In this document: one piece after another, positions 1-64,000 of the stretch
How positions within the stretch are numbered: position 1 is the stretch's first letter
Layout of the letters: every line of letters starts with the position of its first letter
Assembly (NCBI GenBank): GCA_964346985.1
Contig: CAYFWW010000026.1
Location: forward strand, 690-64,689
Direction of reading: 5' to 3'
From: an uncultured Actinomycetota bacterium
Lineage (GTDB): Bacteria > Actinomycetota > Aquicultoria > CAYFWW01
Length of the DNA: 64,000 nt
Made by a program: the position numbers and the translations under genes
The notes under the pieces: model-generated
Seen by the model: the letters and a program-made list of their open reading frames with translations, nothing else
The model's database searches: none
What the model was told of the DNA's origin: nothing

Positions 1-474
1 ATTGCCCAAGTAGATAGTAGTAACTATCCCCCAATAGTTCAAAAGTTAGTAGAAAGATTCAACTTAGATGCTGATGAAGTTATGGAAGTCTTTGATGAAG
101 CCCGAGAAGAAAGGTATGAAGAGATGCAGGAACGCATTGATGAGAGGTTGGATCAAGCAGTAGAAAACGGGAGGATTAGCGAAGCGCAAAAAGATGCAAT
201 CTTAGATAAACTGGATGAAATGCATGACAAAGGCCAGGAATTAAAAGGCCTTTCGGTAGAAGAAAGGCGTAAGGCAATAATCGAGTTCCGTAAGGAACTA
301 AGAGATTGGGCAGAAGAAAATGACATCGACTTGGATTTATTGCCCAGGTTTGGCCCAGGTAATGGTGGCCGCGGTGGGATTGGAGCCGGTGGTTGTTTCG
401 GACCTGGAGGTCATGGCCCAAATAGTTCACCTGGAGGTCATGGCTCAATGATGAATTCAGGAATTCAAGGATAA
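1..474 (+). CDS. hypothetical protein, 5'-truncated at window edge; charged helical region with Gly-rich C-terminal tail
   Basis: Frame 1 is open from base 1 with no stop before the ATG at 82 used by the ORF track. Stop TAA 472-474. Tail GPGNGGRGGIGAGGCFGPGGHGPNSSPGGHG. Followed by a clean terminator. Confidence 0.5.
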   Translation: MAQVDSSNYPPIVQKLVERFNLDADEVMEVFDEAREERYEEMQERIDERLDQAVENGRISEAQKDAILDKLDEMHDKGQELKGLSVEERRKAIIEFRKELRDWAEENDIDLDLLPRFGPGNGGRGGIGAGGCFGPGGHGPNSSPGGHGSMMNSGIQG

Positions 475-498
475 TTATATCTATCAACCCCCATAATT

Positions 499-541
499 GA
501 GAAACACTCCATTTATATATAAAGGGAGTGTTTCTCTTTTT
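499..541 (+). terminator. rho-independent terminator
   Basis: GAGAAACACTCC (499-510) pairs perfectly with GGAGTGTTTCTC (525-536), followed by a T-run. Confidence 0.8.
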
Positions 542-671
542 ATATATCAAAGCAATTAATTAGATTGCTGCTAAACTATTGCCTGGTTTACTCCGCTTCT
601 GTTTAACTTAATGAGAATATCTTGGAAAAGATGTTTTTTGAGGATAAGTTTTTGGAATATATATAAAAAAT

Positions 672-700
672 TTGACATTACTGAATAATCAGAATATACT
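672..700 (+). promoter_or_regulatory. sigma70-type promoter (TTGACA-17 nt-TATACT)
   Basis: TTGACA at 672-677, 17-nt spacer, TATACT at 695-700, about 35 nt upstream of the ATG at 734. Confidence 0.6.
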
Positions 701-714
701 GAAATTACAGAATA
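679..714 (+). repeat. two tandem 18-nt direct repeats overlapping the -10/TSS region (candidate operator)
   Basis: TACTGAATAATCAGAATA (679-696) and TACTGAAATTACAGAATA (697-714) share 14/18 identity. The first contains CTGA-N4-TCAG dyad symmetry. Confidence 0.4.
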
Positions 715-733
715 ATAAAAAGGAGATATAATA

Positions 734-1012
734 ATGGTCAAAACAGATAATAAAAATTCAACTGGCCTGACGAGTAATTTTATGGATTGTTGTCAAGTTG
801 AATCAGTTATAGGAGTTGATGAAAGAGGACAGATGGTAATGCCTAAAGAGCTAAGAGAGAAAGCAGGCATAAATGCCGGAGATAAGCTGGCTGTCGTGAC
901 CAGTCGAAAAGGAGACGATGTATGCTGCATAATGCTTATAAAGACCGAATATCTATCCGACATGGTTAAAAATTTCTTAGGCCCGGCCCTTGGAGATATT
1001 AATAGCAAATAG
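734..1012 (+). CDS. AbrB/MazE/SpoVT-family DNA-binding protein
   Basis: Looped-hinge-helix signature ERGQMVMPKELREKAGINAGDKLAV. AAGGAG RBS upstream of the ATG. Two CC pairs (DCCQ, VCCI). Confidence 0.7.
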   Translation: MVKTDNKNSTGLTSNFMDCCQVESVIGVDERGQMVMPKELREKAGINAGDKLAVVTSRKGDDVCCIMLIKTEYLSDMVKNFLGPALGDINSK

Positions 1013-1040
1013 TATAAGTCTATAAGGATTGGAAGGATTG

Positions 1041-1874
1041 ATGATGGAAGAAGAAAAAGTCAAGAAGCTAGTTCGCCAAAATTACGGCGCAATCGCCAAA
1101 AACAACAGAAGCTGTTGTAACAGTATAGATACCTCTTCTTGTCAGGAAGAGGCACAGGAGAAAATTAGTAAAGAAATTGGATACTCAGAAGAAGAGATTA
1201 ATAAAGTACCCGAAGGATCAAACCTTGGCCTGGGTTGCGGTAATCCGGTAGCCTTAGCTTCATTAAAAGAAGGAGAGACAGTACTGGATCTGGGTTCTGG
1301 TGCAGGGTTTGATTGCTTTCTAGCTGCGGAAAGAGTTGGACAGAATGGAAAAGTAATTGGTATTGATATGACTGCAGAGATGATTGAAAAGGCTAGGGAA
1401 AATGCCAATAAAGGTAATTACGGAAATGTGGAATTCAGGTTAGGGGAGATAGAAGCTATGCCGGTTGCCGATAGTTCTGTCGACATAATAATTTCAAACT
1501 GTGTAATTAATTTATCTCCTGAAAAAAAGAAGGTTTTTTCTGAAGCATATAGGGTTATTAAACCTGGTGGTAGAATGATGATTTCAGATATTGTACTCTT
1601 AAAGGAATTACCAGCTCAAATTCTTGAATCAGTAGAAGCCTATATTGGGTGTGTCTCCGGAGCTATTTTGAAAGATAACTATTTAAAGATAATAGAAGAG
1701 GCTGGTTTTAAAAACGTAAAAATCATTAAAGAATCAAAAATGGACAAAGATTTAATTTTAAATGATGAAATTACCAAAAAAATTCTTGATGAAATAACTG
1801 AGAATATTTCATTAAAAGAAATTGAAAAAAGCAGCCAAATTATTGCCAGCGTTCAAGTCGAGGCTTTTAAATAA
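1041..1874 (+). CDS. arsM: arsenite S-adenosylmethionine methyltransferase-like (ArsM family)
   Basis: VRQNYGAIAK...SCC, GLGCGNP, SAM motif VLDLGSGAGFD, NCVINLSPEK, PGGRMMISD. The track start at TTG 1029 is possible; ATG 1041/1044 fits the RBS better. Confidence 0.85.
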   Translation: MMEEEKVKKLVRQNYGAIAKNNRSCCNSIDTSSCQEEAQEKISKEIGYSEEEINKVPEGSNLGLGCGNPVALASLKEGETVLDLGSGAGFDCFLAAERVGQNGKVIGIDMTAEMIEKARENANKGNYGNVEFRLGEIEAMPVADSSVDIIISNCVINLSPEKKKVFSEAYRVIKPGGRMMISDIVLLKELPAQILESVEAYIGCVSGAILKDNYLKIIEEAGFKNVKIIKESKMDKDLILNDEITKKILDEITENISLKEIEKSSQIIASVQVEAFK

Positions 1875-2000
1875 ATTTATTGAATTATAATCTTTAATAA
1901 CCGGTTAATCCAAAAACAAATTATATATTAATTTATAAAGAATAGTTTATATAAAATATTTCAGCTTCTATCCTCATATAATATTTTTAAGTTTCTTTTA

Positions 2001-2798
2001 ATGCATACCGAAAAAAAACAAATGACCGTAAGATACCTAAAAATATTGAACAGGATAATCTTGTCAGTCTTGCTTTTATTGTCAATTTGGATGTATTTTT
2101 CGAGAAACAATTATAAAAGTGTTGATAATATTCATCTGGAAGTAATCAAGGAGCCAATCCAAACTGAAGTTAAATCAAAAGAGCCTATTCGGTTTATTAA
2201 AGACGAATATCAATACGAATTAAAGCCATTATTTGATTATGAAGTCAGTGCCATGATTGTCCACAAGATGGACTACCGGTGGTTCAGTATTTATAAGATG
2301 GATAGTGTTTTTCCGGTAGATTTAATTCTATTATGGGGTGATAATGTCAAGAATAGAGTCTATCAGGATAAAAGTGTCAAGTTTTCTCAGGATGGACGTT
2401 TCGGATACTGGCGATGGGGCAATGGAATTAAGTTTAACAATGATGAAGTCGCCAACACTCATTTGATTGTCAAAGATTCTGAACTTGAGAGAAAAGTCAA
2501 GACTTTAATAAATGGTGATCAAATAAGAATCAAAGGCCAGCTGGTTGAAGTGAATGCTAAGAATTCAGGAAAACCCGGAAAATATGATCCAGCCTCTTTT
2601 TCATTAAAGTCAAGTATAGTTAGAAATGATACTGGAGCCGGGGCATGCGAGATAATAAATGTCGACAGCTTGGAAATATTAGAAAAAGCCAATATTATAC
2701 CTGATTCAATTTTTAAGATAAGTTTTACTCTTCTAATTATTATGGTTTTTTTGAATATTTTATTCTTTTTCCTTGATATCTTTCGGGGGCAAAATTAA
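2001..2798 (+). CDS. hypothetical membrane-anchored protein (N- and C-terminal TM helices)
   Basis: Long ORF with hydrophobic segments ILSVLLLLSIWMYF and FTLLIIMVFLNILFFFL. No family recognised. Confidence 0.5.
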   Translation: MHTEKKQMTVRYLKILNRIILSVLLLLSIWMYFSRNNYKSVDNIHLEVIKEPIQTEVKSKEPIRFIKDEYQYELKPLFDYEVSAMIVHKMDYRWFSIYKMDSVFPVDLILLWGDNVKNRVYQDKSVKFSQDGRFGYWRWGNGIKFNNDEVANTHLIVKDSELERKVKTLINGDQIRIKGQLVEVNAKNSGKPGKYDPASFSLKSSIVRNDTGAGACEIINVDSLEILEKANIIPDSIFKISFTLLIIMVFLNILFFFLDIFRGQN

Positions 2799-2915
2799 AT
2801 CTTATTCTGACAGTATTGGTGATGTTTATCATATTATATTTTAAAAATGAAATAATATTATCTATAATTCAATACTATCTCCATCTAAATTTACTGATTC
2901 TGGATTAAGGCCACT

Positions 2916-3374
2916 CTAGAGAAATGATATTATTCCAAGAGAGACTAAGGTCACTATTATACCGGCAATTATTAAACCCAATGTTATTAAAGGGATTGAG
3001 TTTTTAGGGGGGACCCCGAAGACAAAAGCGGCTAAAGCCCCGCTCCATCCTCCTGTTACAGGTAGGGGTATAGCTACAAATATTACCAAAGCCATGTCTT
3101 TAAATACTTCGAATTTTTTTGAATGTTTACGGCGTGTTCTTTCGAAAAGCCAGTCAAAGAATTTTTTAAAGAGCCTGGATCTTTGAGAAAGAAAGCTTGA
3201 GATACTCTCCAGCATAAAAACTATTAATATTACTGGGATAATATTTCCAATCAGAGACCAGGTAAAAGCTTCCAATCCTGACATTTGATATTTACTTATA
3301 GCCAAAGGAATAGTAAGCCTTAGTTCCGTAAACGGAAACATGGATAAAATGAGTACTATTAATTCTTTTGGCAT
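2916..3374 (-). CDS. small multidrug export protein family (COG2426-like) membrane protein
   Basis: 152 aa, about 4 TM helices, N-terminus MFPFTELRLTIPLAI typical of this family. Confidence 0.55.
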   Translation of the reverse strand: MPKELIVLILSMFPFTELRLTIPLAISKYQMSGLEAFTWSLIGNIIPVILIVFMLESISSFLSQRSRLFKKFFDWLFERTRRKHSKKFEVFKDMALVIFVAIPLPVTGGWSGALAAFVFGVPPKNSIPLITLGLIIAGIIVTLVSLGIISFL

Positions 3375-3671
3375 ATCCGTTTATCCTATTTATGGCTTAA
3401 TTAGATTATGCTAATTATACTTAATATATTGCTGGTTGGTAGATGTTATTATTGAAATATTTTTTCTGAATATCTTTAATCGACCTTCAAAAAATTTCTA
3501 TCCAAATATTATTCATTAAAGACTATTATTCTAAAGACCTAAATTATAAAGTTTTATTTTGCTAGAATTGGAAATATAGATTAATTTTTTAATTAATATT
3601 TTTTCCAAGATTTAAATAAATTAGTTAGTTAATATTATTTTACTTTTCTGGAAGTTTAGAATTAGTGAGGA

Positions 3672-4370
3672 TTGGATTTGGAATATAAAAGATTTTATCT
3701 AGGCGTCAAGCAAGCGATACCAATAGTAATTGGATATCTACCTATTGGCATAGCATATGGGTTAATTGCTAAACAATACGGGCTGAGCTTAACTGAAGGA
3801 ATTCTTATGTCTGTCTTAGTTTTTGCTGGAGCCAGCCAATTTATGGGCGTCGGAATGTTGGCTGCAGGTGCAGGTTTTGTTGAAATAGTTCTGGCTACCT
3901 TTTTTCTAAACTCGAGACATATTTTGATGAGTTCTTCCTTGGCCCAATTTTTTAAAAAGACTAGATTTTTCCATCTATCTATTCTTGCTTTTGGAGTAAC
4001 TGACGAGACGTATGCCTTATCCATAAATGAATTTAAACAAGGCCAAGCTGATATGTGGTCAACGATTGGAATAAACTATACAGCTTACCTGGCCTGGGTT
4101 ACAGGTTCAGTAATCGGTGTCTTTATGGGTGCTGACTTACCTTCATTTTTAAAATCTGGTTTTGATTTTGCTTTATTAGCTATGTTTGTCGGGCTATTGG
4201 CTCTTCAGGCCAAGGGTGAAAAGGATTTCCTAGTTATCCTGGTAGCATCTGTATCTTCATATATAGTCTACTTTAACCTGGCTGGAGTCTGGAATGTGCT
4301 TATAGCCACTATTATCGGGGCAACAACTGGAGTGATATTGGATATATGGACCAAAGAATTGTTTTCATAA
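3672..4370 (+). CDS. azlC: AzlC-family branched-chain amino acid permease
   Basis: GIAYGLIAKQYGLS, VFAGASQFM motif, polytopic, followed by an overlapping azlD. Confidence 0.85.
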   Translation: MDLEYKRFYLGVKQAIPIVIGYLPIGIAYGLIAKQYGLSLTEGILMSVLVFAGASQFMGVGMLAAGAGFVEIVLATFFLNSRHILMSSSLAQFFKKTRFFHLSILAFGVTDETYALSINEFKQGQADMWSTIGINYTAYLAWVTGSVIGVFMGADLPSFLKSGFDFALLAMFVGLLALQAKGEKDFLVILVASVSSYIVYFNLAGVWNVLIATIIGATTGVILDIWTKELFS

Positions 4371-4669
4371 TAATCGGAATGGCAGTTGTTACTTATCTTC
4401 CGAGATTAATTCCTTTGATTGCTCTGTCAAATATGAAGATGCCTAAATTGATAGAGAAGTGGCTTAACTATATCCCGGTTTCAGTTTTTTCAGCATTAAT
4501 TTTTCCAGCCATACTTATTCAAAATGGAAAGTTATCTCTTAGTTTAAGTAACTCCCAGATCTGGGCCAGCTTGATTTGTTTAATTATTATTCTTAAATCA
4601 AAGAATCTAGCTTTGACCGTTTTAACCGGGATTATGATAATTTTAATATTTGAAAATATAATTTTATAA
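4346..4669 (+). CDS. azlD: AzlD-family branched-chain amino acid transport protein
   Basis: 107 aa, hydrophobic, VTYLPRLIPL motif, overlaps azlC by 25 nt. Confidence 0.8.
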   Translation: MDQRIVFIIIGMAVVTYLPRLIPLIALSNMKMPKLIEKWLNYIPVSVFSALIFPAILIQNGKLSLSLSNSQIWASLICLIIILKSKNLALTVLTGIMIILIFENIIL

Positions 4670-4681
4670 TAATAACCAAGA

Positions 4682-5296
4682 ATGTTACCTATTAATATTA
4701 GGCTGAAAAACAGGAAAGTAATAGTAATTGGCGGAGGAAAAATTGCCGAAAAAAGGGCTATTTCCTTACATGAAGCAGGGGCCAATGTAGTTTTGATTTC
4801 TCCTGAGGTAACTACCTTGCTGAAAAAGCATATTGAAGCAGACAAAATATTATGGGTTCGTAGGAAGTATTGTCGAGGGGATTTAAAAGGCGCATTTATT
4901 GGAGTAATTGCAATAAATAACCCGGAAGTTGAGAGCATCTTTATTGAAGAGGCGGCTGAAGAAGGTGTCTTAATAAATCTTTCTTCCAGCTCAAAAAAAA
5001 GCGATATTATCTTTCCAGCTACCGTTAGGAGAGGAAGATTAGAGATTAGTGTCAGTACATCTGGAGCTTTTCCTATGCTTTCAGCTGAGATAGCCCGAGA
5101 TATTGGTCTATATTACGGTGATGATTTTCAGGGTTTTATTGATTTTTTATCCGAATTAAGAGAGATTGTAATAGATAGATATCCCCAAGAAGAGAGAAAA
5201 AAAATATTAAAAAATATACTACAAAAGAAAGAATATATTCTACAGCAAATCAAAGAGGGCAGAAAACCCGAGCTAGATGAGATTTTAGCGAAATAG
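4682..5296 (+). CDS. sirC: precorrin-2 dehydrogenase / sirohydrochlorin ferrochelatase (siroheme synthase N-domain type)
   Basis: Rossmann motif KVIVIGGGKIAEKR and about 200 aa, as for SirC/Met8/CysG-N. Confidence 0.8.
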   Translation: MLPINIRLKNRKVIVIGGGKIAEKRAISLHEAGANVVLISPEVTTLLKKHIEADKILWVRRKYCRGDLKGAFIGVIAINNPEVESIFIEEAAEEGVLINLSSSSKKSDIIFPATVRRGRLEISVSTSGAFPMLSAEIARDIGLYYGDDFQGFIDFLSELREIVIDRYPQEERKKILKNILQKKEYILQQIKEGRKPELDEILAK

Positions 5297-5406
5297 TATC
5301 ATCAAGTAAGTAATTCCTATTATTCCTATCGGAAATCTTGACTATATTATGATAATAATATATCCTATTAAAACAATCGATTTAGTATATTATTCAGGTG
5401 TTTTTA

Positions 5407-6276
5407 ATGGATGTTAATCGTCTTAAAGAAGGCGGAATAATTAAACAAAGACAAGCAGATTATTTCTTTGCACGAATTAAAGTATTAGCCGGTGATATTA
5501 ATTCAAGCCAGTTGAGAAAAGTTGCTGAACTGGCAGAAAAATACGGGCAAGGCTGGGTTCACTTAAGTGTGCGGCAAGGTATTGAGATACCTTTCATTGA
5601 ATACGAAAATTTTGAATCATTAATCTCAGAGTTAGAAGAATCCGGTCTATCAATGGGAGCTTGCGGCCCAAGAGTCAGGGTTGTGGTATCTTGCCCTGGT
5701 TCTGCCATTTGTACTTATGGACTTGTTGATACTAAAAATATGGTAAAAAAGATAGATGAATCTCTATATGGCCGTGAAGGCCTGCCCCATAAATTCAAAG
5801 TTGGTATTTCAGGATGTCCAAGTTCCTGCGCAAAACCACAGGAGAATGACTTAGGCTACTTAGGAATTGTCAAGCCAGTCTTTGATGAAGTTAAAGGGGA
5901 ATGTATTAATTGCAGAATTTGTGCTGAAACATGCCCGACTGGAGCAATAACTCTTGACAGTGAACAAAAACCAGTTATTGACCATTCCAAATGCAGTCTT
6001 GACGGCAGGTGTGTCTCTATTTGCCCGACAGAAGCGATTCAAGCCGAAAGAAAAGGGTGGCGCATATATGTGGGCGGTAAGTTTGGCCGCAAACCTTGCT
6101 TGGGTCTCCCGCTTATTGATTTTGTTGATGATGCAGAAGCTTTAAAAATAGGTGAAAAGGTTTTACAAGCCTACATAGACCTAGGAGAGAAAGGCGAAAG
6201 GTTAAGAGAGGTTATTGATCGTGTGGGATTTGAGAATTTTAAGAAAGAGGTACTGGCTCTTGAAAAACTTTCTTGA
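5407..6276 (+). CDS. small siroheme-[4Fe-4S] sulfite reductase (AsrC/Dsr-like) with embedded 2x[4Fe-4S] ferredoxin domain
   Basis: Siroheme-cluster Cys motif CPGSAIC ... GCPSSC. Ferredoxin motifs CINCRICAETCP and CSLDGRCVSICP. Track start GTG 5398 is an alternative. Confidence 0.8.
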   Translation: MDVNRLKEGGIIKQRQADYFFARIKVLAGDINSSQLRKVAELAEKYGQGWVHLSVRQGIEIPFIEYENFESLISELEESGLSMGACGPRVRVVVSCPGSAICTYGLVDTKNMVKKIDESLYGREGLPHKFKVGISGCPSSCAKPQENDLGYLGIVKPVFDEVKGECINCRICAETCPTGAITLDSEQKPVIDHSKCSLDGRCVSICPTEAIQAERKGWRIYVGGKFGRKPCLGLPLIDFVDDAEALKIGEKVLQAYIDLGEKGERLREVIDRVGFENFKKEVLALEKLS

Positions 6277-6490
6277 TTTACGGGGAGTTATCTGTCCGAT
6301 GAATTTCGTCAAAGCCAAATTAAAGATAGAAGAAGCAAGAGATGGAGAGCAAGTTGAATTCTGGTTGGACGATGGTGAACCAGTTGCTAATGTTCCAAGG
6401 AGCTTGAAGGAAGAAGGACATAAAATCATTGACTTAAAACGTGTTTCTAATTATTTCTGCTTAATTGTAAAAAAGAAAGGAGAAAATTGA
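6260..6490 (+). CDS. tusA: TusA/SirA-family sulfur carrier protein
   Basis: LDLRGVICPMNFVKAKLKIEE is a TusA-type active-site Cys motif. TTG 6260 with AGAGG 9 nt upstream gives about 76 aa. The track ATG 6215 would overlap the sulfite reductase by 62 nt. Confidence 0.7.
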   Translation: MKNFLDLRGVICPMNFVKAKLKIEEARDGEQVEFWLDDGEPVANVPRSLKEEGHKIIDLKRVSNYFCLIVKKKGEN

Positions 6491-7183
6491 ATGGATGATT
6501 TAAGAGAATTAGAAGCTTTAAGCACAGAGGATATAATCAAATGGGCTTATGAACTTCACGGTGACAAGATAGCTATCGCTTCAAGCTTTGGAGCTGAAGA
6601 TGTTGTCTTAATTGATATTGCTCAACGGATAATTGATAAACCGAGAGTATTCACTCTTGATACCGGGCGTCTTCATCAAGAAACATATAAATTAATCGAT
6701 AAGGTTAGAAAAGACTATCAAATCGATATTGAAGTATTTTTTCCAAATTATAAAGATGTTGAAGAAATGGTCAAGGACAATGGTCTTGATCTTTTTTATA
6801 AAGGAATCGAGTATAGAAAACTGTGCTGTAAAGTGAGAAAGATTGATCCCTTAAAAAGGGCCTTGACTGGTCTGAAGGGATGGATTTGCGGTCTTAGGAA
6901 AGAACAGTCGCAAAGCAGGACAGATTTAAAAAAAATTGAAATAGATGAAGCTAACAATGGAATTATCAAGATTAATCCCCTTATTGACTGGTCAATCGAT
7001 GAAATTTGGAATTATATACAAGAAAATAAAGTACCCTATAATCCTCTTCACGATGAAGGTTATCCCAGTATAGGTTGTGAACCATGCACTCGAGCTATTC
7101 AACCCGGTGAAGATGTCCGGGCCGGCCGCTGGTGGTGGGAGAATCCGGAGCAAAAAGAATGCGGAATACACGTCACGAGGTAA
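6491..7183 (+). CDS. cysH: adenylylsulfate (APS)/PAPS reductase, Fe-S-cluster type, thioredoxin-dependent
   Basis: SFGAEDVVLID, LDTGRLHQETY, Cys pair CC (KLCCKVRK) plus CEPC, and C-terminal ECGIH catalytic motif. Confidence 0.9.
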   Translation: MDDLRELEALSTEDIIKWAYELHGDKIAIASSFGAEDVVLIDIAQRIIDKPRVFTLDTGRLHQETYKLIDKVRKDYQIDIEVFFPNYKDVEEMVKDNGLDLFYKGIEYRKLCCKVRKIDPLKRALTGLKGWICGLRKEQSQSRTDLKKIEIDEANNGIIKINPLIDWSIDEIWNYIQENKVPYNPLHDEGYPSIGCEPCTRAIQPGEDVRAGRWWWENPEQKECGIHVTR

Positions 7184-7294
7184 CCATGCATAGAGAAAAC
7201 AAATCTAATTATTCTTATATGGATTTTAATATTTACGACGGCAAATTATTCAGAATTTTAAGATTAAATTTAGCTCGAGATTTTAAATTGACGG

Positions 7295-8062
7295 GTGAGA
7301 CAGTTGGGTTTTGAATTATCCATAATTGGTTTATTTGTCGGCATATTGATAGGTGTTTCCGGTATTGGCGGAGGAGCCATTATGGCACCGATTCTTATTT
7401 TTTTAGGCATTGGCCCGTCATATGTAGTTGGAGCTGATTTGTTCTATTCATTCTTGACAAAATTTGTTGGTGGATTTTATCACTGGAAAAACAATAAAGT
7501 CGATCTGGGCATAACCAAAGATTTGTTATTAGGCAGTATTCCATTTTCTTTGCTAGGTGTTTTGGTTCATAAGTATTTTCAGATTGCCTTTGGTGAAGTG
7601 ACTATCCGTAATATTATAGGTGTCGTGCTTTTATTTGTATCTGTATTTATTCTTGTCAGGGCATTTTGGAAGGTTTCCCCTTGCGAAACAAGATTCAGTC
7701 GGGTAAGAAGATGCCGGAAGAAGGTTCTCTTTATTATTGGCAGTATTGTTGGTTTTTTAGTTGGTTTGACCTCAGTAGGAAGCGGAACTTTAATACTAAG
7801 CAGTTTATTTTTGATTTTTCCCAAATTATCACTGAGTAAGATAGTAAGTACTGATATCTTTCATGGATTTCTTATGGTAAGCGGAGCTGCTTTTCTCCAT
7901 CTTTTTTTAGGAAATGTTAATTTTTTTATTGTTGGTTATATATTACTAGGCTCAATCCCTGGTGTAATACTAGGAAGCAATTTAGCTTTTAAATTGAACG
8001 AAGGGTTTCTTGCCATTTTGCTAGCGTCGCTGCTAGCTTTATCTGGAGTAAAAATGCTATGA
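7295..8062 (+). CDS. TauE/SafE (TSUP) family sulfite/sulfur-compound permease
   Basis: 255 aa, about 8 TM helices, duplicated G-rich motifs (GVSGIGGGAIM, GLTSVGSGTL). Confidence 0.75.
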   Translation: MRQLGFELSIIGLFVGILIGVSGIGGGAIMAPILIFLGIGPSYVVGADLFYSFLTKFVGGFYHWKNNKVDLGITKDLLLGSIPFSLLGVLVHKYFQIAFGEVTIRNIIGVVLLFVSVFILVRAFWKVSPCETRFSRVRRCRKKVLFIIGSIVGFLVGLTSVGSGTLILSSLFLIFPKLSLSKIVSTDIFHGFLMVSGAAFLHLFLGNVNFFIVGYILLGSIPGVILGSNLAFKLNEGFLAILLASLLALSGVKML

Positions 8063-8490
8063 GATTATTTTTTTCAAAAGATACTTATCAGAAAATTATA
8101 GAACACGCTAAAAAGGAGTTTCCTAAGGAAGCCTGTGGGATTATTGGCGGAGTTGAAAACAAAGGGCTAAATGTCTTTCCATTGACCAATACCGATAAGA
8201 GCCCTATTTCATATTTTGCGTCTCCTGAAGAACAATTTAAAGTATTTAAAAAGATTAGAAAAAAAGGTTTGAGCCTAGTAGCAATATATCATTCGCATCC
8301 TCATTCAATCGCTAAGCCTTCTCAGAAAGATGTCGAGTTGGCTTTTTACCCTGATGCATTTTATATTATTATCTCCCTGGCAAATAGGGCTTTGCCTGAT
8401 TTAAAAGCTTTTAAGATTAATCAAAAGAAAGTAGAGGAAGCGGAGATTATTATAAAGGAGGAAGAAGATGCCTATTCAAATTTATATTAA
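8059..8490 (+). CDS. JAMM/MPN+ metalloprotease (Mec/HcyD-like)
   Basis: EACG ... [14 protein letters not shown] is a complete E / HxH-x7-S-xx-D JAMM motif. ATGA overlap with the upstream gene. Confidence 0.85.
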
Positions 8491-9586
8491 TGGAAAATCC
8501 GAGCTTGTAAATGAAAAATTCAATCTTTTGGATTTTCTTTCCAAGAAGGAAATTAGGCCGGAAGTAGTCAGCGTTGAACTCAATGGCCAATTATTAAAAC
8601 GGGAGAACTTTAAAGATGCAATTATTCAAGATAACGATCAAGTTGAAATTATCTTTCATTTAAGCGGAGGGCAAAGATTTACGGATGTAGCAGAATTAAT
8701 TGGCAATACTCCTTTGATACAAGTAAATTCTGAAGGAGCAAAGATGGCTGAGATCTGGGCCAAACTTGAATCATATAATCCCGGAGGGAGTGTCAAAGAC
8801 AGAATTGCCTTGAGTATGATTGACGATGCTGAAAAGAAAGGACTGCTCAAACCAGGAGGTACTATTGTCGAACCAACTTCAGGAAATACAGGAATTGGCC
8901 TGGCCTTGATTGCTTCTGCTAGAGGGTATCGTTTGATACTTACCATGCCCGAAAGTATGAGCAAAGAGCGAATTGGAATTTTAGAAACTTTTGGAGCTGA
9001 AGTGATCCTGACTCCGGCAGCTGAGGGAATGAATGGAGCAGTGAAAGAAGCGGAGAAAGTAGCAAAACAACATAATGCTTATATTCCCCAACAATTTGAT
9101 AATCCTGCTAATCCAGAAATACACCGTAAGACAACTGCCGAAGAAATATGGAGTGATACTGAGGGGCAAATCGATGCCTTTGTGGCTGGAGTTGGGACAG
9201 GAGGAACTATAACCGGGGTAGGCGAGATTTTAAAGTCGAGGAATGACTCTATATATATTGTGGCAGTAGAGCCAGATAAATCTCCTGTTTTGTCGGGAGG
9301 AAAACCAGGCTCACACCGGATTCAAGGTATTGGAGCAGGTTTTATTCCAAGCGTGCTAAATATGGATTTGGTAGATGAAGTATTAAAGGTAAAAGATGAA
9401 GAAGCTTATAGCACTAAGATGGAGCTGGCTAAAAAAGAGGGTCTATTGGTTGGAATTTCATCAGGTGCAGCCTGTTTTGCGGCAAGGATAATTGCCAAGA
9501 AGTTAGGTTTAGGCAAGAGAGTGGTTACTATTTTTCCTGATACAGGAGAACGCTACCTTAGCCTTGCTCCTTATTTTAGATATTGA
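8468..9586 (+). CDS. ThiS/CysO-like ubiquitin-fold sulfur carrier fused N-terminally to cysteine synthase (CysM/CysK)
   Basis: Residues 1-68 resemble ThiS and end ...[11 protein letters not shown] canonical CysK N-terminus follows immediately ([14 protein letters not shown]), with PLP-Lys motif SVKDR and [10 protein letters not shown]. Confidence 0.85.
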
Positions 9587-9625
9587 AAGTGTGCAAATAG
9601 AAATGAATCTTTTATTTGATAGTAG

Positions 9626-10882
9626 GTGGCAAATGTGAGCTTTATAAAGGGCTTAAAATGCCGGGAGTGCGGACATAGATATGAAAGTGGAGCACTTTAT
9701 GTGTGTGAATATTGCTTTGGTTCTCTTGAAGTTGAGTATGATTATCTGGGCATTACAAAAGTGCTTTCCCGGGATATTATTGAAGGAAGAGAAAAAAATA
9801 TGTGGCGTTATAAAGAGCTCTTGCCTTTGGAGGGTGAAGCTACTGACGGTATCGGTACCGGTTATACACCTTTCTTTAAAGCAGAAAAACTTGGAGAGAA
9901 AATTGGAATCAAAGAGTTATATATAAAAGATGATTCAGTTAATCATCCCACTCTTTCATTTAAAGATAGGGTAGTTGCAGTAGCACTTTCACGTGCTAAA
10001 GAGCTGGGCTTTACCGTTACCGCTTGTGCATCAACAGGAAATCTGGCTAATTCTGTTGCTGCGCAGTCAGCAAAGACCGGGCTTAATGTTTTTATTTTTA
10101 TTCCGGCTGATTTAGAGAGTGGAAAGATTGTCTCTACTCTTGTTTACGGAGCGACTCTTATTGCTGTTAAGGGTAATTATGATGAGGTAAACCGCCTCTG
10201 TAGTGAAATAGCAGCTGAAAAAGATTGGGCTTTCGTGAATATTAATATTAGGCCTTATTATGCTGAAGGATCAAAAACTTTTGGATACGAGATAATCGAA
10301 CAACTTGGCTGGGAGCCACCTGATCATATAGTGGTACCTGTTGCCGGCGGTTCTTTAATAACCAAGATATGGAAATCAATCAATGAGTTTAAAAAAGTTG
10401 GAATTATTAAAAACAACAAGACCAAGATACATGCTGCTCAAGCAGAAGGATGCAGCCCAGTTATTACTGCCCTTAAAGAAAAAAGTGATGTTATAAAACC
10501 AGTTAAACCAAAGACAATTGTAAAGTCTTTAGCAATTGGAAACCCGGCTGATGGATATTATGCGGTTCAAACAGTTAATAAAAGCGGGGGAAGCGGTGAA
10601 AGCGTCACTGACCATGAAGTAATAGAGGGTATTAAACTATTAGCTCAAACTGAGGGTGTATTTTCGGAAACTGCAGGTGGAGTGACTGTAGCTACTGCCA
10701 AGAAACTTTCTCAAAAGGGTTTATTTAATAAAGATGAGATAGTGGTTTTAGCCATAACTGGCAATGGGTTGAAGACTAAGGAAGTGCTATCAGGAAAACT
10801 TGAGGAACCAATATATATTAAACCAAGCTTAAGTTCATTTGAAGAAGCAACAAAGGGGGTGAGCTTAGTTGGCAACAGTTAG
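9626..10882 (+). CDS. threonine synthase-family PLP enzyme with N-terminal zinc ribbon
   Basis: CRECGH...CEYC zinc ribbon, PLP-Lys motif LSFKDR, ASTGNLANS. GTG 9635 is an alternative start. Confidence 0.8.
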   Translation: MANVSFIKGLKCRECGHRYESGALYVCEYCFGSLEVEYDYLGITKVLSRDIIEGREKNMWRYKELLPLEGEATDGIGTGYTPFFKAEKLGEKIGIKELYIKDDSVNHPTLSFKDRVVAVALSRAKELGFTVTACASTGNLANSVAAQSAKTGLNVFIFIPADLESGKIVSTLVYGATLIAVKGNYDEVNRLCSEIAAEKDWAFVNINIRPYYAEGSKTFGYEIIEQLGWEPPDHIVVPVAGGSLITKIWKSINEFKKVGIIKNNKTKIHAAQAEGCSPVITALKEKSDVIKPVKPKTIVKSLAIGNPADGYYAVQTVNKSGGSGESVTDHEVIEGIKLLAQTEGVFSETAGGVTVATAKKLSQKGLFNKDEIVVLAITGNGLKTKEVLSGKLEEPIYIKPSLSSFEEATKGVSLVGNS

Positions 10883-11936
10883 AATTCCAACACCAATACA
10901 AAAGCTTACTAAAGGACAAGCAATAGTCGAGGCTGAAGGCAATAACCTCTCTGACCTTATCGAAGATTTGGACAAGAAGTTTCCTGGCTTCAAAGAAAGA
11001 TTATGCGAAGAAGACGGAGAAGTAAAAAGATTTATTAATATATATATAAACGAAGAAGATATTCGCTTTCTTGACGGACTTTATACTGAGATCAAAGATG
11101 AGGATAAAGTCTCAATTATCCCGGCAATTGCCGGAGGCTCTTTAAGCGAAGATGAAGTTGAAAGGTACAGCCGCCAGATTATTTTATCTGAGATAGGAGG
11201 AAAAGGCCAAGAAAAATTACTTAATTCCTCTGTTCTGGTAGTCGGCTCAGGCGGCTTAGGTTCGCCAGTCCTTCTTTATCTGGCAGCAGCAGGCATTGGC
11301 AGAATAGGAGTAGTCGATAGTGATGTGGTTGAATTAAACAATCTTCAAAGACAGATTATTCATGATACTCAAGATGTTGGAAAAGCTAAAGTGATTTCCG
11401 CTAAAGAGACAATGTCTAAAATTAATCCTGATACTATTATTGATGTTTACGAATTAAGGCTTAATTCAGGTAATGCTTTTGAATTAATTTCAGAATATGA
11501 CCTGGTAATTGATGGCAGTGATAACTTTGCGACCAGATATCTTCTTAATGATGCTTGTGTCATGCTAAAAAAACCTTTGATTGAAGCGGCTATTTTAAAA
11601 TTTGAAGGACAAATTATGTCGGTTATACCTGAAGATGGCCCATGTTACCGTTGCCTTTTTCCCGAACCACCTCCTGCTGGATCAGTGCCAAACTGCCAAC
11701 AAGCTGGAATTCTTGGACCGGTAGCCGGCTTGTTAGGTTCACTCCAAGCTATCGAAGCTTTAAAAGTTATTTTGGGAAAAGGAGATATTTTGAAGGGGAA
11801 ATTGCTGGTTATAGATAGCTTAAGTATGAATTTTCATCTGGTTAAATTAAGGAAGAATCCTGATTGTGAAGTATGCTCAGATCAGCCGCGAATAGAAAAA
11901 CTTATTGATTATGAAGAGTGGTGCGCAAGGAGGTAA
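10869..11936 (+). CDS. MoaD/ThiS-like ubiquitin-fold domain fused N-terminally to ThiF/MoeB-type E1 adenylyltransferase
   Basis: Residues 1-90 are MoaD-like and end IIPAIAGG. A canonical MoeB N-terminus follows directly (ERYSRQIIL, VVGSGGLGSP). Zn motifs CYRC and CEVC. No rhodanese domain. Confidence 0.85.
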   Translation: MATVRIPTPIQKLTKGQAIVEAEGNNLSDLIEDLDKKFPGFKERLCEEDGEVKRFINIYINEEDIRFLDGLYTEIKDEDKVSIIPAIAGGSLSEDEVERYSRQIILSEIGGKGQEKLLNSSVLVVGSGGLGSPVLLYLAAAGIGRIGVVDSDVVELNNLQRQIIHDTQDVGKAKVISAKETMSKINPDTIIDVYELRLNSGNAFELISEYDLVIDGSDNFATRYLLNDACVMLKKPLIEAAILKFEGQIMSVIPEDGPCYRCLFPEPPPAGSVPNCQQAGILGPVAGLLGSLQAIEALKVILGKGDILKGKLLVIDSLSMNFHLVKLRKNPDCEVCSDQPRIEKLIDYEEWCARR

Positions 11937-11942
11937 AGAGAA

Positions 11943-12185
11943 ATGGCTAAAAGAATAGTCAGATTGACTTTTCCAGAGGACCTGGTTAATAAACCTATTA
12001 TCTTTCAGATGGCCAAGAAATTTGATTTGATACCGAATATTAAAAGGGCCAAGGTCAGTGAGACAGCCGGCGAGGTTGTTCTGGAGATTACCGGAGATAA
12101 AGAAAAACTCAAAGATGGCCTAGCCTATATATCCGAACTTGGAGTTATTGTAGAAAATATCCCAGGTGATATTGTAGAGGGATAA
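11943..12185 (+). CDS. NIL-domain protein
   Basis: 80 aa; RLTFPEDLVNKPIIFQMAKKFDLIPNIKRAKV...GEVVLEITGD matches the NIL (MetN C-terminal-like) domain pattern. Confidence 0.6.
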   Translation: MAKRIVRLTFPEDLVNKPIIFQMAKKFDLIPNIKRAKVSETAGEVVLEITGDKEKLKDGLAYISELGVIVENIPGDIVEG

Positions 12186-12190
12186 AAATC

Positions 12191-13621
12191 ATGGGAAAAG
12201 TTTTTCTGGTCGGAGCTGGCCCCGGGGCTCCCGGGCTTATAACAGTTAAAGGTAGGGAAGTTTTAAACCAGGCAGATGTTATCTTGTTTGATAGGTTAGT
12301 TCAACCCTATCTATTAGAGTATGCTCCACAAGCTAAAAAAATATACTGCGGTAAAAAGACAGAGCGACATACCTGGAACCAAAATGAAATAAACCATATT
12401 TTAATAAAAGAAGCGAAAGCAGGAAAGACTGTTGTTAGATTAAAGGGGGGAGACCCTTTCATCTTTGGTCGTGGCGGTGAAGAAGCTTTAGCTCTTTCCA
12501 TGGCTAAAATCCCTTTTGAAATAATTCCGGGGGTCTCATCTTCAATCGGCGGTCCGGCTTTTTGTGGAGTGCCGCTTACCCATAGGGGAATATCATCAAA
12601 CCTGGTAATCGTCACCGGCCGTCAGGATCCAAGTGGGCCGTCTAATATAATCGACTGGAAGAAGATTGCTGCCCTGGATACTATAGTTATCTTGATGGGC
12701 GTTAAAGAGTTGCCCCACATTGTTGAAAATATTAGAAAGATAAGATCTATTAAAACTCCGGTTAAAATTATCTCTTGGGGGACTTATGCAAAACAAAAGA
12801 TAATTAAAGGAACACTAAAGGATATTGTTTTTAAGAGCCAGAAAAGTAACATTAAGCCTCCGTCTGTCATCATAATTGGGGATGTTGTAAATGTACCCGA
12901 GAGATATGAATCATTTCAAAATTTTCAAAGCCAGGGAATAAGAACTCTCTTGATTGATTCACAAAATTCTTCCAGTGAGATTGGTAGAAAACTTTTGGAT
13001 TTGGGCTTTTACATTGAAGAATTTTTTTACAAAAAAGAGATTTCCAAGCGTTTGCTTTTAATAATAGATAATCTAAAGAATTACAGATGGATAGTTTTTT
13101 CAGACAATGAAGCAATTGTAGGATTTACCGATGCCTTAAGATTAAAAGGTATAGATATAAGAGATATTAATAAAATAAATCTGGGTGTTATAGGTGAAAA
13201 AACTAGAAATAGCTTGCTGGAAAAAGGAATGTTTGCCAAGAGAATATTTAATAATAGAACAAAACTCCCTGATCGATCTTTGCTTGTCAACTCTGATTCA
13301 AGCAAAATATCTGAAAATGTTGTAAATAATGTTTGTGCTTTTAATATTGAGCCGGTATGCGCATCTGATTATCAAAAACTTCAAAATGTATATGGCGCTA
13401 CATTTATTCTCTCTCCTTCCGGGATGAAATGGCTATCTAGTGTAAAAAAACTTGAAGATCTTGGTTTGATATATGCTGTATCCGATTGTGAATATAATAA
13501 TTGGAAGATATATCGAGAAAAAATTATTTACTTTGAATCAATTGAAGAAATTGAAAAAATAATAGACTCTACTTTTACCAGAACTGGATTTGAAAACAAT
13601 ATTATAGATAGGGTAATTTAA
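12191..13621 (+). CDS. cobA: uroporphyrinogen-III C-methyltransferase fused to a divergent uroporphyrinogen-III synthase (CobA/HemD)
   Basis: VFLVGAGPGAPGLITVKG, VVRLKGGDPFIFGRGGEE, GVSS. The C-terminal 230 aa has a HemD-like pattern (IVFSDNEAIVGF, LGVIGEKT). Confidence 0.8.
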   Translation: MGKVFLVGAGPGAPGLITVKGREVLNQADVILFDRLVQPYLLEYAPQAKKIYCGKKTERHTWNQNEINHILIKEAKAGKTVVRLKGGDPFIFGRGGEEALALSMAKIPFEIIPGVSSSIGGPAFCGVPLTHRGISSNLVIVTGRQDPSGPSNIIDWKKIAALDTIVILMGVKELPHIVENIRKIRSIKTPVKIISWGTYAKQKIIKGTLKDIVFKSQKSNIKPPSVIIIGDVVNVPERYESFQNFQSQGIRTLLIDSQNSSSEIGRKLLDLGFYIEEFFYKKEISKRLLLIIDNLKNYRWIVFSDNEAIVGFTDALRLKGIDIRDINKINLGVIGEKTRNSLLEKGMFAKRIFNNRTKLPDRSLLVNSDSSKISENVVNNVCAFNIEPVCASDYQKLQNVYGATFILSPSGMKWLSSVKKLEDLGLIYAVSDCEYNNWKIYREKIIYFESIEEIEKIIDSTFTRTGFENNIIDRVI

Positions 13622-13814
13622 CTTGGCTCCTCTTTTTAAATAATTCTTTATTAATCCGAATCTCCTCAAGTATTTATAAGTTATTTATATTCAGATATAA
13701 TAATCGAAATATTTATATCTTATTCTATTTATGATAATCGTCAATGAAATTAAATAGTTAACAAATATTTTTTAAAAAATATTGTATAAGTTTTTAATTT
13801 TTGGGAGTGTATAT

Positions 13815-14978
13815 ATGCGAACATTAAGAAATATATTTAGAAGAAAGATAAGGGCTTTTTTAACAATTTTTGGTATTATTATCGGAGTTTTTGCACTGGT
13901 GGTAATGGGCGCAATGGCCGAAAAATTAAATCTTCTTGTGGCTGGTGGAACAAAGTTTTACCGTGACAAAGTTGTGGTTAACGCCCCTGGTGGAATAGCT
14001 GGTTTTGCTGCCTCTCCGTTATCAAAGGATAAGATAAAAGAAATAGAAAAAGTTGAAGGAGTTGAAGTAGCTTCGGCCTCAATCGGTATGACCATAGATG
14101 AAGATATTGGAGCTGTGAATATGGGGCCGCCACCTTCGATTGAAGGTACGGATTTGCGGGGGGATGATTATGAGTCCTTTGAAATAAATATTGCTGAAGG
14201 GCGAGATCTTGAACCGGGAGATAGCGGCAAGGTAGTTGTAGGTGCTGACCTGTTAAAAAAGTTAGATGTTGAAGTTGGTAAAGATGTAAAAATACGAGGT
14301 AAGAATTTTGAAGTTATTGGTATTTATGATAAAACGTTAACTGCTCCCGATGCAGTAGTTGTTATGTCTCTCATTGATGCCCAGAAGATTTACCATAAAA
14401 GTTTACCTAAGGCAATCAGATCGGATGTTAATCCATATAATTTGGCGACAGGAATAACTGTTTATATAAAAGGTGATGAAAACCCTGATAAAATGGCTAA
14501 GAAGATTGAAAAGGAAGTAAAAGATATTGAAGCTACCGGGCCAAAGCAATTTGAAGAAGAGGTAGCAAATCAACTGGCAATATTTACTTCAATAATTTTT
14601 GGTATTGCTTTAATTTCTTTACTTGTTGGCGGTCTTTCAGTTATAAATACCATGACAATGTCTGTTTCGGAAAGGACTCGAGAGATTGGTATTAGGAAGG
14701 CAATTGGAGCTACTGATGGGGCTATTGTTAGGCAGTTTCTAGCAGAATCTGCGGTAATTGGTTTTATTGGCGGTGTAATTGGCTTGGTATTGGGAGTAGG
14801 TGTAACTATACTTTTAAATTCAGCCGGAAATGAAGCTGGAACACCCCTGTTTCTAGTTACTGCCAGGTTAGCAATTGGGTCGGTAGTTTTTGCTCTTTTT
14901 CTTGGCGTAATAAGTGGTTTATTTCCTGCATTTCATGCGGCTAGATTAAATCCAGTGGAGGCGTTGCGATATGAATAA
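13815..14978 (+). CDS. ABC transporter permease, FtsX/MacB family
   Basis: N-terminal TM helix, large extracytoplasmic loop, C-terminal FtsX domain (ERTREIGIRKAIGA). GGGAGTG RBS before ATG 13815. Confidence 0.8.
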   Translation: MRTLRNIFRRKIRAFLTIFGIIIGVFALVVMGAMAEKLNLLVAGGTKFYRDKVVVNAPGGIAGFAASPLSKDKIKEIEKVEGVEVASASIGMTIDEDIGAVNMGPPPSIEGTDLRGDDYESFEINIAEGRDLEPGDSGKVVVGADLLKKLDVEVGKDVKIRGKNFEVIGIYDKTLTAPDAVVVMSLIDAQKIYHKSLPKAIRSDVNPYNLATGITVYIKGDENPDKMAKKIEKEVKDIEATGPKQFEEEVANQLAIFTSIIFGIALISLLVGGLSVINTMTMSVSERTREIGIRKAIGATDGAIVRQFLAESAVIGFIGGVIGLVLGVGVTILLNSAGNEAGTPLFLVTARLAIGSVVFALFLGVISGLFPAFHAARLNPVEALRYE

Positions 14979-15672
14979 TTCATCAAAGAACAATGATAAA
15001 GTTATCAGTACAGTAGATGTTCATAAAAGCTATAAGCTGGGTAAGAATAATTTTGTATATGCCCTAAGAGGAGCTTCACTCGAGATAAATAGTAATGAAA
15101 TGACAGCAATCATGGGCCCTTCCGGTTCAGGAAAATCTACTATTATGCATATAATGGGTTGTTTAGATCGGCCTGATAAAGGCCAAGTCTTTTTAAATGG
15201 AAGTAGGGTGGATAATCTAAGAAGACGTGCTTTAAATACTATTCGTAGCCATGAAATAGGTTTTATCTTTCAAGGATTTAATCTGGTCACTACTTTCACA
15301 GCTATTGAAAATGTTTCTTTGGCAGCCGAATATGCTGGTGCTTCTCGAAGAGAAGCTAAGAGAAAAGCAATAGAAGCGCTAAAGCTAGTCGGACTTGGAG
15401 AAAGATTAAGCCATAAACCAAATGAACTTTCTGGAGGCCAGCAGCAGAGAGTAGCTATTGCTAGATCATTAATTAATAATCCAAAAGTTGTTTTGGGTGA
15501 TGAACCTACCGGTGATCTTGATACGGCAACTTCTGTTGATATTATTAATATTATGAGAAATATATGCAATGAAACCGGGACTACATTTGTTTTGGTCACC
15601 CATGACCCAGAAGTTGCTCAAGCCTGTAATCGCATTATCAATATGCGGGATGGAATAGTAACAAACGGTTAG
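14971..15672 (+). CDS. ABC transporter ATP-binding protein (MacB/LolD-like)
   Basis: Walker A GPSGSGKST, signature LSGGQQQR, Walker B VVLGDEPTG. Confidence 0.9.
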   Translation: MNNSSKNNDKVISTVDVHKSYKLGKNNFVYALRGASLEINSNEMTAIMGPSGSGKSTIMHIMGCLDRPDKGQVFLNGSRVDNLRRRALNTIRSHEIGFIFQGFNLVTTFTAIENVSLAAEYAGASRREAKRKAIEALKLVGLGERLSHKPNELSGGQQQRVAIARSLINNPKVVLGDEPTGDLDTATSVDIINIMRNICNETGTTFVLVTHDPEVAQACNRIINMRDGIVTNG

Positions 15673-15688
15673 GAGTTTTTAAAACTAT

Positions 15689-16054
15689 ATGAAGAATAAT
15701 TTATATAGCAATAATCAAAAAGTTGAAGAATATATAGAAAGTTTGAGTTCACCTCAACGGGAAATAGCTAGAAATATTAGAAAGATAATCAAAGAAACTT
15801 TTCCTGCCATAAAAGAAAATTTTAAATGGAATCAACCCAGTTATGATTATAATGGTAGCATCTGTTATATAGCTGCTTTTGAGGACCATGTGGATGTTGG
15901 TTTTTTCCGTGGAGCTCATATGGATGACCCAAATCATATTCTTAAGGGGACAGGTAAACAATTAAGGCACTTAAAGGTAAGAAAACTGGAAGACATTAAC
16001 AGGGTTGTCATAAAGGAGTTTGTCAAAGAAGCAGTAAAACTAAATAGCAAGTAG
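15689..16054 (+). CDS. DUF1801 (YdhG-like) domain protein
   Basis: KENFKWNQPSYDYNGSICYIAAFEDHVDVGFFRG pattern and about 120 aa. Confidence 0.55.
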   Translation: MKNNLYSNNQKVEEYIESLSSPQREIARNIRKIIKETFPAIKENFKWNQPSYDYNGSICYIAAFEDHVDVGFFRGAHMDDPNHILKGTGKQLRHLKVRKLEDINRVVIKEFVKEAVKLNSK

Positions 16055-16084
16055 GATATATTTACTATTTGGAGTTTTTAAATT

Positions 16085-16876
16085 TTGGAAATTCCTTCAG
16101 ATAGATGGTATAAGGCAGTAAAAGATCGAAGGTCACAAAGGCTTTATCATCCCCAAAAAATAGATCAAAAAAAACTGGATAAAATAAAATCTGTCTGTAA
16201 TAAGTTCAAACCATTCAATGATGCCAGGGCAGTTTTAATTACGGATTCTCCAGAAAAAGTATTTAAAGGTATAGTTGGTAGCTATGGGAAGATCAAAGGC
16301 GCCCCAGCTTTTATAGCTTTTGTCGGTAATATGAGCAATCCTAATATTCAAGAGATGATAGGCTATATAGGTGAGGGAATAATTCTTGAAGTTACCTCTA
16401 TAGGTCTGGCAACTTGCTGGGTGGGAGGTTTTTTCCGCCCCGAAGTTGTTTCTTCTTTGATCAATATTAAAAGCGGGGAAAAAGTAATAGCTGTTACCCC
16501 ATTTGGTTACCCCCAGGAAAGGCCAAATCTTGAAGAAAGAATAATGGCTGGATTTGGGCGGCATTACCAGCGGAAGCCTCTTTCGCAGCTTGCTATAGGC
16601 CAAGAGATTAATAATTGGCCAAATTGGATTAAGGATTCTCTCGAAACGGCTCGGCTAGCTCCATCTGCGGTTAACCGCCAACCCTGGCTTTTTAGGGTTG
16701 AGGGTGAAAGCATTACAGTATTGGAAAATAAAAAATTAAGTATATCCAGGATATCAAAGCGTCTTGATTGCGGAATAGCCATGATTCATATTGAAATAGC
16801 AGCCTTGCACTCAAAAATAAAAGTAAAATGGGAGTTTTTACAATCTCCAGAGGTTGCCCGTTTCTATAGAGTTTAG
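16085..16876 (+). CDS. nitroreductase-family protein
   Basis: RRSQRLY, APSAVNRQPW motifs, 263 aa. Confidence 0.7.
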   Translation: MEIPSDRWYKAVKDRRSQRLYHPQKIDQKKLDKIKSVCNKFKPFNDARAVLITDSPEKVFKGIVGSYGKIKGAPAFIAFVGNMSNPNIQEMIGYIGEGIILEVTSIGLATCWVGGFFRPEVVSSLINIKSGEKVIAVTPFGYPQERPNLEERIMAGFGRHYQRKPLSQLAIGQEINNWPNWIKDSLETARLAPSAVNRQPWLFRVEGESITVLENKKLSISRISKRLDCGIAMIHIEIAALHSKIKVKWEFLQSPEVARFYRV

Positions 16877-16891
16877 AAATTATTGATATTT

Positions 16892-17131
16892 TTATTGTTC
16901 CTTTTCTAGATAAGATTTTATATCTTCGTGAGAAGGAACTTTACCTGAAAATAAAACCTTTTCATTCACTACTAAAGCGGGAGTTATTAAAATTGGGTAT
17001 TCCATGATTTCATTTAAATCTTTGACTTTTGTTATCATTGCATTGATTCCTAGTTCTTGGCAAGCTTTTTCTGTGTTTTTATATAAAGTCTGGCATTTTG
17101 AGCAACCCGGTCCAAGAATTTTTATCTCCAT
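16892..17131 (-). CDS. thioredoxin-family small redox-active disulfide protein (redox_disulf_2 type)
   Basis: 79 aa, KILGPGCSKCQ CxxC motif, last gene of the arsR-permease operon. Confidence 0.8.
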   Translation of the reverse strand: MEIKILGPGCSKCQTLYKNTEKACQELGINAMITKVKDLNEIMEYPILITPALVVNEKVLFSGKVPSHEDIKSYLEKEQ

Positions 17132-17147
17132 CTCGATACCCCCTTTA

Positions 17148-18197
17148 TCATGTTATTGATCCAAATAATAAACCAACAAATGTCGAGAAGAATACGACTA
17201 ATAAAAGGTAGGATAACGTTTTTTTTGTACCGACTATTCTTTGTATGGCAAGTATTGAAGGTATAGATAAAGCCGGTCCCGCCAGTAGAAGAGCCAGAAC
17301 TGGACCTTTACCCATTCCTAAAGCTATCAAAGATTTAATTATGGGGACTTCAGTCAGAGTAGCAAAGTACATCAGAGCTCCGGAAAATGAGGCAATAAAA
17401 TTACCTATTAGAGTATTGCCCCCGACATAACTGCTTACCCAATTAGGAGGCATAATGACTTTAATTATGCCTGCTGCAAAAACGCCGATTATTAAAACGG
17501 GTGTTATTAGCTTGATTAAATTCCAAGTCTCGGCAAGCCACAATTTAACCTCATTTTGCTCAAAACGCAATAGACAAAAATAAATGATTAAGATGATTTC
17601 AATGATTACTGATGGCCATTTAATAAAAATCGGTATTTTTGCAGTTGCTGTCAGAAGTATACTGATTAATACTAGCAAGAATAACAAACGTTGAAAGTCT
17701 GTCCCCTTGCTGCCATCAGTTGTGAAAATTATAGCTTGCCTATCTTTTTTAGCTTGCTCTTCTTTAATAAAGATTAAAGACATAATGATGCCGATAGTTG
17801 CAGCGAATATGACAGCAAATATTGCTCGGGCTAAACCCAGTTCAAAACCGAGCAAGCGGGCAGTATAAACTATAGCTAAAATATTTATGGCCGGGCCCGA
17901 ATATAGAAAAGCGAAAGCTGGGCCAAGGCCGGCTCCTCTTCGGTAAATTCCGGCAAACAGAGGAAGGACTGTACATGAGCATACAGCCAGTATTGCTCCT
18001 GAAATTGAGGCAACAGTATATGAAATAATTTTATTGGCCTGAGGGCCGAAATATTTTAAAATCGATTCTTTAGATACAAAAGTAGCTATGGCACCTGCAA
18101 TAAAAAAGGCCGGGAGCAAACAGGTAAAAGTATGGTTCCAAATATAATCGACAAGTGCCTGCCATCCTCCAAGAAGTATCGACTGCCAAGTTATCAT
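17148..18197 (-). CDS. COG0701-type permease (ArsP-like putative organoarsenical/metalloid efflux)
   Basis: 349 aa, polytopic, with conserved CSCTVLPLF and YSGPAIN motifs. 4-nt overlap with arsR. Confidence 0.7.
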   Translation of the reverse strand: MITWQSILLGGWQALVDYIWNHTFTCLLPAFFIAGAIATFVSKESILKYFGPQANKIISYTVASISGAILAVCSCTVLPLFAGIYRRGAGLGPAFAFLYSGPAINILAIVYTARLLGFELGLARAIFAVIFAATIGIIMSLIFIKEEQAKKDRQAIIFTTDGSKGTDFQRLLFLLVLISILLTATAKIPIFIKWPSVIIEIILIIYFCLLRFEQNEVKLWLAETWNLIKLITPVLIIGVFAAGIIKVIMPPNWVSSYVGGNTLIGNFIASFSGALMYFATLTEVPIIKSLIALGMGKGPVLALLLAGPALSIPSILAIQRIVGTKKTLSYLLLVVFFSTFVGLLFGSIT

Positions 18198-18514
18198 TTA
18201 TTTTTCCTTATCTCGGCTAGCACTTTTTGATTTTCGGATAGTTCCTCGGAGATGATTTCATCTAGAATTGTCAATAACTTATTTAATTTCTTATTTTTAA
18301 TCCGGTAAAAGACAGATAGACCGCGTTTTTCGTTTTCTACGATTCCTTCTTGCCGTAGTATGTTAAGGTGCTGCGATATATTAGGCTGCTCCAGCTTTAA
18401 TAAAGGAATCATCTCACAGACACACTTCTCTCCGTCAGCCAGAAAATCAACGATTTTTAAGCGGGTAGGGTGGGCTAAAGATTTAAATATCCTTGCTTTG
18501 ATTTCATTTAACAT
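18194..18514 (-). CDS. arsR: ArsR/SmtB-family metalloregulator
   Basis: FKSLAHPTRLKIVDFL, CVCEM metal-site motif, wHTH, 106 aa. Confidence 0.85.
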   Translation of the reverse strand: MLNEIKARIFKSLAHPTRLKIVDFLADGEKCVCEMIPLLKLEQPNISQHLNILRQEGIVENEKRGLSVFYRIKNKKLNKLLTILDEIISEELSENQKVLAEIRKNK

Positions 18515-19047
18515 ATTATCACCTATTTATATTAGTATATTAGTATATTATATAATAATTAATTACTTATCAAATAATTAATTAAAAAATTATATTTGGG
18601 GACAATAGCTTCTCTTTAGAGGAGCAATTAAAAGGAGAAACTATAATATTTAACATTACCTTTATCTCCATCTACCTTGGCTAATTGGCCTGTTTTAATA
18701 ATTTTAGTGGACGGGTCAATATTGACAACAGCCGGAAATACGTATTCCCTGGCGGTAAGCATTTCCGGAGATGTAAAGAAAAGGAGTAACATTAAGGTTA
18801 TATTTATCCATTTTAAACAAGTTAAATGCCTTGTAACCTATTTCACTTCTTTTTGCTCTAGCTGAATTCACAAGCAAGATTATAAATCTTTGTTGAGTAA
18901 TGACTTCCAGAAGTTTTTTAGCCATAGTTATTATGTGCTTTAAGCATTAACCTTTTAAATTATTATTGTCAGAAATAGGAAAAGACATGAAGATATTTTA
19001 TAATAATTGAAAGAGAGATTATTGTTTAAAATAATAATTCTTATTTT

Positions 19048-19254
19048 ATGGAGAGTCAAAATATCTGGGAGATAATTAAATTAATTTGGCCATTGATTAT
19101 TCTTCAGTATGGATTAGCGATTTGGGCCATTGTTGATATTGCTAAAACAAATAGGACTAAAAACCTTTCTCCCGTAGTATGGATTATTATCTGCCTGTTT
19201 ATCAATATAATCGGCCCGGTTCTTTACTTTTTAATTGGAAGAAGCGAGGAATAG
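19048..19254 (+). CDS. PLD nuclease N-terminal (PLDc_N) small membrane protein
   Basis: 68 aa, 2 TM helices, AIWAIVDI ... WIIICLFINIIGPVLYFLIGR. Confidence 0.6.
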   Translation: MESQNIWEIIKLIWPLIILQYGLAIWAIVDIAKTNRTKNLSPVVWIIICLFINIIGPVLYFLIGRSEE

Positions 19255-20181
19255 TTGAGCACCATAAAAGTGAGTAATTTAACAAAATCCTTTAACGGGT
19301 TTTTGGCTGTAAACGACCTGAGCTTTGAAGTCCAAAAGAATAAAGTCTTTGGATTTTTAGGGCCTAATGGGGCAGGTAAGACGACAACTATCCGAATGAT
19401 AGCTGGATTATTAAAGCCGGATAAAGGCCAAATAAAATTATCAGGTAAAGAGATTCTTTTCGGGCAATCGAGAAACCTGAATCTGTTCGGTTATCTGTCT
19501 GAGCAGCCTTCTTTTTATAACTGGATGACAGGTTGGGAATACTTGAATTTTATGGCTGATCTTTTTCAGATAGATAAGCAAATAAAGAAAAAGCGCCTTG
19601 GCGGCCTGTTAAAAATTACTGGAATTGAAAATTTCAAGAATAGAAAAATCGGAACATACTCCGGTGGCATGCGCCAAAGATTAGGAATTGCACAAGCTTT
19701 GATTAATCAGCCGGAGATATTAATTTTAGATGAACCGGTATCTTCTTTAGACCCGATAGGCCGAAAGGATGTTTTAAGAGTTATTGAACAGCTTAAAGAA
19801 GATAAGACTATTTTTATGTCAACCCATATACTAGCTGATGTTGATAGGGTCTGTGATGATGTAGCAATTATAAATGAAGGCGAGTTAGTAATTCAGTCAC
19901 CCCTGGCGGTTTTAAAAGAAAAATATGCCAAGCCGCTTCTTGAAGTCGAGTTTATCCGCGATCCTTCTGAGATAATTAAATCATTATCTATAGAGAAGTG
20001 GCAGCACAGAATAGAAAAAAATGGAAACAAGCTCAGGATTTGGTTGAGTGATGAAAAATTAATCAATAAAAATGACCCGATTAAATTTCTAACCCAATTT
20101 AATATAGGTATTTTAAGATATGGGCTTACTCTTCCGGAGACGGAAGACCTCTTTATGGAACTGGTGAAAAAGAAAGAATGA
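19255..20181 (+). CDS. ABC-2-type transporter ATP-binding protein
   Basis: GPNGAGKTT, YSGGMRQR, ILILDEP. TTG start directly after the upstream stop. Confidence 0.9.
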   Translation: MSTIKVSNLTKSFNGFLAVNDLSFEVQKNKVFGFLGPNGAGKTTTIRMIAGLLKPDKGQIKLSGKEILFGQSRNLNLFGYLSEQPSFYNWMTGWEYLNFMADLFQIDKQIKKKRLGGLLKITGIENFKNRKIGTYSGGMRQRLGIAQALINQPEILILDEPVSSLDPIGRKDVLRVIEQLKEDKTIFMSTHILADVDRVCDDVAIINEGELVIQSPLAVLKEKYAKPLLEVEFIRDPSEIIKSLSIEKWQHRIEKNGNKLRIWLSDEKLINKNDPIKFLTQFNIGILRYGLTLPETEDLFMELVKKKE

Positions 20182-20948
20182 AGGTTTTTCTTGTCTTGTT
20201 AAAGAAAGAGTTTTTGGAACAAATACGCTTGAAAAAACTCTTAATAATCGTAGTGTTATTTCTTTTTGCTGCTATCGGTTCACCAATCTTTGCCAAGTTG
20301 ATGCCAGAAATCTTAAGATCAATGGAGTCCAGCAATCTGGCAATTGATATATCCGATCCAACCTACCTGGATTCGGTCGATCAGTTTATTAAAAATCTTA
20401 GCCAGATTGTTATCTTTGTCTTGATTCTTGTCTCTGCGGGTACAATAGCTGATGAGAAGACGAAAAAAACACTTGAATTATTATTGGTCAAACCTGTTTC
20501 CAAAATTAAATTTATTCTGGCCAAATATGTAAGTTTTTATCTTTCTATTATAGTAACTTACATTATTTCTTCTCTGATTTTTTATTTTTATACGGTCTCA
20601 GTTTTTAGAGGATTTAATTTTAACAATTTTATCTATATTGATTTCATTGTTCTCCTTTATATTCTATTAATCGTCTCTATCACAATATGCGCAAGCGCTT
20701 TTTTTAGAAGTAGTTTACTGGCCAGTGCGGTTGGTTTTCTAGGATTAATATTTTTTAGTACTTTTTCAAATATTTTTACTGATTTAAATGACTACGCACC
20801 AAATTATATTATTTATCACTACAAAGAAATTCTTGTCTCCGGCTGGCAAAATGATTTCATTCTGTCGATTGTTATTTCTCTAATTTTAATTATTTTCTTA
20901 GTTATAATGGCTGCCTTTATCTTTAAAAGGCAAGAGATTTTAAACTAA
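20178..20948 (+). CDS. ABC-2 family transporter permease
   Basis: 256 aa, 6 TM helices, 4-nt overlap with the ATPase gene. Confidence 0.75.
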   Translation: MKVFLVLLKKEFLEQIRLKKLLIIVVLFLFAAIGSPIFAKLMPEILRSMESSNLAIDISDPTYLDSVDQFIKNLSQIVIFVLILVSAGTIADEKTKKTLELLLVKPVSKIKFILAKYVSFYLSIIVTYIISSLIFYFYTVSVFRGFNFNNFIYIDFIVLLYILLIVSITICASAFFRSSLLASAVGFLGLIFFSTFSNIFTDLNDYAPNYIIYHYKEILVSGWQNDFILSIVISLILIIFLVIMAAFIFKRQEILN

Positions 20949-21016
20949 TTGAAACTTGTCAATTTAGCCGAAGCTATTCAAGGAATATCAAGATTTTAAA
21001 TCTGTTGTTTCTAAAT

Positions 21017-23008
21017 ATGGATAAAAACAAGCATAAAGAAAGCAAAATGGCTGGAAAAAGCCACCATGAACATATGATAGCTGATTATAAAAAAAGGTTC
21101 TGGGTAAGTTTGATTTTAACTTTTCCGGTTCTGCTTCTTTCTCCGATGATTCAAGAATTTATCGGTATTGAAGAGGCATTAAGGTTTCCAGGCTACCAAT
21201 TCCTTCTGTTTGTCTTTTCTACAATAGTCTTTTTTTACGGAGGTTACCCATTTTTAAAAGGTATATTAAATGAACTGAAATCTTTAAGACCAGGTATGAT
21301 GACTCTTATTGCCTTAGCAATTTCTGTAGCATATCTTTACAGCAGCAGTGTCGTTTTTGGATTGAAGGGGAAATTTTTCTATTGGGAGCTAGCAACCCTT
21401 ATTGATGTAATGCTTCTTGGCCATTGGATTGAGATGAAATCAGTAATGGGGGCATCAATGGCCTTACAGGCTCTGGCTAGGCTAATGCCTTCTGAAGCTC
21501 ATTTAGTCAAAGATGATGGAAGCAGCCTCGATGTGCCACTTGAGAAACTGAAGAAGGAAGATAAAGTATTGATAAAACCGGGAGAGAAGATACCAGCCGA
21601 TGGGAAAGTTATAGAAGGCCAGACCTCAGTCAATGAAGCTATGTTAACCGGTGAATCCAAACCTTTATTTAAAGAAAAGGAAAGCCAAGTTATAGGTGGT
21701 TCTATTAACGGCGAAGGTTCAATTATTGTTGAGATAAAGAAGACAGGAAAAGACTCTTATCTTTCTCAGGTCATAGAATTAGTTAAAGAAGCTCAAGCTA
21801 GTAAGTCAAAAACACAGGATCTTGCCAACCGGGCAGCACTCTGGTTGACATTGATTGCTATTGGCGGGGGCAGCTTGACTCTTTTTATCTGGTTTTTTGT
21901 TGTTGGCAAGGATTTTACTTTTGCGCTTGAAAGATCAGTTACAGTTATGGTAATTACCTGCCCTCATGCCTTGGGTTTAGCTGTACCTTTGGTAGTCGCA
22001 GTGTCAACTGCAATATCTGCCAGCAATGGCCTGTTAATTAGAAACAGAGTCTCTTTCGAACAGGCTAGAAAAATTCAGGCAGTAGTCTTTGATAAAACCG
22101 GAACTCTCACTAAGGGTGAATTTGGAGTTACTGATATAGTATCTTTTGACAAAGATTTTAATGATAGGGAACTTCTAAAATTAGCAGCTTCTGTTGAAAA
22201 TAATTCTGAACACCCGATTGCCAGGGGTATTGTATCTTCAGCCGAAGATTTTTATCCTGTCCGGGATTTTAGAGCAATTACCGGGCAAGGAGCAGAAGGG
22301 AAAGTCCAAGGATTTGATGTAAAAATAGTCAGCTCGGGTTATTTAAGAAAGAAAAATATTGAGTTTAATAAAAATAAGTTGGAAAATTTATCGACTGAAG
22401 GCAAAACGATAGTCTTTGTTTTGGTTGATAATAAAATAAAAGGAGCTATTGCCTTAGCTGATATTATCAGGCCGGAATCAAGAAAAGCAATTTCTGAACT
22501 CAAAGGGATGGGAATTAAATGTATGATGTTGACCGGAGACAATGAAAAAGTTGCCAAATGGGTTTCTGAACAACTAAAGCTTGATGAGTATTTTGCTGAA
22601 ATATTGCCACCAGAAAAATCAGATAAAGTGAAAGATGTTCAGTCCAGAGATTTAATCGTGGCTATGGTCGGAGATGGCGTCAATGATGCACCTGCCTTAG
22701 CTCAAGCAGATGTTGGTATTGCTATTGGAACAGGAACAGATGTAGCCGTTGAAACTGCTGATATTATCTTGGTTAGAAGTAATCCGCTTGATGCGCTGGC
22801 CATTATCGGACTGGCCAAAGCAACTTACGCCAAGATGGTACAGAACCTAGCCTGGGCAACTGGTTATAATGCAGTGGCTATTCCTGTTGCTGCCGGAGTT
22901 CTTTATAGTTACGGCATAATTTTAAATCCGGCCATAGGGGCTGCTCTTATGTCATTAAGCACAGTTATCGTTGCTATAAATGCCAGATTTTTAAAGATGG
23001 TTAAATAA
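21017..23008 (+). CDS. copB: heavy-metal P1B-type ATPase, CopB-like (CPH motif, His-rich N-terminus)
   Basis: KSHHEHM N-terminus, TGES, CPH in VITCPHALGLAVP, DKTGTLT, GDGVNDAP. Confidence 0.9.
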   Translation: MDKNKHKESKMAGKSHHEHMIADYKKRFWVSLILTFPVLLLSPMIQEFIGIEEALRFPGYQFLLFVFSTIVFFYGGYPFLKGILNELKSLRPGMMTLIALAISVAYLYSSSVVFGLKGKFFYWELATLIDVMLLGHWIEMKSVMGASMALQALARLMPSEAHLVKDDGSSLDVPLEKLKKEDKVLIKPGEKIPADGKVIEGQTSVNEAMLTGESKPLFKEKESQVIGGSINGEGSIIVEIKKTGKDSYLSQVIELVKEAQASKSKTQDLANRAALWLTLIAIGGGSLTLFIWFFVVGKDFTFALERSVTVMVITCPHALGLAVPLVVAVSTAISASNGLLIRNRVSFEQARKIQAVVFDKTGTLTKGEFGVTDIVSFDKDFNDRELLKLAASVENNSEHPIARGIVSSAEDFYPVRDFRAITGQGAEGKVQGFDVKIVSSGYLRKKNIEFNKNKLENLSTEGKTIVFVLVDNKIKGAIALADIIRPESRKAISELKGMGIKCMMLTGDNEKVAKWVSEQLKLDEYFAEILPPEKSDKVKDVQSRDLIVAMVGDGVNDAPALAQADVGIAIGTGTDVAVETADIILVRSNPLDALAIIGLAKATYAKMVQNLAWATGYNAVAIPVAAGVLYSYGIILNPAIGAALMSLSTVIVAINARFLKMVK

Positions 23009-23044
23009 ATTATATTAATAATTAAGATGAATTTTAATTGCCTT

Positions 23045-23389
23045 CTATCTTAATACCAACTGATGGACTAAGGCTCCTAGAAACCAAACAGCGAAACTCA
23101 GAAGAAGTGCAGTTGAAAGCCATGTGCCTTTATTAAAACTAAAGAAAGCGGCTATAAAAAATAAAAGGCTTGGCAGGAGGTTATATACTGCATCTAATGT
23201 ATAATCAACCATAATTTTTCTGCTTCCCTTATTTTCAAAGTAAATCAAGACCAAAACAATAAAAGCAGTAAGAGGCATGGTGGCTATCAAACCGGTTAGA
23301 GTAGGTATTTTTCGGGCAAAAAGGTGGCTATTAAAGTTATAAATAAGGAAATAATTATCTTTATTATCAAGTCCATAATTAATTCTCAT
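23045..23389 (-). CDS. hypothetical membrane protein
   Basis: 114 aa with 3 hydrophobic helices. No family recognised. Confidence 0.4.
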   Translation of the reverse strand: MRINYGLDNKDNYFLIYNFNSHLFARKIPTLTGLIATMPLTAFIVLVLIYFENKGSRKIMVDYTLDAVYNLLPSLLFFIAAFFSFNKGTWLSTALLLSFAVWFLGALVHQLVLR

Positions 23390-23569
23390 TTTGCAGATAT
23401 CGTTATAATGATTTAAAGAATACTAAAAATAGTTGAGTAATGTTATTAATAATGAATATCTATTGTTTTATGAATAAATTGGGCTATTTATTGTTTGAAA
23501 ATATAAAATAAATCTGCTTCGTTTTGAATATAATTATGACTTCTCAAATTTTAAATTGGGGGATGTTTA

Positions 23570-25237
23570 ATGGAAAAGAATAAAGAATTGAAAAGCGAGG
23601 CTTCAATAGTATTAAAAAGGATATTGAGGAAAGACGCCTCTTTATGGGTAAAAGGTAAAAGAGAGCAGCAAGATGTAAAAAATAGGCTTGGCTGGTTGAA
23701 TGTGATTGAATTTATGCAAACAAAAGTTGATCCGCTTCATAAGTTTTCTTTAAAGATTAAAAGTCAAGGTTTTACCGATATAGTTCTCTTAGGAATGGGT
23801 GGCTCTAGCCTTGCTCCCTACCTTTTTTATAAAGTTTTTGGCTCAAAAAAAGGATATCCAGCTCTCCATGTATTGGATACCACTGATCCAGAGGTAGTCG
23901 AGGCTTATCACAAAAAATTAAAATTGGAGAGGACTCTTTTTATAGTTGCATCTAAATCTGGCACTACCATTGAATCCATTTCACTTTATAAATATTTCTT
24001 TCAAAAAGTTTCTGAATTGAAGGAAAAACCTGGACAAAATTTTATTTCTATTACTGATAGAAATACATCTCTGGAAAAGATAGCCAAAAAAAATAATTTC
24101 AGGAGGAATTTTACAAATCCCTCTGATATAGGCGGGCGCTATTCGGCACTTTCTTATTTTGGATTAGTTCCAGCAGTACTTATTGGAATCGATATTAAAA
24201 AGATTCTGGATTCAGCCAGGATGATGAAGAATAGATGCCAGCCGAAGGTAGAAAATCACCCGATAGCGGCCTGGGTCCTCGGCTCTTTTCTAAGTAAAAA
24301 TGTTAAAGAAAAAAAGAATAAATTAACAATAATCTGTGATCCGGAAATGAAAACTTTTAGCATGTGGCTTGAGCAGTTGTTAGCAGAGAGTACCGGCAAA
24401 AAGCAAACAGGCGTAATTCCAGTAGTTTTAGAACCGAGAATTAACCTGGCTGATTACAAAAATGATAGATTTTTTTGTTTAATAGGTTTATCCGGTAATA
24501 GAAGCAAGAGATTAAAAGATAAAGCAGAAAAATTAAAGAATTATGGATTCCCGGTCATGGAATTCTATCTTAAGGGCAAATATTCATTAGGTGGAGAATT
24601 TTTCCGCTGGGAGATGGCTACTGCAATATGCGGTTATCATCTGGGAATTAATCCGTTTGATGAACCAAATGTCACAGAGAGCAAGAATAAGACCAAAGAG
24701 ATACTTAAGAGATTTAATAAAACTGGAAGATTGATCAGCGGCCAACCTAGGGTTAAGAAGAAAGGCATTAATATATATGCTTCCCCAAATATTTCCCAAA
24801 AATTGGGTAAAAATCCCAGGCCAGAGACGGTTCTTAAAAGCTTATTGCAAAAGATTCCTAGCCAGGGTTATCTGGCTATTCTTGCCTACCTACCTTATAC
24901 ATCAAGGGCCGAAAACTTGTTATATAGTTTGAGGGTCGCACTTTCGAAACAGACCAAAAAACCTGTTCTCTTTGGTTTTGGGCCGAGGTATCTTCACTCA
25001 ATTGGCCAGGAATACAAGGGAGGCCCAGAGGAAGGAGCTTTTCTAATTATTTCCCGCAAGAAAAAGGATAGCCCGCTAGTCCCTGGTGAAAAATATTCAT
25101 TTTGGCAACTTCAGATTGCTCAAGCCCTTGGTGACTATCAAGTATTAAAGGAGAATAAAAGACCGGTTCTCCATCTACATTATGTAGAGAATTATTTATT
25201 TTCCCTAGAAGAGATGGTTAAAAAAATTAGGCTATAG
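23570..25237 (+). CDS. pgi: glucose-6-phosphate isomerase
   Basis: LGMGGSSLAP, ASKSGTTIES, SDIGGRYSALS, NPFDEPNVTESK. Confidence 0.85.
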   Translation: MEKNKELKSEASIVLKRILRKDASLWVKGKREQQDVKNRLGWLNVIEFMQTKVDPLHKFSLKIKSQGFTDIVLLGMGGSSLAPYLFYKVFGSKKGYPALHVLDTTDPEVVEAYHKKLKLERTLFIVASKSGTTIESISLYKYFFQKVSELKEKPGQNFISITDRNTSLEKIAKKNNFRRNFTNPSDIGGRYSALSYFGLVPAVLIGIDIKKILDSARMMKNRCQPKVENHPIAAWVLGSFLSKNVKEKKNKLTIICDPEMKTFSMWLEQLLAESTGKKQTGVIPVVLEPRINLADYKNDRFFCLIGLSGNRSKRLKDKAEKLKNYGFPVMEFYLKGKYSLGGEFFRWEMATAICGYHLGINPFDEPNVTESKNKTKEILKRFNKTGRLISGQPRVKKKGINIYASPNISQKLGKNPRPETVLKSLLQKIPSQGYLAILAYLPYTSRAENLLYSLRVALSKQTKKPVLFGFGPRYLHSIGQEYKGGPEEGAFLIISRKKKDSPLVPGEKYSFWQLQIAQALGDYQVLKENKRPVLHLHYVENYLFSLEEMVKKIRL

Positions 25238-25251
25238 CTAGTCAAGAGGGA

Positions 25252-25761
25252 CTAAGACAACTCGATTGGTTTTGTTTTTAATTTTTTACCATTTAGATTT
25301 ATAAAAAGTTGATTACTTTTATGGTAGTAGGTCAACCAGTTCTGCCTAGTAAGATTGTTTGAAATCAAGTTGACAAAGTTATTTTCAAAAGCAATCAATT
25401 TGATTCTTTTCGAACGCACAAACCTTTTTTTAAGTTCTTTTTGCAAGGCTAATATTTTTTTCTTGTTTTTTTTAAGAATATAAATATTTCTATGGGAATT
25501 GCTTCTAAGTATCTTTTCAATCTTATCCAAGCTGGTCTTTCCACACTCAATCCAGATCTGAACTTTACTTTTATTGTCCCAACCCAATAGATCTGGCTTA
25601 TATTTTTCATCAACTCTCTTTTCAATGGCCATATTTTTATCAAATTGCGAAAACATAATATAGGCCAATATTTTTAAAGTTATGTGGTCAATTGATTCTT
25701 TATCGCCTTTGGTTAATATTATTTTTTTATCATTAAACTTAAAAGTTAATTTTGTTTTCAT
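25252..25761 (-). CDS. YaeQ-family (PD-(D/E)xK-like) protein
   Basis: HITLKILAYIMF and KPDLLGWDNKSKVQIWIECGKTSLDKIEKILR parallel the E. coli YaeQ EPDLW...IRLWIELGQPDERRIRKA region, quoted from memory. Confidence 0.45.
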   Translation of the reverse strand: MKTKLTFKFNDKKIILTKGDKESIDHITLKILAYIMFSQFDKNMAIEKRVDEKYKPDLLGWDNKSKVQIWIECGKTSLDKIEKILRSNSHRNIYILKKNKKKILALQKELKKRFVRSKRIKLIAFENNFVNLISNNLTRQNWLTYYHKSNQLFINLNGKKLKTKPIELS

Positions 25762-25890
25762 ATTTTTAATTTTAACTTTATTATATGTTTAAGGATTGAC
25801 AGATCTTTTTTTATTATACTTAAAAATAATCATCGGAAAGAACTAAAATCAAAAGTAGGCTAAAATAGTTTTTAAGCGATTGGACAAACG

Positions 25891-26397
25891 ATGGATATTA
25901 TAGAGTTAATCAAATCAAGAAGAAGCATCAGAAGATTTTCAAAAACAAAAGTCAAAGAGGAAGTAATAGATAAACTTATTGAAGCAGGACGTTGGGCGCC
26001 GTCAGGTTTAAACAATCAACCTTGGAAATTTATTATTGTCAAAAATTCCAGCATAAAACAAGAATTGGCTAAACTCACTAAGTATGGAAATGTAATTAAC
26101 AAGGCTGATCTATTGATCGTTGTATTCCTTGACCATGGTGCAACTTATAATAGGACGAAAGACCTACAAGCTATCGGTGCCTGTATTCAAAATATATTAT
26201 TAGAGGCCTACTCGCTTAGCGTAGGTTCTTGCTGGTTAGGCGAGATACTGAAAAACAAGGAAAAAGTGGAAAAGATACTTGATGTTACAGAAAACATGGA
26301 ATTGATGGCTGTAATAGCTATTGGCTATCCAGAACAGGCAATCAATGAAGGTTACCGTAAGCCTAAAGAAAAGTTTATTATTTCCAGGATAGATTGA
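25891..26397 (+). CDS. nitroreductase-family protein
   Basis: IKSRRSIRRF, APSGLNNQPW, CWLGE. Confidence 0.85.
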   Translation: MDIIELIKSRRSIRRFSKTKVKEEVIDKLIEAGRWAPSGLNNQPWKFIIVKNSSIKQELAKLTKYGNVINKADLLIVVFLDHGATYNRTKDLQAIGACIQNILLEAYSLSVGSCWLGEILKNKEKVEKILDVTENMELMAVIAIGYPEQAINEGYRKPKEKFIISRID

Positions 26398-26456
26398 TAA
26401 AAAATTTGATTGGCAATATATTACACCAGTTTAATTAATTCAATAATTGTAAGATT

Positions 26457-27143
26457 ATGAATATAAATCAAGAACTAAAGAAAGTCTCATATTTTTCCAG
26501 CTTGACCCCGTCTGCTTTAAGTGAGCTTAATTCGATTGTAAATTTAAAAACATATCAACCAGGAGAAATAATCTTTCTTGAGGAGGATTCGCCTTCCGGC
26601 CTTTATATCATCAAGAAGGGAAAAGTAAAAATTTATAAACTATCGGCAGATGGCCGTAGTATTTTACTAGAAATAATTCATCCCGGGACGTCATTTGGTG
26701 AAGTAGCCGTTTTTGATGGGAAAAATTTTCCGGCAAATGCCGAGGCTATGACTCAAGCAGAAGTGATTTTTATTCAAAGAAGTGATTTTCTAAATTTTTT
26801 AAAGAATAATCCTGACGTTGCCCTGCAGGTAATTAAGGATTTGGGCGCTAGGTTAAGATATGCTCAAAACAGAGTAAGAAGTTTGATTACCAGAAAAGCC
26901 GAGGAGAGAATGGCCTCAATCATTTTGAAGCTTACGCAAAAACTTGGCCAAGAAAAAGAAGGCGGATTTGTCGTTGACTTGCCTTTAACCAGACAGGATA
27001 TTGCTGAGATGACTGGAACAACTCAAGAAACAGCTATTAGAATTCTTAGTAAATGGCAGAAAGAGAATTTAATAATATTCAAAAACAAGAAACTGGTTGT
27101 AATTGACCAGCAAAGAATAGAAGAAAGAACCGGGCTTCATTAA
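26457..27143 (+). CDS. Crp/Fnr-family transcriptional regulator
   Basis: cNMP-binding beta-roll (GEIIFLEEDSPSGLYIIKKGKVKIY, FGEVAVF) and C-terminal HTH (RQDIAEMTGTTQETAIRIL). Confidence 0.85.
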   Translation: MNINQELKKVSYFSSLTPSALSELNSIVNLKTYQPGEIIFLEEDSPSGLYIIKKGKVKIYKLSADGRSILLEIIHPGTSFGEVAVFDGKNFPANAEAMTQAEVIFIQRSDFLNFLKNNPDVALQVIKDLGARLRYAQNRVRSLITRKAEERMASIILKLTQKLGQEKEGGFVVDLPLTRQDIAEMTGTTQETAIRILSKWQKENLIIFKNKKLVVIDQQRIEERTGLH

Positions 27144-27146
27144 ATT

Positions 27147-27560
27147 TTACTCTCCTATTATCTTGATGATTAAACGTTTTGGCCTTTGGCCGTCGAATTC
27201 AGCATAATAGATTTGTTGCCAGGGACCAAGGTCTAGGCCTCCTTGTGTAATAGGAATAATTACTTGATGGCCGATTATAAGATTTTTTAAATGAGCATCT
27301 CCGTTTACTTCACCTGTTCTGTGGTGGTGATAATCAGGCCCCTCGGGAGCAAGGTTTTGTAACCATTCTTCTATATCCTGGATTATCCCTTGTTCAGCAT
27401 CATTAATATAAACACCGGCAGTGATGTGCATGGCCGAAACAAGTACAAAGCCTTCAACAACCTGGCTTTCGCTGACAGCATGATCAACATTATTGGTAAT
27501 ATTAAGATATTCTCTTTTTTTGTTTGTATTGAATGTTTTATATACAGTGTGGCTTTTCAC
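27147..27560 (-). CDS. yjbQ: YjbQ/UPF0047 family protein (secondary thiamine-phosphate synthase-like)
   Basis: [50 protein letters not shown]. Confidence 0.8.
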
Positions 27561-27803
27561 TTTTATCCCTCCTATTTAGAATATGGATAAATTAATCAAG
27601 TTTATATTACAACATTAAGCATAATTTTAATTATTGAGCAATTCCATTTCTTCATAGAGTCGATTTTCTGGTGAATTTATTTATGTTGATATTGATAAAT
27701 AATTTTAGATGTTATTTTGGATAGAACTTATTTTAATGGTCTGGTAATATAAGAAATTAACAGTTATTTATAAGAAGATTAAAATATATTTAAGGGAGAA
27801 AAA

Positions 27804-28181
27804 TTGCTCGATACTCAAAAGATAGTTATGGATTATATTAAAGATCTAAATGAAGGAATGAAGAGCAACGATTTTAGCAAAGCTATTGCTAGATTCAGTG
27901 ATGAGTCAAAGATAACAGTTGATTCTAGAAGTCAGGGCAGATATTATTTTCGGGAGCCAGAACAAATAGAAAAATTTCATTCAATTTTTCTGAAACACCC
28001 GGCTGGTTCGAAAATCATCCCTGAAGAGATTGAGATACGCGATGAGGGCCAAGTTGTTATAGTAGATTATGTAATTAGAACCGAAGACAGTAAACCTTTT
28101 GAGGTCGAGCCGGTTGGAAAAATTTCTTTCGATTTTAATAAAGAAGGAAGAATCACATCTTTAATGCTTGTATTAGACTAA
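27804..28181 (+). CDS. hypothetical protein (possibly NTF2/SnoaL-like fold)
   Basis: 125-aa ORF with GGGAG RBS. No motif recognised. Confidence 0.4.
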   Translation: MLDTQKIVMDYIKDLNEGMKSNDFSKAIARFSDESKITVDSRSQGRYYFREPEQIEKFHSIFLKHPAGSKIIPEEIEIRDEGQVVIVDYVIRTEDSKPFEVEPVGKISFDFNKEGRITSLMLVLD

Positions 28182-28198
28182 TTTAATGTTTTTGGAAT

Positions 28199-29407
28199 AT
28201 GAATATTAACTCAAATCAGCTCAGGTATTATTTATTAAAAAAACAAAACCTATTTCTCAAATCTCCTCAGAAAGAAATAATTGATGTATTAAGTAGAATT
28301 GGTGGAATTTATAGTTCGGCCCCTACTTGCCATTTATCTCTGATGAACAGGATCACTGATTACAATTCTAAAAAGCTCAATGATTTACTCGGTAAAAATA
28401 AAAAAATAGGCCGCATGGCTCTGATGCGGGGGACAATTTATATCTTGCCGATAAATATATTGCCTTTAGCTTTTATTGCTACCAAGAGTTTAAATGAACT
28501 ACTATATGCATCATTACTTCTAAGGTTAGGTATTGACGAGGATGAATACAAAAAAGCTAAGAGGAGAATCAATAAAGCTTTGAAAGGCAAGCAATTATCA
28601 GCTCGGGAGATAGGGGAGGAAATTAAACCATGGAAAGAGCCGGCTAGAGGAGCCCTTAGCTATATAATTAAATCACTCTGTGCTGAAGGTCATTTAATTA
28701 GAACAGTCTATGAAGGAAGCTGGTTAAGCAATAAAACTAAATATGCTTTGTTTAAAGAATGGTTTCCTGGATTAAGCCTCAAAAGCTCTAAACTTTTAAA
28801 AGCACAAACTGAGCTAGCCAGGTTCTATTTTAAAGCTTTTGGCCCTGCACTTTGGGATGATTTCCAATGGTGGACAGGCTTAAATCAAGCTGAAGTGGAT
28901 AAAATTAAACCTCAACTTGAGGGTGAGATAAATAAAATCAAGATTGATGATTTGCCGGAGGCTAGATTTTATTATTATGACGAGGAGCCAACACTGAAAC
29001 AAGTCAAGATCCCAAGAAGAAAAGCTGTAAACTTTTTGCCCTATTGGGATGCCTATTTAATGGGTTATAAAAACAGAGACCATTTCGTAGATCCCGCCTG
29101 GCAAAATTATATCTACGACCAAGATGGTAACTCTACCTATACTATATTGATTAACGGTAAAGCTGAAGGAATATGGGATCTTTTTAGAAATGGAAATGAT
29201 TACCATATTAAAATAGCTCTTTTTGACTCAAAGAATGAAGAATTTTTCATGAATAAAAAAAGCCTTTATAGGATATTCAAGAGTTTTCTAGATAGTCATG
29301 ATTTATTAATCGAATTATGTCCACTTCCTAAAGAAAACACCTTTTCCGGTAGCGGTAAATTTTTATCACCATTAAAAGATGTTTCTGGAAAAGTTTTTAG
29401 TGTTTGA
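28199..29407 (+). CDS. winged-helix DNA-binding domain protein (YcaQ/AlkZ-like, DUF1006)
   Basis: About 400 aa. The N-terminal LRYYLLKKQNL opening and overall architecture are typical of this family. Assigned from memory only. Confidence 0.5.
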   Translation: MNINSNQLRYYLLKKQNLFLKSPQKEIIDVLSRIGGIYSSAPTCHLSLMNRITDYNSKKLNDLLGKNKKIGRMALMRGTIYILPINILPLAFIATKSLNELLYASLLLRLGIDEDEYKKAKRRINKALKGKQLSAREIGEEIKPWKEPARGALSYIIKSLCAEGHLIRTVYEGSWLSNKTKYALFKEWFPGLSLKSSKLLKAQTELARFYFKAFGPALWDDFQWWTGLNQAEVDKIKPQLEGEINKIKIDDLPEARFYYYDEEPTLKQVKIPRRKAVNFLPYWDAYLMGYKNRDHFVDPAWQNYIYDQDGNSTYTILINGKAEGIWDLFRNGNDYHIKIALFDSKNEEFFMNKKSLYRIFKSFLDSHDLLIELCPLPKENTFSGSGKFLSPLKDVSGKVFSV

Positions 29408-29409
29408 GA

Positions 29410-30267
29410 TTATGTCAGCTCTTCAATCAATTCAGATATATCGATGCTGTCCAACTTTTGCTTAAAAAGCGGTTTATCAACATAGGAATATAACTCATCT
29501 GCATAAGTAGGACGTTTTTCACGGTAAAAAATGCCAATCGGCAGTTTATCATCCTCTTCCAGAGCTTTTTCAAATGCCTTTTTTCTATTATCAGTTTTGT
29601 AATCAGTTTCCTCAAGTTTATATATTCTTTCCCTGAACCACTGATAGGTGTTCTTTTTATTAAAAGTGATGCAGGGTTGAAAGACATCTACAAGAGAAAA
29701 CCCTCGGTGGTTTATTGCTTCTTTTATCAAGCCGGTTAGATGATTTATATCTCCGGCGAATCCTCGAGCGACGAAGCTCCCATTAGAAGAAAGGGCTAAA
29801 GCAATAGGATTTACAGGTTTTTCAATTACGCCATGTGGTGTTGACTTGGTTTTAAAACCTTTATCGCTGGTCGGAGAAGTCTGGCCAGTTGTTAAACCAT
29901 AGACTTGATTATTATGAACAATGAAAGTGATATCTATATTACGGCGGACAGAGTGTATAAAATGGCTCAGGCCAATACCATAACCGTCTCCGTCACCAGC
30001 AAAGGTAACAACTGTCAGTTCCGGATTGGATAGTTCAGCTCCTGTTGCAACCGGAAGTGTCCTTCCATGTAAAGCGTGAAAAGCATAAGTCTTTGTAAAG
30101 TCTGCCCCGTTACCTGAACAACCAATTCCGTAAACAGCCAGAACTTTATCTATATCCAGATTCAGATCAGATATTGCTTTTTTCCAAGCTCCCCATATTC
30201 CGAAATTTCCGCACCCGGGGCACCAGGTGGGGAAAATTTCAGTTCCCAGGTCTGCAGGTTTAAGCAT
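29410..30267 (-). CDS. korB: 2-oxoacid:ferredoxin oxidoreductase beta (TPP-binding) subunit
   Basis: WCPGCGNFGI and GDGDGYGIG TPP motif. Confidence 0.9.
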   Translation of the reverse strand: MLKPADLGTEIFPTWCPGCGNFGIWGAWKKAISDLNLDIDKVLAVYGIGCSGNGADFTKTYAFHALHGRTLPVATGAELSNPELTVVTFAGDGDGYGIGLSHFIHSVRRNIDITFIVHNNQVYGLTTGQTSPTSDKGFKTKSTPHGVIEKPVNPIALALSSNGSFVARGFAGDINHLTGLIKEAINHRGFSLVDVFQPCITFNKKNTYQWFRERIYKLEETDYKTDNRKKAFEKALEEDDKLPIGIFYREKRPTYADELYSYVDKPLFKQKLDSIDISELIEELT

Positions 30268-32036
30268 TATATTACCTCCATAATTTCACTGAAAATATCA
30301 TCTCCTGAAAACGGCCTTCCGTCATTTTTTAAGTAGTTAAATTCAAGGGCCTGGCCTGTTTTCTCCCGGATAACTTGGGCTAGTTGGCCAGTACCGTTGT
30401 TTTCAACACAAATGGTTTTTAAAGATTTATTTATAAATCTGGATACAGGCTCAGAAGGGAAAGGCCGGATAAAAGTAACCTGTAAATAATTTGCTTTGAC
30501 TCCTTCATCACTTAATAATTGTAAGCTATCTAAAATTGCTCCTTTGGTTGATCCCCAACCGATGATTGAAATGTCGGCTTCTTCTGGACCATAAATTGCT
30601 GGCTCGGGAACCTCTTTTCCGGCAACCTTTTCTTTCCTCAATCTCTTTGAAACCTGCCTGACTCTTTCTTCTGCATCTTCAGAAGAGTAACCATATTTAT
30701 CATGTTCGTAGCTGTTGGCAATATGCATCCCATTTGGCTGACCGGGGACTGCCCTGGGTGATATACCATCTTTGCTTGGTGCATACCGGTAATAGTTTTG
30801 AATCTTTTGCAGTTCTTCATCAGACAATCTTTTCCCTCTGTCTATTTTTATTTTTAAAAGATCGAATTTTTTACTTGACCAATGGCTTTCGGCCAGGTGT
30901 TTATCAGTGACTATAATAACCGGAGTCTGAAATCTTTCAGCCAGGTTAAATGCTTCTGCGGTCAAATAAAAGCATTCTTTAACGTCGCCCGGGGCAATTA
31001 TAAAACGAAAAAATTCACCCTGGGCAGCATTGATTAAGAACTTTAGGTCTCCTTGTTCTGTCCAGGTAGGCATTCCAGTGGCCGGGCCGGGCCTCTGCGC
31101 TTCAATGGCAACAAGTGGGGTTTCACTAATACCAGCCAGACCAAGCCCCTCAGTCATTAAGGAAAAACCTCCACCGGAGGTAGCCAGCATTGCCCTGACT
31201 CCCACTAAACTGGCTCCGATAGCCATGTTAATTACGGCAATCTCATCTTCAGCATGTTTGACTGCTATCTGGAAACGTTCTTCATTAGCAGCCATAAAGT
31301 GAAGTATTGATGATGCAGGGGTCATTGGGTAGGCAACATAAAACTTACATCCGGCTTGTATTGCGCCAAGGCATATTGCTTCATTGCCTGTTAAAACCAT
31401 ATGCTTATCTCTATCTATTTTTTTTATTTGAAAGAAAGCATCTTTGTAATTTTCTTTAAAGTAGTTATAACCACCTCTGGCAGCTTTAACATTCATGTCA
31501 ACCACTTTTTTGCTTTTTGTCGCGAAAGCATCGGATATTGAATTTGACAGGATTTCAAAATCAAGGCCTATTATTGCCGAAGTTGCTCCCAGGGCAACTG
31601 AATTCTTAGTAAGTTCATTTCCCCCTTTCTCTCTGGCCATTTTTAAAAGTGGAATTGAGATAAGATTGATATCTTTCCTATGAAAAAATTCAGTCATTCT
31701 ATTATTGCTTTCACCGTCATATATCAAAATACCTCCTGGAAGTAAATGTGAAAGATGGAGATTAATTGATTCTTGATTCAAGGCGACCAAGATATTGATG
31801 TAATCTTTATGGGAATATATTTTCTTTGTGGATACTCGCAGATTATAGACGTTATGTCCGCCTCTAATTAGAGAAGGATATTCAATAAAGTCAAATATAT
31901 TATAACCATAGCGCAAGAGAGCTTTAGAAAAGATTTGCCCGGTAACCATAATTCCAAAGCCGGCTTCTCCCCCGATTTTTATGCTTATATCAAGATTATT
32001 TTGTTTCTGCATTTTTTTGTTAAATAAATGATCCAA
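30267..32036 (-). CDS. korA: 2-oxoacid:ferredoxin oxidoreductase alpha subunit (fused gamma-alpha)
   Basis: Gamma-like N-domain IGGEAGFGIM. Alpha domain LTGNEAICLGAIQAGCKFYVAYPMTPAS. 1-nt overlap with korB. Confidence 0.9.
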   Translation of the reverse strand: MDHLFNKKMQKQNNLDISIKIGGEAGFGIMVTGQIFSKALLRYGYNIFDFIEYPSLIRGGHNVYNLRVSTKKIYSHKDYINILVALNQESINLHLSHLLPGGILIYDGESNNRMTEFFHRKDINLISIPLLKMAREKGGNELTKNSVALGATSAIIGLDFEILSNSISDAFATKSKKVVDMNVKAARGGYNYFKENYKDAFFQIKKIDRDKHMVLTGNEAICLGAIQAGCKFYVAYPMTPASSILHFMAANEERFQIAVKHAEDEIAVINMAIGASLVGVRAMLATSGGGFSLMTEGLGLAGISETPLVAIEAQRPGPATGMPTWTEQGDLKFLINAAQGEFFRFIIAPGDVKECFYLTAEAFNLAERFQTPVIIVTDKHLAESHWSSKKFDLLKIKIDRGKRLSDEELQKIQNYYRYAPSKDGISPRAVPGQPNGMHIANSYEHDKYGYSSEDAEERVRQVSKRLRKEKVAGKEVPEPAIYGPEEADISIIGWGSTKGAILDSLQLLSDEGVKANYLQVTFIRPFPSEPVSRFINKSLKTICVENNGTGQLAQVIREKTGQALEFNYLKNDGRPFSGDDIFSEIMEVI

Positions 32037-32155
32037 GTACCAATTAAATAGATCTTTAATATTTTTAACATCTCTAACATCATAATATTTCTAAGTTGGA
32101 AAATAAATTTTTTTTATGCTTATAATAAGCTGACATTTCTTAAGGAGTGATAACC

Positions 32156-32371
32156 ATGAAAATTGAGGTTGATAGGGATAAATGCATAGGAGCTGCCAGC
32201 TGTATAGGTGTTGCTTCCAATGTTTTTGAGCTTGACGATGAAAATAAGGCTGTAGTTATTGATGCTTACGGAGATGATGATGAGACTATCTTAAGAGCTG
32301 CCAAGTCATGTCCGGTAAAAGCCATCATCATAAAAGATGAAGAAACAGGAGAAATTTTATTTCCAGATTAG
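32156..32371 (+). CDS. small ferredoxin
   Basis: DRDKCIGAASC ... SCPVKAI. AAGGAG RBS. An extended -10 element TGCTATAAT lies at 32118-32126. Confidence 0.8.
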   Translation: MKIEVDRDKCIGAASCIGVASNVFELDDENKAVVIDAYGDDDETILRAAKSCPVKAIIIKDEETGEILFPD

Positions 32372-32530
32372 TACATATTTCTTATCGTTTTGGACTTGAA
32401 CATATTTTCTTAATCTAACTCACCGGAATATAAGCAGATTCTCATAACTAAAATTCCTAACGGAATACTATTCAAGGCAAAAGGTTTTTAATAATTGTTA
32501 AATAGTAAAAATATTAAAAGATTTGAAAGG

Positions 32531-32902
32531 ATGGAATTTATGGAAACTATTAATCTTTTTGCCGGGATAAACAGAGTTACTGATCTTGCTAATATAAGCG
32601 ATCTGGAAAATAAACATCACCCGACCATTGAATGCCCGGATAAAGCAGAAGCTGGAGAATATTTTAAGGTCAAGATTACAGTCGGCAAGGAACTGGCTCA
32701 TCCAGATGAAAACGATCATTATATTCAATGGCTTGAACTATATGCCGGTGATTTATTTGTAAGTAGAGTTGATTTTACTCCTAAATTATCTAAAAGCCCA
32801 GTTACTCTAGGAGTAAAATTAGAAAAAACAGATGAGCTTCGAGCTATAATTCGTTGTAATCTTCATGGGCTTTGGGAAAGTACTAAAAAGGTAGCAGTTT
32901 AA
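32531..32902 (+). CDS. superoxide reductase (1Fe-SOR / neelaredoxin-type)
   Basis: NKHHPTIECP, HPDENDHYIQWLELY, CNLHGLWES (His4Cys iron ligands). ATG 32540 is an alternative start. Confidence 0.8.
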   Translation: MEFMETINLFAGINRVTDLANISDLENKHHPTIECPDKAEAGEYFKVKITVGKELAHPDENDHYIQWLELYAGDLFVSRVDFTPKLSKSPVTLGVKLEKTDELRAIIRCNLHGLWESTKKVAV

Positions 32903-32939
32903 AAGCCTTCTTTTTTATTTAGGTCTTTATGATTGATAA

Positions 32940-33443
32940 TTATAGATCTATCTTATTAAAATTTTCCTTAGGATTATTGCATATAGGGCAGACTTTTGGC
33001 GGTTCATCGAAGACTGTATTTCCACATATCTGACAGACAAAGATTTCTGATTCTTCAAAGTCTTCACCATTCTCCAAGAACTCTAGAGCTGCTTTGAAAA
33101 GTTCTTCGTGTATTTGTTCTACTGCATTTGCATTTCGAAAAGATAAGACAGCGTTTCTATTTTTTTCAAATTCTGCTTCTCCGATATAACCGGGATACAT
33201 CTTGGTATGTTCAAAATTTTCACCACTGATAGCTTCTTTTAGATTTTCTCCAGTTGTCTTAATAGCTTTAAGTACTCTTAAATGAGATCTTGCGTGCACT
33301 GCCTCTGCATTAGCAGCAGCTTTGAAAAGCTTTGCTATCTGGGGATAACCTTCAAATTTTGCTTTATCGGAAAATGAAAGATAACGTCTATTGGCCTGTG
33401 ATTCACCTGAAAATGCTTTTTTTAGGTTTTCTTCTGTCGGCAT
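32940..33443 (-). CDS. rbr: rubrerythrin
   Basis: Di-iron helices (GESQANRRY, EAVHA, FEHTKMYP) and C-terminal rubredoxin CQICG...CPIC. Confidence 0.9.
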   Translation of the reverse strand: MPTEENLKKAFSGESQANRRYLSFSDKAKFEGYPQIAKLFKAAANAEAVHARSHLRVLKAIKTTGENLKEAISGENFEHTKMYPGYIGEAEFEKNRNAVLSFRNANAVEQIHEELFKAALEFLENGEDFEESEIFVCQICGNTVFDEPPKVCPICNNPKENFNKIDL

Positions 33444-33586
33444 AGCCTGATCACTCCTTGGAATATATTTTAATTTATTAAATTTATCAAAATAAATTGT
33501 TCATCTCAAGAATAATTTTTTATCGTTTGACTAACTAATAACTTAAAGCTTAACAGTTTATTGTACAAATATGCTAATATTAGGCT

Positions 33587-34378
33587 ATGTTTTTTATGGT
33601 AAAAGGTGGAAAAATACAAGCTTTTTTATTATTCGTACTTTTATTTTTTTCATTTATTTTTTTAGGTTGCAATAGATTCACAGATTCGGGCAGCAAAAAA
33701 TATCAAAAAGACATAGATGAAATAATTGAAAAAGTTAGTAGTGATTTTGAAAGTTTATCTAAAGATTTTTCTTTATTGGACGGAACAAGAGAATCGTCCA
33801 ATAAACTGCTTACTAAATTCAAATTAGCAAGAGAGGATTTAATCGATGCCCGGAATGAATTAAAAGAAATTAAACCACCCGAAGATGAAAAAGCTTTTCA
33901 TAATGATTTCTTAGATCTTCTGGATGACGGGACTCGTATATACTCTGAATTATCTGGAATTGCTGAGTATATTATCAAATCAAATCTGGCAATAGAGAAC
34001 CATCTGGAAGATAGTGAGGCATTTAAAATGGCTTATGGCAATGCGGTAAATACAGAGCAAAAAGTTACGGTTGTTAAGTCTTTTAGTGATGAGACAAAGT
34101 ATACAGTTGAAAAATTGGAAAATTTGAAAGGCCCAAAAAAATTTTCGGAATTAAAAAAGGAGAGAATCAGTTTTTTCAAAGAACTTATTAATGTATCCGA
34201 AAAGCAGGAGAAACTTCTGAAAAAAAATAAAGATACTGAGGCAGATAAGATTATTTTAGAATTAGACAGCAAGTTAAGAATTGACAAAGTTATTGAAGAT
34301 AATGCGGATATTATTAATAATATGAAGGATAGAATTGAAGAGTTAATAAGCAACTGGGAAGTTTTAAACAAAGAATAA
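33587..34378 (+). CDS. hypothetical lipoprotein, coiled-coil rich
   Basis: Signal peptide with lipobox FLGC. The rest is K/E-rich and helical. Confidence 0.55.
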   Translation: MFFMVKGGKIQAFLLFVLLFFSFIFLGCNRFTDSGSKKYQKDIDEIIEKVSSDFESLSKDFSLLDGTRESSNKLLTKFKLAREDLIDARNELKEIKPPEDEKAFHNDFLDLLDDGTRIYSELSGIAEYIIKSNLAIENHLEDSEAFKMAYGNAVNTEQKVTVVKSFSDETKYTVEKLENLKGPKKFSELKKERISFFKELINVSEKQEKLLKKNKDTEADKIILELDSKLRIDKVIEDNADIINNMKDRIEELISNWEVLNKE

Positions 34379-34400
34379 GAAGAGAGCAATTAATTGTTTT

Positions 34401-36179
34401 CTATTCAATATTCAATTGATCTTTTATTTTAATGGGTAGGTCAGCTTTCTGGACAAGCAAAACGAACTCTGTTTTTTTTGGGCTCATCGAAGTAATCTTT
34501 AGAACCTTACCTAGGAAGGATGTCTTATAGGTTTTAGTCACTGTTTCTTGGTGAGCTGTATTGCTGACATAAGGAATCATAGAAGTATATTCGAAAAGTG
34601 TAACTACTTCGACTTTGTCAGAGTCAGAATGGATACGCCAGGAATCAGGGCGTACCTTTCCGTTAACAGTTATAAATGCTTGTAATTCTATCCAGCAATT
34701 AAGTTCAAGTGCCTGTTCAACAAAGACATCTTCTCCGAAAAGAGTTATTGTATTTCGCCCGAGATTTTTTGAGATGTAAAGTGCTTGATCGGCGAATCCG
34801 ATTAGTTCTTCTTTGTCTGTTGTATGTATGGGAAATTCGGATATTCCAATTGAAAGTGTAGGCCTGAGCACATGTTCAAGATTTTTAAAGTTATGCTTAG
34901 CCAAGGTATTGGATGTATTATTCATGATTTCTTTTGCTTTATTGGCTTTGACATCCGGAAAGATTATACAAAATTCATCACCTGCATAACGGACTACTTT
35001 TCCGTTGCTATCAACAGTATTTTCCAATATTTTGGCTACATCGACTAAAACCGAATCACCGACCTGGTGGCCTTTAGTGTCATTTATTTGTTTAAATCTG
35101 TCTATGTCAATCATGACGAAAGATAATGGACTGCTACTTTTCTTAGCATCCTCAATAATTTTATCGAAGCGGTCTTCCAAGAATTCTCTAGTAAATAGAT
35201 TTGTTAGTGTATCCCGCAGGGGAATTTTCTCTTTTGATCTGTTTTTTTCAAGGATTTTATCAATAACCTTGGTCTTTTCGTCAAATTTTATTGTCAGTTT
35301 GACGTAACTAGTAGCCAGAACATAGGAGAGAATGGCGGAGACAAAAATACTAAAAAATCCTTGTATAGTAATTCCGAAATATATTTGGATGAAAAAATAA
35401 ATTGCTGTAAGCGAACCTATTCCTAAGGCGAAAACAGCAAGAATATTTTTAAAATTCCATCTTGAAAATTTGGAAACAAGTATTCCTATACCACCCCAAA
35501 AAAGAGGAAGGATAAGCAGAACAGGATTATTAATAAAAGATTTAAACAGATTACCGTAGAAGGTTAAAAACGAACTATCTGAAAATTTTTGTGGAATCCA
35601 TGAAAAATCATTAATCGGAGGAAGATTGGCTATGCTAGGCCAGATAGGTGTAGTGCCACCTATATAAATGCCACCTAAAGAAGAGATGCCAAACATTAGT
35701 CCAAATATCTCTAAAGACAGGCAGCCAATTAAGCTAAACCAGAAAGCTTCAGCCGGGCTGAGGTATAATGCAGCTAACATAAGTACTCCAAAAGGAAGGT
35801 AAAATCTCGACAGGGCAATAAATAAAGTAAAAAGGAGAAGGGTCTGCATAGAAATTTCTTTTCTCATGGCAATTAGGATAAAAAAAGCTATTAGATACAA
35901 GATGCCAAATTCAACTGAACTGTAAAAGATAGGTATTATTAGGACGATAAGGGTGAAAAAAATCCCGGCTTCCAGGCTTAAAATTGTTAGCAAACCACAG
36001 ATTATTGGTAGAAGTATAAATATGCCGGTTTGATATTGAGGTAAGTTAAAAAGAATTAATAAAAAAGCTAGCGCAAGGCCAATTGCCCTTAAGGAAATAT
36101 TGATATTAATTTTGTTTCTGATTAAGTAAGTTTCAAAAATTTGCATTCCTAGATTTCTTTTATTTTTTTTTATCGTCAA
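34401..36179 (-). CDS. membrane-bound diguanylate cyclase (GGDEF domain, AGDEF variant) with about 120-aa C-terminal extension
   Basis: About 9 N-terminal TM helices. GGDEF domain (DIDRFKQINDTKGHQVGD, RYAGDEFCIIF). Confidence 0.75.
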   Translation of the reverse strand: MTIKKNKRNLGMQIFETYLIRNKININISLRAIGLALAFLLILFNLPQYQTGIFILLPIICGLLTILSLEAGIFFTLIVLIIPIFYSSVEFGILYLIAFFILIAMRKEISMQTLLLFTLFIALSRFYLPFGVLMLAALYLSPAEAFWFSLIGCLSLEIFGLMFGISSLGGIYIGGTTPIWPSIANLPPINDFSWIPQKFSDSSFLTFYGNLFKSFINNPVLLILPLFWGGIGILVSKFSRWNFKNILAVFALGIGSLTAIYFFIQIYFGITIQGFFSIFVSAILSYVLATSYVKLTIKFDEKTKVIDKILEKNRSKEKIPLRDTLTNLFTREFLEDRFDKIIEDAKKSSSPLSFVMIDIDRFKQINDTKGHQVGDSVLVDVAKILENTVDSNGKVVRYAGDEFCIIFPDVKANKAKEIMNNTSNTLAKHNFKNLEHVLRPTLSIGISEFPIHTTDKEELIGFADQALYISKNLGRNTITLFGEDVFVEQALELNCWIELQAFITVNGKVRPDSWRIHSDSDKVEVVTLFEYTSMIPYVSNTAHQETVTKTYKTSFLGKVLKITSMSPKKTEFVLLVQKADLPIKIKDQLNIE

Positions 36180-36532
36180 AGCAGAATAAAACTTTATTTT
36201 CTGTACAATTTATTAAAGCCGTACAAATTTTTAAATAGAGCTTTAATAGCTCAATAATTAAATTCCCGGATAAATTTTTTTTAATTAACCGGTCAGCTGG
36301 TTTCATATCTTAGAAATAATGTTGCTATTTATGTAGATATTTAATTGTAATATATGAATTTAGCTATTAAATTTTTTTATAATTTATAATTTAAATAATT
36401 GATATTTTATATTAAAAATTAGTGATAGTATTGCTTTCTTATCATAGAAAAATTTTATATAGTAAATTTTATTGACTAAAATTTAATTTATATATATTAT
36501 AGAAAAAACTAATTATTTATTACAGGTATATT

Positions 36533-37450
36533 ATGAGACCGTGTACCCATAGCTACATAACCTTTAAAGCAATTGAGTATCTAAAAGTATTTAAGCCCGA
36601 TTCATGTTTGCTAAAGATTCTTATCCCAAACCAAAAAGATATTTTTAAGTATTCTGGAATCTTACCTGATATGCTCGGTGATTGTAGGCGCGGACACGTT
36701 TTTAAAATGGATCATAAACCAGAATTGCTAGGGTTGCCTTATATAAAAGATAAGTATAAAGTTGGTCATGATTTGTTGGCAGGCTACTTTAAGGATAAGA
36801 AATACACTCTTGCTTTGATTAAAGATTCAAATGTGCTAAATCTTCCTTATAAATCAAATGATAAGAACGGAGGCAAATTACCCGACAGAGTTGAGGCTAT
36901 AGCCAGTAATTTAATTTATGGATTTCGAAATGGTTATTATAATGACGTAAAAAGTATAGCCAGGTTTTTATTTATACTCAGCCATTATATTGCTGACGCC
37001 CATATGCCCCTCCATTGTGATTTGCGGGATAAAGAAATTGATGGAAGGCGAAGATTAAACAGGGATATCCATCTGTTTATTGAAAACTTCTGGGAATCTC
37101 ATATTCCTAATATTGATGATTTGGCTGGCCATAATTTAACGAGTAATAATATATGGCTTGAAAAACCATATTTTAACCTTAATAAATTAAAACCTTTAGG
37201 ATTGAATGATACGGAAAATATCCGAAGAGAGATGATCTATATTTCAAGGATTTCATATGCTGTTTCAAGGGAATATATCAAGAATGACTATCGGAATATA
37301 GATGAACTTTTTGATGATATTGGCCGGGAAAATTTTTCAATACTCACCGATTATTTATTTACCGATGCTATCCAAGAAGTAGCCTCAATATGGAATAATA
37401 CCGCTCAGCATTTTTTAGCTCCAACTAAAACCCCCTTCCAGATTCATTAG
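36533..37450 (+). CDS. zinc-dependent phospholipase C / S1-P1 nuclease-fold protein (hypothetical)
   Basis: N-terminal THSYITFKAIEYL and LSHYIADAHMPLHCD resemble Zn-ligand motifs of that superfamily. No signal peptide. Confidence 0.4.
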   Translation: MRPCTHSYITFKAIEYLKVFKPDSCLLKILIPNQKDIFKYSGILPDMLGDCRRGHVFKMDHKPELLGLPYIKDKYKVGHDLLAGYFKDKKYTLALIKDSNVLNLPYKSNDKNGGKLPDRVEAIASNLIYGFRNGYYNDVKSIARFLFILSHYIADAHMPLHCDLRDKEIDGRRRLNRDIHLFIENFWESHIPNIDDLAGHNLTSNNIWLEKPYFNLNKLKPLGLNDTENIRREMIYISRISYAVSREYIKNDYRNIDELFDDIGRENFSILTDYLFTDAIQEVASIWNNTAQHFLAPTKTPFQIH

Positions 37451-37530
37451 TTAAATATTCCTTCATAAATATCTTTAATATTATATTTTGTATAATGGAA
37501 TAAGTGAGATATAGGTATGTTTGTATAAAT

Positions 37531-38340
37531 ATGGAAGAACAGAGCTTAAAAGAAAAAGAGGCGATTTTAAGAAGAATTATTGCTGATTTTGAGAGTGTTG
37601 CCCTGGCATTCTCTGGAGGCACAGACAGCTCTCTGCTTTTGAAGTATTGCCTGGAAATATTAGGCAAAGACAGAGTCGCTGCTTTTATTTCATCATCGCC
37701 TATCCATCCACAAATTGAAATCAAGGAAGCTGTTGCTATTGCTAAAGACATGGGAGCAAGCTTAAATATTATTCAAACTCAGGAACTTAAAATAGAAGAA
37801 TTTTATCTAAATAAGAATAATTATCGCTGCTATATATGCAAAAAAGAATTATTCACTAATATTAAAAAACTTTCTAAACAAAAAGGCCTAGCAGCAGTTT
37901 GCGACGGAACAAATTTTAATGACTCCATTCATATACGGCCTTCTTTTGAAGCTCATCGCCAGCTAGGAATTTATAGTCCTTTGGCTGATGCTCGTTTATA
38001 TAAGCATGAGATTAGAAAGCTATCAAAACTTCAGAAGCTTTCTACCTGGGATAAAAAGCCTTACTCCTGTTATGCCCAAAAGATTAATTACGGACAGGCG
38101 ATAACCATTGAAAAGATAAATCGATTAGCCAAAGCCGAAGAAAAAATTAAGATGGTCAATACTGACCAAATAGAAGTAATAGAGCCAACAGATCATACCA
38201 TATGCATAAGGGCTGATGAGAATAGTATTAGGAAGCTATTGAATACTGAATTAAAAAATGAGCTGGTTAATGAGCTTAAGGAAATTGGATATCATTATAT
38301 TTCAATAGATTTAAATCCTTACGAACCTAAGGACTATTAA
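37531..38340 (+). CDS. PP-loop ATP pyrophosphatase, LarE/TIGR00268-like
   Basis: PP-loop AFSGGTDSS. PYSCYAQKINYG resembles the LarE Cys-containing motif. Track start GTG 37504 is an alternative. Confidence 0.65.
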   Translation: MEEQSLKEKEAILRRIIADFESVALAFSGGTDSSLLLKYCLEILGKDRVAAFISSSPIHPQIEIKEAVAIAKDMGASLNIIQTQELKIEEFYLNKNNYRCYICKKELFTNIKKLSKQKGLAAVCDGTNFNDSIHIRPSFEAHRQLGIYSPLADARLYKHEIRKLSKLQKLSTWDKKPYSCYAQKINYGQAITIEKINRLAKAEEKIKMVNTDQIEVIEPTDHTICIRADENSIRKLLNTELKNELVNELKEIGYHYISIDLNPYEPKDY

Positions 38341-38355
38341 AAAGATTGGGCTTTT

Positions 38356-38982
38356 ATGTATTACGATATAACATTGACCATTAACGAAAGGATGCCTGTC
38401 TATCCAGGCGATGATGGCTATAGTCGACACCGCCTTAAGGATATGAGCAATGGTGATGAATTAAATCTTTCAGTTATTAAAATGGGTGCTCATACAGGCA
38501 CGCATATTGATGCACCGTTTCATTTTTTGAATGATGGAATTAGCGTTGATAAACTAGACCTCGATTCTCTTATCGGCCCTGTTAAGGTTATTAAGGTCCA
38601 GGCGATTAAAGAGATCATGCTGAAAGATATAATCCACCCTTTATCTAATTTTCCTAAAAGAGTTATTTTTAAAACTGTTAACTCTAAACTATGGAATAAG
38701 CCTTTTTTTGAAAAGGAATTTGTACATCTCTCTCAAGAAGTTACAGAATATCTTATCTCGGAAGAGGTAAGATTGGTTGGGATCGATTATCTATCTATTG
38801 AAAAGTTTCACTCGCCAGACCATATTGTTCACAAGAAATTACTGGACAACAATATAATTATTTTAGAAGGTCTGGATTTGAGAAAAGTTAAACCAGGTGA
38901 TTATGAATTGATTTGCTTACCTTTGAAATTTGAGGGTAGTGATGGTTCCCCGGCCAGGGTTATATTAAGAGATTTACAATAG
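38356..38982 (+). CDS. cyclase-family protein (kynurenine formamidase-like)
   Basis: HTGTHIDAPFHF motif, 208 aa. Confidence 0.8.
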   Translation: MYYDITLTINERMPVYPGDDGYSRHRLKDMSNGDELNLSVIKMGAHTGTHIDAPFHFLNDGISVDKLDLDSLIGPVKVIKVQAIKEIMLKDIIHPLSNFPKRVIFKTVNSKLWNKPFFEKEFVHLSQEVTEYLISEEVRLVGIDYLSIEKFHSPDHIVHKKLLDNNIIILEGLDLRKVKPGDYELICLPLKFEGSDGSPARVILRDLQ

Positions 38983-39003
38983 TGTATAAGTGATTTTTTA
39001 AGT

Positions 39004-40182
39004 TTATTCTGAAAAAAGTTCGATTAATTTATCTGCTTCTTTATTAATATTGAAATCCTCCATAACTTTTTTTCTACCTGCAAGGCCTATTTTATGCCGC
39101 TCTTCAGGCTCCATATTTATGAATTGTTCTATCTCCCAAGCAAGTCTGCGATAATCCTTAGGTCTGATTAAGGTACCGCTTTCCTCGGTGACTAGCTCAG
39201 GTATTCCTACTATATCAGAGGAAATAACAGGTAGCTCCAAGGACATAGCTTCCATTAATACAACCGGAATTGAATCCCTATCCCCTTGCTTGGTGATTAT
39301 ACTTGGCAAGATAAATAGATGAGCTTGATTTAAAAATTCTCTAACTTCATCTTTTGTTTTTTCTCCGACAAAATCGACCTCAAGGGGTATTTCAAATTCC
39401 TTGCGTAATTTTTTAAGAATCTTTAACTGAGGGCCTTTCCCGATGATATTACATTGAAATTTTAATCCTCTATCTTTGACTAATGATAATGCAGCCAGAA
39501 GATAGCGGAAGCCTTTCTTAGAAATAAACTGGCCCACCGAAACTATAGTAAAAATCTCACTTTTTTCGGTTTTTTTCGATTTAAAGAATTCAGGTTCAAT
39601 TCCTGCATGGACTATCTTAATCTTTTTCTGAAATTTTTTGCCGCATACTTCATTTATAAACTCACGATTATATTTACTCACTGTAATGATGAATTTTGAC
39701 TTGGCGACTTTCTCGCACAAGCCCTTTTGGTTAATGAAAATATCAAATGCATGAGCTGTAAAGCTGAAAGGTCTTTTGCTGAGGGCTGAAACAAGAGCGG
39801 TAATAGTTGTCGGATAATCGGCAAAGTGAGCATGAAGATGAGAAATTCTATTCTTTCTAACGAGCCTGGCAATAGCTGCTGCTTTTAGAAAATTTTTGAT
39901 GCTTAATTTTCCAACGTACTTGAAATAGTTTTTTAGAAAACTTATAGGATGAAAAATAAAGAATAAAAAACTTCCAGCAATATTTTTCCAATTTTTGTCA
40001 AAGAAGTAAGCTTCCTTTTCCAAATCTTCAACACCGGGATGTCTAATCTTATCAGTTGGAGTTGCCAGTGAGAAAATCATTAAATCCAGGCCTTTATCTT
40101 TCAAGCTTTTAATTTCATCCTGAATAAAAGTTTCTGAAATTTTTGGAAACATTCTCAAAATATAACCGACTTTTTTCATCAA
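39004..40182 (-). CDS. glycosyltransferase family 4 (GT-B)
   Basis: C-terminal domain with PSIITKQGDRDSIPVVLMEAMSLELPVISSDIVGIPELV (the E-x7-E region). Confidence 0.8.
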   Translation of the reverse strand: MMKKVGYILRMFPKISETFIQDEIKSLKDKGLDLMIFSLATPTDKIRHPGVEDLEKEAYFFDKNWKNIAGSFLFFIFHPISFLKNYFKYVGKLSIKNFLKAAAIARLVRKNRISHLHAHFADYPTTITALVSALSKRPFSFTAHAFDIFINQKGLCEKVAKSKFIITVSKYNREFINEVCGKKFQKKIKIVHAGIEPEFFKSKKTEKSEIFTIVSVGQFISKKGFRYLLAALSLVKDRGLKFQCNIIGKGPQLKILKKLRKEFEIPLEVDFVGEKTKDEVREFLNQAHLFILPSIITKQGDRDSIPVVLMEAMSLELPVISSDIVGIPELVTEESGTLIRPKDYRRLAWEIEQFINMEPEERHKIGLAGRKKVMEDFNINKEADKLIELFSE

Positions 40183-40369
40183 GCACTCTTCCTTTATATT
40201 TCAATTTGAAAGTGATGATATTAGAGTTTATAGGTTTTACATTGATTAAATCAAATGAAATTTATTTTTATTTATAAGTAATCATGATTTTATTATTTTA
40301 TTTATAATCTTGATTTTGAGAATACCATTCTTTTAATAAATAATATATATTTTGTTAAACTATTATATT

Positions 40370-40792
40370 ATGAAATTTAAAAAATCATGCGGTCTTATTA
40401 TCTTTAAAAATTCAAATAATAGGGAATATCTTATCTTGCTTTATCCTGGTGGGCATTGGGACTTTGTCAAGGGCAATGTGGAAGAAGGGGAAGATGAGCT
40501 TGAGACAGCTTTCAGGGAAACAAAAGAAGAGACTGACCTGGAAAAAATTGAATTTATCAAAGGATTTAAAGAAACAATTTCTTATTTTTACAGGAACAGA
40601 AAAGATTTAATTAAAAAAGATGTCATCTTCTTTTTAGGAGAGGCAAAAGAAAGCAATGTCAAGCTATCTCCTGAGCATAAAGGATTTGCTTGGTTGCCCT
40701 ATAATAAAGCTATAAAAAGATTAACATTCAAGAATACAAAAAAAATTTTGGCTAAAGCTGAATTATTCATAATAGAAGAATTCTTACTCTAG
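40370..40792 (+). CDS. NUDIX hydrolase
   Basis: Nudix box GNVEEGEDELETAFRETKEETDL. Confidence 0.85.
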   Translation: MKFKKSCGLIIFKNSNNREYLILLYPGGHWDFVKGNVEEGEDELETAFRETKEETDLEKIEFIKGFKETISYFYRNRKDLIKKDVIFFLGEAKESNVKLSPEHKGFAWLPYNKAIKRLTFKNTKKILAKAELFIIEEFLL

Positions 40793-41545
40793 CTTTCTTT
40801 GAATTAGAGGGATCGAAAGCAAAGAAGCCAGTTCTTTGGCATTTTCAACAGCATAGCCAAAGGCATCATTGTTAAAATAGATGTAAAAATCAACCCCATT
40901 ATTTGACTCTTTGTCTATATAATTTTTCCAGTTTGATAATTCTTCCGGGCTGTACTTTGAACCATAGAGTTTTCGGCCTCCATGAAATCTAATATATGAA
41001 TATCTGGCCGTGGTAATTCTTTTAACTGGGAAACGAGATGAATCAGCAATAACCAAAGCGGCGTTGTATTTTTCAAGCATTTTATATACTGCTGTTCTAA
41101 ACCAGCTTTCATGACGGAATTCAAAAGCAACCTTTTGGTATGATGGCAATATCTTTAAGAGATTATCAAGCTTTTTTAAATTTTGATGTAAGTTTGGAGG
41201 AAATTGAAATAAGATAGGGCCCGTTTTTTCTTTAAGGTGTTTAAAATTCTCAAGGAATGTATTTAAAGGTTCTTCAATGTCTTTTAATTTTTTTAAATGA
41301 GTGATAAAGCGAGAAGCTTTTATGGCAAAGATAAAATAATCTGGGACTGATTTATACCAGTTTTTAATATTACTTATACTTGGTAATCGGTAGAAGGAAT
41401 AGTTGATTTCAACTGTTGAGAAATTATCGGCAAAATAATTCAGCCATTCTTTTTGACTGATATTATTTGGGTAAAATATATCTTTCCAGTGTTTATAATT
41501 CCAACCTGAAGTTCCTATTAAGATAGAAGCCATAATATTAAGCAC
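40784..41545 (-). CDS. DUF72 (UPF0759) family protein
   Basis: IGTSGWNYKHWKDIFYP N-terminus and 253 aa. Confidence 0.8.
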   Translation of the reverse strand: MLNIMASILIGTSGWNYKHWKDIFYPNNISQKEWLNYFADNFSTVEINYSFYRLPSISNIKNWYKSVPDYFIFAIKASRFITHLKKLKDIEEPLNTFLENFKHLKEKTGPILFQFPPNLHQNLKKLDNLLKILPSYQKVAFEFRHESWFRTAVYKMLEKYNAALVIADSSRFPVKRITTARYSYIRFHGGRKLYGSKYSPEELSNWKNYIDKESNNGVDFYIYFNNDAFGYAVENAKELASLLSIPLIQRKLE

Positions 41546-41636
41546 CCATGATAATTTTAGCTTTAAACAAGAAAATTTGCCTACATTTTAATTTTTAGCT
41601 TAAAATGCAAGTATATATTCTTTTTAAGATCTAAAT

Positions 41637-42056
41637 ATGATATATAAAAACATAAAAATAATTATATTTATATCTATTTTGGTTCTAGCTGCAATTTTTT
41701 CTTTTTCTTGTGCAGGCGGAGGCTCGGAAACTGATTCAAAAGGTGCTCATGATAGGTATCTGGATGCTCCACCCAAGAAAGGAATACCGACCGTTATAGA
41801 GTTTTACGCTGATTGGTGAGAAACTTGCCGCAAGATGATACCTGTCGTGAACAGTGCGATAGAAAAATATGAGAATGAAGTCCATTTTCGAATAGTTGAT
41901 ATAGATAACTCAAAAAACAAAGCTGAGATGGATCAATATCAAGTTTCAGTCATACCTTATTTTATATTTATTGATAAAGACGGAGAGATAATTGATAAAA
42001 GAATCGGGTATATAGCACAGCAAGAATTTTTTAAATTAATTGATCAGATAAAGTAA
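41637..42056 (+). CDS. thioredoxin-fold lipoprotein, selenocysteine-containing (UxxC; Sec codon TGA 41817-41819)
   Basis: Track ORFs 41637-41819 and 41835-42056 are in the same frame. The TGA sits exactly at the first Cys position of the redox motif FYADW-U-ETC. Lipobox FSFSC. cis-Pro IPYF. Confidence 0.8.
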
Positions 42057-42186
42057 TCTTCGAATAGCAACCACTCTTAAATTTGATTTAAAGGCTTTAT
42101 TTTGCTGCTTACATATATTGAGGCGGAATAAATTCAGAAGGATGAAAATTATATAAATAAAGAATTATTTGGAGGTGAGAATAACA

Positions 42187-42438
42187 TTGGGAAAAGATGT
42201 TTTAATCTATACAACTCCATCATGACCTTACTGTCATATGGCCAAGGAATGGTTTCAGCAAAACAATGTTGAATATCAGGAAAAAGATGTCTCTGTCGAT
42301 GAGGAAGCCAGAGACGAGCTAATCCGGGAAAGCAATCAAATGGGTGTACCTGTAATTAAGGTAGACTCTGAAATAGTTGTCGGATTTGACAAAAATAGAT
42401 TGGCATCGCTTTTAGAAGTAGGGTCTGAGCAATATTAA
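42187..42438 (+). CDS. glutaredoxin, selenocysteine-containing (UPYC; Sec codon TGA 42223-42225)
   Basis: GGAGGTG RBS (42171-42177) and TTG 42187. Reading through the TGA gives MGKDVLIYTTPS-U-PYC-HMAKEWF..., a canonical Grx CPYC context. VPVIKVD and VGFD motifs lie downstream. Confidence 0.8.
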
Positions 42439-42477
42439 TCGATTCAATATTAAACGCTAAGAGAAGATATTAATAAG

Positions 42478-43095
42478 ATGAAATTAGTTATCAGCGAGGG
42501 TACTGCTTTTTATATCGGAAATGAGTATGCTGATATCATTCCCGGTAAAGAAAACGGCTTATACTATAAGGATACCAGGTATGTCAGCAAATATATATTA
42601 AAACTAAAAAATAAAAAGCCTGATTTATTAAGCGCAAAACAGATTGATTATTATTCATCATTACATTATCTGACAAACTCAGGTAAAGGTTTACCAAAAG
42701 ATTCAATTGGAATTGTAAGAAGCAGGTATGTTGGAAAAGGTCTTCATGAGGATATTGATATTACTTCCTATAGTGACAATAAACTTGAATTAGATCTTTC
42801 TCTGGAAATTGACTGTGATTTTGCAGATATATTTGAAGTCAAAAGTGAAGAGATTTTTAAAAAAGGTAGTATTGAAAAGAATTCTTCTGAAGAAGAAAGA
42901 AAGATTGAATATGTTTATAAGAGGGGAAACTTCCTTCGAAAAACCAGTATAGAATTTGTTACCAGCCAGCCTATTCAAATTAGGAATAATATAGTATCTT
43001 TTCATTTTTCAATTGAGCCTAAGCAAAGTTGGCATCTATGTATTATTTTTACATTAGGTACAGAAGAAGGAACCGAACCCACAAAATATACCTGA
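42478..43095 (+). CDS. amylo-alpha-1,6-glucosidase family, N-terminal (GDE_N-like) segment ending at an in-frame TGA
   Basis: Same frame as 43108-44577. Only TGA plus 4 codons separate them. No RBS before the ATG at 43108. Confidence 0.6.
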   Translation: MKLVISEGTAFYIGNEYADIIPGKENGLYYKDTRYVSKYILKLKNKKPDLLSAKQIDYYSSLHYLTNSGKGLPKDSIGIVRSRYVGKGLHEDIDITSYSDNKLELDLSLEIDCDFADIFEVKSEEIFKKGSIEKNSSEEERKIEYVYKRGNFLRKTSIEFVTSQPIQIRNNIVSFHFSIEPKQSWHLCIIFTLGTEEGTEPTKYT

Positions 43096-43107
43096 TATAA
43101 CTTCAAT

Positions 43108-44577
43108 ATGGGATCTGGTTTGGATTCTAAAGAGATTGAAGAATGGAAAGATAATACGCCTAAAATTAAGAGTGATTTTGATTATTTTGATCATTCTTAT
43201 AATCAATCAATTAAAGATATAGCAGCTCTTAGAATATATGGTTTGGAATTATCGAAGGAGAAAACTATTCCTGCAGCTGGAATCCCTTGGTTTGTTACTA
43301 TATTTGGAAGAGATAGCTTGATAACTGCTTTTCAAACATTAATTCTGGGGACAGAATTATGCCGGGGGGTCCTGGAAACATTAGCTGCTTATCAGGGAAA
43401 AAAAATTGATAACTACCGTGAGGAAGAGCCTGGTAAGATACTTCATGAGATGCGATTTGGCGAGTTAGCAATTTTGCAGGAGATTCCACATACTCCATAT
43501 TATGGAACTATTGATGCCACACCATTGTTTATAATTCTTTTAGGTGAATATTTTGATTGGACCGGAGATTTAAATTTTATTGAAAAGTTGTTAGAGACAG
43601 CAGAGAAGGCACTTAATTGGATGGATAATTATGGAGATATGGATGGAGACGGCTACCTAGAATATCAAAGGAAGACAGATAAAGGCTTAATTAATCAAGG
43701 CTGGAAAGATTCAGGAAACGCTTTGGTGTACGCGGACGGCAAATTAGCTGAACCTCCTATTGCTCTGTGTGAAGTTCAGGGCTATGTTTATCTGGCTAAG
43801 AAAAAATTAGCTCGAATCTACGACAGTTTGAACCGGTCAGAAGAGGCCAAAAAACTAAGGGATGAAGCTGAAAAATTAAAGCTAAGGTTTAACCATGATT
43901 TTTTCCTTGAAGATGAGCAATTCTTTGCTATGGCCTTAGATGGGAATAAGAAAAGAGTTGACGCAATCACTTCAAATGCCGGCCAGTTATTATTTTCTGG
44001 CATAGTTACAGAAAAAAAAGCTGAAAAAATCAAGGATAGATTATTTAAGGAAGATATATATTCCGGTTGGGGCATAAGGACAATGAGTATGTTAAATAAG
44101 GGGTATAATCCAATCAGTTATCATAACGGTTCAGTCTGGCCTCATGATAATTCAATCATCGCCGCTGGCTTAAGGTTATATGGGTTTTATCATGAAGCAG
44201 CTGAGATTTGCCAAAATATGCTTGAAGCATCCTCTTTTTTTAATAATTTTCGCCTACCTGAATTATTCTGTGGATTTGAGAAAGGCAATTATGTTTTCCC
44301 TGTCGAATATCCAACAAGTTCAAGCCCTCAGGCTTGGGCTTCAGGTTCGATCTCTCTTTTTTTAACTACTATACTGGGTTTAAAACCCAGGCTTTCAGAG
44401 AATAAGGTTTTCCTCAAACCGTATTTGCCGGCAAATATGAAAAACCTGTTTTTAAGAAATTTAAAAATAGGGCCAAATATTTTGGATATAGAAACCTCCA
44501 GGATAGGGGAAGAGACTGATATAAGTGTTGATGTGGTAAGTGGTGATGTTGAAGTCATTGCTGAACCTGGAAGTTAG
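43108..44577 (+). CDS. amylo-alpha-1,6-glucosidase / glycogen debranching (alpha/alpha)6-barrel catalytic segment
   Basis: WFVTIFGRDSLITA, GKILHEMRFGE, YYGTIDATPLF, NQGWKDS, HNGSVWPHDN. The joined 42478-44577 product would be 699 aa. Confidence 0.75.
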   Translation: MGSGLDSKEIEEWKDNTPKIKSDFDYFDHSYNQSIKDIAALRIYGLELSKEKTIPAAGIPWFVTIFGRDSLITAFQTLILGTELCRGVLETLAAYQGKKIDNYREEEPGKILHEMRFGELAILQEIPHTPYYGTIDATPLFIILLGEYFDWTGDLNFIEKLLETAEKALNWMDNYGDMDGDGYLEYQRKTDKGLINQGWKDSGNALVYADGKLAEPPIALCEVQGYVYLAKKKLARIYDSLNRSEEAKKLRDEAEKLKLRFNHDFFLEDEQFFAMALDGNKKRVDAITSNAGQLLFSGIVTEKKAEKIKDRLFKEDIYSGWGIRTMSMLNKGYNPISYHNGSVWPHDNSIIAAGLRLYGFYHEAAEICQNMLEASSFFNNFRLPELFCGFEKGNYVFPVEYPTSSSPQAWASGSISLFLTTILGLKPRLSENKVFLKPYLPANMKNLFLRNLKIGPNILDIETSRIGEETDISVDVVSGDVEVIAEPGS

Positions 44578-44680
44578 TATTTTACAATAGTTGAGATATT
44601 TGCAGATTGATCTAAGCAGTTTATTAGGGAAAATTGACATATTCAACTTCTTCTCTAAAATTGAGTATTGGTGATTTTTC

Positions 44681-44962
44681 ATGGTGAAAAATAAAAAACT
44701 GAAAATATTTATAGCCAATGATTCGCCGGAAAGTATATTGGCCTTGGATATAGCCTCAAAATTAAATACTTACTTTCCGGAGATGGAGCTTGAAGTAATA
44801 AATATAAGTAATGATTCCCGGCATGAGATCAAAGAATCATCTCTTGTTCCTTTATTTTTATTAGATGGTCAAGTTATCCACGCCGGATATCCTGGAGAAG
44901 AAATCTACAATAAAATTATTCAGCTATCTTTAAATCAATATTTACAGAAACATCTTAATTAG
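44681..44962 (+). CDS. hypothetical small protein, thioredoxin/glutaredoxin-like pattern but without any Cys
   Basis: 93 aa. KIFIANDSPES occupies the place of a CxxC motif, and LVPLFLLDGQVI resembles the cis-Pro strand. Weak assignment. Confidence 0.35.
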   Translation: MVKNKKLKIFIANDSPESILALDIASKLNTYFPEMELEVINISNDSRHEIKESSLVPLFLLDGQVIHAGYPGEEIYNKIIQLSLNQYLQKHLN

Positions 44963-45039
44963 CGTAAAAATTTGAACAAAGTTATATTTAGGCCAAATTA
45001 TACAATCTTTCACTAATATTCAGTTTTTGCTGTATAATG

Positions 45040-45056
45040 TATTACATAATGTAGTA
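45040..45056 (+). promoter_or_regulatory. TACTAY-N5-GTAGTA palindromic operator, copy 1 (TATTAC ATAAT GTAGTA)
   Basis: Immediately downstream of TATAAT (45033-45038) and 15 nt before the ATG at 45071. One of five related 17-mers in intergenic DNA. Confidence 0.55.
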
Positions 45057-45070
45057 TTTTAATTGAAAGG

Positions 45071-46222
45071 ATGGAAAGTTCAGCTTTGGAAAGATTTAAA
45101 TTTGAGTTAATTCCTAGAATTTCAATAACTCTTGTTCTGGCCTTATTGATTATTTTCTCAATTTTATCGTCGATTGATGCTCAAGAAAATACTTCTACTG
45201 CTACTTCACAAGCACCTTCAACTGATTCAGGTATATATATTGAGAAATATGAGATTGATGTTAGAACTCAGAATGGCAGTTATATTTTTTCTGAGGTTGT
45301 TGATTTAATTAATAATTCAGGAAAAGAATCTTCTGATGGTATCGAATTCAAGCTTCCTGAAGGAGCCCAAAATATTCAACCGATGTCAAATCTAACTCAA
45401 AAGGATATTGAGGTAAGCGGCCAGACCCTAAGAATTAAAGTACCTTTTAAAACGGGAACAACTAACTTTTCATACAGTTATATAGTCCAGTCAGACAAAG
45501 TTTCATTTGAAAGGACAGTCCCATTTGAAATTCGTAATATGGATATATTTGTGGTTGACAGCATATCAGCACAAATTTCACCTTTACAATTTGAGGAAGC
45601 CAAAACTTTTGAAAACATTAATTATAATATTTATGGGCAACACGGACCTCCTATAGCTAAAAATACCAAAGTCAAAATTCAACTTTCTCCTCAAAGCGGC
45701 GGAATTTTAGGAGTGGGAGGATTCAAGTTAGAAAAAGTTCTACCTTACTTGATTGGTTTTTTGTTTTTTGGCGGTGTCGCCCTGTTATTAATTACCAGAA
45801 GAAGAAGATCCGATTATTATGAAGATTATGAGGATGACAACTTTGACCAGGAATACCTAGATGAAGATGACTATATGGATGATGAATACGATGAAGAATT
45901 AGAAGATGAGGATGACGACTTTGACCAGGAATACATAGATGAAGATGATTATATGGATGATGAATACGATGAAGAATTAGAAGATGAGGAAGACGATTCT
46001 GACGATGAGTATAAAGATGAAGAAGATTATATGGAAGATGAATATGAAGAAGAAGAATTAGAAGAAGCTGAGAAGGATTCAGTAGATGATCGGTTTGAAA
46101 ACGAAGAAGATGTCTATTATGAGCTTATTGATTATCTTAGTGAACTACATGATATAGGCTCAATAGATCGGAAAATTTACGAGCGCATAAGGAGAAATCT
46201 TTCAAAACTGGCTGAAGATTAA
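45071..46222 (+). CDS. bitopic membrane protein with ectodomain and poly-acidic D/E/Y repeat cytoplasmic tail
   Basis: Signal/TM helix, about 190-aa ectodomain, TM helix followed by RRRR, then 3 x 26-aa repeats (EDDxFDQEYxDEDDYMDDEYDEELED). Confidence 0.65.
   Translation: MESSALERFKFELIPRISITLVLALLIIFSILSSIDAQENTSTATSQAPSTDSGIYIEKYEIDVRTQNGSYIFSEVVDLINNSGKESSDGIEFKLPEGAQNIQPMSNLTQKDIEVSGQTLRIKVPFKTGTTNFSYSYIVQSDKVSFERTVPFEIRNMDIFVVDSISAQISPLQFEEAKTFENINYNIYGQHGPPIAKNTKVKIQLSPQSGGILGVGGFKLEKVLPYLIGFLFFGGVALLLITRRRRSDYYEDYEDDNFDQEYLDEDDYMDDEYDEELEDEDDDFDQEYIDEDDYMDDEYDEELEDEEDDSDDEYKDEEDYMEDEYEEEELEEAEKDSVDDRFENEEDVYYELIDYLSELHDIGSIDRKIYERIRRNLSKLAED
45830..46063 (+). repeat. three tandem 78-bp coding repeats
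   Basis: Units start at 45830, 45908 and 45986. Units 1 and 2 are nearly identical; unit 3 is diverged. Confidence 0.85.
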
Positions 46223-46275
46223 AAAAAATAAATGTTTTTTTAAATTTAATTTAAAGGCGAAAAACCATTTACCGA

Positions 46276-46292
46276 TACTACTATGTGTAGTA
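46276..46292 (+). promoter_or_regulatory. TACTAY-N5-GTAGTA operator, copy 2 (TACTAC TATGT GTAGTA)
   Basis: Perfect 6-bp arms. Overlaps a TATAAT at 46291-46296, just upstream of the blaI-like gene. Confidence 0.6.
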
Positions 46293-46302
46293 TAATTAAA
46301 TA

Positions 46303-46755
46303 TTGAAATTTTTTTCAGAGTGGAGGGTGAATGAAATAGTAGATTTTTCTGAAACAAGCAAGATTAAAAAGGGTATAAAAAACTTTCTCGGAGATCTTGA
46401 AGCTGAGGTCATGGATGTGATATGGGATCTTGAAAGTTGCTCAGTTCGTGATGTTCATGAGCATTTATGCCAGAAGAAAGAGATTGCTTATACCACAGTT
46501 ATGACAATTATGGCTCGATTAGCCGATAAGAAAATCTTGAAAAAGAAAATGGTTAAGAAGGCTTATTACTATCAACCTAAATATGACCGCGAAAAGTTTG
46601 TGGAAGTTTGTTTAGGGGGCATAATTGAAGGCGTAGCTGGAAAATATACCCAGCCTGTCTTGACTTGCTTTGTCGATAAAATAGCTGAATTAGATCCGGA
46701 CTCTCTGGAAGAGTTGGAAAGACTTATCGACAAGAAAAAATCAGATAATAAATAA
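46303..46755 (+). CDS. BlaI/MecI/CopY-family transcriptional repressor
   Basis: LGDLEAEVMDVIWD ... VRDVHEHL ... AYTTVMTIMARLADKKIL wHTH pattern. No C-terminal Cys hook. Exact start uncertain (TTG 46303 or GTG 46327). Confidence 0.8.
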   Translation: MKFFSEWRVNEIVDFSETSKIKKGIKNFLGDLEAEVMDVIWDLESCSVRDVHEHLCQKKEIAYTTVMTIMARLADKKILKKKMVKKAYYYQPKYDREKFVEVCLGGIIEGVAGKYTQPVLTCFVDKIAELDPDSLEELERLIDKKKSDNK

Positions 46756-47835
46756 ATGGAAAATTATTTATTTTTTACAATTTTAGCAGTTACTATATTG
46801 ATATTTTGTGCTGTGTTATATCGGCACTTTTTAAATAATTTTTCAAATAAATCTGCCTGGCTCTTCTTACTTTTTATTATTCCAATATTTATTATTGTTA
46901 CATTTTCAATTATTAAAGGTTATTCAATCATTGCTAGCCTTAGCACTAGTTTTTCGATAATGATTAGTCAGTCTTGTCGCGATTTAATTGCTTACTGTTC
47001 AAAAAATTTACTGATGTTCAGTGATCCTATTGATGGAATGAGTAAAATTAGTTTGATTATGATTATTTTTTCATTTATTGCTGCTCTAGGAATGAATCTC
47101 GGAAGATATTTCTCAACCCTAAGGTTCATCCGTCTTATTTCAGCCAGAAAAGTTGAACCTGATGCCAAAACTACTAGGCTATTCAACGATTTAATAGCAA
47201 AACTTGATATCAAAAATGTTAGCTTAAGCATGATTAACAGTTCGAATCCGCTAGCTTTTAATGTCGGTGTGTTTAAACCGATTGTTTATTTAAGTAGAAA
47301 TCTTATGGAAATCTTAGAGATAGACGAACTTAAATCTGTTATCTTGCATGAGCTTGTTCATATAAAAAGAAGGGATAATATCAAACAGTGGATTGGTATG
47401 TTTTTAAAGGAATCTACCTGGTTTCTCCCGACTTCAAATTTTTGTTGGAAACATTTTATAAAAGAAAGAGAAGAATCCGCTGATAAAAAAGTGGTTGATA
47501 TAACTGGCCAACCATTGGATATGGCTTCAGCCTTACTGAAATACATTAAGAGTTTTCAGAAAAAACCTATATGGGTAGCAGGTCTTGCCAACCATTATGG
47601 AGTTAAGGACAGAATCGATAAACTAGCAGGTAAAAAAGATTATAATGATAAAACAATAGGCTTAAAATCTTTGGTTATAATGGTCGGTTTAACGCTTGTG
47701 ATTTTAAGCACCTTGATCCTTCCACCTGCCAAATCAGCTTTGGCAGATAAACAATCAATCCAATTACCTGCTTGCTGTTTACAACATAATCATATATCTT
47801 GCTCTACTTCAAATTGTGGATTCTTTTCAAATTAG
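46756..47835 (+). CDS. BlaR1-like M56 membrane metalloprotease without penicillin-binding sensor domain
   Basis: HELVHIKRRD (HExxH). Multiple TM helices. Short Cys/His-rich C-terminal tail PACCLQHNHISCSTSNC. Confidence 0.8.
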   Translation: MENYLFFTILAVTILIFCAVLYRHFLNNFSNKSAWLFLLFIIPIFIIVTFSIIKGYSIIASLSTSFSIMISQSCRDLIAYCSKNLLMFSDPIDGMSKISLIMIIFSFIAALGMNLGRYFSTLRFIRLISARKVEPDAKTTRLFNDLIAKLDIKNVSLSMINSSNPLAFNVGVFKPIVYLSRNLMEILEIDELKSVILHELVHIKRRDNIKQWIGMFLKESTWFLPTSNFCWKHFIKEREESADKKVVDITGQPLDMASALLKYIKSFQKKPIWVAGLANHYGVKDRIDKLAGKKDYNDKTIGLKSLVIMVGLTLVILSTLILPPAKSALADKQSIQLPACCLQHNHISCSTSNCGFFSN

Positions 47836-47884
47836 TTTATAAATTTCTTAAAAATAGATCTGTTGGGATAGGAGAATAATAAAT

Positions 47885-48499
47885 ATGTCGAACCCTAAAA
47901 AAAGGAAGAAAAAATACAGCGGTAAAAGGCATAGCATAGAACAAAAACGCAGAAGGATTGCTGAGCAAAAAAGAGCAAAAAAAAATACGACCTTAATGAT
48001 AGTTGCTATTGGAATGATAATAGTTGCTGCTATTGCTTTTGGTATAAATTATTCTCAGAGCAAGAAGAATCAGGTTGGTGGAACGGAAGTTGGACCTACT
48101 CAAAATTATTCTCAAGCTGAAAAGGTCGAAATGACCGATATCGATTCGGTTGTTGAAAATGGGAAAATAACAACTTCTCTAAAGGCTATTAAAGATAATA
48201 CAATAGTGGGTTTTCAATACAAGGGAGAGCAGGAATTTCCTCTATTAGCTTATATATCTCCTTCTGGCAAGCTGGTTACAGCTGTTAGTATGTGTGAACC
48301 ATGTAAATCTACACGTTTCCATATCGAAGGAGATCAATTGGTCTGTAATGCCTGTGGCACCCGATGGATTTTAAATACATTAAAAGGTATTTCCGGTGGG
48401 TGTGTAGATTATCCTCCTGATGAAGTCAGTAATGATGTTCAAGGGGATAAAGTCTTAATCGATGAAAAAATTATTAAAGAGTGGAAACCTCGAGCCTAA
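47885..48499 (+). CDS. DUF2318-like membrane-anchored Cys-rich (putative Fe-S/metal-binding) protein
   Basis: Basic N-terminus, one TM helix, MCEPCKSTRFHIEGDQLVCNACGTRW ... GGCVDYPP. Confidence 0.6.
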   Translation: MSNPKKRKKKYSGKRHSIEQKRRRIAEQKRAKKNTTLMIVAIGMIIVAAIAFGINYSQSKKNQVGGTEVGPTQNYSQAEKVEMTDIDSVVENGKITTSLKAIKDNTIVGFQYKGEQEFPLLAYISPSGKLVTAVSMCEPCKSTRFHIEGDQLVCNACGTRWILNTLKGISGGCVDYPPDEVSNDVQGDKVLIDEKIIKEWKPRA

Positions 48500-48524
48500 T
48501 CAAGATAAGTACTATTAAATATTT

Positions 48525-49685
48525 ATGAGACCAATTGATATATCCATCAATAATTTAAAAAGGCGCAAATCAAGAGTCATCTTCCTTCTACTTGGCTTAT
48601 TAATTGGTGTTGGAACAATTGTGGCTTTGACATTGATTAGCCAGACTATGAGGATGGATATTGATAGAAAAATTGATGAATTTGGGGCGAATATATTGAT
48701 TGTCCCAAAATCAGATCAGCTGGCTTTAGCTTACGGTGGCATTACAGTTTCTGGAATTTCATTTGATGTCAAAGAGCTTACGACTGATGATGTTTCAAAG
48801 ATTAAGACCATAAAAAATTACGACAATATCAGCACAGTTTCTCCTAAATTATTGGGAGCAGTTAAGATCAAGAACAAACAAGTTCTTTTAGTCGGTGTAA
48901 ACTTTGATGATGAGCTGAGGATAAAAAAATGGTGGGAAATCGAGGGCACTTCTCCAGAGAAAAAGAACAATCTATTAATCGGTAGTGATGTTGCTCAGAA
49001 ATTAAAATTGATGAAAGGTTCTAAGGCAGAGATTAACAAGGATACTTATGAAGTTTCTGGCATTTTAAAAGAGACGGGCGGCCAAGAAGATTCACTGATT
49101 TATATCGATCTTATAGAAGCCCAAAAAATTATGAGCAAAGCTGGAAAAATAAGCTTGATAGAGATAAGTGCTCTCTGCCAGACCTGCCCGATTGAGGAGA
49201 TAGTGCGCCAGTTGTCGGAAAAGATGCCTCAAGCTAAAGTCTCTGCCTTAAAGCAGACTGTTGCTTCAAAAGAAGAAACATTAAATCAATTTACTACTTT
49301 TTCTACAATCATCTCTTTGGTAGTTGCTTTGATAGGATCGATTATTGTTTTCACTACTACCATGTCTTCAGTTAATGAAAGGACTAGAGAGATAGGTATT
49401 TTTAGAGCTATCGGTTACCGCCGCACTCATGTTGCCAGGATTATCCTAACCGAGATTATTATCGTAAGTATTTCTGGAGGTATTGGTGGTTATCTTTTAG
49501 GTGCTTTAGGTTCAGTTATTACTACAACTTACATGTCAGAACTATCCATTAATGCAGCTTTTTGGAATCCGGTCATGGCTATATTGGCCATATTGATAGC
49601 TTTACTTATTGGTATAGCTGGTGGGATTTATCCGGCTGTTAAAGCTTCGAACAAAGATCCGGCAACAGCTTTGAGGACTCTTTAA
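48525..49685 (+). CDS. ABC transporter permease, FtsX family
   Basis: N-terminal TM helix, large loop, ERTREIGIFRAIGYRR, 3 C-terminal TM helices. Confidence 0.8.
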   Translation: MRPIDISINNLKRRKSRVIFLLLGLLIGVGTIVALTLISQTMRMDIDRKIDEFGANILIVPKSDQLALAYGGITVSGISFDVKELTTDDVSKIKTIKNYDNISTVSPKLLGAVKIKNKQVLLVGVNFDDELRIKKWWEIEGTSPEKKNNLLIGSDVAQKLKLMKGSKAEINKDTYEVSGILKETGGQEDSLIYIDLIEAQKIMSKAGKISLIEISALCQTCPIEEIVRQLSEKMPQAKVSALKQTVASKEETLNQFTTFSTIISLVVALIGSIIVFTTTMSSVNERTREIGIFRAIGYRRTHVARIILTEIIIVSISGGIGGYLLGALGSVITTTYMSELSINAAFWNPVMAILAILIALLIGIAGGIYPAVKASNKDPATALRTL

Positions 49686-49700
49686 GAACGGTGATATTTT

Positions 49701-50408
49701 ATGAGCCTTATAAGAATTAAAGATTTAAGCAAAAAATACAATCATACACAATTAGTTAAAGCCTTAGATGGTATAAGTTTTGAGATTGAAGAAGCAGAAA
49801 TAGTTTCAATTATTGGTCCTTCGGGCGCCGGCAAAAGCACTCTGCTTTCAGTGGTAGGCGGTTTAAATCCACCCTCGAGTGGGAAAGTTGTAGTCGATGA
49901 CTTTGATATTTATAATTTATCTATAGAAAAATTAGCTGACTTCCGCCGTGAATATTATGGTTTTGTCTTTCAAGAGTTTCAACTTGTTCCATATCTTACG
50001 GCTATAGAGAATACAATGCTTCCGTTAGTTTTCACAGATTTTAATCAGTCTGAACAGACGGAAATGGCTAAGGCAGTTCTCGATCAGGTTGGACTGGCTT
50101 CCAAATATGACCGGTTGCCTACCCAGTTATCTGGCGGAGAGCAAGAAAGAGTAGCTATCGCCAGGGCTCTTGTAAATGAACCCCCAATTGTATTTGCTGA
50201 CGAACCAACTGGAAGTCTTGACAGCAGGACCGGCCAGGAAATAATGAACTTGTTTCAGAATTTAAACTATGATTTAGGCCTAACTGTTTTAGTAGTTACT
50301 CACAATCCAGAGAATATTAAATATACTGAGAGGGTTATAAGCTTAAAAGACGGTAAAATTGAAGACAATAACCATAAAAAAGTAAACAAGACAACCGTCA
50401 CTGAATAA
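49701..50408 (+). CDS. ABC transporter ATP-binding protein
   Basis: GPSGAGKST, LSGGEQER, IVFADEPTG. Confidence 0.9.
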   Translation: MSLIRIKDLSKKYNHTQLVKALDGISFEIEEAEIVSIIGPSGAGKSTLLSVVGGLNPPSSGKVVVDDFDIYNLSIEKLADFRREYYGFVFQEFQLVPYLTAIENTMLPLVFTDFNQSEQTEMAKAVLDQVGLASKYDRLPTQLSGGEQERVAIARALVNEPPIVFADEPTGSLDSRTGQEIMNLFQNLNYDLGLTVLVVTHNPENIKYTERVISLKDGKIEDNNHKKVNKTTVTE

Positions 50409-50490
50409 AAACTTTTCCCTTCGTCTAACTTTCTGTTTATAATCTGTATATCTTAAAGTAAATATGCTTTAGGAAAAGGGAAGTTTAAAT

Positions 50491-51189
50491 ATGCTGAATA
50501 AAATTATTAACTTTATCGGGTATGGAGTATGTCATCAATTACCGGAGAGATCATTTCATTATGGTGGTGTTCAACTACCAATTTGCGCCCGCGATACAGG
50601 AATCTATTTCGGGTTTTTACTATCATTCATATATTTAAGCTTGACTCATAAAAAAAGGGAGAATTCAATGGCCAGGCCTTGGATCCTGATTTTAGCTGGT
50701 CTAGGAATTGGAGTAATGGCTTTTGATGGATTGAGTTCATATCTTGGATTTAGGGAGACTAATAATTCTATCCGCCTTATTACCGGATTGTTGACTGGTT
50801 TTGCCTTGCCGGTTTTTCTAGTACCGATATTTAATTATCAAATATGGAAGAAATCATCTAATAAGCGAATTCTTGAAAATACAAAAACCCGTATTGGATT
50901 AGTCTTTTTAATTATTGGTGCCTATTTCTTTTTTATAATTAATATCCCGGCTTACCGATATTTTTTACCCTACCTGGCTGCCTTAGTAGTTTTTCTTACT
51001 TTCGCCTTGATTAATATTTTTATATTGACTATTATCCCATTCTGGTTTCAAGCAGCCTCTAAATGGAAAGATTTAACCCTACCTATTATTCTCTCACTTA
51101 TCTTGGCCGGGCTAGAAATATTTTTTGCTGCAGCTTTTCATAGCAGAATGCAGTCTATTGCCTTATGGATTATTAATTTAATATATTAG
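50491..51189 (+). CDS. DUF2085 membrane protein
   Basis: GVCHQLPERSFHYGG...ICARDTGIYFGF N-terminal signature. Polytopic. Confidence 0.7.
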   Translation: MLNKIINFIGYGVCHQLPERSFHYGGVQLPICARDTGIYFGFLLSFIYLSLTHKKRENSMARPWILILAGLGIGVMAFDGLSSYLGFRETNNSIRLITGLLTGFALPVFLVPIFNYQIWKKSSNKRILENTKTRIGLVFLIIGAYFFFIINIPAYRYFLPYLAALVVFLTFALINIFILTIIPFWFQAASKWKDLTLPIILSLILAGLEIFFAAAFHSRMQSIALWIINLIY

Positions 51190-51246
51190 TTTTATTTTTT
51201 AAAAAGACATTAAATAATTATACTTTAGGTATTGGAAGTTAAGATT

Positions 51247-51966
51247 ATGGGAAATGACGTATCTATTTTTATAGCTTTTGGCGGAGGATTGATATCATTT
51301 TTTTCAGCATGTGTCTTACCACTTATCCCGGCTTATATCTCTTTTATAACCGGCCTTTCTCTAGAAGAAATAACTTCTGATGAGCATAAGATAGCAAAGA
51401 CTGGCAAAATTATTATAAGTGTTCTTCTTTTTATACTTGGCTTCTCCCTTATCTTTACTATTTTGGGTGCTTCGGCCAGCATTGCCGGAAAGTTAATATT
51501 CAGTTATCGTTACATTTTAGTAAAGGTTGCCGGTCTAATAATCATAATCTTTGGGCTCCACCTGACTGGCTTATTTAGAATAAGTTTCCTGAATTTTGAA
51601 AAGAGGATTGATTTTTCAAAAGGAAGAAAGATATCTTATATTACCTCCTTCTTGGTCGGGTTGGGATTTGCAATCGGCTGGACACCTTGCGTAGGCCCAA
51701 TATTAGCTTCTGTTTTACTTCTGGCAAGCACAACCGAGTCAGTTTCACAGGGAATGTTCTTGTTGTTTATCTACTCTATGGGCCTGGGGCTCCCTTTTCT
51801 TGTTGTCGGTTTGATGGTAAATAAATTCTTGGCTTATTTTAAAAAGATTAAGAAATATCTTGGAGCAATTGAGTTAATCAGCGGTCTTTTCTTAATAATT
51901 ATTGGATTATTGATTTTCTTTGATAAATTAAACTTGATAAGCAATTATTTAACCAGGATTCTTTAG
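51247..51966 (+). CDS. ccdA: cytochrome c biogenesis/thiol-disulfide transporter CcdA (DsbD-family TM domain)
   Basis: FSACVLPLIPAY and WTPCVGPILASV, the two conserved Cys-Pro helices. Track start TTG 51232 is an alternative. Confidence 0.85.
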   Translation: MGNDVSIFIAFGGGLISFFSACVLPLIPAYISFITGLSLEEITSDEHKIAKTGKIIISVLLFILGFSLIFTILGASASIAGKLIFSYRYILVKVAGLIIIIFGLHLTGLFRISFLNFEKRIDFSKGRKISYITSFLVGLGFAIGWTPCVGPILASVLLLASTTESVSQGMFLLFIYSMGLGLPFLVVGLMVNKFLAYFKKIKKYLGAIELISGLFLIIIGLLIFFDKLNLISNYLTRIL

Positions 51967-51967
51967 A

Positions 51968-52822
51968 TTGGAAATCACTGTATATACCAGGAAAAACTGC
52001 AAACTTTGTCAGGAAGCAATTAGCAAGATAAAAAACTTAAACATTCAATTTGATTTTGACTTAATATTAATTGATATTGATAATTTGGGAAATGCCAAAG
52101 GGGAATACCTTGACAAGATTCCCCTGATCTATATAAATGGACAAGAAGTATTTCGCTACCATTTGGATGATAGAAAGTTGTTGCAGATTCTAATGAATAA
52201 ACCCTTAAATCCTAGAACAAGAATTATTGAAAAGCGCTACTCTCGTTTTGCGCCTTTTTATGACCTATCCGAGTTTATTGTTGAAGAAATTTACTTTAAA
52301 AAATGGCGGGAGAAAATACTTGGCAATCTTAAGGGCGTAAAGATATTAGAAGTAGGAGCCGGGACTGGCAAAAATTTTCCCTACTATCCAGCGGATAAAG
52401 AAGTGACAGCGATCGATATCAGCCTGCCTATGCTGAGAAGAGCTGAAAATAGAATTAGAAGCTCTAAAGCTGTGATAAATTTGGCTATTATGGATGCAGA
52501 GAATCTTGCCTTACCCGATAATTCTTTTGATGCTATTATCACTACCTATGTCTTCTGTTCTGTTCCTGATCCCGTAAGAGGCTTAAAAGAACTTAAACGG
52601 GTTTGTCGGCCAGATGGAAAGATTTACCTTCTGGAGCATGTATTAAGCACCAAGCTATTTATGAAGACCTTTATGAACTGGCTTAATCCTCTTACAGTAA
52701 GCCTGTTTGGATATAATATTAACCGCCGGACGGTTGATAACATTAAAAAAGCTGGCCTTACCATAATTGAAGAAAAAAATCTTAGGTCGGACATATTTAA
52801 GTTTATTATTGCTAAACCATAA
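51968..52822 (+). CDS. glutaredoxin-like (DUF836-type CxxC) domain fused to class I SAM-dependent methyltransferase
   Basis: N-terminus ITVYTRKNCKLCQEA ... IPLIYINGQE. C-terminus ILEVGAGTGKN, DISLPML, FDAIITTYVFCSV, PDGKIYLLEH. Confidence 0.75.
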   Translation: MEITVYTRKNCKLCQEAISKIKNLNIQFDFDLILIDIDNLGNAKGEYLDKIPLIYINGQEVFRYHLDDRKLLQILMNKPLNPRTRIIEKRYSRFAPFYDLSEFIVEEIYFKKWREKILGNLKGVKILEVGAGTGKNFPYYPADKEVTAIDISLPMLRRAENRIRSSKAVINLAIMDAENLALPDNSFDAIITTYVFCSVPDPVRGLKELKRVCRPDGKIYLLEHVLSTKLFMKTFMNWLNPLTVSLFGYNINRRTVDNIKKAGLTIIEEKNLRSDIFKFIIAKP

Positions 52823-52996
52823 TCGTATATCGTGAATCATAATTTTATTGTGATTAGTGAATGGTGATTAGTAAGTTATTAAATCCCCCGGACAGCTATG
52901 TCAATCAATTCTTGGTTTGATATGAATTAATATATGATGTCCTTTTTCTCAGTTGAAAGTTCATGAGTAAATAGTGGAATAATATGTAAAGATTAC

Positions 52997-53013
52997 TACT
53001 ATTGACTGTAGTA
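52997..53013 (+). promoter_or_regulatory. TACTAY-N5-GTAGTA operator, copy 3 (TACTAT TGACT GTAGTA)
   Basis: Overlaps the -35 hexamer of the promoter at 53002-53030. Confidence 0.5.
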
Positions 53014-53030
53014 TTTAATGATGGCATAAT
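53002..53030 (+). promoter_or_regulatory. sigma70-type promoter (TTGACT-17 nt-CATAAT)
   Basis: TTGACT 53002-53007, 17-nt spacer, CATAAT 53025-53030. Confidence 0.55.
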
Positions 53031-53042
53031 ATAAAGATAAAA

Positions 53043-53059
53043 ATACCATATAGGGGTAT
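53043..53059 (+). promoter_or_regulatory. CsoR-type operator box (ATACCATATAGGGGTAT)
   Basis: 15/17 identical to the reverse complement of the box in the csoR promoter (54650-54666). Lies just downstream of the predicted TSS. Confidence 0.55.
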
Positions 53060-53060
53060 G

Positions 53061-53225
53061 ATGAAAATGTTAAAAAGAATCATAGAAAGATGGAAAAAGT
53101 TTCTAAAAAGAATTGAAGAAGTCAGCAAAGAGGAATATGGCGAGAAATCATTGAGCTGTTGCGATGTTAATAAAGATGTTGAATATCAAAGAAGAAATCT
53201 TAAGAAAAAAATTAAACAAGTTTAA
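53061..53225 (+). CDS. small basic hypothetical protein (54 aa, SCC motif); below ORF-track size cutoff
   Basis: ATG 53061 (or 53067) to TAA 53223-53225: MKMLKRIIERWKKFLKRIEEVSKEEYGEKSLSCCDVNKDVEYQRRNLKKKIKQV. It is the first ORF after the promoter. Confidence 0.3.
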   Translation: MKMLKRIIERWKKFLKRIEEVSKEEYGEKSLSCCDVNKDVEYQRRNLKKKIKQV

Positions 53226-53233
53226 TAAAAAAA

Positions 53234-53731
53234 ATGAAAAAAAGTTTGACCAAGGCTATCACAAAAGGAACATTAAAACGTAAGGATTTTCTATTATGGA
53301 TGATTGGAGTTTCATTATCATCTTCTGTAATTACAACTTTTTTAACTTTATATAAGAATATTATTCCACCAAAAAGGAGTTTAGAAGGCAAGCTCCAACT
53401 TTCATGGGAGGATGTTGGTCATAAAAATGATTTTAATGAAATTCCAAAGATGGTTTATTATGGGGAAGAACCTATATATGTATATATGCTGGAAGGAAAG
53501 ACTGTAGCCTTTTCAGGTATATGTCCTCATGTTCGTTGTATTGTTCCGTGGAACCCAACTGGCAAACCGAATCCCCGAAATGGTGAATATACATATGATT
53601 GCCCCTGTCATGCAAGTTCCTTTGATATATACGGCCGAAGACTATGGGGGCCGGCACCTCGCGGTTTATTTGAACAGAAATTAAAAATAGAAAAGGGCAG
53701 AGTCTTGCTTGGAGGCGGGACTCCAGGTTAG
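53234..53731 (+). CDS. Rieske [2Fe-2S] domain protein with N-terminal membrane anchor/Tat-like signal
   Basis: CPHVRC ... CPCHASSF Rieske motifs. N-terminus KRKDFLLWMIGVSL. Confidence 0.8.
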   Translation: MKKSLTKAITKGTLKRKDFLLWMIGVSLSSSVITTFLTLYKNIIPPKRSLEGKLQLSWEDVGHKNDFNEIPKMVYYGEEPIYVYMLEGKTVAFSGICPHVRCIVPWNPTGKPNPRNGEYTYDCPCHASSFDIYGRRLWGPAPRGLFEQKLKIEKGRVLLGGGTPG

Positions 53732-53779
53732 TATATATCTTTGTTATAATAAGGAAAGTTTTATAGTTAAGGTGATTTT

Positions 53780-54529
53780 TTGTATCCTGTTTTAATAGAA
53801 ATAGGGTCAATAACAATATATTCCTGGGGTTTTATGTTAGCCGTGGCAATAATAATGGCCTTTATTGTTGCCCGTAATGAAGCTTCTAGATATGGCATCC
53901 AAAAAGATAAAATGCTGGATTTATTTTTTTACCTTTTCTTTTTCGGATTGGCCGGTGCTCGCCTGGTATTTATAATATTCGAAGCTGGATATTATCTAAG
54001 GCATCCATTAAGTATATTTAATATCAGCGGTGGTGGTCTTGCTATTCACGGTGCTATCCTGGGTGGATTCTTTGGGGGATATATCTTTAGCAGAAGGCAT
54101 GATATTAGGCTTGCTTTATTAGCAGATATAATTGCCCCTGCTTTGATTTTAGGTCAAGCCATAGGTAGAATTGGATGTTTCTTAAACGGAGATAGTTTTG
54201 GTAAACTGACATCGGTTTCTTGGGCAGTAGTATTTGAAGGTGTGCCTGGGCTTAGGCATCCTACTCAACTATATGAGGCTTTTTTTAATCTGGGTTTATT
54301 TATCTTGATTATCTTAATAAGAGACAAGAAACCATTTACCGGCTCCCTCTTTATTATTTATTTAATCGGTTATTCAATAATAAGAATATTTGTTGAAATT
54401 TTTCGGGAAAGCCAGATCTTCTTTGGACCGGTGACTTATGCTCAGGCTGCTAGTGTAATTATTATTTTGGTTTCAGTCTATCTACTTTTTAACCAGAGAA
54501 AAAAAATAAATAGCAACCCTAATAATTAA
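53780..54529 (+). CDS. lgt: prolipoprotein diacylglyceryl transferase
   Basis: IGSITIYSWGFMLA, HGAILGG, GQAIGRIGCFLNGD, HPTQLYEA. Confidence 0.9.
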   Translation: MYPVLIEIGSITIYSWGFMLAVAIIMAFIVARNEASRYGIQKDKMLDLFFYLFFFGLAGARLVFIIFEAGYYLRHPLSIFNISGGGLAIHGAILGGFFGGYIFSRRHDIRLALLADIIAPALILGQAIGRIGCFLNGDSFGKLTSVSWAVVFEGVPGLRHPTQLYEAFFNLGLFILIILIRDKKPFTGSLFIIYLIGYSIIRIFVEIFRESQIFFGPVTYAQAASVIIILVSVYLLFNQRKKINSNPNN

Positions 54530-54622
54530 GAAGAGAATCTCTTTTTATTAAATTTCCATATCAATCAACTTACATATCCCAATTTTATGCTTAGAAAAAA
54601 AATTTTAATATAAATAGAAGCA

Positions 54623-54651
54623 TTGACAGATTAAGTATTATTTGTTAATAT
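54623..54651 (+). promoter_or_regulatory. sigma70-type promoter of csoR-copZ-copA (TTGACA-17 nt-TAATAT)
   Basis: TTGACA 54623-54628, 17-nt spacer, TAATAT 54646-54651. Confidence 0.65.
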
Positions 54652-54666
54652 ACCCCCGTATGGTAT
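54650..54666 (+). promoter_or_regulatory. CsoR-type operator box (ATACCCCCGTATGGTAT)
   Basis: ATACC-N7-GGTAT pseudo-palindrome with a C/G tract. Overlaps the -10/TSS of the csoR promoter. Confidence 0.65.
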
Positions 54667-54679
54667 ATAGGAGGTTAAA

Positions 54680-54946
54680 ATGTTGCCAAATGTAAAAGAA
54701 GAATCACGAAAAAGATTAAATAGAATCGAAGGCCAGATTAGGGGTATTAATAAAATGGTCGAAGAGGAAAAATACTGTATTGAAATCTTGACTCAAATTG
54801 CTGCGGCCAGGGCAGCTTTAGACAAAACCGGACTGGTGATATTAAAAGGCCACATGGAGACTTGTTTGACTGACGCAATCAAGAAAAAACAAGGCCAAGA
54901 ACTTATTAATGAAATTAATACGACCATCACTAGATTTTTAAGATAA
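54680..54946 (+). CDS. csoR: CsoR-family copper-sensing repressor
   Basis: RLNRIEGQIRGI, with the C-H-C ligand set (YCIEIL, KGHMETC). Confidence 0.9.
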   Translation: MLPNVKEESRKRLNRIEGQIRGINKMVEEEKYCIEILTQIAAARAALDKTGLVILKGHMETCLTDAIKKKQGQELINEINTTITRFLR

Positions 54947-54995
54947 TTATATATTTTTGAGTTTAGATAAATTAAAAATTTTAGGAGTGATTAAA

Positions 54996-55235
54996 ATGTC
55001 TAAGGTAGAAAAAGAATTTCCCATTATAGGTATGAGTTGTGGAGGTTGTGCAGCTAACATTGAAAGGAGTCTTCTAAAGGAGGATTATGTTGAAAAAGCC
55101 AGTGTTAGCATTTCCACAGAAAAAGCTATTGTTGAATATGAAGATTCAAAACACGGGGAGAAAGATATTGTAGCCCTTATTGAGAATCTTGGTTATAAGG
55201 TTCCAGGTAGTATTAGGAGTGAGAAGAATGCCTAA
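54996..55235 (+). CDS. copZ: copper chaperone CopZ (HMA domain)
   Basis: [22 protein letters not shown] before ATG 54996. The track start TTG 54957 is less likely. Confidence 0.85.
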
Positions 55236-57615
55236 GAAAAAAATTGAAATTCCTATTCTAGGAATGAGCTGCGCTAGTTGTGCATCTAAGATAGAAAAAA
55301 AATTGAATAGCCAGGATTTTGTAGTCAATGCCACTGTTAATTTCGCTACCGAAAAAGCTGTTGTCGAATATGATGACTCTAAAGGTGGAGAAGCGGATAT
55401 TATTAATATAATAAAGGACCTGGGATACAACGTTTATACTGAAAATATAGAGCTGTTGATTTCCGGTATTTCATGTGCTTCATGTGTTCAGAAAATTGAA
55501 AAAGCACTTAATAGCTTGTCGGGAGTTATTAATGTTAGTGTCAATCTAGCAAATAATAAAGCCAAAGTTGATTTCGTACCAGGCGTAATTACCCAAGATG
55601 ACATAAAGAAAAAAATTAGAGATGTCGGCTATCAGGTTGTTGAGGAAGAAATCCAAGATTCAGATACAGATCAGGATATTGAGACTAAAGCACGCCTAAA
55701 AGAAATTGGACGGCAAAAAAGATTAGTTATTATTGGGGCATTGCTTAGCATCCCTATTATGATTATTAGTTTTTGGCCTGAATTTTTCTGGCAAAATTAC
55801 GTTTTATTCGGATTGGCAACGCCGGTTCAGTTTTTTTTAGGTTGGCAATATTATCGCAATTCTTATAAATCACTTCGCCATGGTAGTGCTAATATGGATG
55901 TCTTAATTGCTATGGGTACATCTGCTGCTTATATTTACAGTTTAGCAACAACTTTTATTATTTCTGGCGATGTCTATTATGATACCGCTGTTGTTATTTT
56001 AACTTTGATAACTTTGGGAAAATACCTGGAAGCATCAGCTAAAGGACGCGCTTCAGAGGCAATCAAGAAATTACTTGGACTGGCTCCAAAAACAGCCCGT
56101 ATTATTAGAGATGGTGTGGAAGAGGATATCCCGGTTGAAGAAGTCAGGATCGGAGACCTAATTATAGTAAGACCCGGTGAAAAATTTCCGGTTGATGGTA
56201 TCGTTAGAGAGGGCAGCTCTTTTGTAGATGAATCGATGCTTACAGGAGAAAGCATTCCTGTTGAGAAGAATGTCGATAACGAAGTGGTTGGAGCAACTCT
56301 AAATAAGAATGGATTAATAAAATTCGAAGCAACAAAAGTTGGCAAAGATACAGTTCTGGCTCAGATAGTTAGGATGGTTCAAGAAGCACAAGGCTCAAAA
56401 GCTCCTATTCAAAGGCTGGCAGATACTGTCTCTGGTATTTTTGTACCTATAGTTATAGTTATCGCACTTCTGACATTTGTAGGTTGGAATTTTTTTGCAA
56501 CAGGAGAAAATGCCTTTACGCATGCTCTTTTAAATATGGTTGCAGTATTAGTTATTGCCTGCCCCTGTGCTTTGGGACTGGCAACACCAACAGCCATCAT
56601 GGTGGGAACAGGAAAAGGAGCAGAGTTAGGTATTTTGATTAAAGGCGGGGAAATTCTAGAGAAGGCGCATAAGGTAAACACAATTATTTTTGATAAAACC
56701 GGCACTTTGACCAAAGGCCTGCCGGCAGTAACAAATATATTATCCATAAATGGTCAAACCGAAGACGAAATTTTGCGTTTGGCAGCTTCAGCAGAAAAGG
56801 GTTCAGAGCATCCAATAGGAGAAGCAATAGTATTTGAAGCCGATAAACGAAAACTATCATTAATCGAGTTAAAGGATTTTAAAGCCGTAGCAGGACATGG
56901 TATTAAGGCTAGTCTGAATGGCCAGAGGATTCTGATTGGAAATAAAAAATTAATGATTGATCAAGGCATAGACATTGAGAATTTAAGGCGAGCAGCAGGT
57001 CAGTTGGAGGATCAAGGCAAAACAGCTGTTTATACAGCTGTTAATAATGCTGTTGAAGGATTAATCGGAGTAGCCGACACCTTAAAGAAGGACTCTAAGG
57101 ATGCTATTGACCAGATAAAAAAACTCTATATTGAACCTATCATGATAACTGGTGACAACCAACGCACTGCCAAAGCTATTGCTTCACAAGTAGGAATTGA
57201 AGATGTTTTAGCTGAAGTTCTTCCTGAGGACAAAGCTAACCAAATAAAAAAATACCAGAGTGATCAAAAAGTAGTGGCCATGGTAGGTGATGGCATTAAT
57301 GATGCTCCGGCTCTGGCTCAAGCTGATATCGGGATTGCGATTGGCACTGGAACAGATGTAGCCATAGAAGCCTCTGACATAACTCTTATCGGTGAAGACT
57401 TGAAGGGAGTCTCTACAGCTGTTCAGTTAAGCAAAAGTACAATGAGAACGATTAAACAAAACCTGTTTTGGGCATTTTTCTACAACACAGTTCTCATACC
57501 TTTAGCAGTTATAGGCTTGATTAATCCGATGCTGGCTGCAGCAGCCATGGCTTTCAGCTCAGTCTCTGTTGTCACCAATTCACTTCGCTTGAAGCGTTTT
57601 AAACTTCAGCTTTAG
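55228..57615 (+). CDS. copA: copper-translocating P1B-1 ATPase CopA (two N-terminal HMA domains)
   Basis: GMSCASC and GISCASC, TGES, CPC ([11 protein letters not shown]), [18 protein letters not shown] 55228 overlaps the copZ stop. Confidence 0.9.
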
Positions 57616-57640
57616 ATTAAAAATGTTTTACAAATAGGAA

Positions 57641-57680
57641 AGGAGAGGATTGATCATAAGATCAATCCTCTCCTTTTCTG
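57641..57680 (+). terminator. rho-independent terminator after copA
   Basis: AGGAGAGGATTGATC (57641-57655), loop ATAA, GATCAATCCTCTCCT (57660-57674), then TTTCT. Confidence 0.85.
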
Positions 57681-57726
57681 ATAACTCTCCTTATTTATTA
57701 AGGTTTTTTTATTAAATCCCGATATT

Positions 57727-57743
57727 TACTATTGTATGTAGTA
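57727..57743 (+). promoter_or_regulatory. TACTAY-N5-GTAGTA operator, copy 4 (TACTAT TGTAT GTAGTA)
   Basis: 18 nt upstream of the ATG at 57761. Confidence 0.5.
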
Positions 57744-57760
57744 GCCTATTCTTAAAAACT

Positions 57761-58348
57761 ATGGAAGAAAATTATTTAGATAAGACTATAAAGATTTCAA
57801 AAAGAGATAGAATTATTGTACTTCTGGTTACAACTTTTCTATCCTTTGTCATTCTAAGGCCATATATATCTGATTTAAATGTCTGGCGTGGTGATACTTT
57901 TATGTTAGTTAATGATGCCAAGCAGGGTATAAGATCTTACAAGAAAGCAGTTCTAGTTTATCAAAGAAACGGGGAAGCTTGGGACGGCCTTGGATACTTT
58001 TATTTATTTCAGAAAAAGTTGAATCTTGCAGAAGAAGCTTACTTAAAGGCTATAAAGTATAATCCTGATGAACCGATGAATTATTACTTTCTAAGTTTTA
58101 TCTATTATAAACAAGAAAAATACAGACTGGCTATAAAGTATGCTGAAAAATCAATCAAAAGAGATTCTGAAAATCTTTTACCATACAATGTATTGGCTAA
58201 TTCTTTTGAAAGAACTGGCCATTATGAGGAAGCCATCAAATCCTGGAAGAAGATTAAAAAAATATCACCTAAATCAGAGGGTGCTGATTCAAGGATAAAA
58301 GAACTGGAAAATAAATTAAGTATTTCTGAGGAGGTAAAAGAAAATTGA
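57761..58348 (+). CDS. tetratricopeptide-repeat protein with N-terminal TM helix
   Basis: TM helix IIVLLVTTFLSFVIL. TPR-like AWDGLGYFYL.../AEEAYLKAIKYNPD/ YEEAIKSWKK. Confidence 0.65.
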   Translation: MEENYLDKTIKISKRDRIIVLLVTTFLSFVILRPYISDLNVWRGDTFMLVNDAKQGIRSYKKAVLVYQRNGEAWDGLGYFYLFQKKLNLAEEAYLKAIKYNPDEPMNYYFLSFIYYKQEKYRLAIKYAEKSIKRDSENLLPYNVLANSFERTGHYEEAIKSWKKIKKISPKSEGADSRIKELENKLSISEEVKEN

Positions 58349-58671
58349 AATTTAAAAATTCACAGCTTTACATAACTAAGGTTCATTGCCCTGATTGTGT
58401 AGAAGATTTGATAAATGGTGTCCTGCTTAAGGAAAAAGGAATTATAAAAGCTGTTTTTGAAGATAGAAAATCTCTATTATCTATTGACTATGATTCAGAA
58501 CTGATTGGAGAAAAAAGGATGAAGGAGATAATTGCCGATATGGGGTACGGCTTTATTGAAGACAAAGGCGAAATTAAAAATATTGAAAAAAATTATTGGT
58601 TAAATTGGATTGTCATCGTAATAGTAATGGCTTTTTTAATTTTCCTAATAATTTGGTCGAATAATCTTTAA
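58345..58671 (+). CDS. HMA-like (CxxC) metal-binding domain protein with C-terminal TM anchor
   Basis: YITKVHCPDCVEDLINGV...IADMGYG (beta-alpha-beta-beta-alpha-beta pattern). TM helix WIVIVIVMAFLIFLII. TTGA overlap and GAGGAGG RBS. Confidence 0.6.
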   Translation: MKFKNSQLYITKVHCPDCVEDLINGVLLKEKGIIKAVFEDRKSLLSIDYDSELIGEKRMKEIIADMGYGFIEDKGEIKNIEKNYWLNWIVIVIVMAFLIFLIIWSNNL

Positions 58672-58682
58672 GGTTGGTTATT

Positions 58683-59372
58683 ATGTCTGTTACCGATTTT
58701 GCAAGTTCATTTCAGTCAAATCCGCTATATGCGATTGTTGCAGCTTTTGTAGCTGGTTTAATTACTAGCCTTGGGCCATGTACTTTTTCCAGGGCGATTG
58801 TATTAATTGGACATATAGCCAGGGAAAAAAATGTAAGTAGGAATAGAGGATTTTTTATATCATTTATTTTTTTAATCGGTTTATTAATTGCCTATGTTCT
58901 TTATGGATTATTCGGTTATTTAGCCAAAAATGTCAATTTGATCAGCACAAATATCTTTTATTTGGCTGGAGTGATTGCTGTATTGATGGGGTTGCATTTT
59001 GCAGAGATAATTAAAATGAGGCTACCGTTAAGTAGCACAAAACTTTTAAAAGCAAGAAATATCTATTCAAAATATCAGGGAACTGGCGGAGGATTGATAA
59101 TGGGCTTTAGCTTTGGGCTAATGCTCTGTCCATGTTGCTTGCCGGGTTTACTGTTTATTATAAGTTTTACTTTTATCCAGGGTAATTTTATCTATGGTTT
59201 ACTGCTTTTATTTGTCTATGTAATCGGACATGGCCTTCCATTACTTGGGATTGGAACATTCAGCGGAGCAATTACCGGACTTAAATCAGTACAGAAATAT
59301 AGTGTTTATGTTAACTTGATAGTTGGAATTTTAATATTCATTATTGGGCTTCTTTTCTTATGGACAGTCTAA
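58683..59372 (+). CDS. CcdA/DsbD-family thiol-disulfide transporter paralogue
   Basis: LGPCTFSRAIVL and LCPCCLPGLLF conserved Cys helices, 6 TM helices. Track start TTG 58674 is an alternative. Confidence 0.7.
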   Translation: MSVTDFASSFQSNPLYAIVAAFVAGLITSLGPCTFSRAIVLIGHIAREKNVSRNRGFFISFIFLIGLLIAYVLYGLFGYLAKNVNLISTNIFYLAGVIAVLMGLHFAEIIKMRLPLSSTKLLKARNIYSKYQGTGGGLIMGFSFGLMLCPCCLPGLLFIISFTFIQGNFIYGLLLLFVYVIGHGLPLLGIGTFSGAITGLKSVQKYSVYVNLIVGILIFIIGLLFLWTV

Positions 59373-59378
59373 AAATCA

Positions 59379-59407
59379 TTGACAATTACTACATTTCGTA
59401 GTAAGAT
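59379..59407 (+). promoter_or_regulatory. sigma70-type promoter (TTGACA-17 nt-TAAGAT)
   Basis: TTGACA 59379-59384, 17-nt spacer, TAAGAT 59402-59407. Confidence 0.6.
59387..59403 (+). promoter_or_regulatory. TACTAY-N5-GTAGTA operator, copy 5 (TACTAC ATTTC GTAGTA)
   Basis: Perfect 6-bp arms, located in the spacer of the promoter at 59379-59407. Confidence 0.6.
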
Positions 59408-59420
59408 AATTTTTATATTT

Positions 59421-59535
59421 AGCGGTGGGCACAAAATGCTTTCACCTCCCTTGAAATAGTGCCCAGATTATAGTTTAAATAGGATTTTCCAAAAATCCTA
59501 AATAAAAGCCCCTTAAATTTAAAGTGTCCACCGCT
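59421..59535 (+). promoter_or_regulatory. structured 5' leader / candidate cis-regulatory RNA
   Basis: AGCGGTGGGCAC (59421-59432) pairs with GTGTCCACCGCT (59524-59535), 12 bp with one G-U. Alternative GGGCAC/GTGCCC pairing (59427-59432 with 59459-59464). Internal hairpin AGGATTTT-CCA-AAAATCCT (59481-59499). Confidence 0.35.
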
Positions 59536-59572
59536 TAATAAAAAAAGGAAGAGAAGAATTATTTAGTGCGAA

Positions 59573-60439
59573 ATGAATAACAAGAATAAAGAATATAATA
59601 TTAATAAACCAATATACATCTTTATTTTAATCATATTTATGCTTTTACTTTTTCAGGTTAATATTGCTTTTGCCCAAGAAGTATTAGAAGTGAAAGAATG
59701 GAATGTTGATCTTAAGCCTGAATATGATGATCCACGCTTATTAGTAGTTCATGAAATTGAAATGAAGGAAAGTGTCAAGTTTCCTTTTGAAATGAAATTT
59801 CTTATTCCTAAAGATGCTGAAATCGGGATGGCTTGCGAAATAATGGAAAATGGAGGCCATAGCTGTAAGCCGTTTGACATTAATGATGTGGGGGAATTTT
59901 CTGAGTTAAGTTACCAGGTAAGTTCTAGGCCAACCCTGTTTTTTGAATATTACACAAATGCAATTGAGGGCGATCCTGATAAAAAGTTTGATTATCTCTT
60001 TAAGCCTTTTCAAAACATCGAAAGCTTTAAAATAAATATTCAGCAACCTAAGGTAGCAAAAGATTTCAAGGTAAACCCAGTCCCTATGGAGTCTTTTTCT
60101 GACGGCGAAGGGTTCAAATATAGTATTCTAAATTATGCGAACTTAAATCCTGATAAAGAATTATCTTTTAAAGTCAATTATAATAAGCCTGGAAATGACA
60201 CCTCGGTGGCTAAACAAGAAGGCCTGGGGCAATCTGCTCAACAGCAGAACAGCGGGTCTGGTATTACAAGCCAAGGTGACAACAATCAGTTAATATTGTT
60301 GCTCTTTTTTATCGGTGGTATTATTTTCTTTTCTTTTGGTGCAATGACTTTTTTTAATAACAATAAAAAATATAGAAAAAAATATTACAAGGGTAAATCC
60401 AAATACCGTAAAAAGAAGAAGAAGAAAAGAAACCGCTAA
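59573..60439 (+). CDS. bitopic membrane protein with ectodomain and poly-basic K/R/Y cytoplasmic tail
   Basis: Signal/TM helix, about 200-aa ectodomain, Q/S/G linker, TM helix, tail NNNKKYRKKYYKGKSKYRKKKKKKRNR. Confidence 0.6.
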   Translation: MNNKNKEYNINKPIYIFILIIFMLLLFQVNIAFAQEVLEVKEWNVDLKPEYDDPRLLVVHEIEMKESVKFPFEMKFLIPKDAEIGMACEIMENGGHSCKPFDINDVGEFSELSYQVSSRPTLFFEYYTNAIEGDPDKKFDYLFKPFQNIESFKINIQQPKVAKDFKVNPVPMESFSDGEGFKYSILNYANLNPDKELSFKVNYNKPGNDTSVAKQEGLGQSAQQQNSGSGITSQGDNNQLILLLFFIGGIIFFSFGAMTFFNNNKKYRKKYYKGKSKYRKKKKKKRNR

Positions 60440-60587
60440 GATATTTTAATTTGGATTAAATAGCCAATTATTATTTTCACTCTCCTTAATTTTAACTTTA
60501 TTGGAAATTGATTTAAAACAATTGACGGTTAAAAATAATATTTATAAAATTTAACGGGCTGAAAGCTATAAAAGATTAATTTATTCG

Positions 60588-61604
60588 GTGATTATATTGG
60601 TAATTAAGGCAGTTGGACTTTTATCCGGCGGATTAGACAGCAGATTAGCAGTTAAAGTTATGATTGATCAAGGGATAGAAGTTTTTGCTTTGCATAATGT
60701 AACTATATTTTGTACTTGCACCTCTAAGAATAGCTGTAAATATGAAGCACTAAAAGCTGCAGAGGAATATAATATTGACTTGAAGACTATTAATACGACC
60801 AAGGAATTCCTTCAGATTATTGAAAATCCCAGGTTTGGATATGGCCGTAATATGAACCCTTGCCTTGATTGCCGGGTACATTTATTCATAAAGGCTGAAG
60901 AATACATGAAAGAGTTAGGGGCAAAGTTTATTTTTACCGGTGAAGTCCTTGGCGAAAGACCTATGTCTCAGAGGAAAGAGGCAATGAAGTTAATTGAAAA
61001 AGAGACAGGCCTTTCAGGATTGATTCTCAGGCCATTAAGTGCCCGATTGCTTGAACCGACAATTCCTGAGATTAAAGGATGGGTCGACCGGCAAAGATTG
61101 CTTGATATTTCAGGGCGTTCAAGAAAGCCTCAGATTAAATTAGCTAAGAAATATAATTTAAAGGATTATCCCTGTCCAGCAGGAGGATGTCTTCTAACAG
61201 ATAAGATGTTTGCCGGCAAATTAAAAGATTTAATAGATAAAGAAATTAAACTTAATCTTGAAGAAATAAAATTACTCAAGCTAGGCAGGCATTTTCGCCT
61301 TTCCCAAAATTGTAGATTCATTGTTGGCCGAGATGAAACAGAAAATACACATATTGAGAAACTTGCTACCGGCAATGATTGGCTGGTCGTTGCTTGTGAC
61401 TATAAAGGGCCAATCGGGCTACTTCGTGGTGAAATAAATGATATGAATAAAGAATTGGCTGCAAAAATTACTGCAATCTATGGTCAAGGTAGAGATAATA
61501 CAAATTTAAAAATATACTTGACCAATTCTCAAAATATCAGGGAAATTATAAGCGTACAACTTGATATTGATATAGATTTCCTTGATTCATACAGGATTTC
61601 ATAA
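60588..61604 (+). CDS. PP-loop ATPase superfamily protein (tRNA-thiolation ThiI/MnmA-like)
   Basis: PP-loop LLSGGLDS, NPCLDCRVHLF, TGEVLGERPMSQ. Confidence 0.6.
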   Translation: MIILVIKAVGLLSGGLDSRLAVKVMIDQGIEVFALHNVTIFCTCTSKNSCKYEALKAAEEYNIDLKTINTTKEFLQIIENPRFGYGRNMNPCLDCRVHLFIKAEEYMKELGAKFIFTGEVLGERPMSQRKEAMKLIEKETGLSGLILRPLSARLLEPTIPEIKGWVDRQRLLDISGRSRKPQIKLAKKYNLKDYPCPAGGCLLTDKMFAGKLKDLIDKEIKLNLEEIKLLKLGRHFRLSQNCRFIVGRDETENTHIEKLATGNDWLVVACDYKGPIGLLRGEINDMNKELAAKITAIYGQGRDNTNLKIYLTNSQNIREIISVQLDIDIDFLDSYRIS

Positions 61605-61774
61605 AAAAAGAGATATTGCAATTAATTCTTTTCAAAGTGAAAAACTCAATGATTATATTTAAATATTTAATTGGGAAATAAATTTTTTTATAGGAATATT
61701 TAACAATAAAATCAAGTTATTTATAATATTATTAGTTATATAGGTGTAATTGCATATTTTGGGAGGTGTATAAA

Positions 61775-62854
61775 TTGAATGAGTATTTTATTTCTCTATT
61801 AGAAAGTCGCGGAGTCAGCAGGCGCGATTTTCTTAAATTTTGTGCTAGTATGGCAGCTTTGTGGGGAATCAGCGATACATTTATACCCCAGATTGCAGCT
61901 GCTGTAGAGAAAGCGGTAAAAAAACCGTCGGTAGTCTATCTTGAATTTGCCCGATGCACTGGTTGTACTGAATCGATTATTAAGATTTCAAATCCTTCTA
62001 TAAATCAGCTGGTATTAGATATTCTTTCTTTTGATTATTATGAAACTATAATGGCTCCTGCTGGTGACCAGGCAGAGAAAAGCTTGGAAGACACAATGAA
62101 AGAAGGAGGTTTTGTCTGTTTAATCGACGGGTCAATACCGACTGGCGAAGACGGTATTTTTTACCAACAAAGAGGAAAATCAGCAGAAGAAAAAGTAAGA
62201 GAGGTAACCGATAAAGCTAAAGCTGTCATTGCTGTAGGTACTTGTGCCACTTATGGCGGTATACCTGCAGCTGCTCCTGATCCGACAGAAGCAAAAGGAG
62301 TAGATCAGGTGGTTGATAAGGCAGTTATTAATGTATCTGGATGCCCACCTAATCCGGAATGGGTTGTAGGAACTGTAATTTATTATTTGACTTATAATGA
62401 GATTCCTGAGCTGGATAAATATGGCCGGCCAAAATTCATTTATGGACAAACTATTCATGAAAGATGCCCGCGGCGTTCTTTTTTTGATGAAGGCAAGTTT
62501 GTCGAGGTTCTAGGTTCAAAAGAAGAAGAATTAGGTTATTGTCTGTATAAGTTGGGATGCAAGGGACCAGATACCTTTGCCAACTGTCCAACACAACGTT
62601 GGAATGACAAAATTAACTGGTGTATTGGTTCTGGTCAGTGCATAGGTTGCACAGAACCGGATTTCTGGGACAGATTTGCCGGTTTTTATAAACCCCTGGA
62701 TGAAGTTAATGTGGCAGGAGTAAGGACAAACTCTGACACCATTGGGAAAGTTCTTGGTGGAGCTGCGGCAGTAGGCATAGGAGCCCATTTTATTGGGCAG
62801 GCGGCAACAGGCAGGCTTGGAAAAGGTGGTCCGAAAAAGGGAGGTGAAGAATAA
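61775..62854 (+). CDS. [NiFe] hydrogenase small subunit, Tat-exported (group 1-like)
   Basis: Twin-arginine SRRDFLKF. Cluster motifs CTGCTES, GTCATYGG, GCPPNP, HERCPR, CLYKLGCKGPDTFANCP, NWCIGSGQCIGCTEPDFWD. GGGAGGTG RBS then TTG 61775. The track start GTG 61766 lies inside the RBS. Confidence 0.9.
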   Translation: MNEYFISLLESRGVSRRDFLKFCASMAALWGISDTFIPQIAAAVEKAVKKPSVVYLEFARCTGCTESIIKISNPSINQLVLDILSFDYYETIMAPAGDQAEKSLEDTMKEGGFVCLIDGSIPTGEDGIFYQQRGKSAEEKVREVTDKAKAVIAVGTCATYGGIPAAAPDPTEAKGVDQVVDKAVINVSGCPPNPEWVVGTVIYYLTYNEIPELDKYGRPKFIYGQTIHERCPRRSFFDEGKFVEVLGSKEEELGYCLYKLGCKGPDTFANCPTQRWNDKINWCIGSGQCIGCTEPDFWDRFAGFYKPLDEVNVAGVRTNSDTIGKVLGGAAAVGIGAHFIGQAATGRLGKGGPKKGGEE

Positions 62855-64000
62855 TGGCTGAGAGAGTAGTTGTTGATCCTGTAACCCGGATTGAAGGAAG
62901 TCTAAAAATTGAAGTTGAGATAGAAAATGGAAAGGTCAAAGAGGCATGGTCATCATGTCAGCTTTTTCGAGGTATTGAGATTATTTTAAAAGGAAGAGAT
63001 CCTCGTGATGCCTGGCATATAACCCAGAGAATATGCGGCGTCTGTCCTGAACCGCATGGAACAGCCTCGATTCTAAGCATGGAAGATTCTTTTGATGTAA
63101 GGCCGCCTGAAGCCGGACGAATTATCCGAAATCTATTACTGGGAAGCAATTATCTACATTCGCACATTCTTCACTTCTATCATTTAACGGCTCTTGATTT
63201 TGTAGATGTGGTTGATGCTTTAAATGCCAAACCGACTGATTCATATCTTAAAGAGGTTCATGCCAAATTGAATTCTTATGTGGAGGCAGGCCAGTTAGGG
63301 CCATTTGCCAATGGTTATTGGGGCCATCCGCAATATAAGTTGCCATCTGAAGTAAATTTACTTGCAGTAGCTCATTATCTTGAGGCTCTTCAGATGCAGG
63401 CTAAAGCTTCCAATATGGAAGCAATCTTCGGTGGAATACAACCTCATCAAAAAGGAATGGTTGCGGGGGGAGTAGCCGGAAGGCCTACCCTAAACGATTT
63501 GAAAGAGTTCAAGTACCGCCTCCATGAAGTTGCTGATTGGATAGAAAATGTATATTTGCAAGATGTTCTAGCGGTTGCTCCTTTCTATCTTGATTGGGCA
63601 GCAATTGGAGGAGGTTATGCTAATTTCCATTCTTTTGGAGTCTTTCCTGATAAATCATGGGATCCGGTCAAGCAATTATTGCCCCGTGGTGCTATCCTCG
63701 ATGGCAAGATTACAGAAGTTATGGACAACAAACCGGAAGAGATTACTGAATATGTAAAATATGCCTGGTTTACAGATGAATCAGGAGGCATGAATCCTAA
63801 AGATGGCAAGACTGAACCTGATTATACCGGTTATGATGTCAAAGATAAGTACACCTGGTCTAAAGCGCCTCGATGGAAAGACAAACCAGTAGAAGCTGGC
63901 CCCTTAGCCCGTATGGCTGTTGCCTATGGCCGGGGGGATAAAGTTGCTGTTGAACTAATTGACTCTACCTTAAAAGCCCTTGGCGTCGAAGGTAAACCTG
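62854..64000 (+). CDS. [NiFe] hydrogenase large subunit, 3'-truncated at window edge (absent from ORF track)
   Basis: ATG 62854 overlaps the small-subunit TAA (TAATG). Frame is open to base 64000. VDPVTRIEG, RICGVCPEPH (N-terminal Ni-ligand motif), HFYHL, GGV. Confidence 0.9.
   Translation, partial: MAERVVVDPVTRIEGSLKIEVEIENGKVKEAWSSCQLFRGIEIILKGRDPRDAWHITQRICGVCPEPHGTASILSMEDSFDVRPPEAGRIIRNLLLGSNYLHSHILHFYHLTALDFVDVVDALNAKPTDSYLKEVHAKLNSYVEAGQLGPFANGYWGHPQYKLPSEVNLLAVAHYLEALQMQAKASNMEAIFGGIQPHQKGMVAGGVAGRPTLNDLKEFKYRLHEVADWIENVYLQDVLAVAPFYLDWAAIGGGYANFHSFGVFPDKSWDPVKQLLPRGAILDGKITEVMDNKPEEITEYVKYAWFTDESGGMNPKDGKTEPDYTGYDVKDKYTWSKAPRWKDKPVEAGPLARMAVAYGRGDKVAVELIDSTLKALGVEGKP

Follow-up and report, generated by a model that had tools for sequence, protein, structure and literature searches.

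The window analysed here is a stretch of 64,000 nt with a GC content of 35%. Its central feature is an ORF in which a ThiS-type sulfur-carrier domain is followed in frame by a CysK-type cysteine synthase, and which begins within the gene of a JAMM/MPN+ metalloprotease (Table 1). The JAMM gene shares 4 nt with the upstream TauE gene and exactly 23 nt (8468-8490) with the fusion ORF, which is preceded by a strong Shine-Dalgarno sequence. The sulfate-assimilation genes upstream (5398..8062) belong to the same operon, in which the gaps between genes range from -23 to +214 nt, and this gene set recurs in related loci.

Table 1. Genes, domains and sites of the operon, with positions in the window
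Feature	Position	Strand	Details and basis
Small sulfite reductase	5398-6276	+	Pfam
TusA	within 6215-6490	+	Pfam
PAPS/APS reductase	6491-7183	+	Pfam
TauE/SafE permease	7295-8062	+	Pfam
JAMM/MPN+ zinc metalloprotease; proposed maturase and carrier-Cys/Hcy hydrolase	8059..8490	+	143 aa; Prok-JAB, motif, structures
Shine-Dalgarno AAGGAGG	8455..8461	+	6 nt before the fusion ATG, within the 3' end of the JAMM gene; read from the sequence
ThiS::CysK fusion ORF	8468-9586	+	372 aa, ATG start
ThiS-type beta-grasp sulfur-carrier domain	8468..8671	+	aa 1-68, end HLSGG; Pfam, PDB, AF2
Predicted scissile bond Gly68 / Gln69	8669..8674	+	Alignment with solved ThiS, AF2 dip, variable P1'
CysK-type O-acetylserine sulfhydrylase domain	8672..9586	+	aa 69-372, PLP lysine K110; TIGR01139, PDB, Foldseek
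Threonine-synthase-like PLP enzyme with N-terminal Cys4 ribbon; candidate MetM-type thiocarboxylate-dependent homocysteine synthase	9626..10882	+	PALP (1.2e-70), thrC-family models; function putative
Second carrier, CysO/MoaD-type beta-grasp, in frame with E1	10869..11138	+	aa 1-90, end PAIAGG; Pfam ThiS (3.3e-15)
ThiF/MoeB-type E1 adenylyltransferase domain, without rhodanese	11139..11936	+	Pfam ThiF (2.5e-87)
NIL-domain protein, conserved E1 neighbour	11943..12185	+	80 aa; Pfam NIL (3.1e-17)

The junction of the fusion reads Gly67-Gly68 (HLSGG), then [15 protein letters not shown]. The first-pass annotation had placed carrier and cysteine synthase in one frame, and had named a frameshift or stop between codon 68 and the synthase domain as the sign of two separate genes. 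The ORF, its domains and independent assemblies bear out the single frame, and neither a stop nor a frameshift was found between codon 68 and the CysK domain of 8468-9586. From the GG codons to residue 85, the ORF contains no in-frame start codon (ATG, GTG or TTG), so that a CysK with an intact N-terminus is not separately translatable and an internal translation start for the enzyme is ruled out. In-frame fusions are also present in L009 and L010, two separate sequencing runs (98% identity), and in L011 and L012 (65% and 67% identity respectively).

Could the fusion nevertheless be an artefact, with a frameshift, a lost stop or a gene-calling error merging separate thiS and cysK genes? In Nitrospirales the two genes are indeed separate and overlap by only 4 nt, the thiS stop and the cysK GTG start sharing the sequence GTGA, so that a one-base change would fuse them and a single-base error could mimic a fusion. 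Some related assemblies do contain errors: in L012 genes are split and N stretches occur, and an in-frame TAG is present in L011. However, the junction is identical and in frame in all four of these independent runs or assemblies, the start codon that a separate cysK would require is lacking, and 87 homologue clusters from several phyla, with differing linkers, are all fused in frame. The chance of an artefact is practically negligible; this reading is effectively refuted already, and the ThiS::CysK fusion is genuine, beyond chance or sequencing error. As for the TAG of L011, recoding was considered and rejected, since this codon differs from GAG by a single change, seen in one assembly of low coverage.

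The N-terminal domain of the fusion is matched by Pfam ThiS (PF02597) at aa 12-68 with an E value of 9e-8 (33 bits; cutoff 22.5), and by a subfamily-specific HMM at about 1e-26 to 3e-28, varying by run. The best PDB matches of aa 1-68 are the ThiS proteins of Geobacter, B. subtilis and E. coli (2k5p/3cwi at 2.8e-8, 1tyg_B and 1f0z), which align up to their own C-terminal GG, with this terminal GG falling on G67-G68 of the fusion. No CysO was matched by aa 1-68 in the PDB search, even at E <= 10; of the earlier description of a 68-aa ThiS/CysO-like domain ending in GG, the ThiS type and the GG therefore stand and the CysO type does not. The AF2 model shows two confident domains, with the beta-grasp fold at aa 3-63 (pLDDT 88-93), joined by a low-confidence junction (pLDDT down to 66 at aa 61-70) that, on this model, is probably flexible.

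The remainder of the protein is matched by PALP at aa 76-358 (Pfam, E 1.6e-76) and by the NCBIfam cysK model TIGR01139, which scores 453.7 bits for a cutoff of 350.95, whereas the cysM models TIGR01138 and NF008735 stay below their cutoffs (303.4 bits versus 394.2 and 292.8 versus 413). Its best PDB match is M. tuberculosis CysK1 (2q3b, 6.9e-108), and CysM is absent from its top 60 PDB matches. In Foldseek, CysK structures match the fusion model at TM 0.95-0.96; the search with the whole model returned CysK structures only and nothing on ThiS docking. The PLP lysine lies in the motif S108-V-K110-D-R, and the 9 residues from GG to LIGxTP equal the shortest N-termini of standalone CysKs. Judged from its sequence, this domain is a canonical OASS-A with an N-terminus of native length. 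It had been read as a complete CysK/CysM with a normal N-terminus and an SVKDR motif, a description that holds except for CysM: the cysM models fall below cutoff, and the best PDB match of the domain is CysK1.

How widespread is this architecture? The combination PF02597+PF00291 was found in 87 of the 120 best homologue clusters, the fused ones coming from Omnitrophota, Elusimicrobiota, Margulisiibacteriota and Ratteibacteria MAGs. The nearest named homologues belong to these same four groups. Gly-Gly is present at the junction in 87/87 fusion clusters, and among 56 aligned fusions G68 is invariant and G67 at least 90% conserved. What follows is free to vary: the linker spans from about 0 to 20 residues (4 to 25 from GG to LIGxTP), and position P1' is occupied by 16 amino-acid types, mostly Q, E, A or M. 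A fixed GG combined with a variable linker and P1' is the pattern expected of Ubl-directed cleavage. Indeed, because the frame continues for 304 residues, the ThiS domain as translated has no free C-terminal carboxylate, and post-translational cleavage would be needed to expose that of its GG. A full-length fusion profile searched against 1.84 billion representatives returned one 50%-identity representative (P0135) and a fragment, a collapse that indicates only that the fusion family is one coherent clade. A contig profile scan based on an alignment of the N-terminal 112 aa mostly picked up the generic CysK motif NPGGSVKDR, and its informative loci were few (L018 and L026 of Nitrospirales, L079 of Armatimonadetes and L050 of Actinomycetota).

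A candidate for this cleavage is encoded next door. The JAMM ORF (8059-8490) matches Prok-JAB of Pfam at E 2e-23 and carries the full set of zinc-site residues (E24, H78-S-H80-x7-S88-x2-D91), in agreement, as are its coordinates, with the earlier reading of a complete JAMM/MPN+ protein whose gene overlaps the fusion by 23 nt. Among solved structures it is nearest to 2kks_A (4.8e-27), 2kcq_A and JAMM1 of P. furiosus (5ld9/5lda, with 5ld9 at 8.5e-10), and the desampylase model of NCBIfam reaches 76.7 bits, under its cutoff of 130. The first-pass annotation had suggested a database survey of the fused architecture and its co-occurrence with JAMM; besides the 87 fused clusters, in which the enzyme is CysK, a JAMM was found in 11 of 11 fused loci flanked on each side by 5 kb or more, which represent 8 distinct lineages, and, when loci with shorter flanks are counted, in 10 distinct fused lineages. 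Two observations count against the pairing. The fused contigs L139 and L140 carry no JAMM, but their upstream sequence is only 4.5 kb, and in most fused lineages the JAMM gene lies 2-8 kb from the fusion and is not adjacent to it.

A different division of labour would have the fusion cut after GG by autoproteolysis or by an unlinked protease, with JAMM acting only as a Mec+-like hydrolase of carrier-Cys/Hcy adducts. That JAMM is several kb away from the fusion in many fused lineages is compatible with this scheme, and the protease that cuts MoaX in M. tuberculosis is still unidentified (PMC4326299). Self-cleavage through an N-to-O/S acyl shift was nonetheless rejected, since Ser, Cys or Thr occupies P1' in only about 25% of the fusions and such a reaction could not be general. 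Besides, the JAMMs DR0402 and HvJAMM1 have been shown to cut linear Ubl fusions (PMC8832034), and the presence of JAMM in every well-flanked fused locus, together with its overlap with the fusion ORF in the clade of the window, makes a protease other than JAMM quite improbable.

The E1 gene downstream itself encodes a fusion, of 355 aa. The E1 at 10869-11936 had been recognised earlier, but a second Ubl-GG fusion had been overlooked: its N-terminal domain is homologous to M. tuberculosis CysO (3dwg_C at 6.1e-21, 4n6e_B at 4.2e-21), to whose C-terminal GG it aligns. In L001, L003 and L006 this second carrier is a standalone 91-aa protein that ends exactly in GG-stop. On these alignments, the true CysO homologue of the operon is the carrier fused to E1. 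The E1 part contains the motif GSGGLG and two CxxC; Pfam and NCBIfam detect ThiS and ThiF domains only and no rhodanese, and the MoeZ model NF005902 gives 321 bits for a cutoff of 647. A NIL gene lies next to ThiF in L001, L006, L009, L011, L012, L018, L026 and L173, and in related loci the ThrC-like gene invariably neighbours that of the CysO/MoaD-like carrier. Further ThiS/MoaD, JAMM or E1 ORFs are absent from the 64-kb window, as is a free carrier gene. Both carriers are fused in the clade of the window, ThiS to CysK and the CysO-like one to E1, and E1 and JAMM would lack any substrate if cleavage did not occur.

A further clue comes from ThiS proteins of this subfamily that stand alone. 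In 69 of 71 of them, 1-19 or more residues follow the GG (that of L173 ends in GGG plus INFYKI), and their genes sit in ThiS-ThiF-JAB(-CysK) clusters, beside E1 and JAMM. Because of these tails and neighbours, the subfamily as a whole looks like a set of pro-carriers requiring C-terminal trimming, of which the fusion to CysK would be the extreme case.

These relatives also bear on whether the ThiS domain is a carrier at all. It might instead remain attached as a non-carrier beta-grasp domain with a docking or regulatory role, for example recruiting E1 or the CysO-like carrier or stabilising a complex, while CysK uses free sulfide or the CysO-like thiocarboxylate and JAMM serves the CysO-like carrier only. 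With 67-68% identity to standalone CysKs, the CysK domain of the fusion is a typical OASS-A that may just use free sulfide, and carrier genes are absent around L174, one of these close standalone relatives. The genuine CysO homologue, whether fused to E1 or standalone, could in principle feed CysK, and Iyer et al. 2006 argued for non-carrier roles of some fused Ubl domains (Ubl-ThiF). However, the junction GG is invariant although the residues after it vary freely, and the nearest relatives are standalone pro-ThiS proteins encoded beside their own E1 and JAMM. Nitrospirales have two distinct modules, ThiS-CysK-E1 and ThrC-MoaD-NIL-E1-JAB, an organisation implying that each enzyme has a carrier of its own, and in the clade of the window the CysO-like carrier is fused as well, so cleavage would be needed anyway. 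A permanently attached, non-carrier ThiS domain is therefore unlikely.

We consider it likely that the operon encodes an assimilatory route from sulfate to cysteine and homocysteine via protein thiocarboxylates, in which a carrier precursor is cut after GG by the neighbouring JAMM; the ThiS carrier must probably be freed from CysK by this metalloprotease. The proposal of a carrier precursor fused to its client, in need of a free GG-COOH and processed by JAMM, had been made from the locus itself and has gained strong comparative support in the GG of 87/87 fusions, the JAMM of 11/11 loci and the tailed relatives. From these comparisons we infer the cleavage, the identity of the protease, the pairing of carriers with enzymes and the chemistry, the thiocarboxylate steps being modelled on CysO/CysM/Mec+ of M. 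tuberculosis, HcyS/HcyD/HcyF of W. succinogenes and MoaD-MoaE/JAMM.

According to this model, ThiS::CysK would be translated as a 41-kDa precursor from the ribosome-binding site inside the JAMM gene. JAMM would recognise the beta-grasp body and cut after Gly68, releasing, at 1:1, a 68-aa ThiS whose GG-COOH is now exposed and a CysK whose N-terminus has native length, and would likewise free the CysO-like carrier from E1 by a cut after Gly90. The rhodanese-less E1 would then adenylate each carrier, and sulfide from the sulfite reductase, possibly via TusA, would turn the acyl-adenylate into a thiocarboxylate; one E1 acting on several carriers has a precedent in MoeZR (PMC3227635). ThiS-COSH would attack the aminoacrylate intermediate of CysK, an S-to-N acyl shift would give a ThiS-Cys amide, and hydrolysis of the latter by JAMM would yield cysteine and regenerate ThiS. 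The CysO-like carrier would serve the ThrC-like (MetM-type) enzyme in the same manner, leading to homocysteine. A bolder extension, which we regard as rather unlikely, is that every assimilation sulfur carrier in this clade is made locked, with JAMM proteolysis as a switch that the synthesis of cysteine and methionine cannot bypass and that may be regulated. If true, such a switch, metal- or redox-sensitive for example, would be a bacterial counterpart of ubiquitin-precursor processing that acts as a metabolic checkpoint rather than as housekeeping maturation.

The first-pass annotation had likened the precursor to eukaryotic ubiquitin. Ub-ribosomal protein fusions and polyubiquitin do share an N-terminal, GG-ending beta-grasp domain released by a dedicated peptidase, but the fused partner is not a client, the peptidases are mainly cysteine-protease deubiquitinases and the Ubl serves conjugation, not sulfur transfer. 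Nearer counterparts are the prokaryotic MoaD-MoaE fusions (DR2607/DR0402 of D. radiodurans, MoaX of M. tuberculosis, and SAMP1-MoaE with HvJAMM1 in H. volcanii), in which the carrier likewise precedes its own client in the polypeptide and GG marks the junction (PMC8832034, PMC4326299, PMC11237513). The JAMM DR0402 cuts the MoaD-MoaE fusion and exposes the C-terminal Gly (PMC8832034), and MoaX is active only once cleaved after Gly82 (PMC4326299). In those systems the JAMM cut after GG has been demonstrated and is required to expose the carboxylate, whereas here it is predicted from the genes; an in-frame fusion with a junction GG and a JAMM encoded alongside are both found. The present case differs in that the product would be cysteine instead of molybdopterin, the client is the PLP-dependent CysK and not MoaE, the carrier is of the ThiS and not the MoaD type, and the JAMM gene is in the same operon, overlapping the fusion gene. 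A search of the literature, covering mostly open papers, retrieved no direct description of a ThiS::CysK fusion, an absence that is weak evidence of novelty. We regard ThiS::CysK as a widespread yet undescribed variant of the mechanism known for molybdenum-cofactor enzymes.

The components had also been matched to the CysO/CysM/Mec+/MoeZ pathway of M. tuberculosis, where a carrier thiocarboxylate made by E1 is the nucleophile for a PLP beta-replacement enzyme, and cysteine is set free from the resulting carrier-Cys adduct by a JAMM. The logic is shared, but the carrier here is of the ThiS type and made as a fusion precursor, while CysO of M. tuberculosis ends at a free GG. Because the enzyme is CysK-type and E1 lacks the rhodanese of MoeZ, the system, as far as its sequences indicate, works like that pathway without being orthologous to it. 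In W. succinogenes (HcyS-Ala, the JAMM HcyD, HcyF and MetY) and Pseudomonas (QbsE/QbsD), systems reportedly described by Krishnamoorthy and Begley in JACS in 2011 and by Godert and colleagues in J Bacteriol in 2007, residues are said to follow the carrier GG and to be trimmed by the operon JAMM before E1 activation; the extension is reportedly 1-2 residues and the sulfur comes from an in-cluster sulfite reductase. The 1-19-residue tails of 69/71 standalone ThiS proteins resemble this arrangement, whereas the extension in the fusion is a 304-aa enzyme. A search for HcyS/HcyD among mostly open papers gave nothing directly relevant.

The operon type combining carrier, E1, PLP enzyme and JAMM figures among the predictions of Iyer et al. 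2006 (PMC1779556, rows 4c-4e), and the GapMind 2026 preprint covers the MetM/MetO pathway to homocysteine. In the Streptomyces MetM/MetO/Mec/MoeZ set, a ThrC-like enzyme works with an E1, a CysO/MoaD-like carrier and a JAMM that matures it; the set is matched by genes 9626-10882 and 10869-11138 of the window, whose putative function comes from gene context. Here, the MetO-like carrier is fused to E1 and the module stands alongside a separate ThiS::CysK module.

If the precursor is processed as proposed, the principle of carrier release by JAMM, shown for molybdopterin synthase, would extend to core sulfur amino-acid synthesis, and the whole ThiS subfamily would consist of pro-proteins, extended after GG by anything from a single residue to a complete enzyme. 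The fusion explains the approximately 70 surplus residues in hundreds of 'cysteine synthase A' database entries. Metabolic reconstruction of Omnitrophota, Elusimicrobiota, Margulisiibacteriota and Ratteibacteria would also be affected, as tools otherwise infer a plain sulfide-dependent CysK. Finally, the substrate-protease pair encoded by overlapping genes would offer a compact natural model for the recognition of Ubl-GG junctions by prokaryotic JAMMs.

The ThiS::CysK gene encodes a 372-aa product in which a ThiS-type sulfur carrier precedes a CysK-type cysteine synthase. Pfam recognises two domains in it, ThiS over aa 12-68 (E 9e-8, passing the gathering score) and PALP over aa 76-358 (E 1.6e-76). 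The carrier ends in HLSG67G68, with [15 protein letters not shown] directly after it, and K110, within SVKDR, is the PLP lysine; a Shine-Dalgarno AAGGAGG lies 6 nt 5′ of the ATG. The diglycine, the segment after it and the PLP motif are all found where the first-pass annotation had placed them, and so are the JAMM metalloprotease gene with its motif residues (E24 and H78-S-H80-x7-S88-xx-D91) and its overlap of exactly 23 nt with the fusion ORF. Both family names that it had left double can be narrowed. The "ThiS/CysO-like" carrier is a ThiS-family member, not CysO: the solved ThiS structures of Geobacter (2k5p/3cwi, 2.8e-8), B. subtilis (1tyg_B) and E. coli (1f0z) match the 68-aa domain, each alignment stopping at that protein's own C-terminal GG. 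The "CysK/CysM" enzyme is CysK, not CysM, with 453.7 bits for the cysK equivalog TIGR01139 (cutoff 350.95) and both NCBIfam cysM models under their cutoffs. An AlphaFold2 model based on a 56-sequence alignment (mean pLDDT 91, pTM 0.78) contains a beta-grasp at aa 3-63 plus a CysK fold, which CysK structures match in Foldseek at TM 0.95-0.96; pLDDT falls to 66 over aa 61-70.

Is the fusion an artefact? We dropped this reading because the identical in-frame junction is present in independent assemblies from the clade to which the window belongs, namely L009 and L010 (two separate runs), L011 and L012 (NCBI MAG GCA_964346885.1), and because a database survey found the PF02597+PF00291 architecture in 87 of the 120 best homologue clusters, at 55-98% identity. 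ThiS::CysK is, as the first-pass annotation had read it, a real and conserved fusion and not a pair of split genes. The window sequence has no in-frame ATG, GTG or TTG near the junction and, therefore, CysK with an intact N-terminus cannot be translated separately. Homologues with a named source come from Omnitrophota, Elusimicrobiota, Margulisiibacteriota and Ratteibacteria MAGs, and the only protein name given is 'cysteine synthase A'. Two independent, Pfam-confirmed parallels were found. In L125, where ThiF and JAB genes come next, the same ThiS subfamily is N-terminal to a Cys_Met_Meta_PP enzyme of the O-acetylhomoserine-sulfhydrylase type, making up a carrier::client fusion for homocysteine synthesis. 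In L079, an Armatimonadetes MAG, the other carrier type, a CysO/MoaD-type beta-grasp domain (Ubl) ending PAMAGG, and CysK form a fusion with a basic linker of ~30 residues between them, and the contig stops within the gene.

At the junction, the diglycine is conserved. GG is kept in 87/87 fusions (YMGGG 59, FMGGG 14, HLSGG 9, other GG-ending motifs 5), and in 56 aligned fusions G68 is invariant, G67 is conserved in at least 90% and the segment after GG is not conserved. The residue right after GG (P1′) is of 16 amino-acid types, and between GG and the LIGxTP motif of CysK lie 4 to 25 residues. The window's fusion has 9, as many as the shortest standalone CysK N-termini, so that a cut after G68 would give a native-length CysK. 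Self-cleavage is unlikely, since only about one fusion in four has Ser, Cys or Thr at P1′.

Metagenomes were scanned with an alignment of ThiS alone, and a search of the resulting loci with HMMs built for this analysis yielded 27 fused loci. The co-occurrence of the fusion with JAMM, which the first-pass annotation had proposed to survey, holds in all 11 loci flanked by at least 5 kb on each side, representing 8 distinct lineages, and in 10 lineages when shorter flanks are included. Of the fused loci flanked by more than 4 kb on each side, only L139 and L140 lack a JAMM, and their upstream flank is no longer than 4.5 kb; in L001, L003 and L101 the JAMM is upstream of the fusion at 5.8-7.7 kb. 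Architecture, conservation and co-occurrence are shown here. Among standalone members of the same ThiS subfamily, typically found in ThiS-ThiF-JAB(-CysK) clusters, 69 of 71 carry residues after GG (1 aa in 13, 2 aa in 9, 3 aa in 12, 4 aa in 18, the rest longer). To judge from these tails, the whole subfamily looks like pro-carriers requiring C-terminal trimming, and the CysK fusion stands at the long end of a continuum of tail lengths.

The fusion sits within one tightly packed operon (intergenic gaps of -23 to +214 nt). Its E1, a ThiF/MoeB-type adenylyltransferase, is not MoeZ-type and itself carries, as an in-frame N-terminal fusion, a second Ubl (aa 1-90, ending PAIAGG), which was overlooked in the first-pass annotation. 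This second Ubl is the real CysO homologue of the operon, aligning with Mtb CysO through the terminal GG (3dwg_C 6.1e-21, 4n6e_B 4.2e-21). MoaD-type::ThiF architectures of this kind are widespread, including in other phyla. No further ThiS/MoaD, JAMM or E1 ORFs were found in the 64-kb window, the remaining matches having E > 0.07. The ThrC-like enzyme always adjoins the CysO-like carrier; its annotation as ThrC is likely wrong, and it is a candidate MetM-type thiocarboxylate-dependent homocysteine synthase. The NIL-domain protein directly adjoins E1 in nearly all related loci. Small ORFs with no Pfam match, at the position of the short unannotated one between the PAPS reductase and TauE genes, also occur in L009 (42 aa) and L012 (76 aa).

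Features of the window operon, in gene order, and of related loci
Locus	Feature	Coordinates	Assignment
Window	CysG-N-like protein		Pfam/NCBIfam
Window	Small sulfite reductase		Pfam/NCBIfam
Window	TusA		Pfam/NCBIfam
Window	PAPS/APS reductase		Pfam/NCBIfam
Window	Short unannotated ORF	7132-7314	
Window	TauE permease		Pfam/NCBIfam
Window	JAMM, upstream of fusion	8059-8490	Pfam/NCBIfam; Prok-JAB, E 2e-23
Window	ThiS::CysK	8468-9586 (+)	Pfam/NCBIfam
Window	ThrC-like PLP enzyme, N-terminal Cys4 zinc ribbon	9626-10882	Pfam/NCBIfam
Window	Second Ubl fused to rhodanese-less ThiF/MoeB E1	10869-11936	Pfam/NCBIfam
Window	NIL-domain protein, 80 aa, standalone	11943-12185	Pfam/NCBIfam
Window	CobA/HemD		Pfam/NCBIfam
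L125	ThiS::Cys_Met_Meta_PP fusion	9001-10434	Pfam
L079	CysO/MoaD-type Ubl::CysK fusion	7944-8519	Pfam
L018	thiS/cysK overlap	8190-8205	
L026	thiS/cysK overlap	4600-4615	
L173	JAMM::LMWPc fusion, 264 aa	6902-7696	
L011	In-frame TAG in E1 fusion	8584-8586	

The best explanation as a whole, which we hold to be quite probable, is that JAMM frees the carriers, E1 activates them and their thiocarboxylates feed the PLP enzymes. Cleavage, carrier-enzyme pairing and chemistry are what we infer: JAMM would cut after G68 of ThiS::CysK and after G90 of the E1 fusion, the freed carriers would be adenylated by E1, and thiocarboxylates would form with sulfide from the sulfite reductase, possibly via a TusA relay. 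ThiS-COSH might then attack the CysK aminoacrylate intermediate as nucleophile, the resulting carrier-Cys amide being hydrolysed by the same JAMM, and the CysO-like carrier would likewise supply the MetM-like ThrC homologue. HcyS-Ala/HcyD and QbsE/QbsD are analogues for these steps. Others are MoaD-MoaE cut by DR0402 (PMC8832034), MoaX (PMC4326299), the dual-specificity E1 MoeZR (PMC3227635), MetM/MetO (GapMind 2026 preprint) and Mtb CysO/CysM/Mec+. The match to the Mtb CysO/CysM/Mec/MoeZ pathway proposed by the first-pass annotation is one of function: the window system would work like that pathway, and like the MoaD-MoaE/JAMM paradigm, but is orthologous to neither. The main rival, in which the ThiS domain remains attached in a non-carrier role, we regard as improbable; in its favour, the CysK domain is canonical, 67-68% identical to standalone CysKs, at least one of which (L174) has no carrier genes nearby, and set against it is the invariant G68.

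ThiS::CysK is apparently undescribed so far. Iyer, Burroughs and Aravind (2006) predicted operons of ThiS/MoaD, JAB, E1, cysteine synthase and sulfate-assimilation genes, and named ThiS-ThiG, MoaD-MoaE, sulfite reductase-ThiS and Ubl-ThiF fusions (PMC1779556); a term search of their paper turned up no ThiS::CysK. In a 2024 survey of 33,957 bacterial genomes, 775 had MoaD-MoaE fusions, and MoaD-MoeB fusions were reported as well (PMC11237513). No published description of ThiS::CysK was found in an incomplete coverage of the literature. To a specialist the fusion would be a neat, testable extension of a known kind of system rather than a surprise; what it adds is an entire ThiS subfamily apparently made as precursors and, in the window's clade, a doubly locked state with both carriers fused.

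Among the loci, fused and separate carriers occurred in every one of the four possible combinations. The window's gene set recurs in L001 (Omnitrophota-like), L003-5 (Elusimicrobia) and L006-8 (Margulisiibacteriota), each cluster with a Prok-JAB gene and fused ThiS::CysK; the CysO-like carrier of these groups is standalone, 91 aa long and ends exactly in PAIAGG-stop (separate in L001, L003 and L006). Both carriers are fused in the window, L009, L011 and L012. Both are separate in the Nitrospirales L018 and L026, where two E1 genes, one per carrier module, and the order ThiS-CysK-E1, then ThrC-MoaD-NIL-E1-JAB, point to dedicated carrier-enzyme modules. The ThiS proteins of these two loci have GGG+M or GGG+Q at their end, and the thiS TGA stop and cysK GTG start overlap as GTGA, so that a single-base change would fuse both genes. 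In L173, CysO-like::E1 is fused and ThiS is separate (72 aa, with a 6-residue tail, GGG+INFYKI); its JAMM carries a fused LMWPc domain (low-molecular-weight phosphatase/ArsC-like). In L011, a codon that is GAG (Glu) in relatives reads TAG, in frame, within the CysO-like domain of the E1 fusion; an assembly error or a nonsense mutation is the probable cause.

What the first reader, a model, noticed from the sequence alone, without database searches (positions are those of the whole stretch)
9626..12185. Second Ubl made as a fusion to its own E1, with a ThrC-like enzyme and a NIL protein: candidate thiocarboxylate-dependent homocysteine branch
ORF 10869-11936 starts with a 90-aa MoaD-like domain ending IIPAIAGG. 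A canonical MoeB/ThiF N-terminus follows immediately (SLSEDEVERYSRQIIL..VVGSGGLGSP, plus CxxC zinc motifs). This is a substrate-enzyme fusion that again needs post-GG cleavage, and only one JAMM gene is nearby.

It overlaps by 14 nt a threonine-synthase-family PLP enzyme with a zinc ribbon. An 80-aa NIL-domain protein follows it.

ThrC-like enzymes using O-phosphohomoserine with a ThiS/MoaD-type thiocarboxylate are known from the Streptomyces MetM/MetO route. JAMM-processed carriers are known from the Wolinella HcyS/HcyD/HcyF/MetY route. NIL domains accompany methionine and homocysteine genes (MetN C-terminus; methanogen COG1900/NIL pair).

The cluster therefore seems to encode two parallel carrier-dependent branches (Cys and Hcy) sharing one E1 and one protease, with both carriers delivered as cleavable fusions.
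Basis: partly seen in the sequence, partly recalled or inferred. Interest (0 to 1): 0.75.

Follow-up and report, generated by a model that had tools for sequence, protein, structure and literature searches.

The report
Fused sulfur-carrier/E1 homocysteine synthesis module
This gene cluster most likely makes homocysteine, the methionine precursor, by the recently described MetM/MetO route, here with the small sulfur-carrier protein fused to its own activating enzyme and with a probable methionine-sensing NIL protein alongside.

Summary
ORF 10869-11936 encodes a 90-aa CysO/MetO-type ubiquitin-like sulfur carrier ending in GG, fused in frame to a MoeB/ThiF-type E1. It overlaps by 14 nt a ThrC-family PLP enzyme with a zinc ribbon (9626-10882). 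An 80-aa NIL protein follows (11943-12185).

The ThrC-like protein belongs to a clade that is monophyletic in 100/100 bootstraps and separate from canonical threonine synthases. That clade includes an actinobacterial gene behind a SAM riboswitch with a MetO-like gene after it. In 130 of 161 genomes with enough downstream sequence, a CysO/MetO-like carrier gene follows directly. NIL follows in 62 of 141.

The carrier is found free, or fused through an invariant GG to the E1, to NIL, or to homoserine kinase.

This is therefore the MetM/MetO thiocarboxylate route from O-phosphohomoserine to homocysteine (Streptomyces, 2024), set inside a sulfate-assimilation operon. It sits next to a ThiS-CysM cysteine branch, one JAMM protease and one E1.

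The pathway itself is known. The carrier-E1 fusion and the recurrent NIL partner seem undescribed. Cleavage, sharing of the E1 and the role of NIL are inferred, not shown. I rate it a new variant of a known kind, of moderate interest.

The parts
4682..5296 (+). Siroheme synthase N-terminal-type enzyme (precorrin-2 dehydrogenase/ferrochelatase). It supplies the cofactor for sulfite reductase.
   Evidence: PF13241 E=1e-23; TIGR01470 109 bits, above its cut-off
5398..6276 (+). Small siroheme sulfite reductase with an inserted 2x[4Fe-4S] ferredoxin domain. It is the source of sulfide.
   Evidence: NIR_SIR E=9e-36, NIR_SIR_ferr E=9e-19, Fer4
6215..6490 (+). TusA/SirA sulfur-relay protein. The true start is probably later than the listed TTG.
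   Evidence: PF01206 E=1.6e-18. The homologue in L207 is 78 aa.
6491..7183 (+). APS/PAPS reductase (CysH)
   Evidence: TIGR02055 278 bits against a cut-off of 235
7295..8062 (+). TauE/SafE-family sulfite/sulfonate transporter
   Evidence: PF01925 E=5.7e-40
8059..8490 (+). JAMM/MPN+ metalloprotease (Mec/HcyD-like). The motif E...HSHx7SxxD is intact. It is the proposed post-GG processing enzyme and adduct hydrolase.
   Evidence: Prok-JAB E=2e-23; NCBIfam desampylase model 77 bits, below its cut-off. PDB 2kks 98 bits and PfJAMM1 42 bits. The motif was read from the translation.
8468..8671 (+). ThiS-type Ubl domain (68 aa, ends SGG) fused to the cysteine synthase
   Evidence: PF02597 on residues 12-68. 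A ThiS-then-CysM order or fusion recurs in related loci.
8672..9586 (+). CysK/CysM-type cysteine synthase domain
   Evidence: TIGR01139 454 bits, above its cut-off
9626..10882 (+). MetM-clade ThrC-like PLP enzyme with an N-terminal Cys4 zinc ribbon. It is the proposed O-phosphohomoserine plus carrier-thiocarboxylate homocysteine synthase.
   Evidence: clade recovered in 100/100 bootstraps; clade residue at all 25 discriminating positions. It is 50.6% identical to the riboswitch-controlled Nonomuraea gene.
10853..10862 (+). Shine-Dalgarno sequence (AAGGGGGTGA) for the TTG start of the fusion ORF, lying inside the end of the ThrC-like gene. This suggests translational coupling.
10869..11138 (+). 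CysO/MetO-type MoaD-family Ubl domain (90 aa, ends IIPAIAGG). It is the proposed homocysteine-branch sulfur carrier, made as a precursor.
   Evidence: PF02597 E=3e-15. Best PDB hits are 4n6e_B and M. tuberculosis CysO 3dwg_C, at 78 bits each. It is 45% identical to the Nonomuraea MetO-like protein. The GG is invariant.
11139..11936 (+). MoeB/ThiF-type E1 adenylyltransferase domain, with no rhodanese domain
   Evidence: PF00899 E=2.5e-87. E. coli MoeB 1jw9 scores 204 bits. The ATP loop and both CxxC pairs are invariant.
11943..12185 (+). Stand-alone NIL-domain protein (80 aa, no cysteine). It is proposed to bind methionine and act as a regulator or adaptor of the branch.
   Evidence: PF09383 E=3e-17. 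The profile hits the E. coli MetN C2 domain 3dhx at E=2e-10. NIL lies downstream of 62/141 MetM-like genes, and there are 13 MoaD~NIL fusions.
12191..13621 (+). Uroporphyrinogen-III C-methyltransferase (TP_methylase) with a long C-terminal extension. It acts in siroheme synthesis and is the last gene of the operon.
   Evidence: PF00590 E=3e-50 on residues 3-212. It holds the same position in L207.

Best explanation
Genes 4682-13621 form one sulfate-assimilation operon that ends in two protein-thiocarboxylate branches. The segment under review (9626-12185) is the homocysteine branch of the MetM/MetO type.

Proposed sequence of events:
1. The carrier (residues 1-90, CysO/MetO family) is translated as the N-terminal part of its own E1.
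2. A post-GG cut releases carrier-GG and the E1. The cut is most likely made by the JAMM protease encoded four genes upstream.
3. The E1 adenylates the carrier's C-terminal glycine.
4. Sulfide replaces AMP to give the thiocarboxylate. The sulfide comes from the operon's sulfite reductase and may pass through TusA, because this E1 has no rhodanese domain.
5. The ThrC-like enzyme eliminates phosphate from O-phosphohomoserine on PLP and adds the thiocarboxylate at C-gamma.
6. After an S-to-N acyl shift, the carrier-homocysteine adduct is hydrolysed by the same JAMM, as Mec does for CysO-cysteine. This frees homocysteine.
7. The NIL protein, homologous to the methionine-binding C2 domain of MetN, probably senses methionine (or homocysteine) and tunes the branch.

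The neighbouring ThiS-CysM fusion is the equivalent cysteine branch. It probably uses the same JAMM and the same E1.

Shown here: domain identities, the in-frame fusion, clade membership, conserved synteny and fusions, and the SAM-riboswitch link in an actinobacterium.

Inferred: every chemical step, the identity of the protease, sharing of the E1, and the role of NIL.
For: **The ThrC-like protein is not a canonical ThrC**
- phmmer scores are bimodal. Zinc-ribbon homologues linked to a MoaD gene score at least 396 bits and align from residue ~3-12. Canonical ThrCs score 150-217 bits and align from residue ~60. These include second paralogues encoded in the same loci and PDB entries 2zsj, 6cgq, 1uim and 2d1f.
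- In an NJ tree, the clade holding the window protein is monophyletic in 100/100 bootstraps.
- The window protein carries the clade residue at all 25 positions that separate the two groups. Examples are PT[LH]SFKDRVV against PTGSFKDRGM, and the positions equivalent to T. thermophilus T88, S155 and R160.

**The clade is tied to methionine**
- In Nonomuraea, a 50.6%-identical member sits directly behind a SAM riboswitch (RF00162, 68.7 bits). A 91-aa carrier gene ending in GG follows it.
- This matches the published description of S. albulus metM/metO (PMC12172450; GapMind 2026).

**Synteny**
- Of 161 distinct MetM-like genes with enough downstream sequence, 130 have a CysO/MetO-like ORF starting within 600 nt on the same strand. 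NIL lies within 1.8 kb in 62 of 141.

**Rosetta-stone fusions of the carrier**
- The carrier is fused to the E1 in the window and in L001, L207, L208 and L209. It is fused to NIL in 13 loci. It is fused to homoserine kinase in L173 and L112 (TIGR00191 at 230 and 202 bits). Every fusion keeps ...AGG at the junction.
- Omnitrophota and Elusimicrobia loci have the same order, ThrC-like, MoaD, MoeB, NIL, as separate genes. The fusion is therefore a simple derivative of that arrangement.

**The carrier and its processing**
- The carrier domain is most similar to M. tuberculosis CysO.
- There is a precedent for a JAMM cutting a natural Ubl fusion: DRJAMM cleaves MoaD-MoaE (PMC8832034).
- The operon type (Ubl, JAB, an E1 without rhodanese, SirA/TusA and sulfate-assimilation genes) was defined by Iyer et al. 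2006.
- The AlphaFold2 model shows two confident domains joined by a lower-confidence junction: pLDDT 66-71 for residues 81-110 against over 90 in the E1 core.

**NIL**
- The NIL profile matches the MetN C2 domain at E=2e-10, and the conserved N-I aligns with MetN N295-I296.
- The NIL domain of the methanogen homocysteine enzyme is described as methionine-binding and regulatory (PMC12068725).
Against: - No biochemistry exists for this protein or for any close relative.
- I could not obtain the S. albulus MetM sequence, so orthology rests on a Nonomuraea proxy.
- The window has no SAM riboswitch or other known regulatory RNA.
- TIGR00260 (thrC) scores above its cut-off.
- A cyanobacterial member of a MetM-like lineage was reported to make threonine from O-phosphohomoserine in vitro (PMC12172450). 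Clade members may therefore keep ThrC activity.
- The 64-kb window does not show whether the genome has a canonical thrC, a thrB, or another homocysteine route.
- Two loci with the same carrier-E1 fusion (L001, L208) have no JAB gene within 8-10 kb. The processing protease is therefore not always encoded nearby.
- Nitrospira-type loci carry two E1 genes, which weakens the idea that one E1 serves both carriers.
Confidence: 0.75

Rival explanations
1. The ThrC-like gene is the organism's ordinary (or bifunctional) threonine synthase. It sits next to sulfur-carrier genes without using them.
For: TIGR00260 scores 296 bits against a cut-off of 167. No other thrC is seen in the window. A cyanobacterial relative showed threonine synthase activity in vitro (PMC12172450).
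Against: The clade is separate from canonical ThrC in 100/100 bootstraps. It differs at 25 otherwise conserved positions. Twelve Nitrospirota loci encode a canonical ThrC beside the MetM-like gene. An Aquifex MAG has a clade member (L051), while A. aeolicus also has the canonical ThrC of PDB 2zsj. Adjacency to a carrier gene is 81%. The actinobacterial member is under SAM-riboswitch control.
Confidence: 0.07
2. The N-terminal Ubl of the E1 is never cleaved. It acts as a docking or regulatory domain, as Iyer et al. proposed for Ubl-ThiF fusions. The ThiS-type carrier released from the CysM fusion, or a carrier encoded elsewhere, then serves both PLP enzymes.
For: Iyer 2006 noted that Ubl-ThiF fusions co-occur with free ThiS and suggested a different role for the fused domain. 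L003 and L034 have both a fused and a free MoaD. L001 and L208 have no JAB nearby.
Against: The GG is invariant in 36 fusions while the linker after it varies. The fused domain sits exactly where the free MetO-like gene sits in other lineages, and no other MoaD-type gene lies near the ThrC-like gene in the window, L001, L207, L208 or L209. The same carrier is fused through GG to NIL or ThrB elsewhere. L003 has two PLP enzymes for its two carriers.
Confidence: 0.1
3. The Ubl, E1 and JAMM form a protein-conjugation (SAMPylation-like) system that modifies the neighbouring enzymes, rather than a sulfur-transfer pathway.
For: NCBIfam SAMP1, SAMP-E1 and desampylase models give the domains sub-threshold to strong scores. 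Archaeal SAMPs do both jobs (PMC4443979 appears in the list).
Against: No E2/E3-like genes are present. The module is embedded among sulfate-reduction genes and paired with PLP beta- and gamma-replacement enzymes. The carrier is closest to CysO, a bona fide sulfur carrier.
Confidence: 0.05
4. The ThrC-like enzyme makes a different sulfur compound. Examples are cysteate from phosphoserine and sulfite, as in the ThrC-derived cysteate synthase, or cysteine from phosphoserine.
For: The operon produces sulfite and has a TauE transporter. Cysteate synthase evolved from ThrC (reference list seen).
Against: TIGR03844 cysteate synthase scores 75 bits against a cut-off of 325. SAM-riboswitch control in Nonomuraea points to methionine. 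The carrier-homoserine kinase fusions point to O-phosphohomoserine. A separate CysM already covers cysteine.
Confidence: 0.04

Closest known systems
MetM/MetO thiocarboxylate route to homocysteine in Streptomyces albulus (Hasebe et al. 2024; steps MetO, Mec, MoeZ, MetM as listed in GapMind 2026)
   Same: A ThrC-homologous PLP enzyme is followed by a CysO-like carrier ending in GG. A JAMM (Mec) and an E1 are required. O-phosphohomoserine is implied as the substrate. The window protein is in the same clade as an actinobacterial pair controlled by a SAM riboswitch.
   Different: Here the carrier is fused to the E1. The E1 lacks the rhodanese domain of MoeZ, and TusA is present instead. There is no SAM riboswitch. 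A NIL protein is part of the module. All of it is embedded in one sulfate-assimilation operon together with a cysteine branch.
Mycobacterium tuberculosis CysO-CysM-Mec (with MoeZ) cysteine pathway
   Same: The carrier family is the same (CysO 3dwg_C scores 78 bits). The logic is the same: phospho-amino-acid plus carrier thiocarboxylate, then JAMM hydrolysis of the adduct.
   Different: The acceptor enzyme here is ThrC-like rather than CysM-like, and the product is homocysteine. In the window, the CysM partner carries a ThiS-type Ubl instead.
Wolinella succinogenes HcyS/HcyD/HcyF/MetY route, and Iyer et al. 2006 'type 4e' operons
   Same: Both combine a Ubl, a JAB protease, an E1 without rhodanese, SirA/TusA and sulfate-assimilation genes. 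The carrier needs C-terminal trimming by the JAMM (reference 34).
   Different: Those systems use an O-acetylhomoserine sulfhydrylase (MetY). Here a ThrC-like enzyme takes its place, and no MetY is in the cluster.
Natural Ubl fusions cleaved after GG: Deinococcus MoaD-MoaE cut by DRJAMM; Ubl-ThiF fusions noted in Campylobacter and Pelobacter
   Same: An N-terminal sulfur-carrier domain is fused to a partner enzyme, and a JAMM releases it (PMC8832034). An N-terminal Ubl on a ThiF-type E1 has been seen before.
   Different: The partner here is the E1 itself, in a homocysteine context. The Campylobacter-type fused Ubl was thought not to be the carrier.
NIL domains: MetN C2 trans-inhibition domain and the NIL-ferredoxin subunit of methanogen L-aspartate-semialdehyde sulfurtransferase
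   Same: The domain family is the same (E=2e-10 to the MetN C2 domain) and the conserved N-I motif is kept. Both are associated with methionine or homocysteine supply.
   Different: Here NIL is a stand-alone 80-aa protein, or is fused behind the carrier's GG, in a thiocarboxylate pathway. It has no ferredoxin or ABC ATPase partner domain.

Membership tests
MetM (ThrC-homologous, carrier-thiocarboxylate-dependent homocysteine synthase) | ThrC-fold PLP enzyme with the Schiff-base lysine | tested here: met
   PALP E=1e-70. The SFKDR lysine K113 is invariant in all 35 aligned sequences.
MetM (ThrC-homologous, carrier-thiocarboxylate-dependent homocysteine synthase) | Groups with methionine-regulated metM-like genes rather than with canonical ThrC | tested here: met
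   The clade with the SAM-riboswitch-controlled Nonomuraea gene is recovered in 100/100 bootstraps. All 25 of 25 discriminating residues are of the clade type.
MetM (ThrC-homologous, carrier-thiocarboxylate-dependent homocysteine synthase) | A MetO-type carrier is encoded immediately downstream | tested here: met
   The carrier domain starts 14 nt before the ThrC-like stop codon. The same adjacency is seen in 130/161 relatives.
MetM (ThrC-homologous, carrier-thiocarboxylate-dependent homocysteine synthase) | Direct similarity to the characterised S. albulus MetM | not tested
   The sequence and the paper (PMC11497804) were not available. Nonomuraea served as a proxy (50.6% identity).
MetM (ThrC-homologous, carrier-thiocarboxylate-dependent homocysteine synthase) | Converts O-phosphohomoserine plus MetO-COSH to homocysteine | not testable with these tools
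   This needs enzymology. Indirect support comes from the carrier-homoserine kinase fusions.
Canonical threonine synthase (ThrC) | Conserved ThrC active-site signature (PTGSFKDRGM, STGNTS, and the residues equivalent to T. thermophilus S155 and R160) | tested here: not met
   The window has PTLSFKDRVV and STGNLA, with N and Y at the S155 and R160 positions. The TIGR00260 score is nevertheless above its cut-off.
CysO/MetO-type sulfur-carrier protein (ThiS/MoaD superfamily) | Beta-grasp domain ending in Gly-Gly | tested here: met
   PF02597 on residues 4-90. The GG is invariant. CysO scores 78 bits. The modelled beta-grasp domain has pLDDT 82-94.
CysO/MetO-type sulfur-carrier protein (ThiS/MoaD superfamily) | Free C-terminal glycine carboxylate available for adenylation | tested here: not met
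   As encoded, the GG is internal (S91 follows it). Proteolytic release is required and has not been shown.
MoeB/ThiF/MoeZ E1-like adenylyltransferase | ThiF domain with a Gly-rich ATP loop and a Cys4 zinc site | tested here: met
   PF00899 E=2.5e-87. GxGxxG and two CxxC pairs are invariant. MoeB 1jw9 scores 204 bits.
MoeB/ThiF/MoeZ E1-like adenylyltransferase | C-terminal rhodanese domain (MoeZ subtype) | tested here: not met
   The protein ends at residue 355 with no PF00581 match. About half of the more distant fusion homologues do have one.
JAMM/MPN+ protease of the Mec/HcyD type | E...HxHx7SxxD metal site, encoded with the Ubl and E1 | tested here: met
   Prok-JAB E=2e-23. The motif EACG...[14 protein letters not shown] was read in the translation.
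NIL domain (PF09383) | Domain match and the conserved N-I motif that aligns with MetN N295-I296 | tested here: met
   E=3e-17. The profile hits the MetN C2 domain at E=2e-10. Ligand binding itself is not testable here.
Wolinella HcyS/HcyD/HcyF/MetY system | O-acetylhomoserine sulfhydrylase (MetY) as the acceptor enzyme | tested here: not met
   No Cys/Met-metabolism PLP enzyme is in the operon or among the scanned window ORFs.

The most novel reading that the evidence does not exclude
Outside the actinobacteria and cyanobacteria, NIL is a third working component of the MetM/MetO route. The carrier is deliberately made as a pro-protein capped behind its GG by the E1, by NIL or by homoserine kinase. 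JAMM cleavage, gated by methionine bound to NIL, would then be the regulated step that commits sulfur to homocysteine. That would be a ubiquitin-precursor-like control layer in a bacterial biosynthetic pathway. It would also give the first defined role for the NIL proteins that accompany two unrelated homocysteine pathways.
Probability: 0.2. Interest if true: 0.7.

Novelty: new variant of a known kind. Interest (0 to 1): 0.5.

Why it matters
The MetM/MetO pathway was described only in 2024, in Streptomyces. The loci fetched here show its gene signature in 178 distinct genes from many phyla, including Omnitrophota, Elusimicrobiota, Planctomycetota, Nitrospirota, Acidobacteriota, Verrucomicrobiota, Gemmatimonadota, Aquificota and cyanobacteria. 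Most of these genes are annotated as "threonine synthase".

This matters in three ways:
- **Metabolic reconstruction.** MAGs would otherwise be misread as methionine auxotrophs. Aquifex, for example, was flagged in 2018 as having no known homocysteine route.
- **Operon design.** The window shows a compact layout in which sulfate reduction feeds two carrier-protein branches, and both carriers are made as cleavable fusions.
- **A lead on NIL.** The recurrent NIL partner and the carrier-NIL fusions give a concrete, testable handle on what NIL domains do in homocysteine synthesis.

Tried and rejected
- **Hasebe et al. 2024.** I tried to read PMC11497804 to get MetM/MetO details. It is not held.
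- **Fusion protein against GTDB genomes.** The single-sequence search gave only 3 loci. It still revealed free MoaD genes behind ThrC-like genes in Acidobacteriota.
- **High-GC DNA pattern for LSFKDRVV.** This was meant to reach Streptomyces metM. It returned 120 loci but no Streptomyces or other convincing actinobacterial gene, and the one locus labelled Bifidobacteriaceae (L119) groups with a Verrucomicrobiota sequence. The Nonomuraea gene has THSFKDRVV rather than TLSFKDRVV. The loci were still useful for the synteny statistics. The actinobacterial example came from a tblastn against PLSDB, where a Nonomuraea chromosome is filed as a plasmid.
- **Riboswitch search.** I found no SAM riboswitch or other regulatory RNA in the window, at gathering or E<=1 thresholds. 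The only hit is a chance lncRNA match.
- **Which E1 matches the window E1.** In Nitrospira-type loci both E1 genes score the same against it (about 315-330 bits), so this was uninformative.
- **Source contig and taxonomy.** The exact look-up of the window's fusion protein found no record. The cluster-member look-up gave no organism names. The organism remains unidentified. It is a bacterium of about 35% GC with Lgt, PFOR and a NiFe hydrogenase.
- **Rejected readings.** Moco biosynthesis was rejected because there is no MoaE or other Moco gene, the carrier is CysO-like and the context is sulfate assimilation. Cysteate synthase was rejected because TIGR03844 scores far below its cut-off.
- **Active-site recollection.** I recall that T. 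thermophilus T88, S155 and R160 line the phosphate site of ThrC. I could not check this in the library, so it is offered only as a recollection.

Full report
**1. Observation**

The ORFs are as described.

ORF 10869-11936 (355 aa) has two domains. A ThiS/MoaD-family domain covers residues 4-90 (PF02597, E=3.3e-15). A ThiF domain covers residues 100-335 (PF00899, E=2.5e-87). NCBIfam MoeB, SAMP-E1 and MoeZ models score 320-370 bits on residues 91-354.

The junction reads IIPAIAGG|SLSEDEVERYSRQ in one frame. The TTG start is the first codon after an in-frame TAG, and a strong Shine-Dalgarno sequence precedes it. There is no plausible internal start after the GG, so both the carrier and the E1 can only be made as the fusion.

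The ORF overlaps by 14 nt a 418-aa ThrC-family PLP enzyme (9626-10882) with an N-terminal Cys4 zinc ribbon. An 80-aa NIL protein follows 7 nt later (11943-12185; PF09383, E=3e-17). Within the 64-kb window there is one JAMM gene, one E1, two Ubl domains and one ThrC homologue.

The fusion is not an artefact. More than 100 full-length ThiS+ThiF proteins of 48-73% identity come from independent assemblies.

**2. Setting**

All genes from 4682 to 13621 are on the + strand, with short gaps or overlaps. In order they are:
- a siroheme synthase N-terminal-type enzyme;
- a small sulfite reductase with a ferredoxin insert;
- TusA;
- APS reductase;
- TauE;
- the JAMM protease;
- the ThiS-CysK/M fusion;
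- the ThrC-like enzyme;
- the MoaD-MoeB fusion;
- NIL;
- a uroporphyrinogen methyltransferase.

A relative whose fusion protein is 65% identical (L207) has the same order, plus an ATP sulfurylase. This matches the "type 4e" neighbourhood of Iyer et al. 2006: Ubl, JAB, an E1 without rhodanese, SirA and sulfate-assimilation genes. The difference is that a ThrC-like enzyme stands where those operons have O-acetylhomoserine sulfhydrylase.

**3. The ThrC-like protein is a MetM-clade enzyme**

I scanned GTDB genomes with an alignment of its homologues and with a DNA pattern. This gave about 200 loci.

*Two populations.* phmmer scores of the window protein against these loci fall into two groups.
- Zinc-ribbon proteins score at least 396 bits and align from residue ~3-12.
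- A second set scores 173-217 bits and aligns only from residue ~60, the same pattern as the solved canonical ThrCs (2zsj, 6cgq, 1uim and 2d1f, at 150-196 bits).
- The second set consists of paralogues encoded in the same Nitrospirota loci, in the order MetM-like, MoaD, NIL, ThrC.

*Tree and signature.* An NJ tree (35 sequences, 404 columns) recovers the first group as a clade in 100/100 bootstraps. Twenty-five positions are conserved one way in the clade and another way in canonical ThrCs, and the window protein has the clade residue at all 25. Among them are the residues flanking the PLP lysine (SFKDRVV against SFKDRGM) and the positions equivalent to T. thermophilus T88, S155 and R160. I recall, but could not verify, that these last three belong to the phosphate site that steers ThrC towards threonine.

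*Link to methionine.* A tblastn against PLSDB found a 50.6%-identical member in Nonomuraea gerenzanensis. A SAM riboswitch (RF00162, 68.7 bits) lies directly upstream of it. A 91-aa carrier ending IIPAVAGG lies directly downstream. That is the arrangement reported for S. albulus metM/metO (PMC12172450). GapMind 2026 lists the pathway as MetO, Mec, MoeZ and MetM, and notes that MetM is often misannotated as threonine synthase.

**4. The carrier**

The fused Ubl is of the CysO/MetO type.
- Its best solved relatives are 4n6e_B and M. tuberculosis CysO (78 bits each).
- It is 45% identical to the Nonomuraea MetO-like protein.

Among 178 distinct MetM-like genes, 161 have at least 700 nt of downstream sequence. 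In 130 of these (81%), such a carrier ORF starts within 600 nt on the same strand.

The carrier's C-terminus varies:
- 95 carriers end exactly at GG;
- about 45 have tails of 1-16 residues;
- 13 are fused to NIL;
- 2 are fused to homoserine kinase (TIGR00191 above its cut-off);
- the window and its relatives (L001, L207, L208, L209) are fused to the E1.

Every fusion keeps ...AGG, followed by a linker that varies in length.

In Omnitrophota and Elusimicrobia the order ThrC-like, MoaD, MoeB, NIL occurs as separate genes. The window's fusion therefore looks like the loss of one stop codon.

The homoserine kinase fusion ties the carrier to the supply of O-phosphohomoserine. ThiS-type Ubls, in contrast, always sit next to or fused with CysM. 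This supports the pairing ThiS with CysM and MoaD with MetM.

**5. E1 and protease**

The E1 domain has the ATP loop and both zinc CxxC pairs, all invariant. It matches E. coli MoeB at 204 bits. It has no rhodanese domain, and TusA is in the operon, as in Iyer's type 4e.

The JAMM has an intact E...HxHx7SxxD site.

A free glycine carboxylate is chemically required for adenylation, so the carrier must be cut out. JAMM-mediated release of a natural MoaD-MoaE fusion is documented in Deinococcus (PMC8832034). Mec-type JAMMs also hydrolyse the carrier-amino-acid adduct. The AlphaFold2 model has two confident domains and a weaker junction, which is compatible with an accessible cleavage site.

Against a strict dependence on a neighbouring protease, L001 and L208 have the same fusion but no JAB gene within 8-10 kb.

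**6. NIL**

NIL lies within 1.8 kb downstream of 62 of 141 MetM-like genes, and in 13 loci it is fused behind the carrier's GG.
- The family has no conserved cysteine, so it is unlikely to be a persulfide carrier.
- Its profile matches the methionine-binding C2 domain of E. coli MetN (E=2e-10). The conserved N-I aligns with MetN N295-I296.
- The NIL domain of the methanogen homocysteine enzyme is described as methionine-binding and regulatory (PMC12068725).

A methionine-sensing regulator or adaptor is the best guess, at perhaps 40% confidence.

**7. Mechanism**

The proposed flow is as follows:
- Sulfate-derived sulfite is reduced to sulfide.
- The JAMM frees the two carriers from their fusions.
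- The E1 adenylates them, and sulfide (or TusA persulfide) makes the thiocarboxylates.
- CysM and the MetM-like enzyme add them to their phospho- or acetyl-activated substrates.
- The JAMM releases cysteine and homocysteine.
- NIL modulates the homocysteine branch.

Shown here are the domain identities, the fusion, clade membership, the synteny and fusion statistics, and the riboswitch link. All the chemistry, the identity of the protease, the sharing of one E1 and the role of NIL are inferred. Nitrospira-type loci have two E1 genes, and these are equally similar to the window's E1.

**8. Rivals and caveats**

- **Housekeeping or bifunctional ThrC.** This is unlikely, for the reasons in section 3. 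It is not excluded for this genome, because only 64 kb is visible. A cyanobacterial MetM-like protein made threonine in vitro.
- **An uncleaved docking Ubl.** The invariant GG and the absence of any other MoaD-type gene argue against this.
- **A conjugation system, or a cysteate-synthase-like activity.** These have little support.

**9. Novelty**

The pathway is known, and Ubl-ThiF fusions and JAMM-processed carriers have precedents. In the searchable literature I found no description of three things:
- the MetO-E1 fusion;
- the family of GG-linked carrier fusions (to E1, NIL or ThrB);
- NIL as a recurrent member of the module.

I file it as a new variant of a known kind, of moderate interest.

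Noticed in passing
L009:8267-8815, L010:6331-6903, L014:8212-8769, L036:8282-8803, L041:8276-8788 and 8 more loci: The MetO-like carrier is fused in frame to NIL. The junction is always ...PAIAGG, then a 3-21 aa linker, then the NIL domain. This is a Rosetta-stone link between the carrier and NIL.
   Followed up: yes
L173:5256-6737 (+); L112:3-1109 (-): The MetO-like carrier is fused through GG to a full homoserine kinase (TIGR00191 at 230 and 202 bits, cut-off 168), directly downstream of a MetM-like gene. The loci are from Acidobacteriota and Chloroflexota MAGs.
   Followed up: yes
L021, L022, L025-L027, L029, L032, L033, L035, L038, L039, L042 (Nitrospirota/Thermodesulfovibrionia): The gene order is MetM-like, MoaD, NIL, canonical ThrC. 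Both consumers of O-phosphohomoserine are encoded side by side.
   Followed up: partly
L051 (Aquifex MAG); L065, L068, L074 (Aquificaceae): Aquificales carry a MetM-clade gene of 60-63% identity to the window protein. Price et al. 2018 listed Aquifex aeolicus as lacking every known homocysteine route. This clade may fill that gap.
   Followed up: partly
window 7183-7295, compared with L207:3068-4252: The window operon has no ATP sulfurylase. The closest syntenic relative has one between cysH and tauE. None was found among the window ORFs I scanned.
   Followed up: partly
window 60588-61604 (+); L209:11349-12350: A ThiI-like PP-loop protein with an NFACT-R_2 RNA-binding domain is encoded here. 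In L209, a gene with the same architecture directly follows the NIL gene of the module. In the window it lies 48 kb away.
   Followed up: no
window 6215-6490 (+): The listed TusA ORF overlaps the sulfite reductase gene by 62 nt. The homologue in L207 is 78 aa, so the real start is probably about 40 nt further downstream.
   Followed up: no
window 12191-13621 (+): The uroporphyrinogen methyltransferase has a C-terminal extension of about 260 aa with no Pfam match at E<=1e-5. It could be a divergent HemD-like domain.
   Followed up: no
proteins P0053-P0115 (Acidobacteriota, Chloroflexota): Many more distant homologues are triple fusions of MoaD, MoeB and rhodanese (about 480 aa). In these the carrier, the E1 and the sulfurtransferase are in one polypeptide.
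   Followed up: no
L003/L004:7012-10370; L034: These loci lack a ThrC-like gene in this block. They read CysM-like, MoaD~MoeB fusion, free MoaD, CysM-like. That gives two carriers and two cysteine-synthase-like enzymes around one fused E1.
   Followed up: no

What the first reader, a model, noticed from the sequence alone, without database searches (positions are those of the whole stretch)
41637..42056. Selenocysteine (UxxC) thioredoxin-fold lipoprotein split into two ORFs by the track
ORFs 41637-41819 and 41835-42056 share one frame, separated only by TGA (41817-41819) and five sense codons. Read through, the product has a lipoprotein signal (lipobox FSFSC) and a complete thioredoxin fold. 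The TGA falls exactly where the nucleophilic Cys of the WCxxC motif belongs: VIEFYADW-[TGA]-ETC-RKMIPV. The cis-Pro strand (IPYF) lies downstream.

TGA is a genuine stop elsewhere in this window (for example 6274-6276, 8060-8062, 9584-9586). This is therefore site-specific recoding, not a reassigned code.

A weak SECIS candidate is present: CUGU/ACAG stem with CGUGA loop at 41842-41854, with the loop starting 29 nt after the first base of the UGA.

An exported Sec-thioredoxin is a natural periplasmic partner for the two CcdA paralogues at 51247 and 58683.
Basis: partly seen in the sequence, partly recalled or inferred. Interest (0 to 1): 0.75.

Follow-up and report, generated by a model that had tools for sequence, protein, structure and literature searches.

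The report
Selenocysteine thioredoxin-like lipoprotein gene
The two short ORFs are one real gene for an exported, lipid-anchored thioredoxin-like protein whose active-site cysteine is replaced by selenocysteine; this belongs to a known class of bacterial selenoproteins, but it is the first of three consecutive genes with an in-frame TGA, one of which may be new.

Summary
ORFs 41637-41819 and 41835-42056 share a frame and are joined by TGA 41817-41819. Read through, the product is a 139-residue thioredoxin (Pfam PF00085, E=6.5e-17) with a lipoprotein signal.

- **Active site.** The TGA aligns with the first Cys of WCGPC.
- **Genetic code.** TGA ends 8-9 of 46 Pfam-supported genes in the window, so the code is not reassigned.
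- **Strains.** Three other assemblies of the same species (98.6-99.9% identical) keep the TGA.
- **Family.** A DNA pattern scan found 96 orthologous W-TGA-xxC genes in GTDB genomes, mainly Anaerolineae and Coriobacteriia.
- **SECIS.** These genes carry a hairpin 22-40 nt after the UGA with clear covariation.
- **Sec machinery.** No sel gene or tRNA-Sec lies in the window. A same-species contig shows a canonical [NiFeSe] hydrogenase site (DP-TGA-IAC-AVH) about 385 nt past the window's end.

UxxC thioredoxin-like selenoproteins are already catalogued, so this is a new member of a known kind. The CcdA partnership is plausible but not supported by synteny.

The next two genes also carry an in-frame TGA at a conserved Cys: a YruB-type glutaredoxin (known family) and a glycogen-debranching-enzyme homologue (apparently undescribed).

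The parts
41637..42056 (+). Complete gene for the Sec-containing thioredoxin-like lipoprotein (139 codons including UGA; stop TAA 42054-42056)
   Evidence: The same gene structure is present in L001, L270 and L271.
41637..41711 (+). Signal peptide with lipobox F-S-F-S-C; the Cys25 codon is 41709-41711
   Evidence: The lipobox rule is matched in the window, in strain L270 and in orthologues L082, L086, L088 and L089. The Lgt gene is at 53780-54529.
41817..41819 (+). In-frame UGA, read as selenocysteine (U61) at the nucleophilic position of W-U-E-T-C
   Evidence: It aligns with the first Cys of WCGPC. It is kept in 3 other assemblies and occupies the same codon in about 100 orthologues.
41826..41828 (+). 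Resolving Cys64 codon of the UxxC motif
41842..41854 (+). SECIS candidate A: CUGU / loop CGUGA / ACAG. It lies in the register of the family-wide covarying hairpin (UGA+22..+40) but keeps only 4 of 7 pairs (-1.9 kcal/mol).
   Evidence: The same CGUGA loop occurs in the hydrogenase hairpin of the same species.
41842..41862 (+). Alternative SECIS candidate B: CUGUCGU / loop GAACAGU / GCGAUAG (7 bp, -7.6 kcal/mol). It is the minimum-free-energy fold and shares its 5' arm with A.
41955..41957 (+). cis-Pro codon (P107 in V-I-P-Y-F)
   Evidence: Aligned with the I-P-T of thioredoxins
42187..42438 (+). Adjacent glutaredoxin-like gene (YruB family). It has a TTG start behind RBS GGAGGTGA and an in-frame UGA at 42223-42225 in S-U-P-Y-C.
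   Evidence: TIGR02196, 95.7 bits against cut-off 88.55.
42478..44577 (+). Glycogen-debranching-enzyme homologue (GDE_N_bis + GDE_C) interrupted by an in-frame UGA at 43093-43095, at a conserved Cys. A hairpin lies at 43101-43141 (apical loop GGUUU 43117-43121).
51232..51966 (+). CcdA/DsbD_TM paralogue 1, a candidate membrane electron conduit
   Evidence: also (weak match to DsbD and to the middle of the TsoB profile)
58674..59372 (+). CcdA/DsbD_TM paralogue 2. It is preceded by a CcmH/CycH-like TPR gene (57761-58348) and a 108-aa ORF.
53780..54529 (+). Prolipoprotein diacylglyceryl transferase (Lgt), needed to lipidate Cys25
   Evidence: PF01790, E=2.4e-66
61766..64000 (+). [NiFeSe] hydrogenase small subunit (61766-62854) and the start of the large subunit (62855 to the window end). 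The large subunit's Sec codon lies about 385 nt beyond the window.
   Evidence: L393 shows DP-TGA-IAC-AVH and matches NF033181 at 604 bits against cut-off 600.

Best explanation
Positions 41637-42056 are a single gene for an exported thioredoxin-fold lipoprotein with a W-U-E-T-C active site.

**Shown**
- The UGA sits where homologues have the nucleophilic Cys.
- It is conserved within the species and across a large orthologous family.
- That family carries a covarying hairpin just downstream of the UGA.
- UGA is otherwise a stop codon in this genome.
- The same species encodes a canonical [NiFeSe] hydrogenase UGA.

**Inferred mechanism**
1. Translation starts at ATG 41637.
2. At UGA 41817, SelB·GTP·Sec-tRNA(Sec) is recruited by the coding-region hairpin that starts 25 nt downstream. 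This is either the CGUGA-loop hairpin 41842-41854 or the overlapping 7-bp form 41842-41862. Sec is inserted.
3. The preprotein is exported through the Sec translocon.
4. Lgt attaches a diacylglycerol to Cys25, the signal peptide is cleaved, and the roughly 114-residue thioredoxin domain is held on the outer face of the cytoplasmic membrane by a Gly/Ser-rich tether.
5. U61 attacks substrate disulfides. C64 resolves the mixed selenosulfide.
6. The oxidised U-C pair is re-reduced by electrons passed across the membrane by a CcdA paralogue, giving a 'split DsbD' arrangement.

**Likely clients, least certain**
- Apocytochrome c or CcmH of the System I maturation machinery encoded nearby (CcmE and CcmF).
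- Oxidised extracytoplasmic proteins, as for the pneumococcal Etrx lipoproteins.

The gene is probably co-transcribed with two further UGA-containing genes (glutaredoxin-like and GDE-like).
For: - **Reading frame and fold:**
- **TGA as a true stop:** 8-9 of 46 Pfam-supported genes.
- **TGA within the species:** kept in L001 (1 SNP in about 1540 nt) and in L270/L271 (98.6% identity). The frame and lipobox upstream of the TGA are also kept.
- **C-terminal fragments:** phmmer of the C-terminal part against 1.84e9 representatives returns many roughly 74-aa 'proteins' that begin at the Met five codons after the UGA. In all 7 checked, the DNA shows an upstream in-frame TGA. Five of these match the lipobox rule.
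- **Pattern scan:** 97 hits in GTDB genomes for a pattern of about 38 bits of information, for which I estimate a handful of chance hits. 96 are true orthologues.
- **Hairpin covariation:** 6.6 of 7 pairs form in 99 Sec genes, against 1.6 of 7 in 79 Cys homologues. Pair 26:36 is UA 53 / CG 42 / GC 3 / UG 1. Pair 27:35 is GC 68 / AU 30 / GU 1. Both involve synonymous sites.
- **Structure test:** The count of structure pairs gives 89.9% of cells paired against 22-42% when the register is slid. The covariation score is 0.328 against 0.164±0.017, with 0 of 500 shuffles reaching it.
- **Cys-form homologue:** P0008 has the same size and a signal-peptide-like N-terminus ending L-P-G-C. It did not match the lipobox rule as written.
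- **Sec use by the organism:** DP-TGA-IAC-AVH in the hydrogenase large subunit of the same species, and U-P-Y-C in the neighbouring glutaredoxin gene.
- **Export and recycling genes:** Lgt and two CcdA genes in the window; CcmE and CcmF downstream.
- **Relatives:** the nearest Cys relatives are cyanobacterial TxlA-like proteins with EFYADWCE[VT]C. The whole protein aligns to positions 428-571 of the TsoB rhodanese/DsbD-fusion profile.
Against: - No selA, selB, selD or tRNA-Sec in the 64 kb window or in the strain contigs read.
- The window's own SECIS is poor. It forms 4 of 7 family pairs (-1.9 kcal/mol). The MFE fold of 60 nt has z=-1.8. No Rfam SECIS family matches, even at E<=10.
- The covarying family positions lie in coding sequence, and part of the pattern was imposed by the search pattern (CC, R, T, GT, R, A, Y).
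- There is no Shine-Dalgarno sequence before ATG 41637.
- The functional link to CcdA is not supported by gene order. The CcdA genes are 9 and 17 kb away. DsbD_TM is not among the 25 commonest Pfam families in 87 immediate neighbours of 49 orthologous loci.
- Scores for ResA, DsbE and TlpA models are far below their cut-offs.
Confidence: 0.82

Rival explanations
1. It is a genuine Sec-thioredoxin lipoprotein, but its role is not CcdA-fed cytochrome c maturation. It could serve extracytoplasmic oxidative-damage repair (as Etrx does with MsrAB), or copper or other metal handling (TlpA/Sco-like reduction of metal-site cysteines).
For: - One orthologue (L086/L087) lies directly downstream of a CsoR-like gene, an RseC/MucC-family gene and an HMA P-type ATPase.
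- The window has a CsoR-HMA-CopA cluster next to CcdA2.
- Thioredoxin-fold lipoproteins that work with CcdA and MsrAB2 are documented in S. pneumoniae (PMC3914529).
- Neighbourhoods of orthologues are not conserved, as expected for a general-purpose reductant.
Against: - No exported Msr gene was seen in the window.
- The copper-cluster adjacency occurs in only 1 of 49 immediate neighbourhoods (one E1-E2 ATPase).
- CcmE and CcmF are present in the same region.
Confidence: 0.35
2. The UGA is decoded, but not as selenocysteine. It could be read by near-cognate read-through (Trp or Cys), or Cys could be inserted by the Sec machinery when selenium is scarce. The product would then be an ordinary CxxC or WxxC protein.
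For: No Sec machinery gene could be examined. The window's hairpin is weak.
Against: - The UGA lies exactly at the redox Cys in four genes of this species: the thioredoxin-like, glutaredoxin-like and GDE-like genes and the NiFeSe hydrogenase.
- The hydrogenase family is an established selenoprotein family and matches NF033181 above its cut-off.
- The orthologous family keeps a covarying SECIS-type hairpin that Cys forms lack.
Confidence: 0.07
3. It is a pseudogene or assembly error: a TGT/TGC-to-TGA nonsense change has inactivated a normal thioredoxin-like gene.
For: A single base change turns a Cys codon into TGA. Gene callers split the gene.
Against: - An identical TGA is found in assemblies from three other read sets (ERR2564001, ERR14940462, ERR14940463), with both halves open and the lipobox kept.
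- The same codon is TGA in about 100 species.
- Two adjacent genes have a TGA at their own conserved Cys.
Confidence: 0.03
4. They are two independent small genes: a 60-residue lipopeptide and a 73-residue thioredoxin fragment.
For: Both ORFs start with ATG.
Against: - The 73-residue part lacks the first strand, the first helix and both active-site residues of the fold.
- There is no ribosome-binding site before 41835.
- The Met at that position is simply the conserved Met of WCGPCKM.
- Cys-containing homologues are single proteins of about 138 aa.
Confidence: 0.02

Closest known systems
Sec-containing thioredoxin and 'Trx-like' UxxC selenoprotein families of bacteria (Trx PF00085 UxxC; GOS 'Trx-like 1' COG0526 and 'Trx-like 3' cd02950/TxlA-like)
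   Same: Thioredoxin fold, with Sec replacing the N-terminal Cys of CxxC and a SECIS hairpin in the coding region just after the UGA. These are listed in PMC13188914 and PMC2398784. 'Trx-like 3' is described there as weakly similar to cd02950 (which I recall as the TxlA family). That fits my finding that the nearest Cys relatives are cyanobacterial TxlA-like proteins.
   Different: The characterised example, Treponema denticola Trx, is cytoplasmic to my knowledge. This protein has a lipoprotein signal, and the dipeptide between U and C is E-T. I could not run CDD, so identity with 'Trx-like 3' is not shown. It scores below the cut-off of TIGR01068 (61 against 96.8 bits).
Streptococcus pneumoniae Etrx1/Etrx2 with CcdA1/CcdA2 and MsrAB2
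   Same: Surface-exposed thioredoxin-family lipoproteins recycled through CcdA membrane proteins (PMC3914529). This matches the architecture and predicted topology here.
   Different: Etrx proteins use Cys, sit in operons with ccdA and msrAB, and belong to the larger ResA/TlpA-like subclass. Here the domain is of minimal thioredoxin size, uses Sec, and is not adjacent to ccdA or msr genes.
HCF164/TxlA (cyanobacteria and plastids) and CcmG/ResA/CcsX of cytochrome c maturation
   Same: These are membrane-tethered extracytoplasmic thioredoxin-like reductants fed by CcdA/DsbD. The active-site context EFYADW-C-E-[VT]-C is nearly identical to the window's EFYADW-U-E-T-C. CcmE and CcmF are present in this organism.
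   Different: They are tethered by a transmembrane helix, not a lipid. They use Cys. NCBIfam scores for slr1796-type, ResA, DsbE and TlpA models are all far below their cut-offs.
C-terminal (gamma) thioredoxin domain of DsbD and of the selenoprotein TsoB (rhodanese/DsbD fusion, NF045694)
   Same: The whole window protein (residues 3-138) aligns to the last 144 positions of the TsoB profile. The window's CcdA paralogues align to its central membrane part. This suggests the pair is a 'split' version of such a fusion.
   Different: The score is 49 bits against a cut-off of 805, so it is not a TsoB. The domains are separate genes. The Sec positions of TsoB (UxxxxU) differ.

Membership tests
Bacterial selenoprotein gene (UGA recoded to Sec) | In-frame UGA at a position where homologues have Cys | tested here: met
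   The UGA aligns with the first Cys of WCGPC, with the Cys of P0008 and with the Cys of 79 TxlA-like genes.
Bacterial selenoprotein gene (UGA recoded to Sec) | Stem-loop (bSECIS) shortly downstream of the UGA, with G/U in the apical loop | tested here: inconclusive
   For the family the feature is clearly met: a covarying 7-bp helix at +22..+40 with loop N-G-U-N-R. For the window there are only 4 bp in that register (-1.9 kcal/mol), or a shifted 7-bp hairpin (-7.6 kcal/mol). There is no Rfam hit.
Bacterial selenoprotein gene (UGA recoded to Sec) | Genome encodes selA, selB, selD and tRNA-Sec | not testable with these tools
   None is found in the window or strain contigs. The rest of the genome could not be fetched. 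Indirect support comes from the canonical NiFeSe hydrogenase UGA in the same species.
Bacterial selenoprotein gene (UGA recoded to Sec) | UGA conserved among strains and orthologues, while UGA is otherwise a stop | tested here: met
Thioredoxin family (Pfam PF00085) | Profile score above the gathering threshold; W-C/U-x-x-C motif; cis-Pro | tested here: met
   61.9 bits against 23.5; motif and I-P aligned.
Thioredoxin TrxA equivalog (TIGR01068) | Score at or above the curated cut-off of 96.8 bits | tested here: not met
   61 bits
Bacterial lipoprotein | N-terminal signal with lipobox and invariant Cys; Lgt present | tested here: met
   The lipobox rule is matched, with Cys25. Lgt is at 53780-54529. 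LspA was not looked for. No dedicated predictor was available.
CcmG/DsbE, ResA, TlpA thiol:disulfide oxidoreductases | Score at or above the curated cut-offs (123-230 bits) | tested here: not met
   DsbE 20.6, ResA 39.4, TlpA 19.3 bits. The mature domain is of minimal thioredoxin size.
TxlA/HCF164-like (cd02950; GOS 'Trx-like 3') | CDD domain assignment; membrane-anchored luminal or periplasmic thioredoxin with WCE[VT]C | tested here: inconclusive
   The best tblastn relatives in GTDB are cyanobacterial EFYADWCE[VT]C proteins at 30-44% identity. NF038096 scores 33.8 bits against 140. CDD is not available.
TsoB rhodanese/DsbD fusion selenoprotein (NF045694) | Score at or above 805 bits; three-domain architecture | tested here: not met
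   49 bits, over the C-terminal domain only
YruB-family glutaredoxin-like protein (TIGR02196), for the neighbouring gene 42187-42438 | Score at or above 88.55 bits; C/U-P-Y-C motif | tested here: met
   95.7 bits. All 120 metagenome genes returned carry U-P-Y-C.

The most novel reading that the evidence does not exclude
Genes 41637-44577 form a three-gene selenoprotein operon. Its third member is a selenoprotein family not yet described: a glycogen-debranching-enzyme (GDE_N_bis + GDE_C) homologue. In it, Sec (UGA 43093) replaces one Cys of a pair of co-occurring cysteines (C188 and position 206). This would make a selenosulfide redox switch on a carbohydrate enzyme. The adjacent Sec-glutaredoxin would be its dedicated reductant, by analogy with the Sec-Grx/Sec-MsrA pair of Clostridium oremlandii. 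The Sec-thioredoxin lipoprotein would be the exported arm of the same selenium-dependent thiol system.
Probability: 0.4. Interest if true: 0.6.

Novelty: new member of a known kind. Interest (0 to 1): 0.42.

Why it matters
**Annotation.** Gene callers split or truncate this gene everywhere. The public protein collections hold dozens of roughly 74-residue 'thioredoxin' fragments that are really C-terminal halves of Sec proteins. Recognising the family, with its simple DNA signature and its covarying SECIS, would repair about 100 annotations in Anaerolineae, Coriobacteriia and relatives.

**Biology.**
- Selenium-dependent thiol chemistry is placed outside the cytoplasmic membrane by the lipoprotein route.
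- The low-GC organism here uses Sec in at least two, and probably four, genes within about 25 kb.
- If the GDE-like gene is confirmed, Sec use would extend to a glycoside-hydrolase-family protein. That would be unusual, because nearly all known selenoproteins are oxidoreductases.

Tried and rejected
- **Word-indexed protein search** with the Cys-substituted full protein found nothing. The same happened for the GDE N-terminal ORF.
- **Full-length query rejected.** I therefore searched with the exact C-terminal part.
- **Exact 50-mers from the window and from L272** were absent from GTDB genome contigs. The source genome could not be reached and sel genes could not be sought.
- **Taxonomy attempt** with the 2-oxoacid:ferredoxin oxidoreductase alpha subunit gave only about 50% identity hits scattered over archaea, CPR bacteria and Actinomycetota. 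The lineage stays unresolved.
- **The search for related loci** with an alignment of C-terminal halves failed because it had no conserved stretch.
- **One contig look-up** was lost to a wrong GTG start.
- **Rfam** found nothing at gathering thresholds. At E<=10 there were only two chance sRNA hits.
- **RNAalifold** recovered only the three innermost pairs. The named 7-bp helix was tested with pair counts instead.
- **Neighbourhood analysis** of 49 orthologous loci found no conserved partner. I therefore do not claim an operonic link to CcdA.
- **Reassigned genetic code (tables 4 or 25)** was rejected on stop-codon usage.
- **tblastn of the GDE junction** against all 393 fetched loci found only the same species.
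Full report
**1. The observation**

ORF 41637-41819 and ORF 41835-42056 are in one frame. They are separated by TGA 41817-41819 and five sense codons.

Read through, the product is MIYKNIKIIIFISILVLAAIFSFSC|AGGGSETDSKGAHDRYLDAPPKKGIPTVIEFYADW-U-ETCRKMIPVV...VSVIPYFIFIDKDGEII...QIK.

- With Cys at the TGA it matches Pfam Thioredoxin at 61.9 bits (cut-off 23.5).
- In phmmer alignments to solved thioredoxins the TGA column is the first Cys of WCGPC. I106-P107 is the cis-Pro.
- The N-terminus fits the lipobox rule with Cys25. An Lgt gene lies at 53780-54529.

**2. This is not a reassigned code, an error or a pseudogene**

- TGA ends 9 of 46 Pfam-supported genes of the window. That is 8 if the GDE N-terminal ORF is set aside.
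- The locus was found in other public assemblies of the same species. L001 (ERR2564001) differs by 1 SNP in about 1540 nt. L270 and L271 (ERR14940462 and ERR14940463) are 98.6% identical and syntenic. All keep the TGA, the open frame on both sides and the FSFSC lipobox.
- The 100 nt after the TGA are identical in L270.

**3. A large orthologous family with the same UGA**

A phmmer search with the exact C-terminal part against 1.84 billion representative proteins returned many roughly 74-residue 'proteins'. They begin at the Met five codons after the UGA. That Met is the conserved Met of WCGPCKM, which gene callers take as a start.

For seven of them I fetched the DNA. Every one has an in-frame TGA at the same codon. 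Five match the lipobox rule (L082 VLSSC, L086 LSTSC, L088 VLSSC, L089 LLSAC, and the window itself). L090 is cut at its 5' end, L092 did not match the rule, and L091 was not tested.

A Cys form of the same size exists: P0008, with a signal-peptide-like N-terminus ending LPGC and DFYADWCGAC. It did not match the rule as I wrote it.

I then scanned the GTDB genomes with the DNA pattern TGGTGA-N6-TGY-N6-ATG-N3-CCN-RTN-GTN-RAY.
- The pattern carries about 38 bits, for which I estimate a handful of chance hits. It gave 97 hits, and 96 are true W-U-xxC thioredoxin-like genes.
- They come mostly from Anaerolineae and other Chloroflexota, and from Coriobacteriia and other Actinomycetota.
- By a motif screen, about half have a signal-peptide or lipoprotein-like N-terminus. 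The other half are fused behind a rhodanese domain.

**4. The SECIS**

In 99 distinct Sec genes a helix pairs positions 22-28 with 34-40, counted from the U of UGA. The loop is N-G-U-N-R.
- Pair 26:36 is UA 53 / CG 42 / GC 3 / UG 1.
- Pair 27:35 is GC 68 / AU 30 / GU 1.
- No sequence has either of these two pairs unpaired.
- Positions 26 and 35 are synonymous third positions of Pro and Asp/Asn codons.

On a 48-sequence alignment, 89.9% of cells pair, against 22-42% when the register is slid. The covariation score is 0.328 against 0.164±0.017 in shuffles, and 0 of 500 shuffles reach it. Cys-containing TxlA-like genes form 1.6 of the 7 pairs, against 6.6 for Sec genes.

Two caveats apply. The search pattern fixed several of these bases, and the Cys controls differ in peptide sequence here.

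The window is the weakest family member. Only 25-28/34-37 pair (CUGU/ACAG, loop CGUGA, -1.9 kcal/mol). An overlapping 7-bp hairpin, 25-31/39-45 with loop GAACAGU, is more stable at -7.6 kcal/mol and is the MFE fold. I cannot say which one is used.

Its loop begins with the same CGUGA. No Rfam family matches.

**5. Does the organism decode Sec?**

The window has no tRNA gene. None of the Pfam-scanned genes is a sel gene. The source genome could not be reached.

A 37.5-kb contig of the same species (L393) runs past the window's end.
- The hydrogenase large subunit, which starts at window 62855, stops there at a TGA in ...VHGFDP-TGA-IACAVHVIEPK.... This is the classical DPUxxCxxH site of [NiFeSe] hydrogenases, as I know it from the literature.
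- The truncated product matches NCBIfam NF033181 'NiFeSe_hydrog' at 604 bits (cut-off 600). It covers profile positions 2-488 of 507.

This is strong indirect evidence for the Sec machinery.

**6. Two more UGA genes directly downstream**

*(a) Gene 42187-42438.* It has a TTG start behind GGAGGTGA and encodes MGKDVLIYTTPS-U-PYCHMAKEW...
- It passes TIGR02196 (YruB-type glutaredoxin-like) at 95.7 bits against 88.55.
All are true.
- That family has its own helix, GCGAAAGA-GUW-UCUUUCGC, at +18..+36. The window keeps 5 of its 8 pairs.

*(b) ORFs 42478-43095 (GDE_N_bis) and 43108-44577 (GDE_C) share a frame across TGA 43093.*
- The 119 closest homologues from other organisms are nearly all single proteins of about 660-765 aa (two of 615-629 aa, one marked partial), covering 89-100% of the joined query. 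The solved archaeal-type Gde 7vma is also a single chain.
- The TGA column is Cys in 15 of 17 aligned homologues (consensus PKY-x-C-x-SF) and in 80 of 119.
- That Cys co-occurs with Cys188: 70 have both, 28 have neither, 21 are mixed. Fisher's test gives 1.6e-10, not corrected for phylogeny.
- A hairpin follows at 43101-43141 (-10.9 kcal/mol, apical loop GGUUU, z=-1.4).
- Between strains both halves are under purifying selection (14 synonymous against 7 non-synonymous changes). The only change in the hairpin turns a U·G pair into U-A.
- I found no description of such a selenoprotein in the 2026 catalogue or by text search. No NCBIfam selenoprotein model fits it.
- I found no second species with a TGA form. 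This remains a candidate.

No terminator-like site, and no + strand promoter-like site, was found between the thioredoxin and glutaredoxin genes. A promoter-like site lies at 41577-41606. The three genes may therefore be one transcription unit.

**7. Function**

*Shown.* The protein has a thioredoxin fold, a UxxC site and an export/lipidation signal.

*Inferred.* It acts as a reductant on the outer face of the membrane and is recycled by CcdA.

*Support.*
- The closest Cys relatives are cyanobacterial TxlA/HCF164-type proteins with the same EFYADW-C-E-[VT]-C context. By established knowledge these are CcdA partners.
- The protein aligns end to end with the C-terminal thioredoxin part of the NCBIfam TsoB rhodanese/DsbD-fusion profile. 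The window's CcdA genes align with its membrane part.
- CcmE and CcmF lie downstream, and a CcmH/CycH-like TPR gene precedes CcdA2.

*Against.*
- The CcdA genes are 9-17 kb away.
- Immediate neighbours of 49 orthologues show no conserved partner and no DsbD_TM among the 25 commonest families.
- Scores for ResA, DsbE and TlpA are far below their cut-offs.

An Etrx-like repair role (PMC3914529) or a metal-related role (L086 lies next to a CsoR-like gene and an HMA P-type ATPase) is equally open.

**8. Comparison and novelty**

UxxC thioredoxin, glutaredoxin and several 'Trx-like' selenoprotein families are catalogued (PMC13188914). The GOS study lists 'Trx-like 3', weakly similar to cd02950, with 212 sequences (PMC2398784). 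This gene is therefore a new member of a known kind.

The lipoprotein anchoring and the family-specific SECIS were not mentioned in the texts I searched ('lipoprotein', 'signal peptide' and 'periplasm' have no occurrence in the review). They are refinements, not a new principle.

The Sec-Grx next to another Sec gene has a precedent in Clostridium oremlandii Grx1/MsrA (Kim et al. 2011, cited in PMC4479559).

**9. Verdict**

- Confidence is about 0.8 that this is a translated Sec lipoprotein, and about 0.4 for the CcdA-fed reductant role.
- Interest is moderate (0.42), mainly because of the three-gene UGA cluster and the possible new GDE-type selenoprotein.

Noticed in passing
window 42187-42438 (+), UGA 42223-42225: The adjacent YruB-type glutaredoxin-like gene has an in-frame TGA at the first Cys of CPYC (S-U-P-Y-C). 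Gene callers keep only the 66-aa part after the UGA. It has a strong RBS (GGAGGTGA) before the true TTG start. The family is abundant in metagenomes and has its own helix, GCGAAAGA-GUW-UCUUUCGC, after the UGA. The window keeps 5 of 8 pairs.
   Followed up: yes
window 42478-44577 (+), UGA 43093-43095, hairpin 43101-43141: A glycogen-debranching-enzyme homologue is split by an in-frame TGA at a Cys that is conserved in most single-chain homologues and co-occurs with Cys188. Both halves are under purifying selection and the TGA is kept in 3 other assemblies. This is a possible undescribed selenoprotein family. No second species with a TGA form was found.
   Followed up: partly
window 61766-64000 (+); L393:14014-16700: This is a [NiFeSe] hydrogenase. 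The small subunit and the start of the large subunit are in the window. In a same-species contig the large subunit has DP-TGA-IAC-AVH about 385 nt beyond the window's end, followed by the hairpin GGUUCA-CGUGAU-UGAACC.
   Followed up: yes
L094, L096, L097, L099 and about 45 other loci of L093-L189: In Coriobacteriia and other Actinomycetota the orthologous W-U-xxC thioredoxin domain is fused behind a rhodanese domain (active-site loop Y-C-x-x-G-x-R-S). This architecture differs from the rhodanese and TsoB forms listed in the 2026 review, where Sec lies elsewhere.
   Followed up: partly
L393:18359-20588 (beyond the window's 3' end): CcmE and CcmF (System I cytochrome c maturation) follow the hydrogenase and an Fe-dependent repressor. 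No CcmG-type thioredoxin was seen in the stretch read.
   Followed up: no
window 51968-52822 (+): Directly after CcdA paralogue 1 lies a fusion of a glutaredoxin-like DUF836 domain with a SAM methyltransferase. It weakly resembles the arsenite-methyltransferase selenoprotein models. Upstream are DUF2085, a MacB-type ABC transporter and an FtrD-like protein.
   Followed up: no
window 5398-11936 (+): A sulfur-assimilation cluster: sulfite-reductase-like gene, PAPS reductase, TauE exporter, two PLP (PALP) enzymes of which one has an N-terminal ThiS-like domain, and a ThiS-ThiF fusion. This looks like a protein-thiocarboxylate (CysO/MoeZ-type) route to Cys or Met.
   Followed up: no
window 54957-59372 (+); L393:6925-11612: The gene order is CsoR-like repressor, HMA copper chaperone, CopA-type P-type ATPase, CcmH/CycH-like TPR protein, a 108-aa ORF with no family, then CcdA paralogue 2. 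One orthologue of the Sec-thioredoxin (L086) sits next to a similar CsoR/ATPase cluster.
   Followed up: partly
whole window: The lineage could not be placed. The window is 32-39% G+C and encodes anaerobe-type enzymes (2-oxoacid:ferredoxin oxidoreductase, rubrerythrin, a hydrogenase). The best GTDB relatives of a 589-aa oxidoreductase subunit are only about 50% identical and spread over unrelated phyla. Exact 50-mers are absent from GTDB representative genomes.
   Followed up: partly
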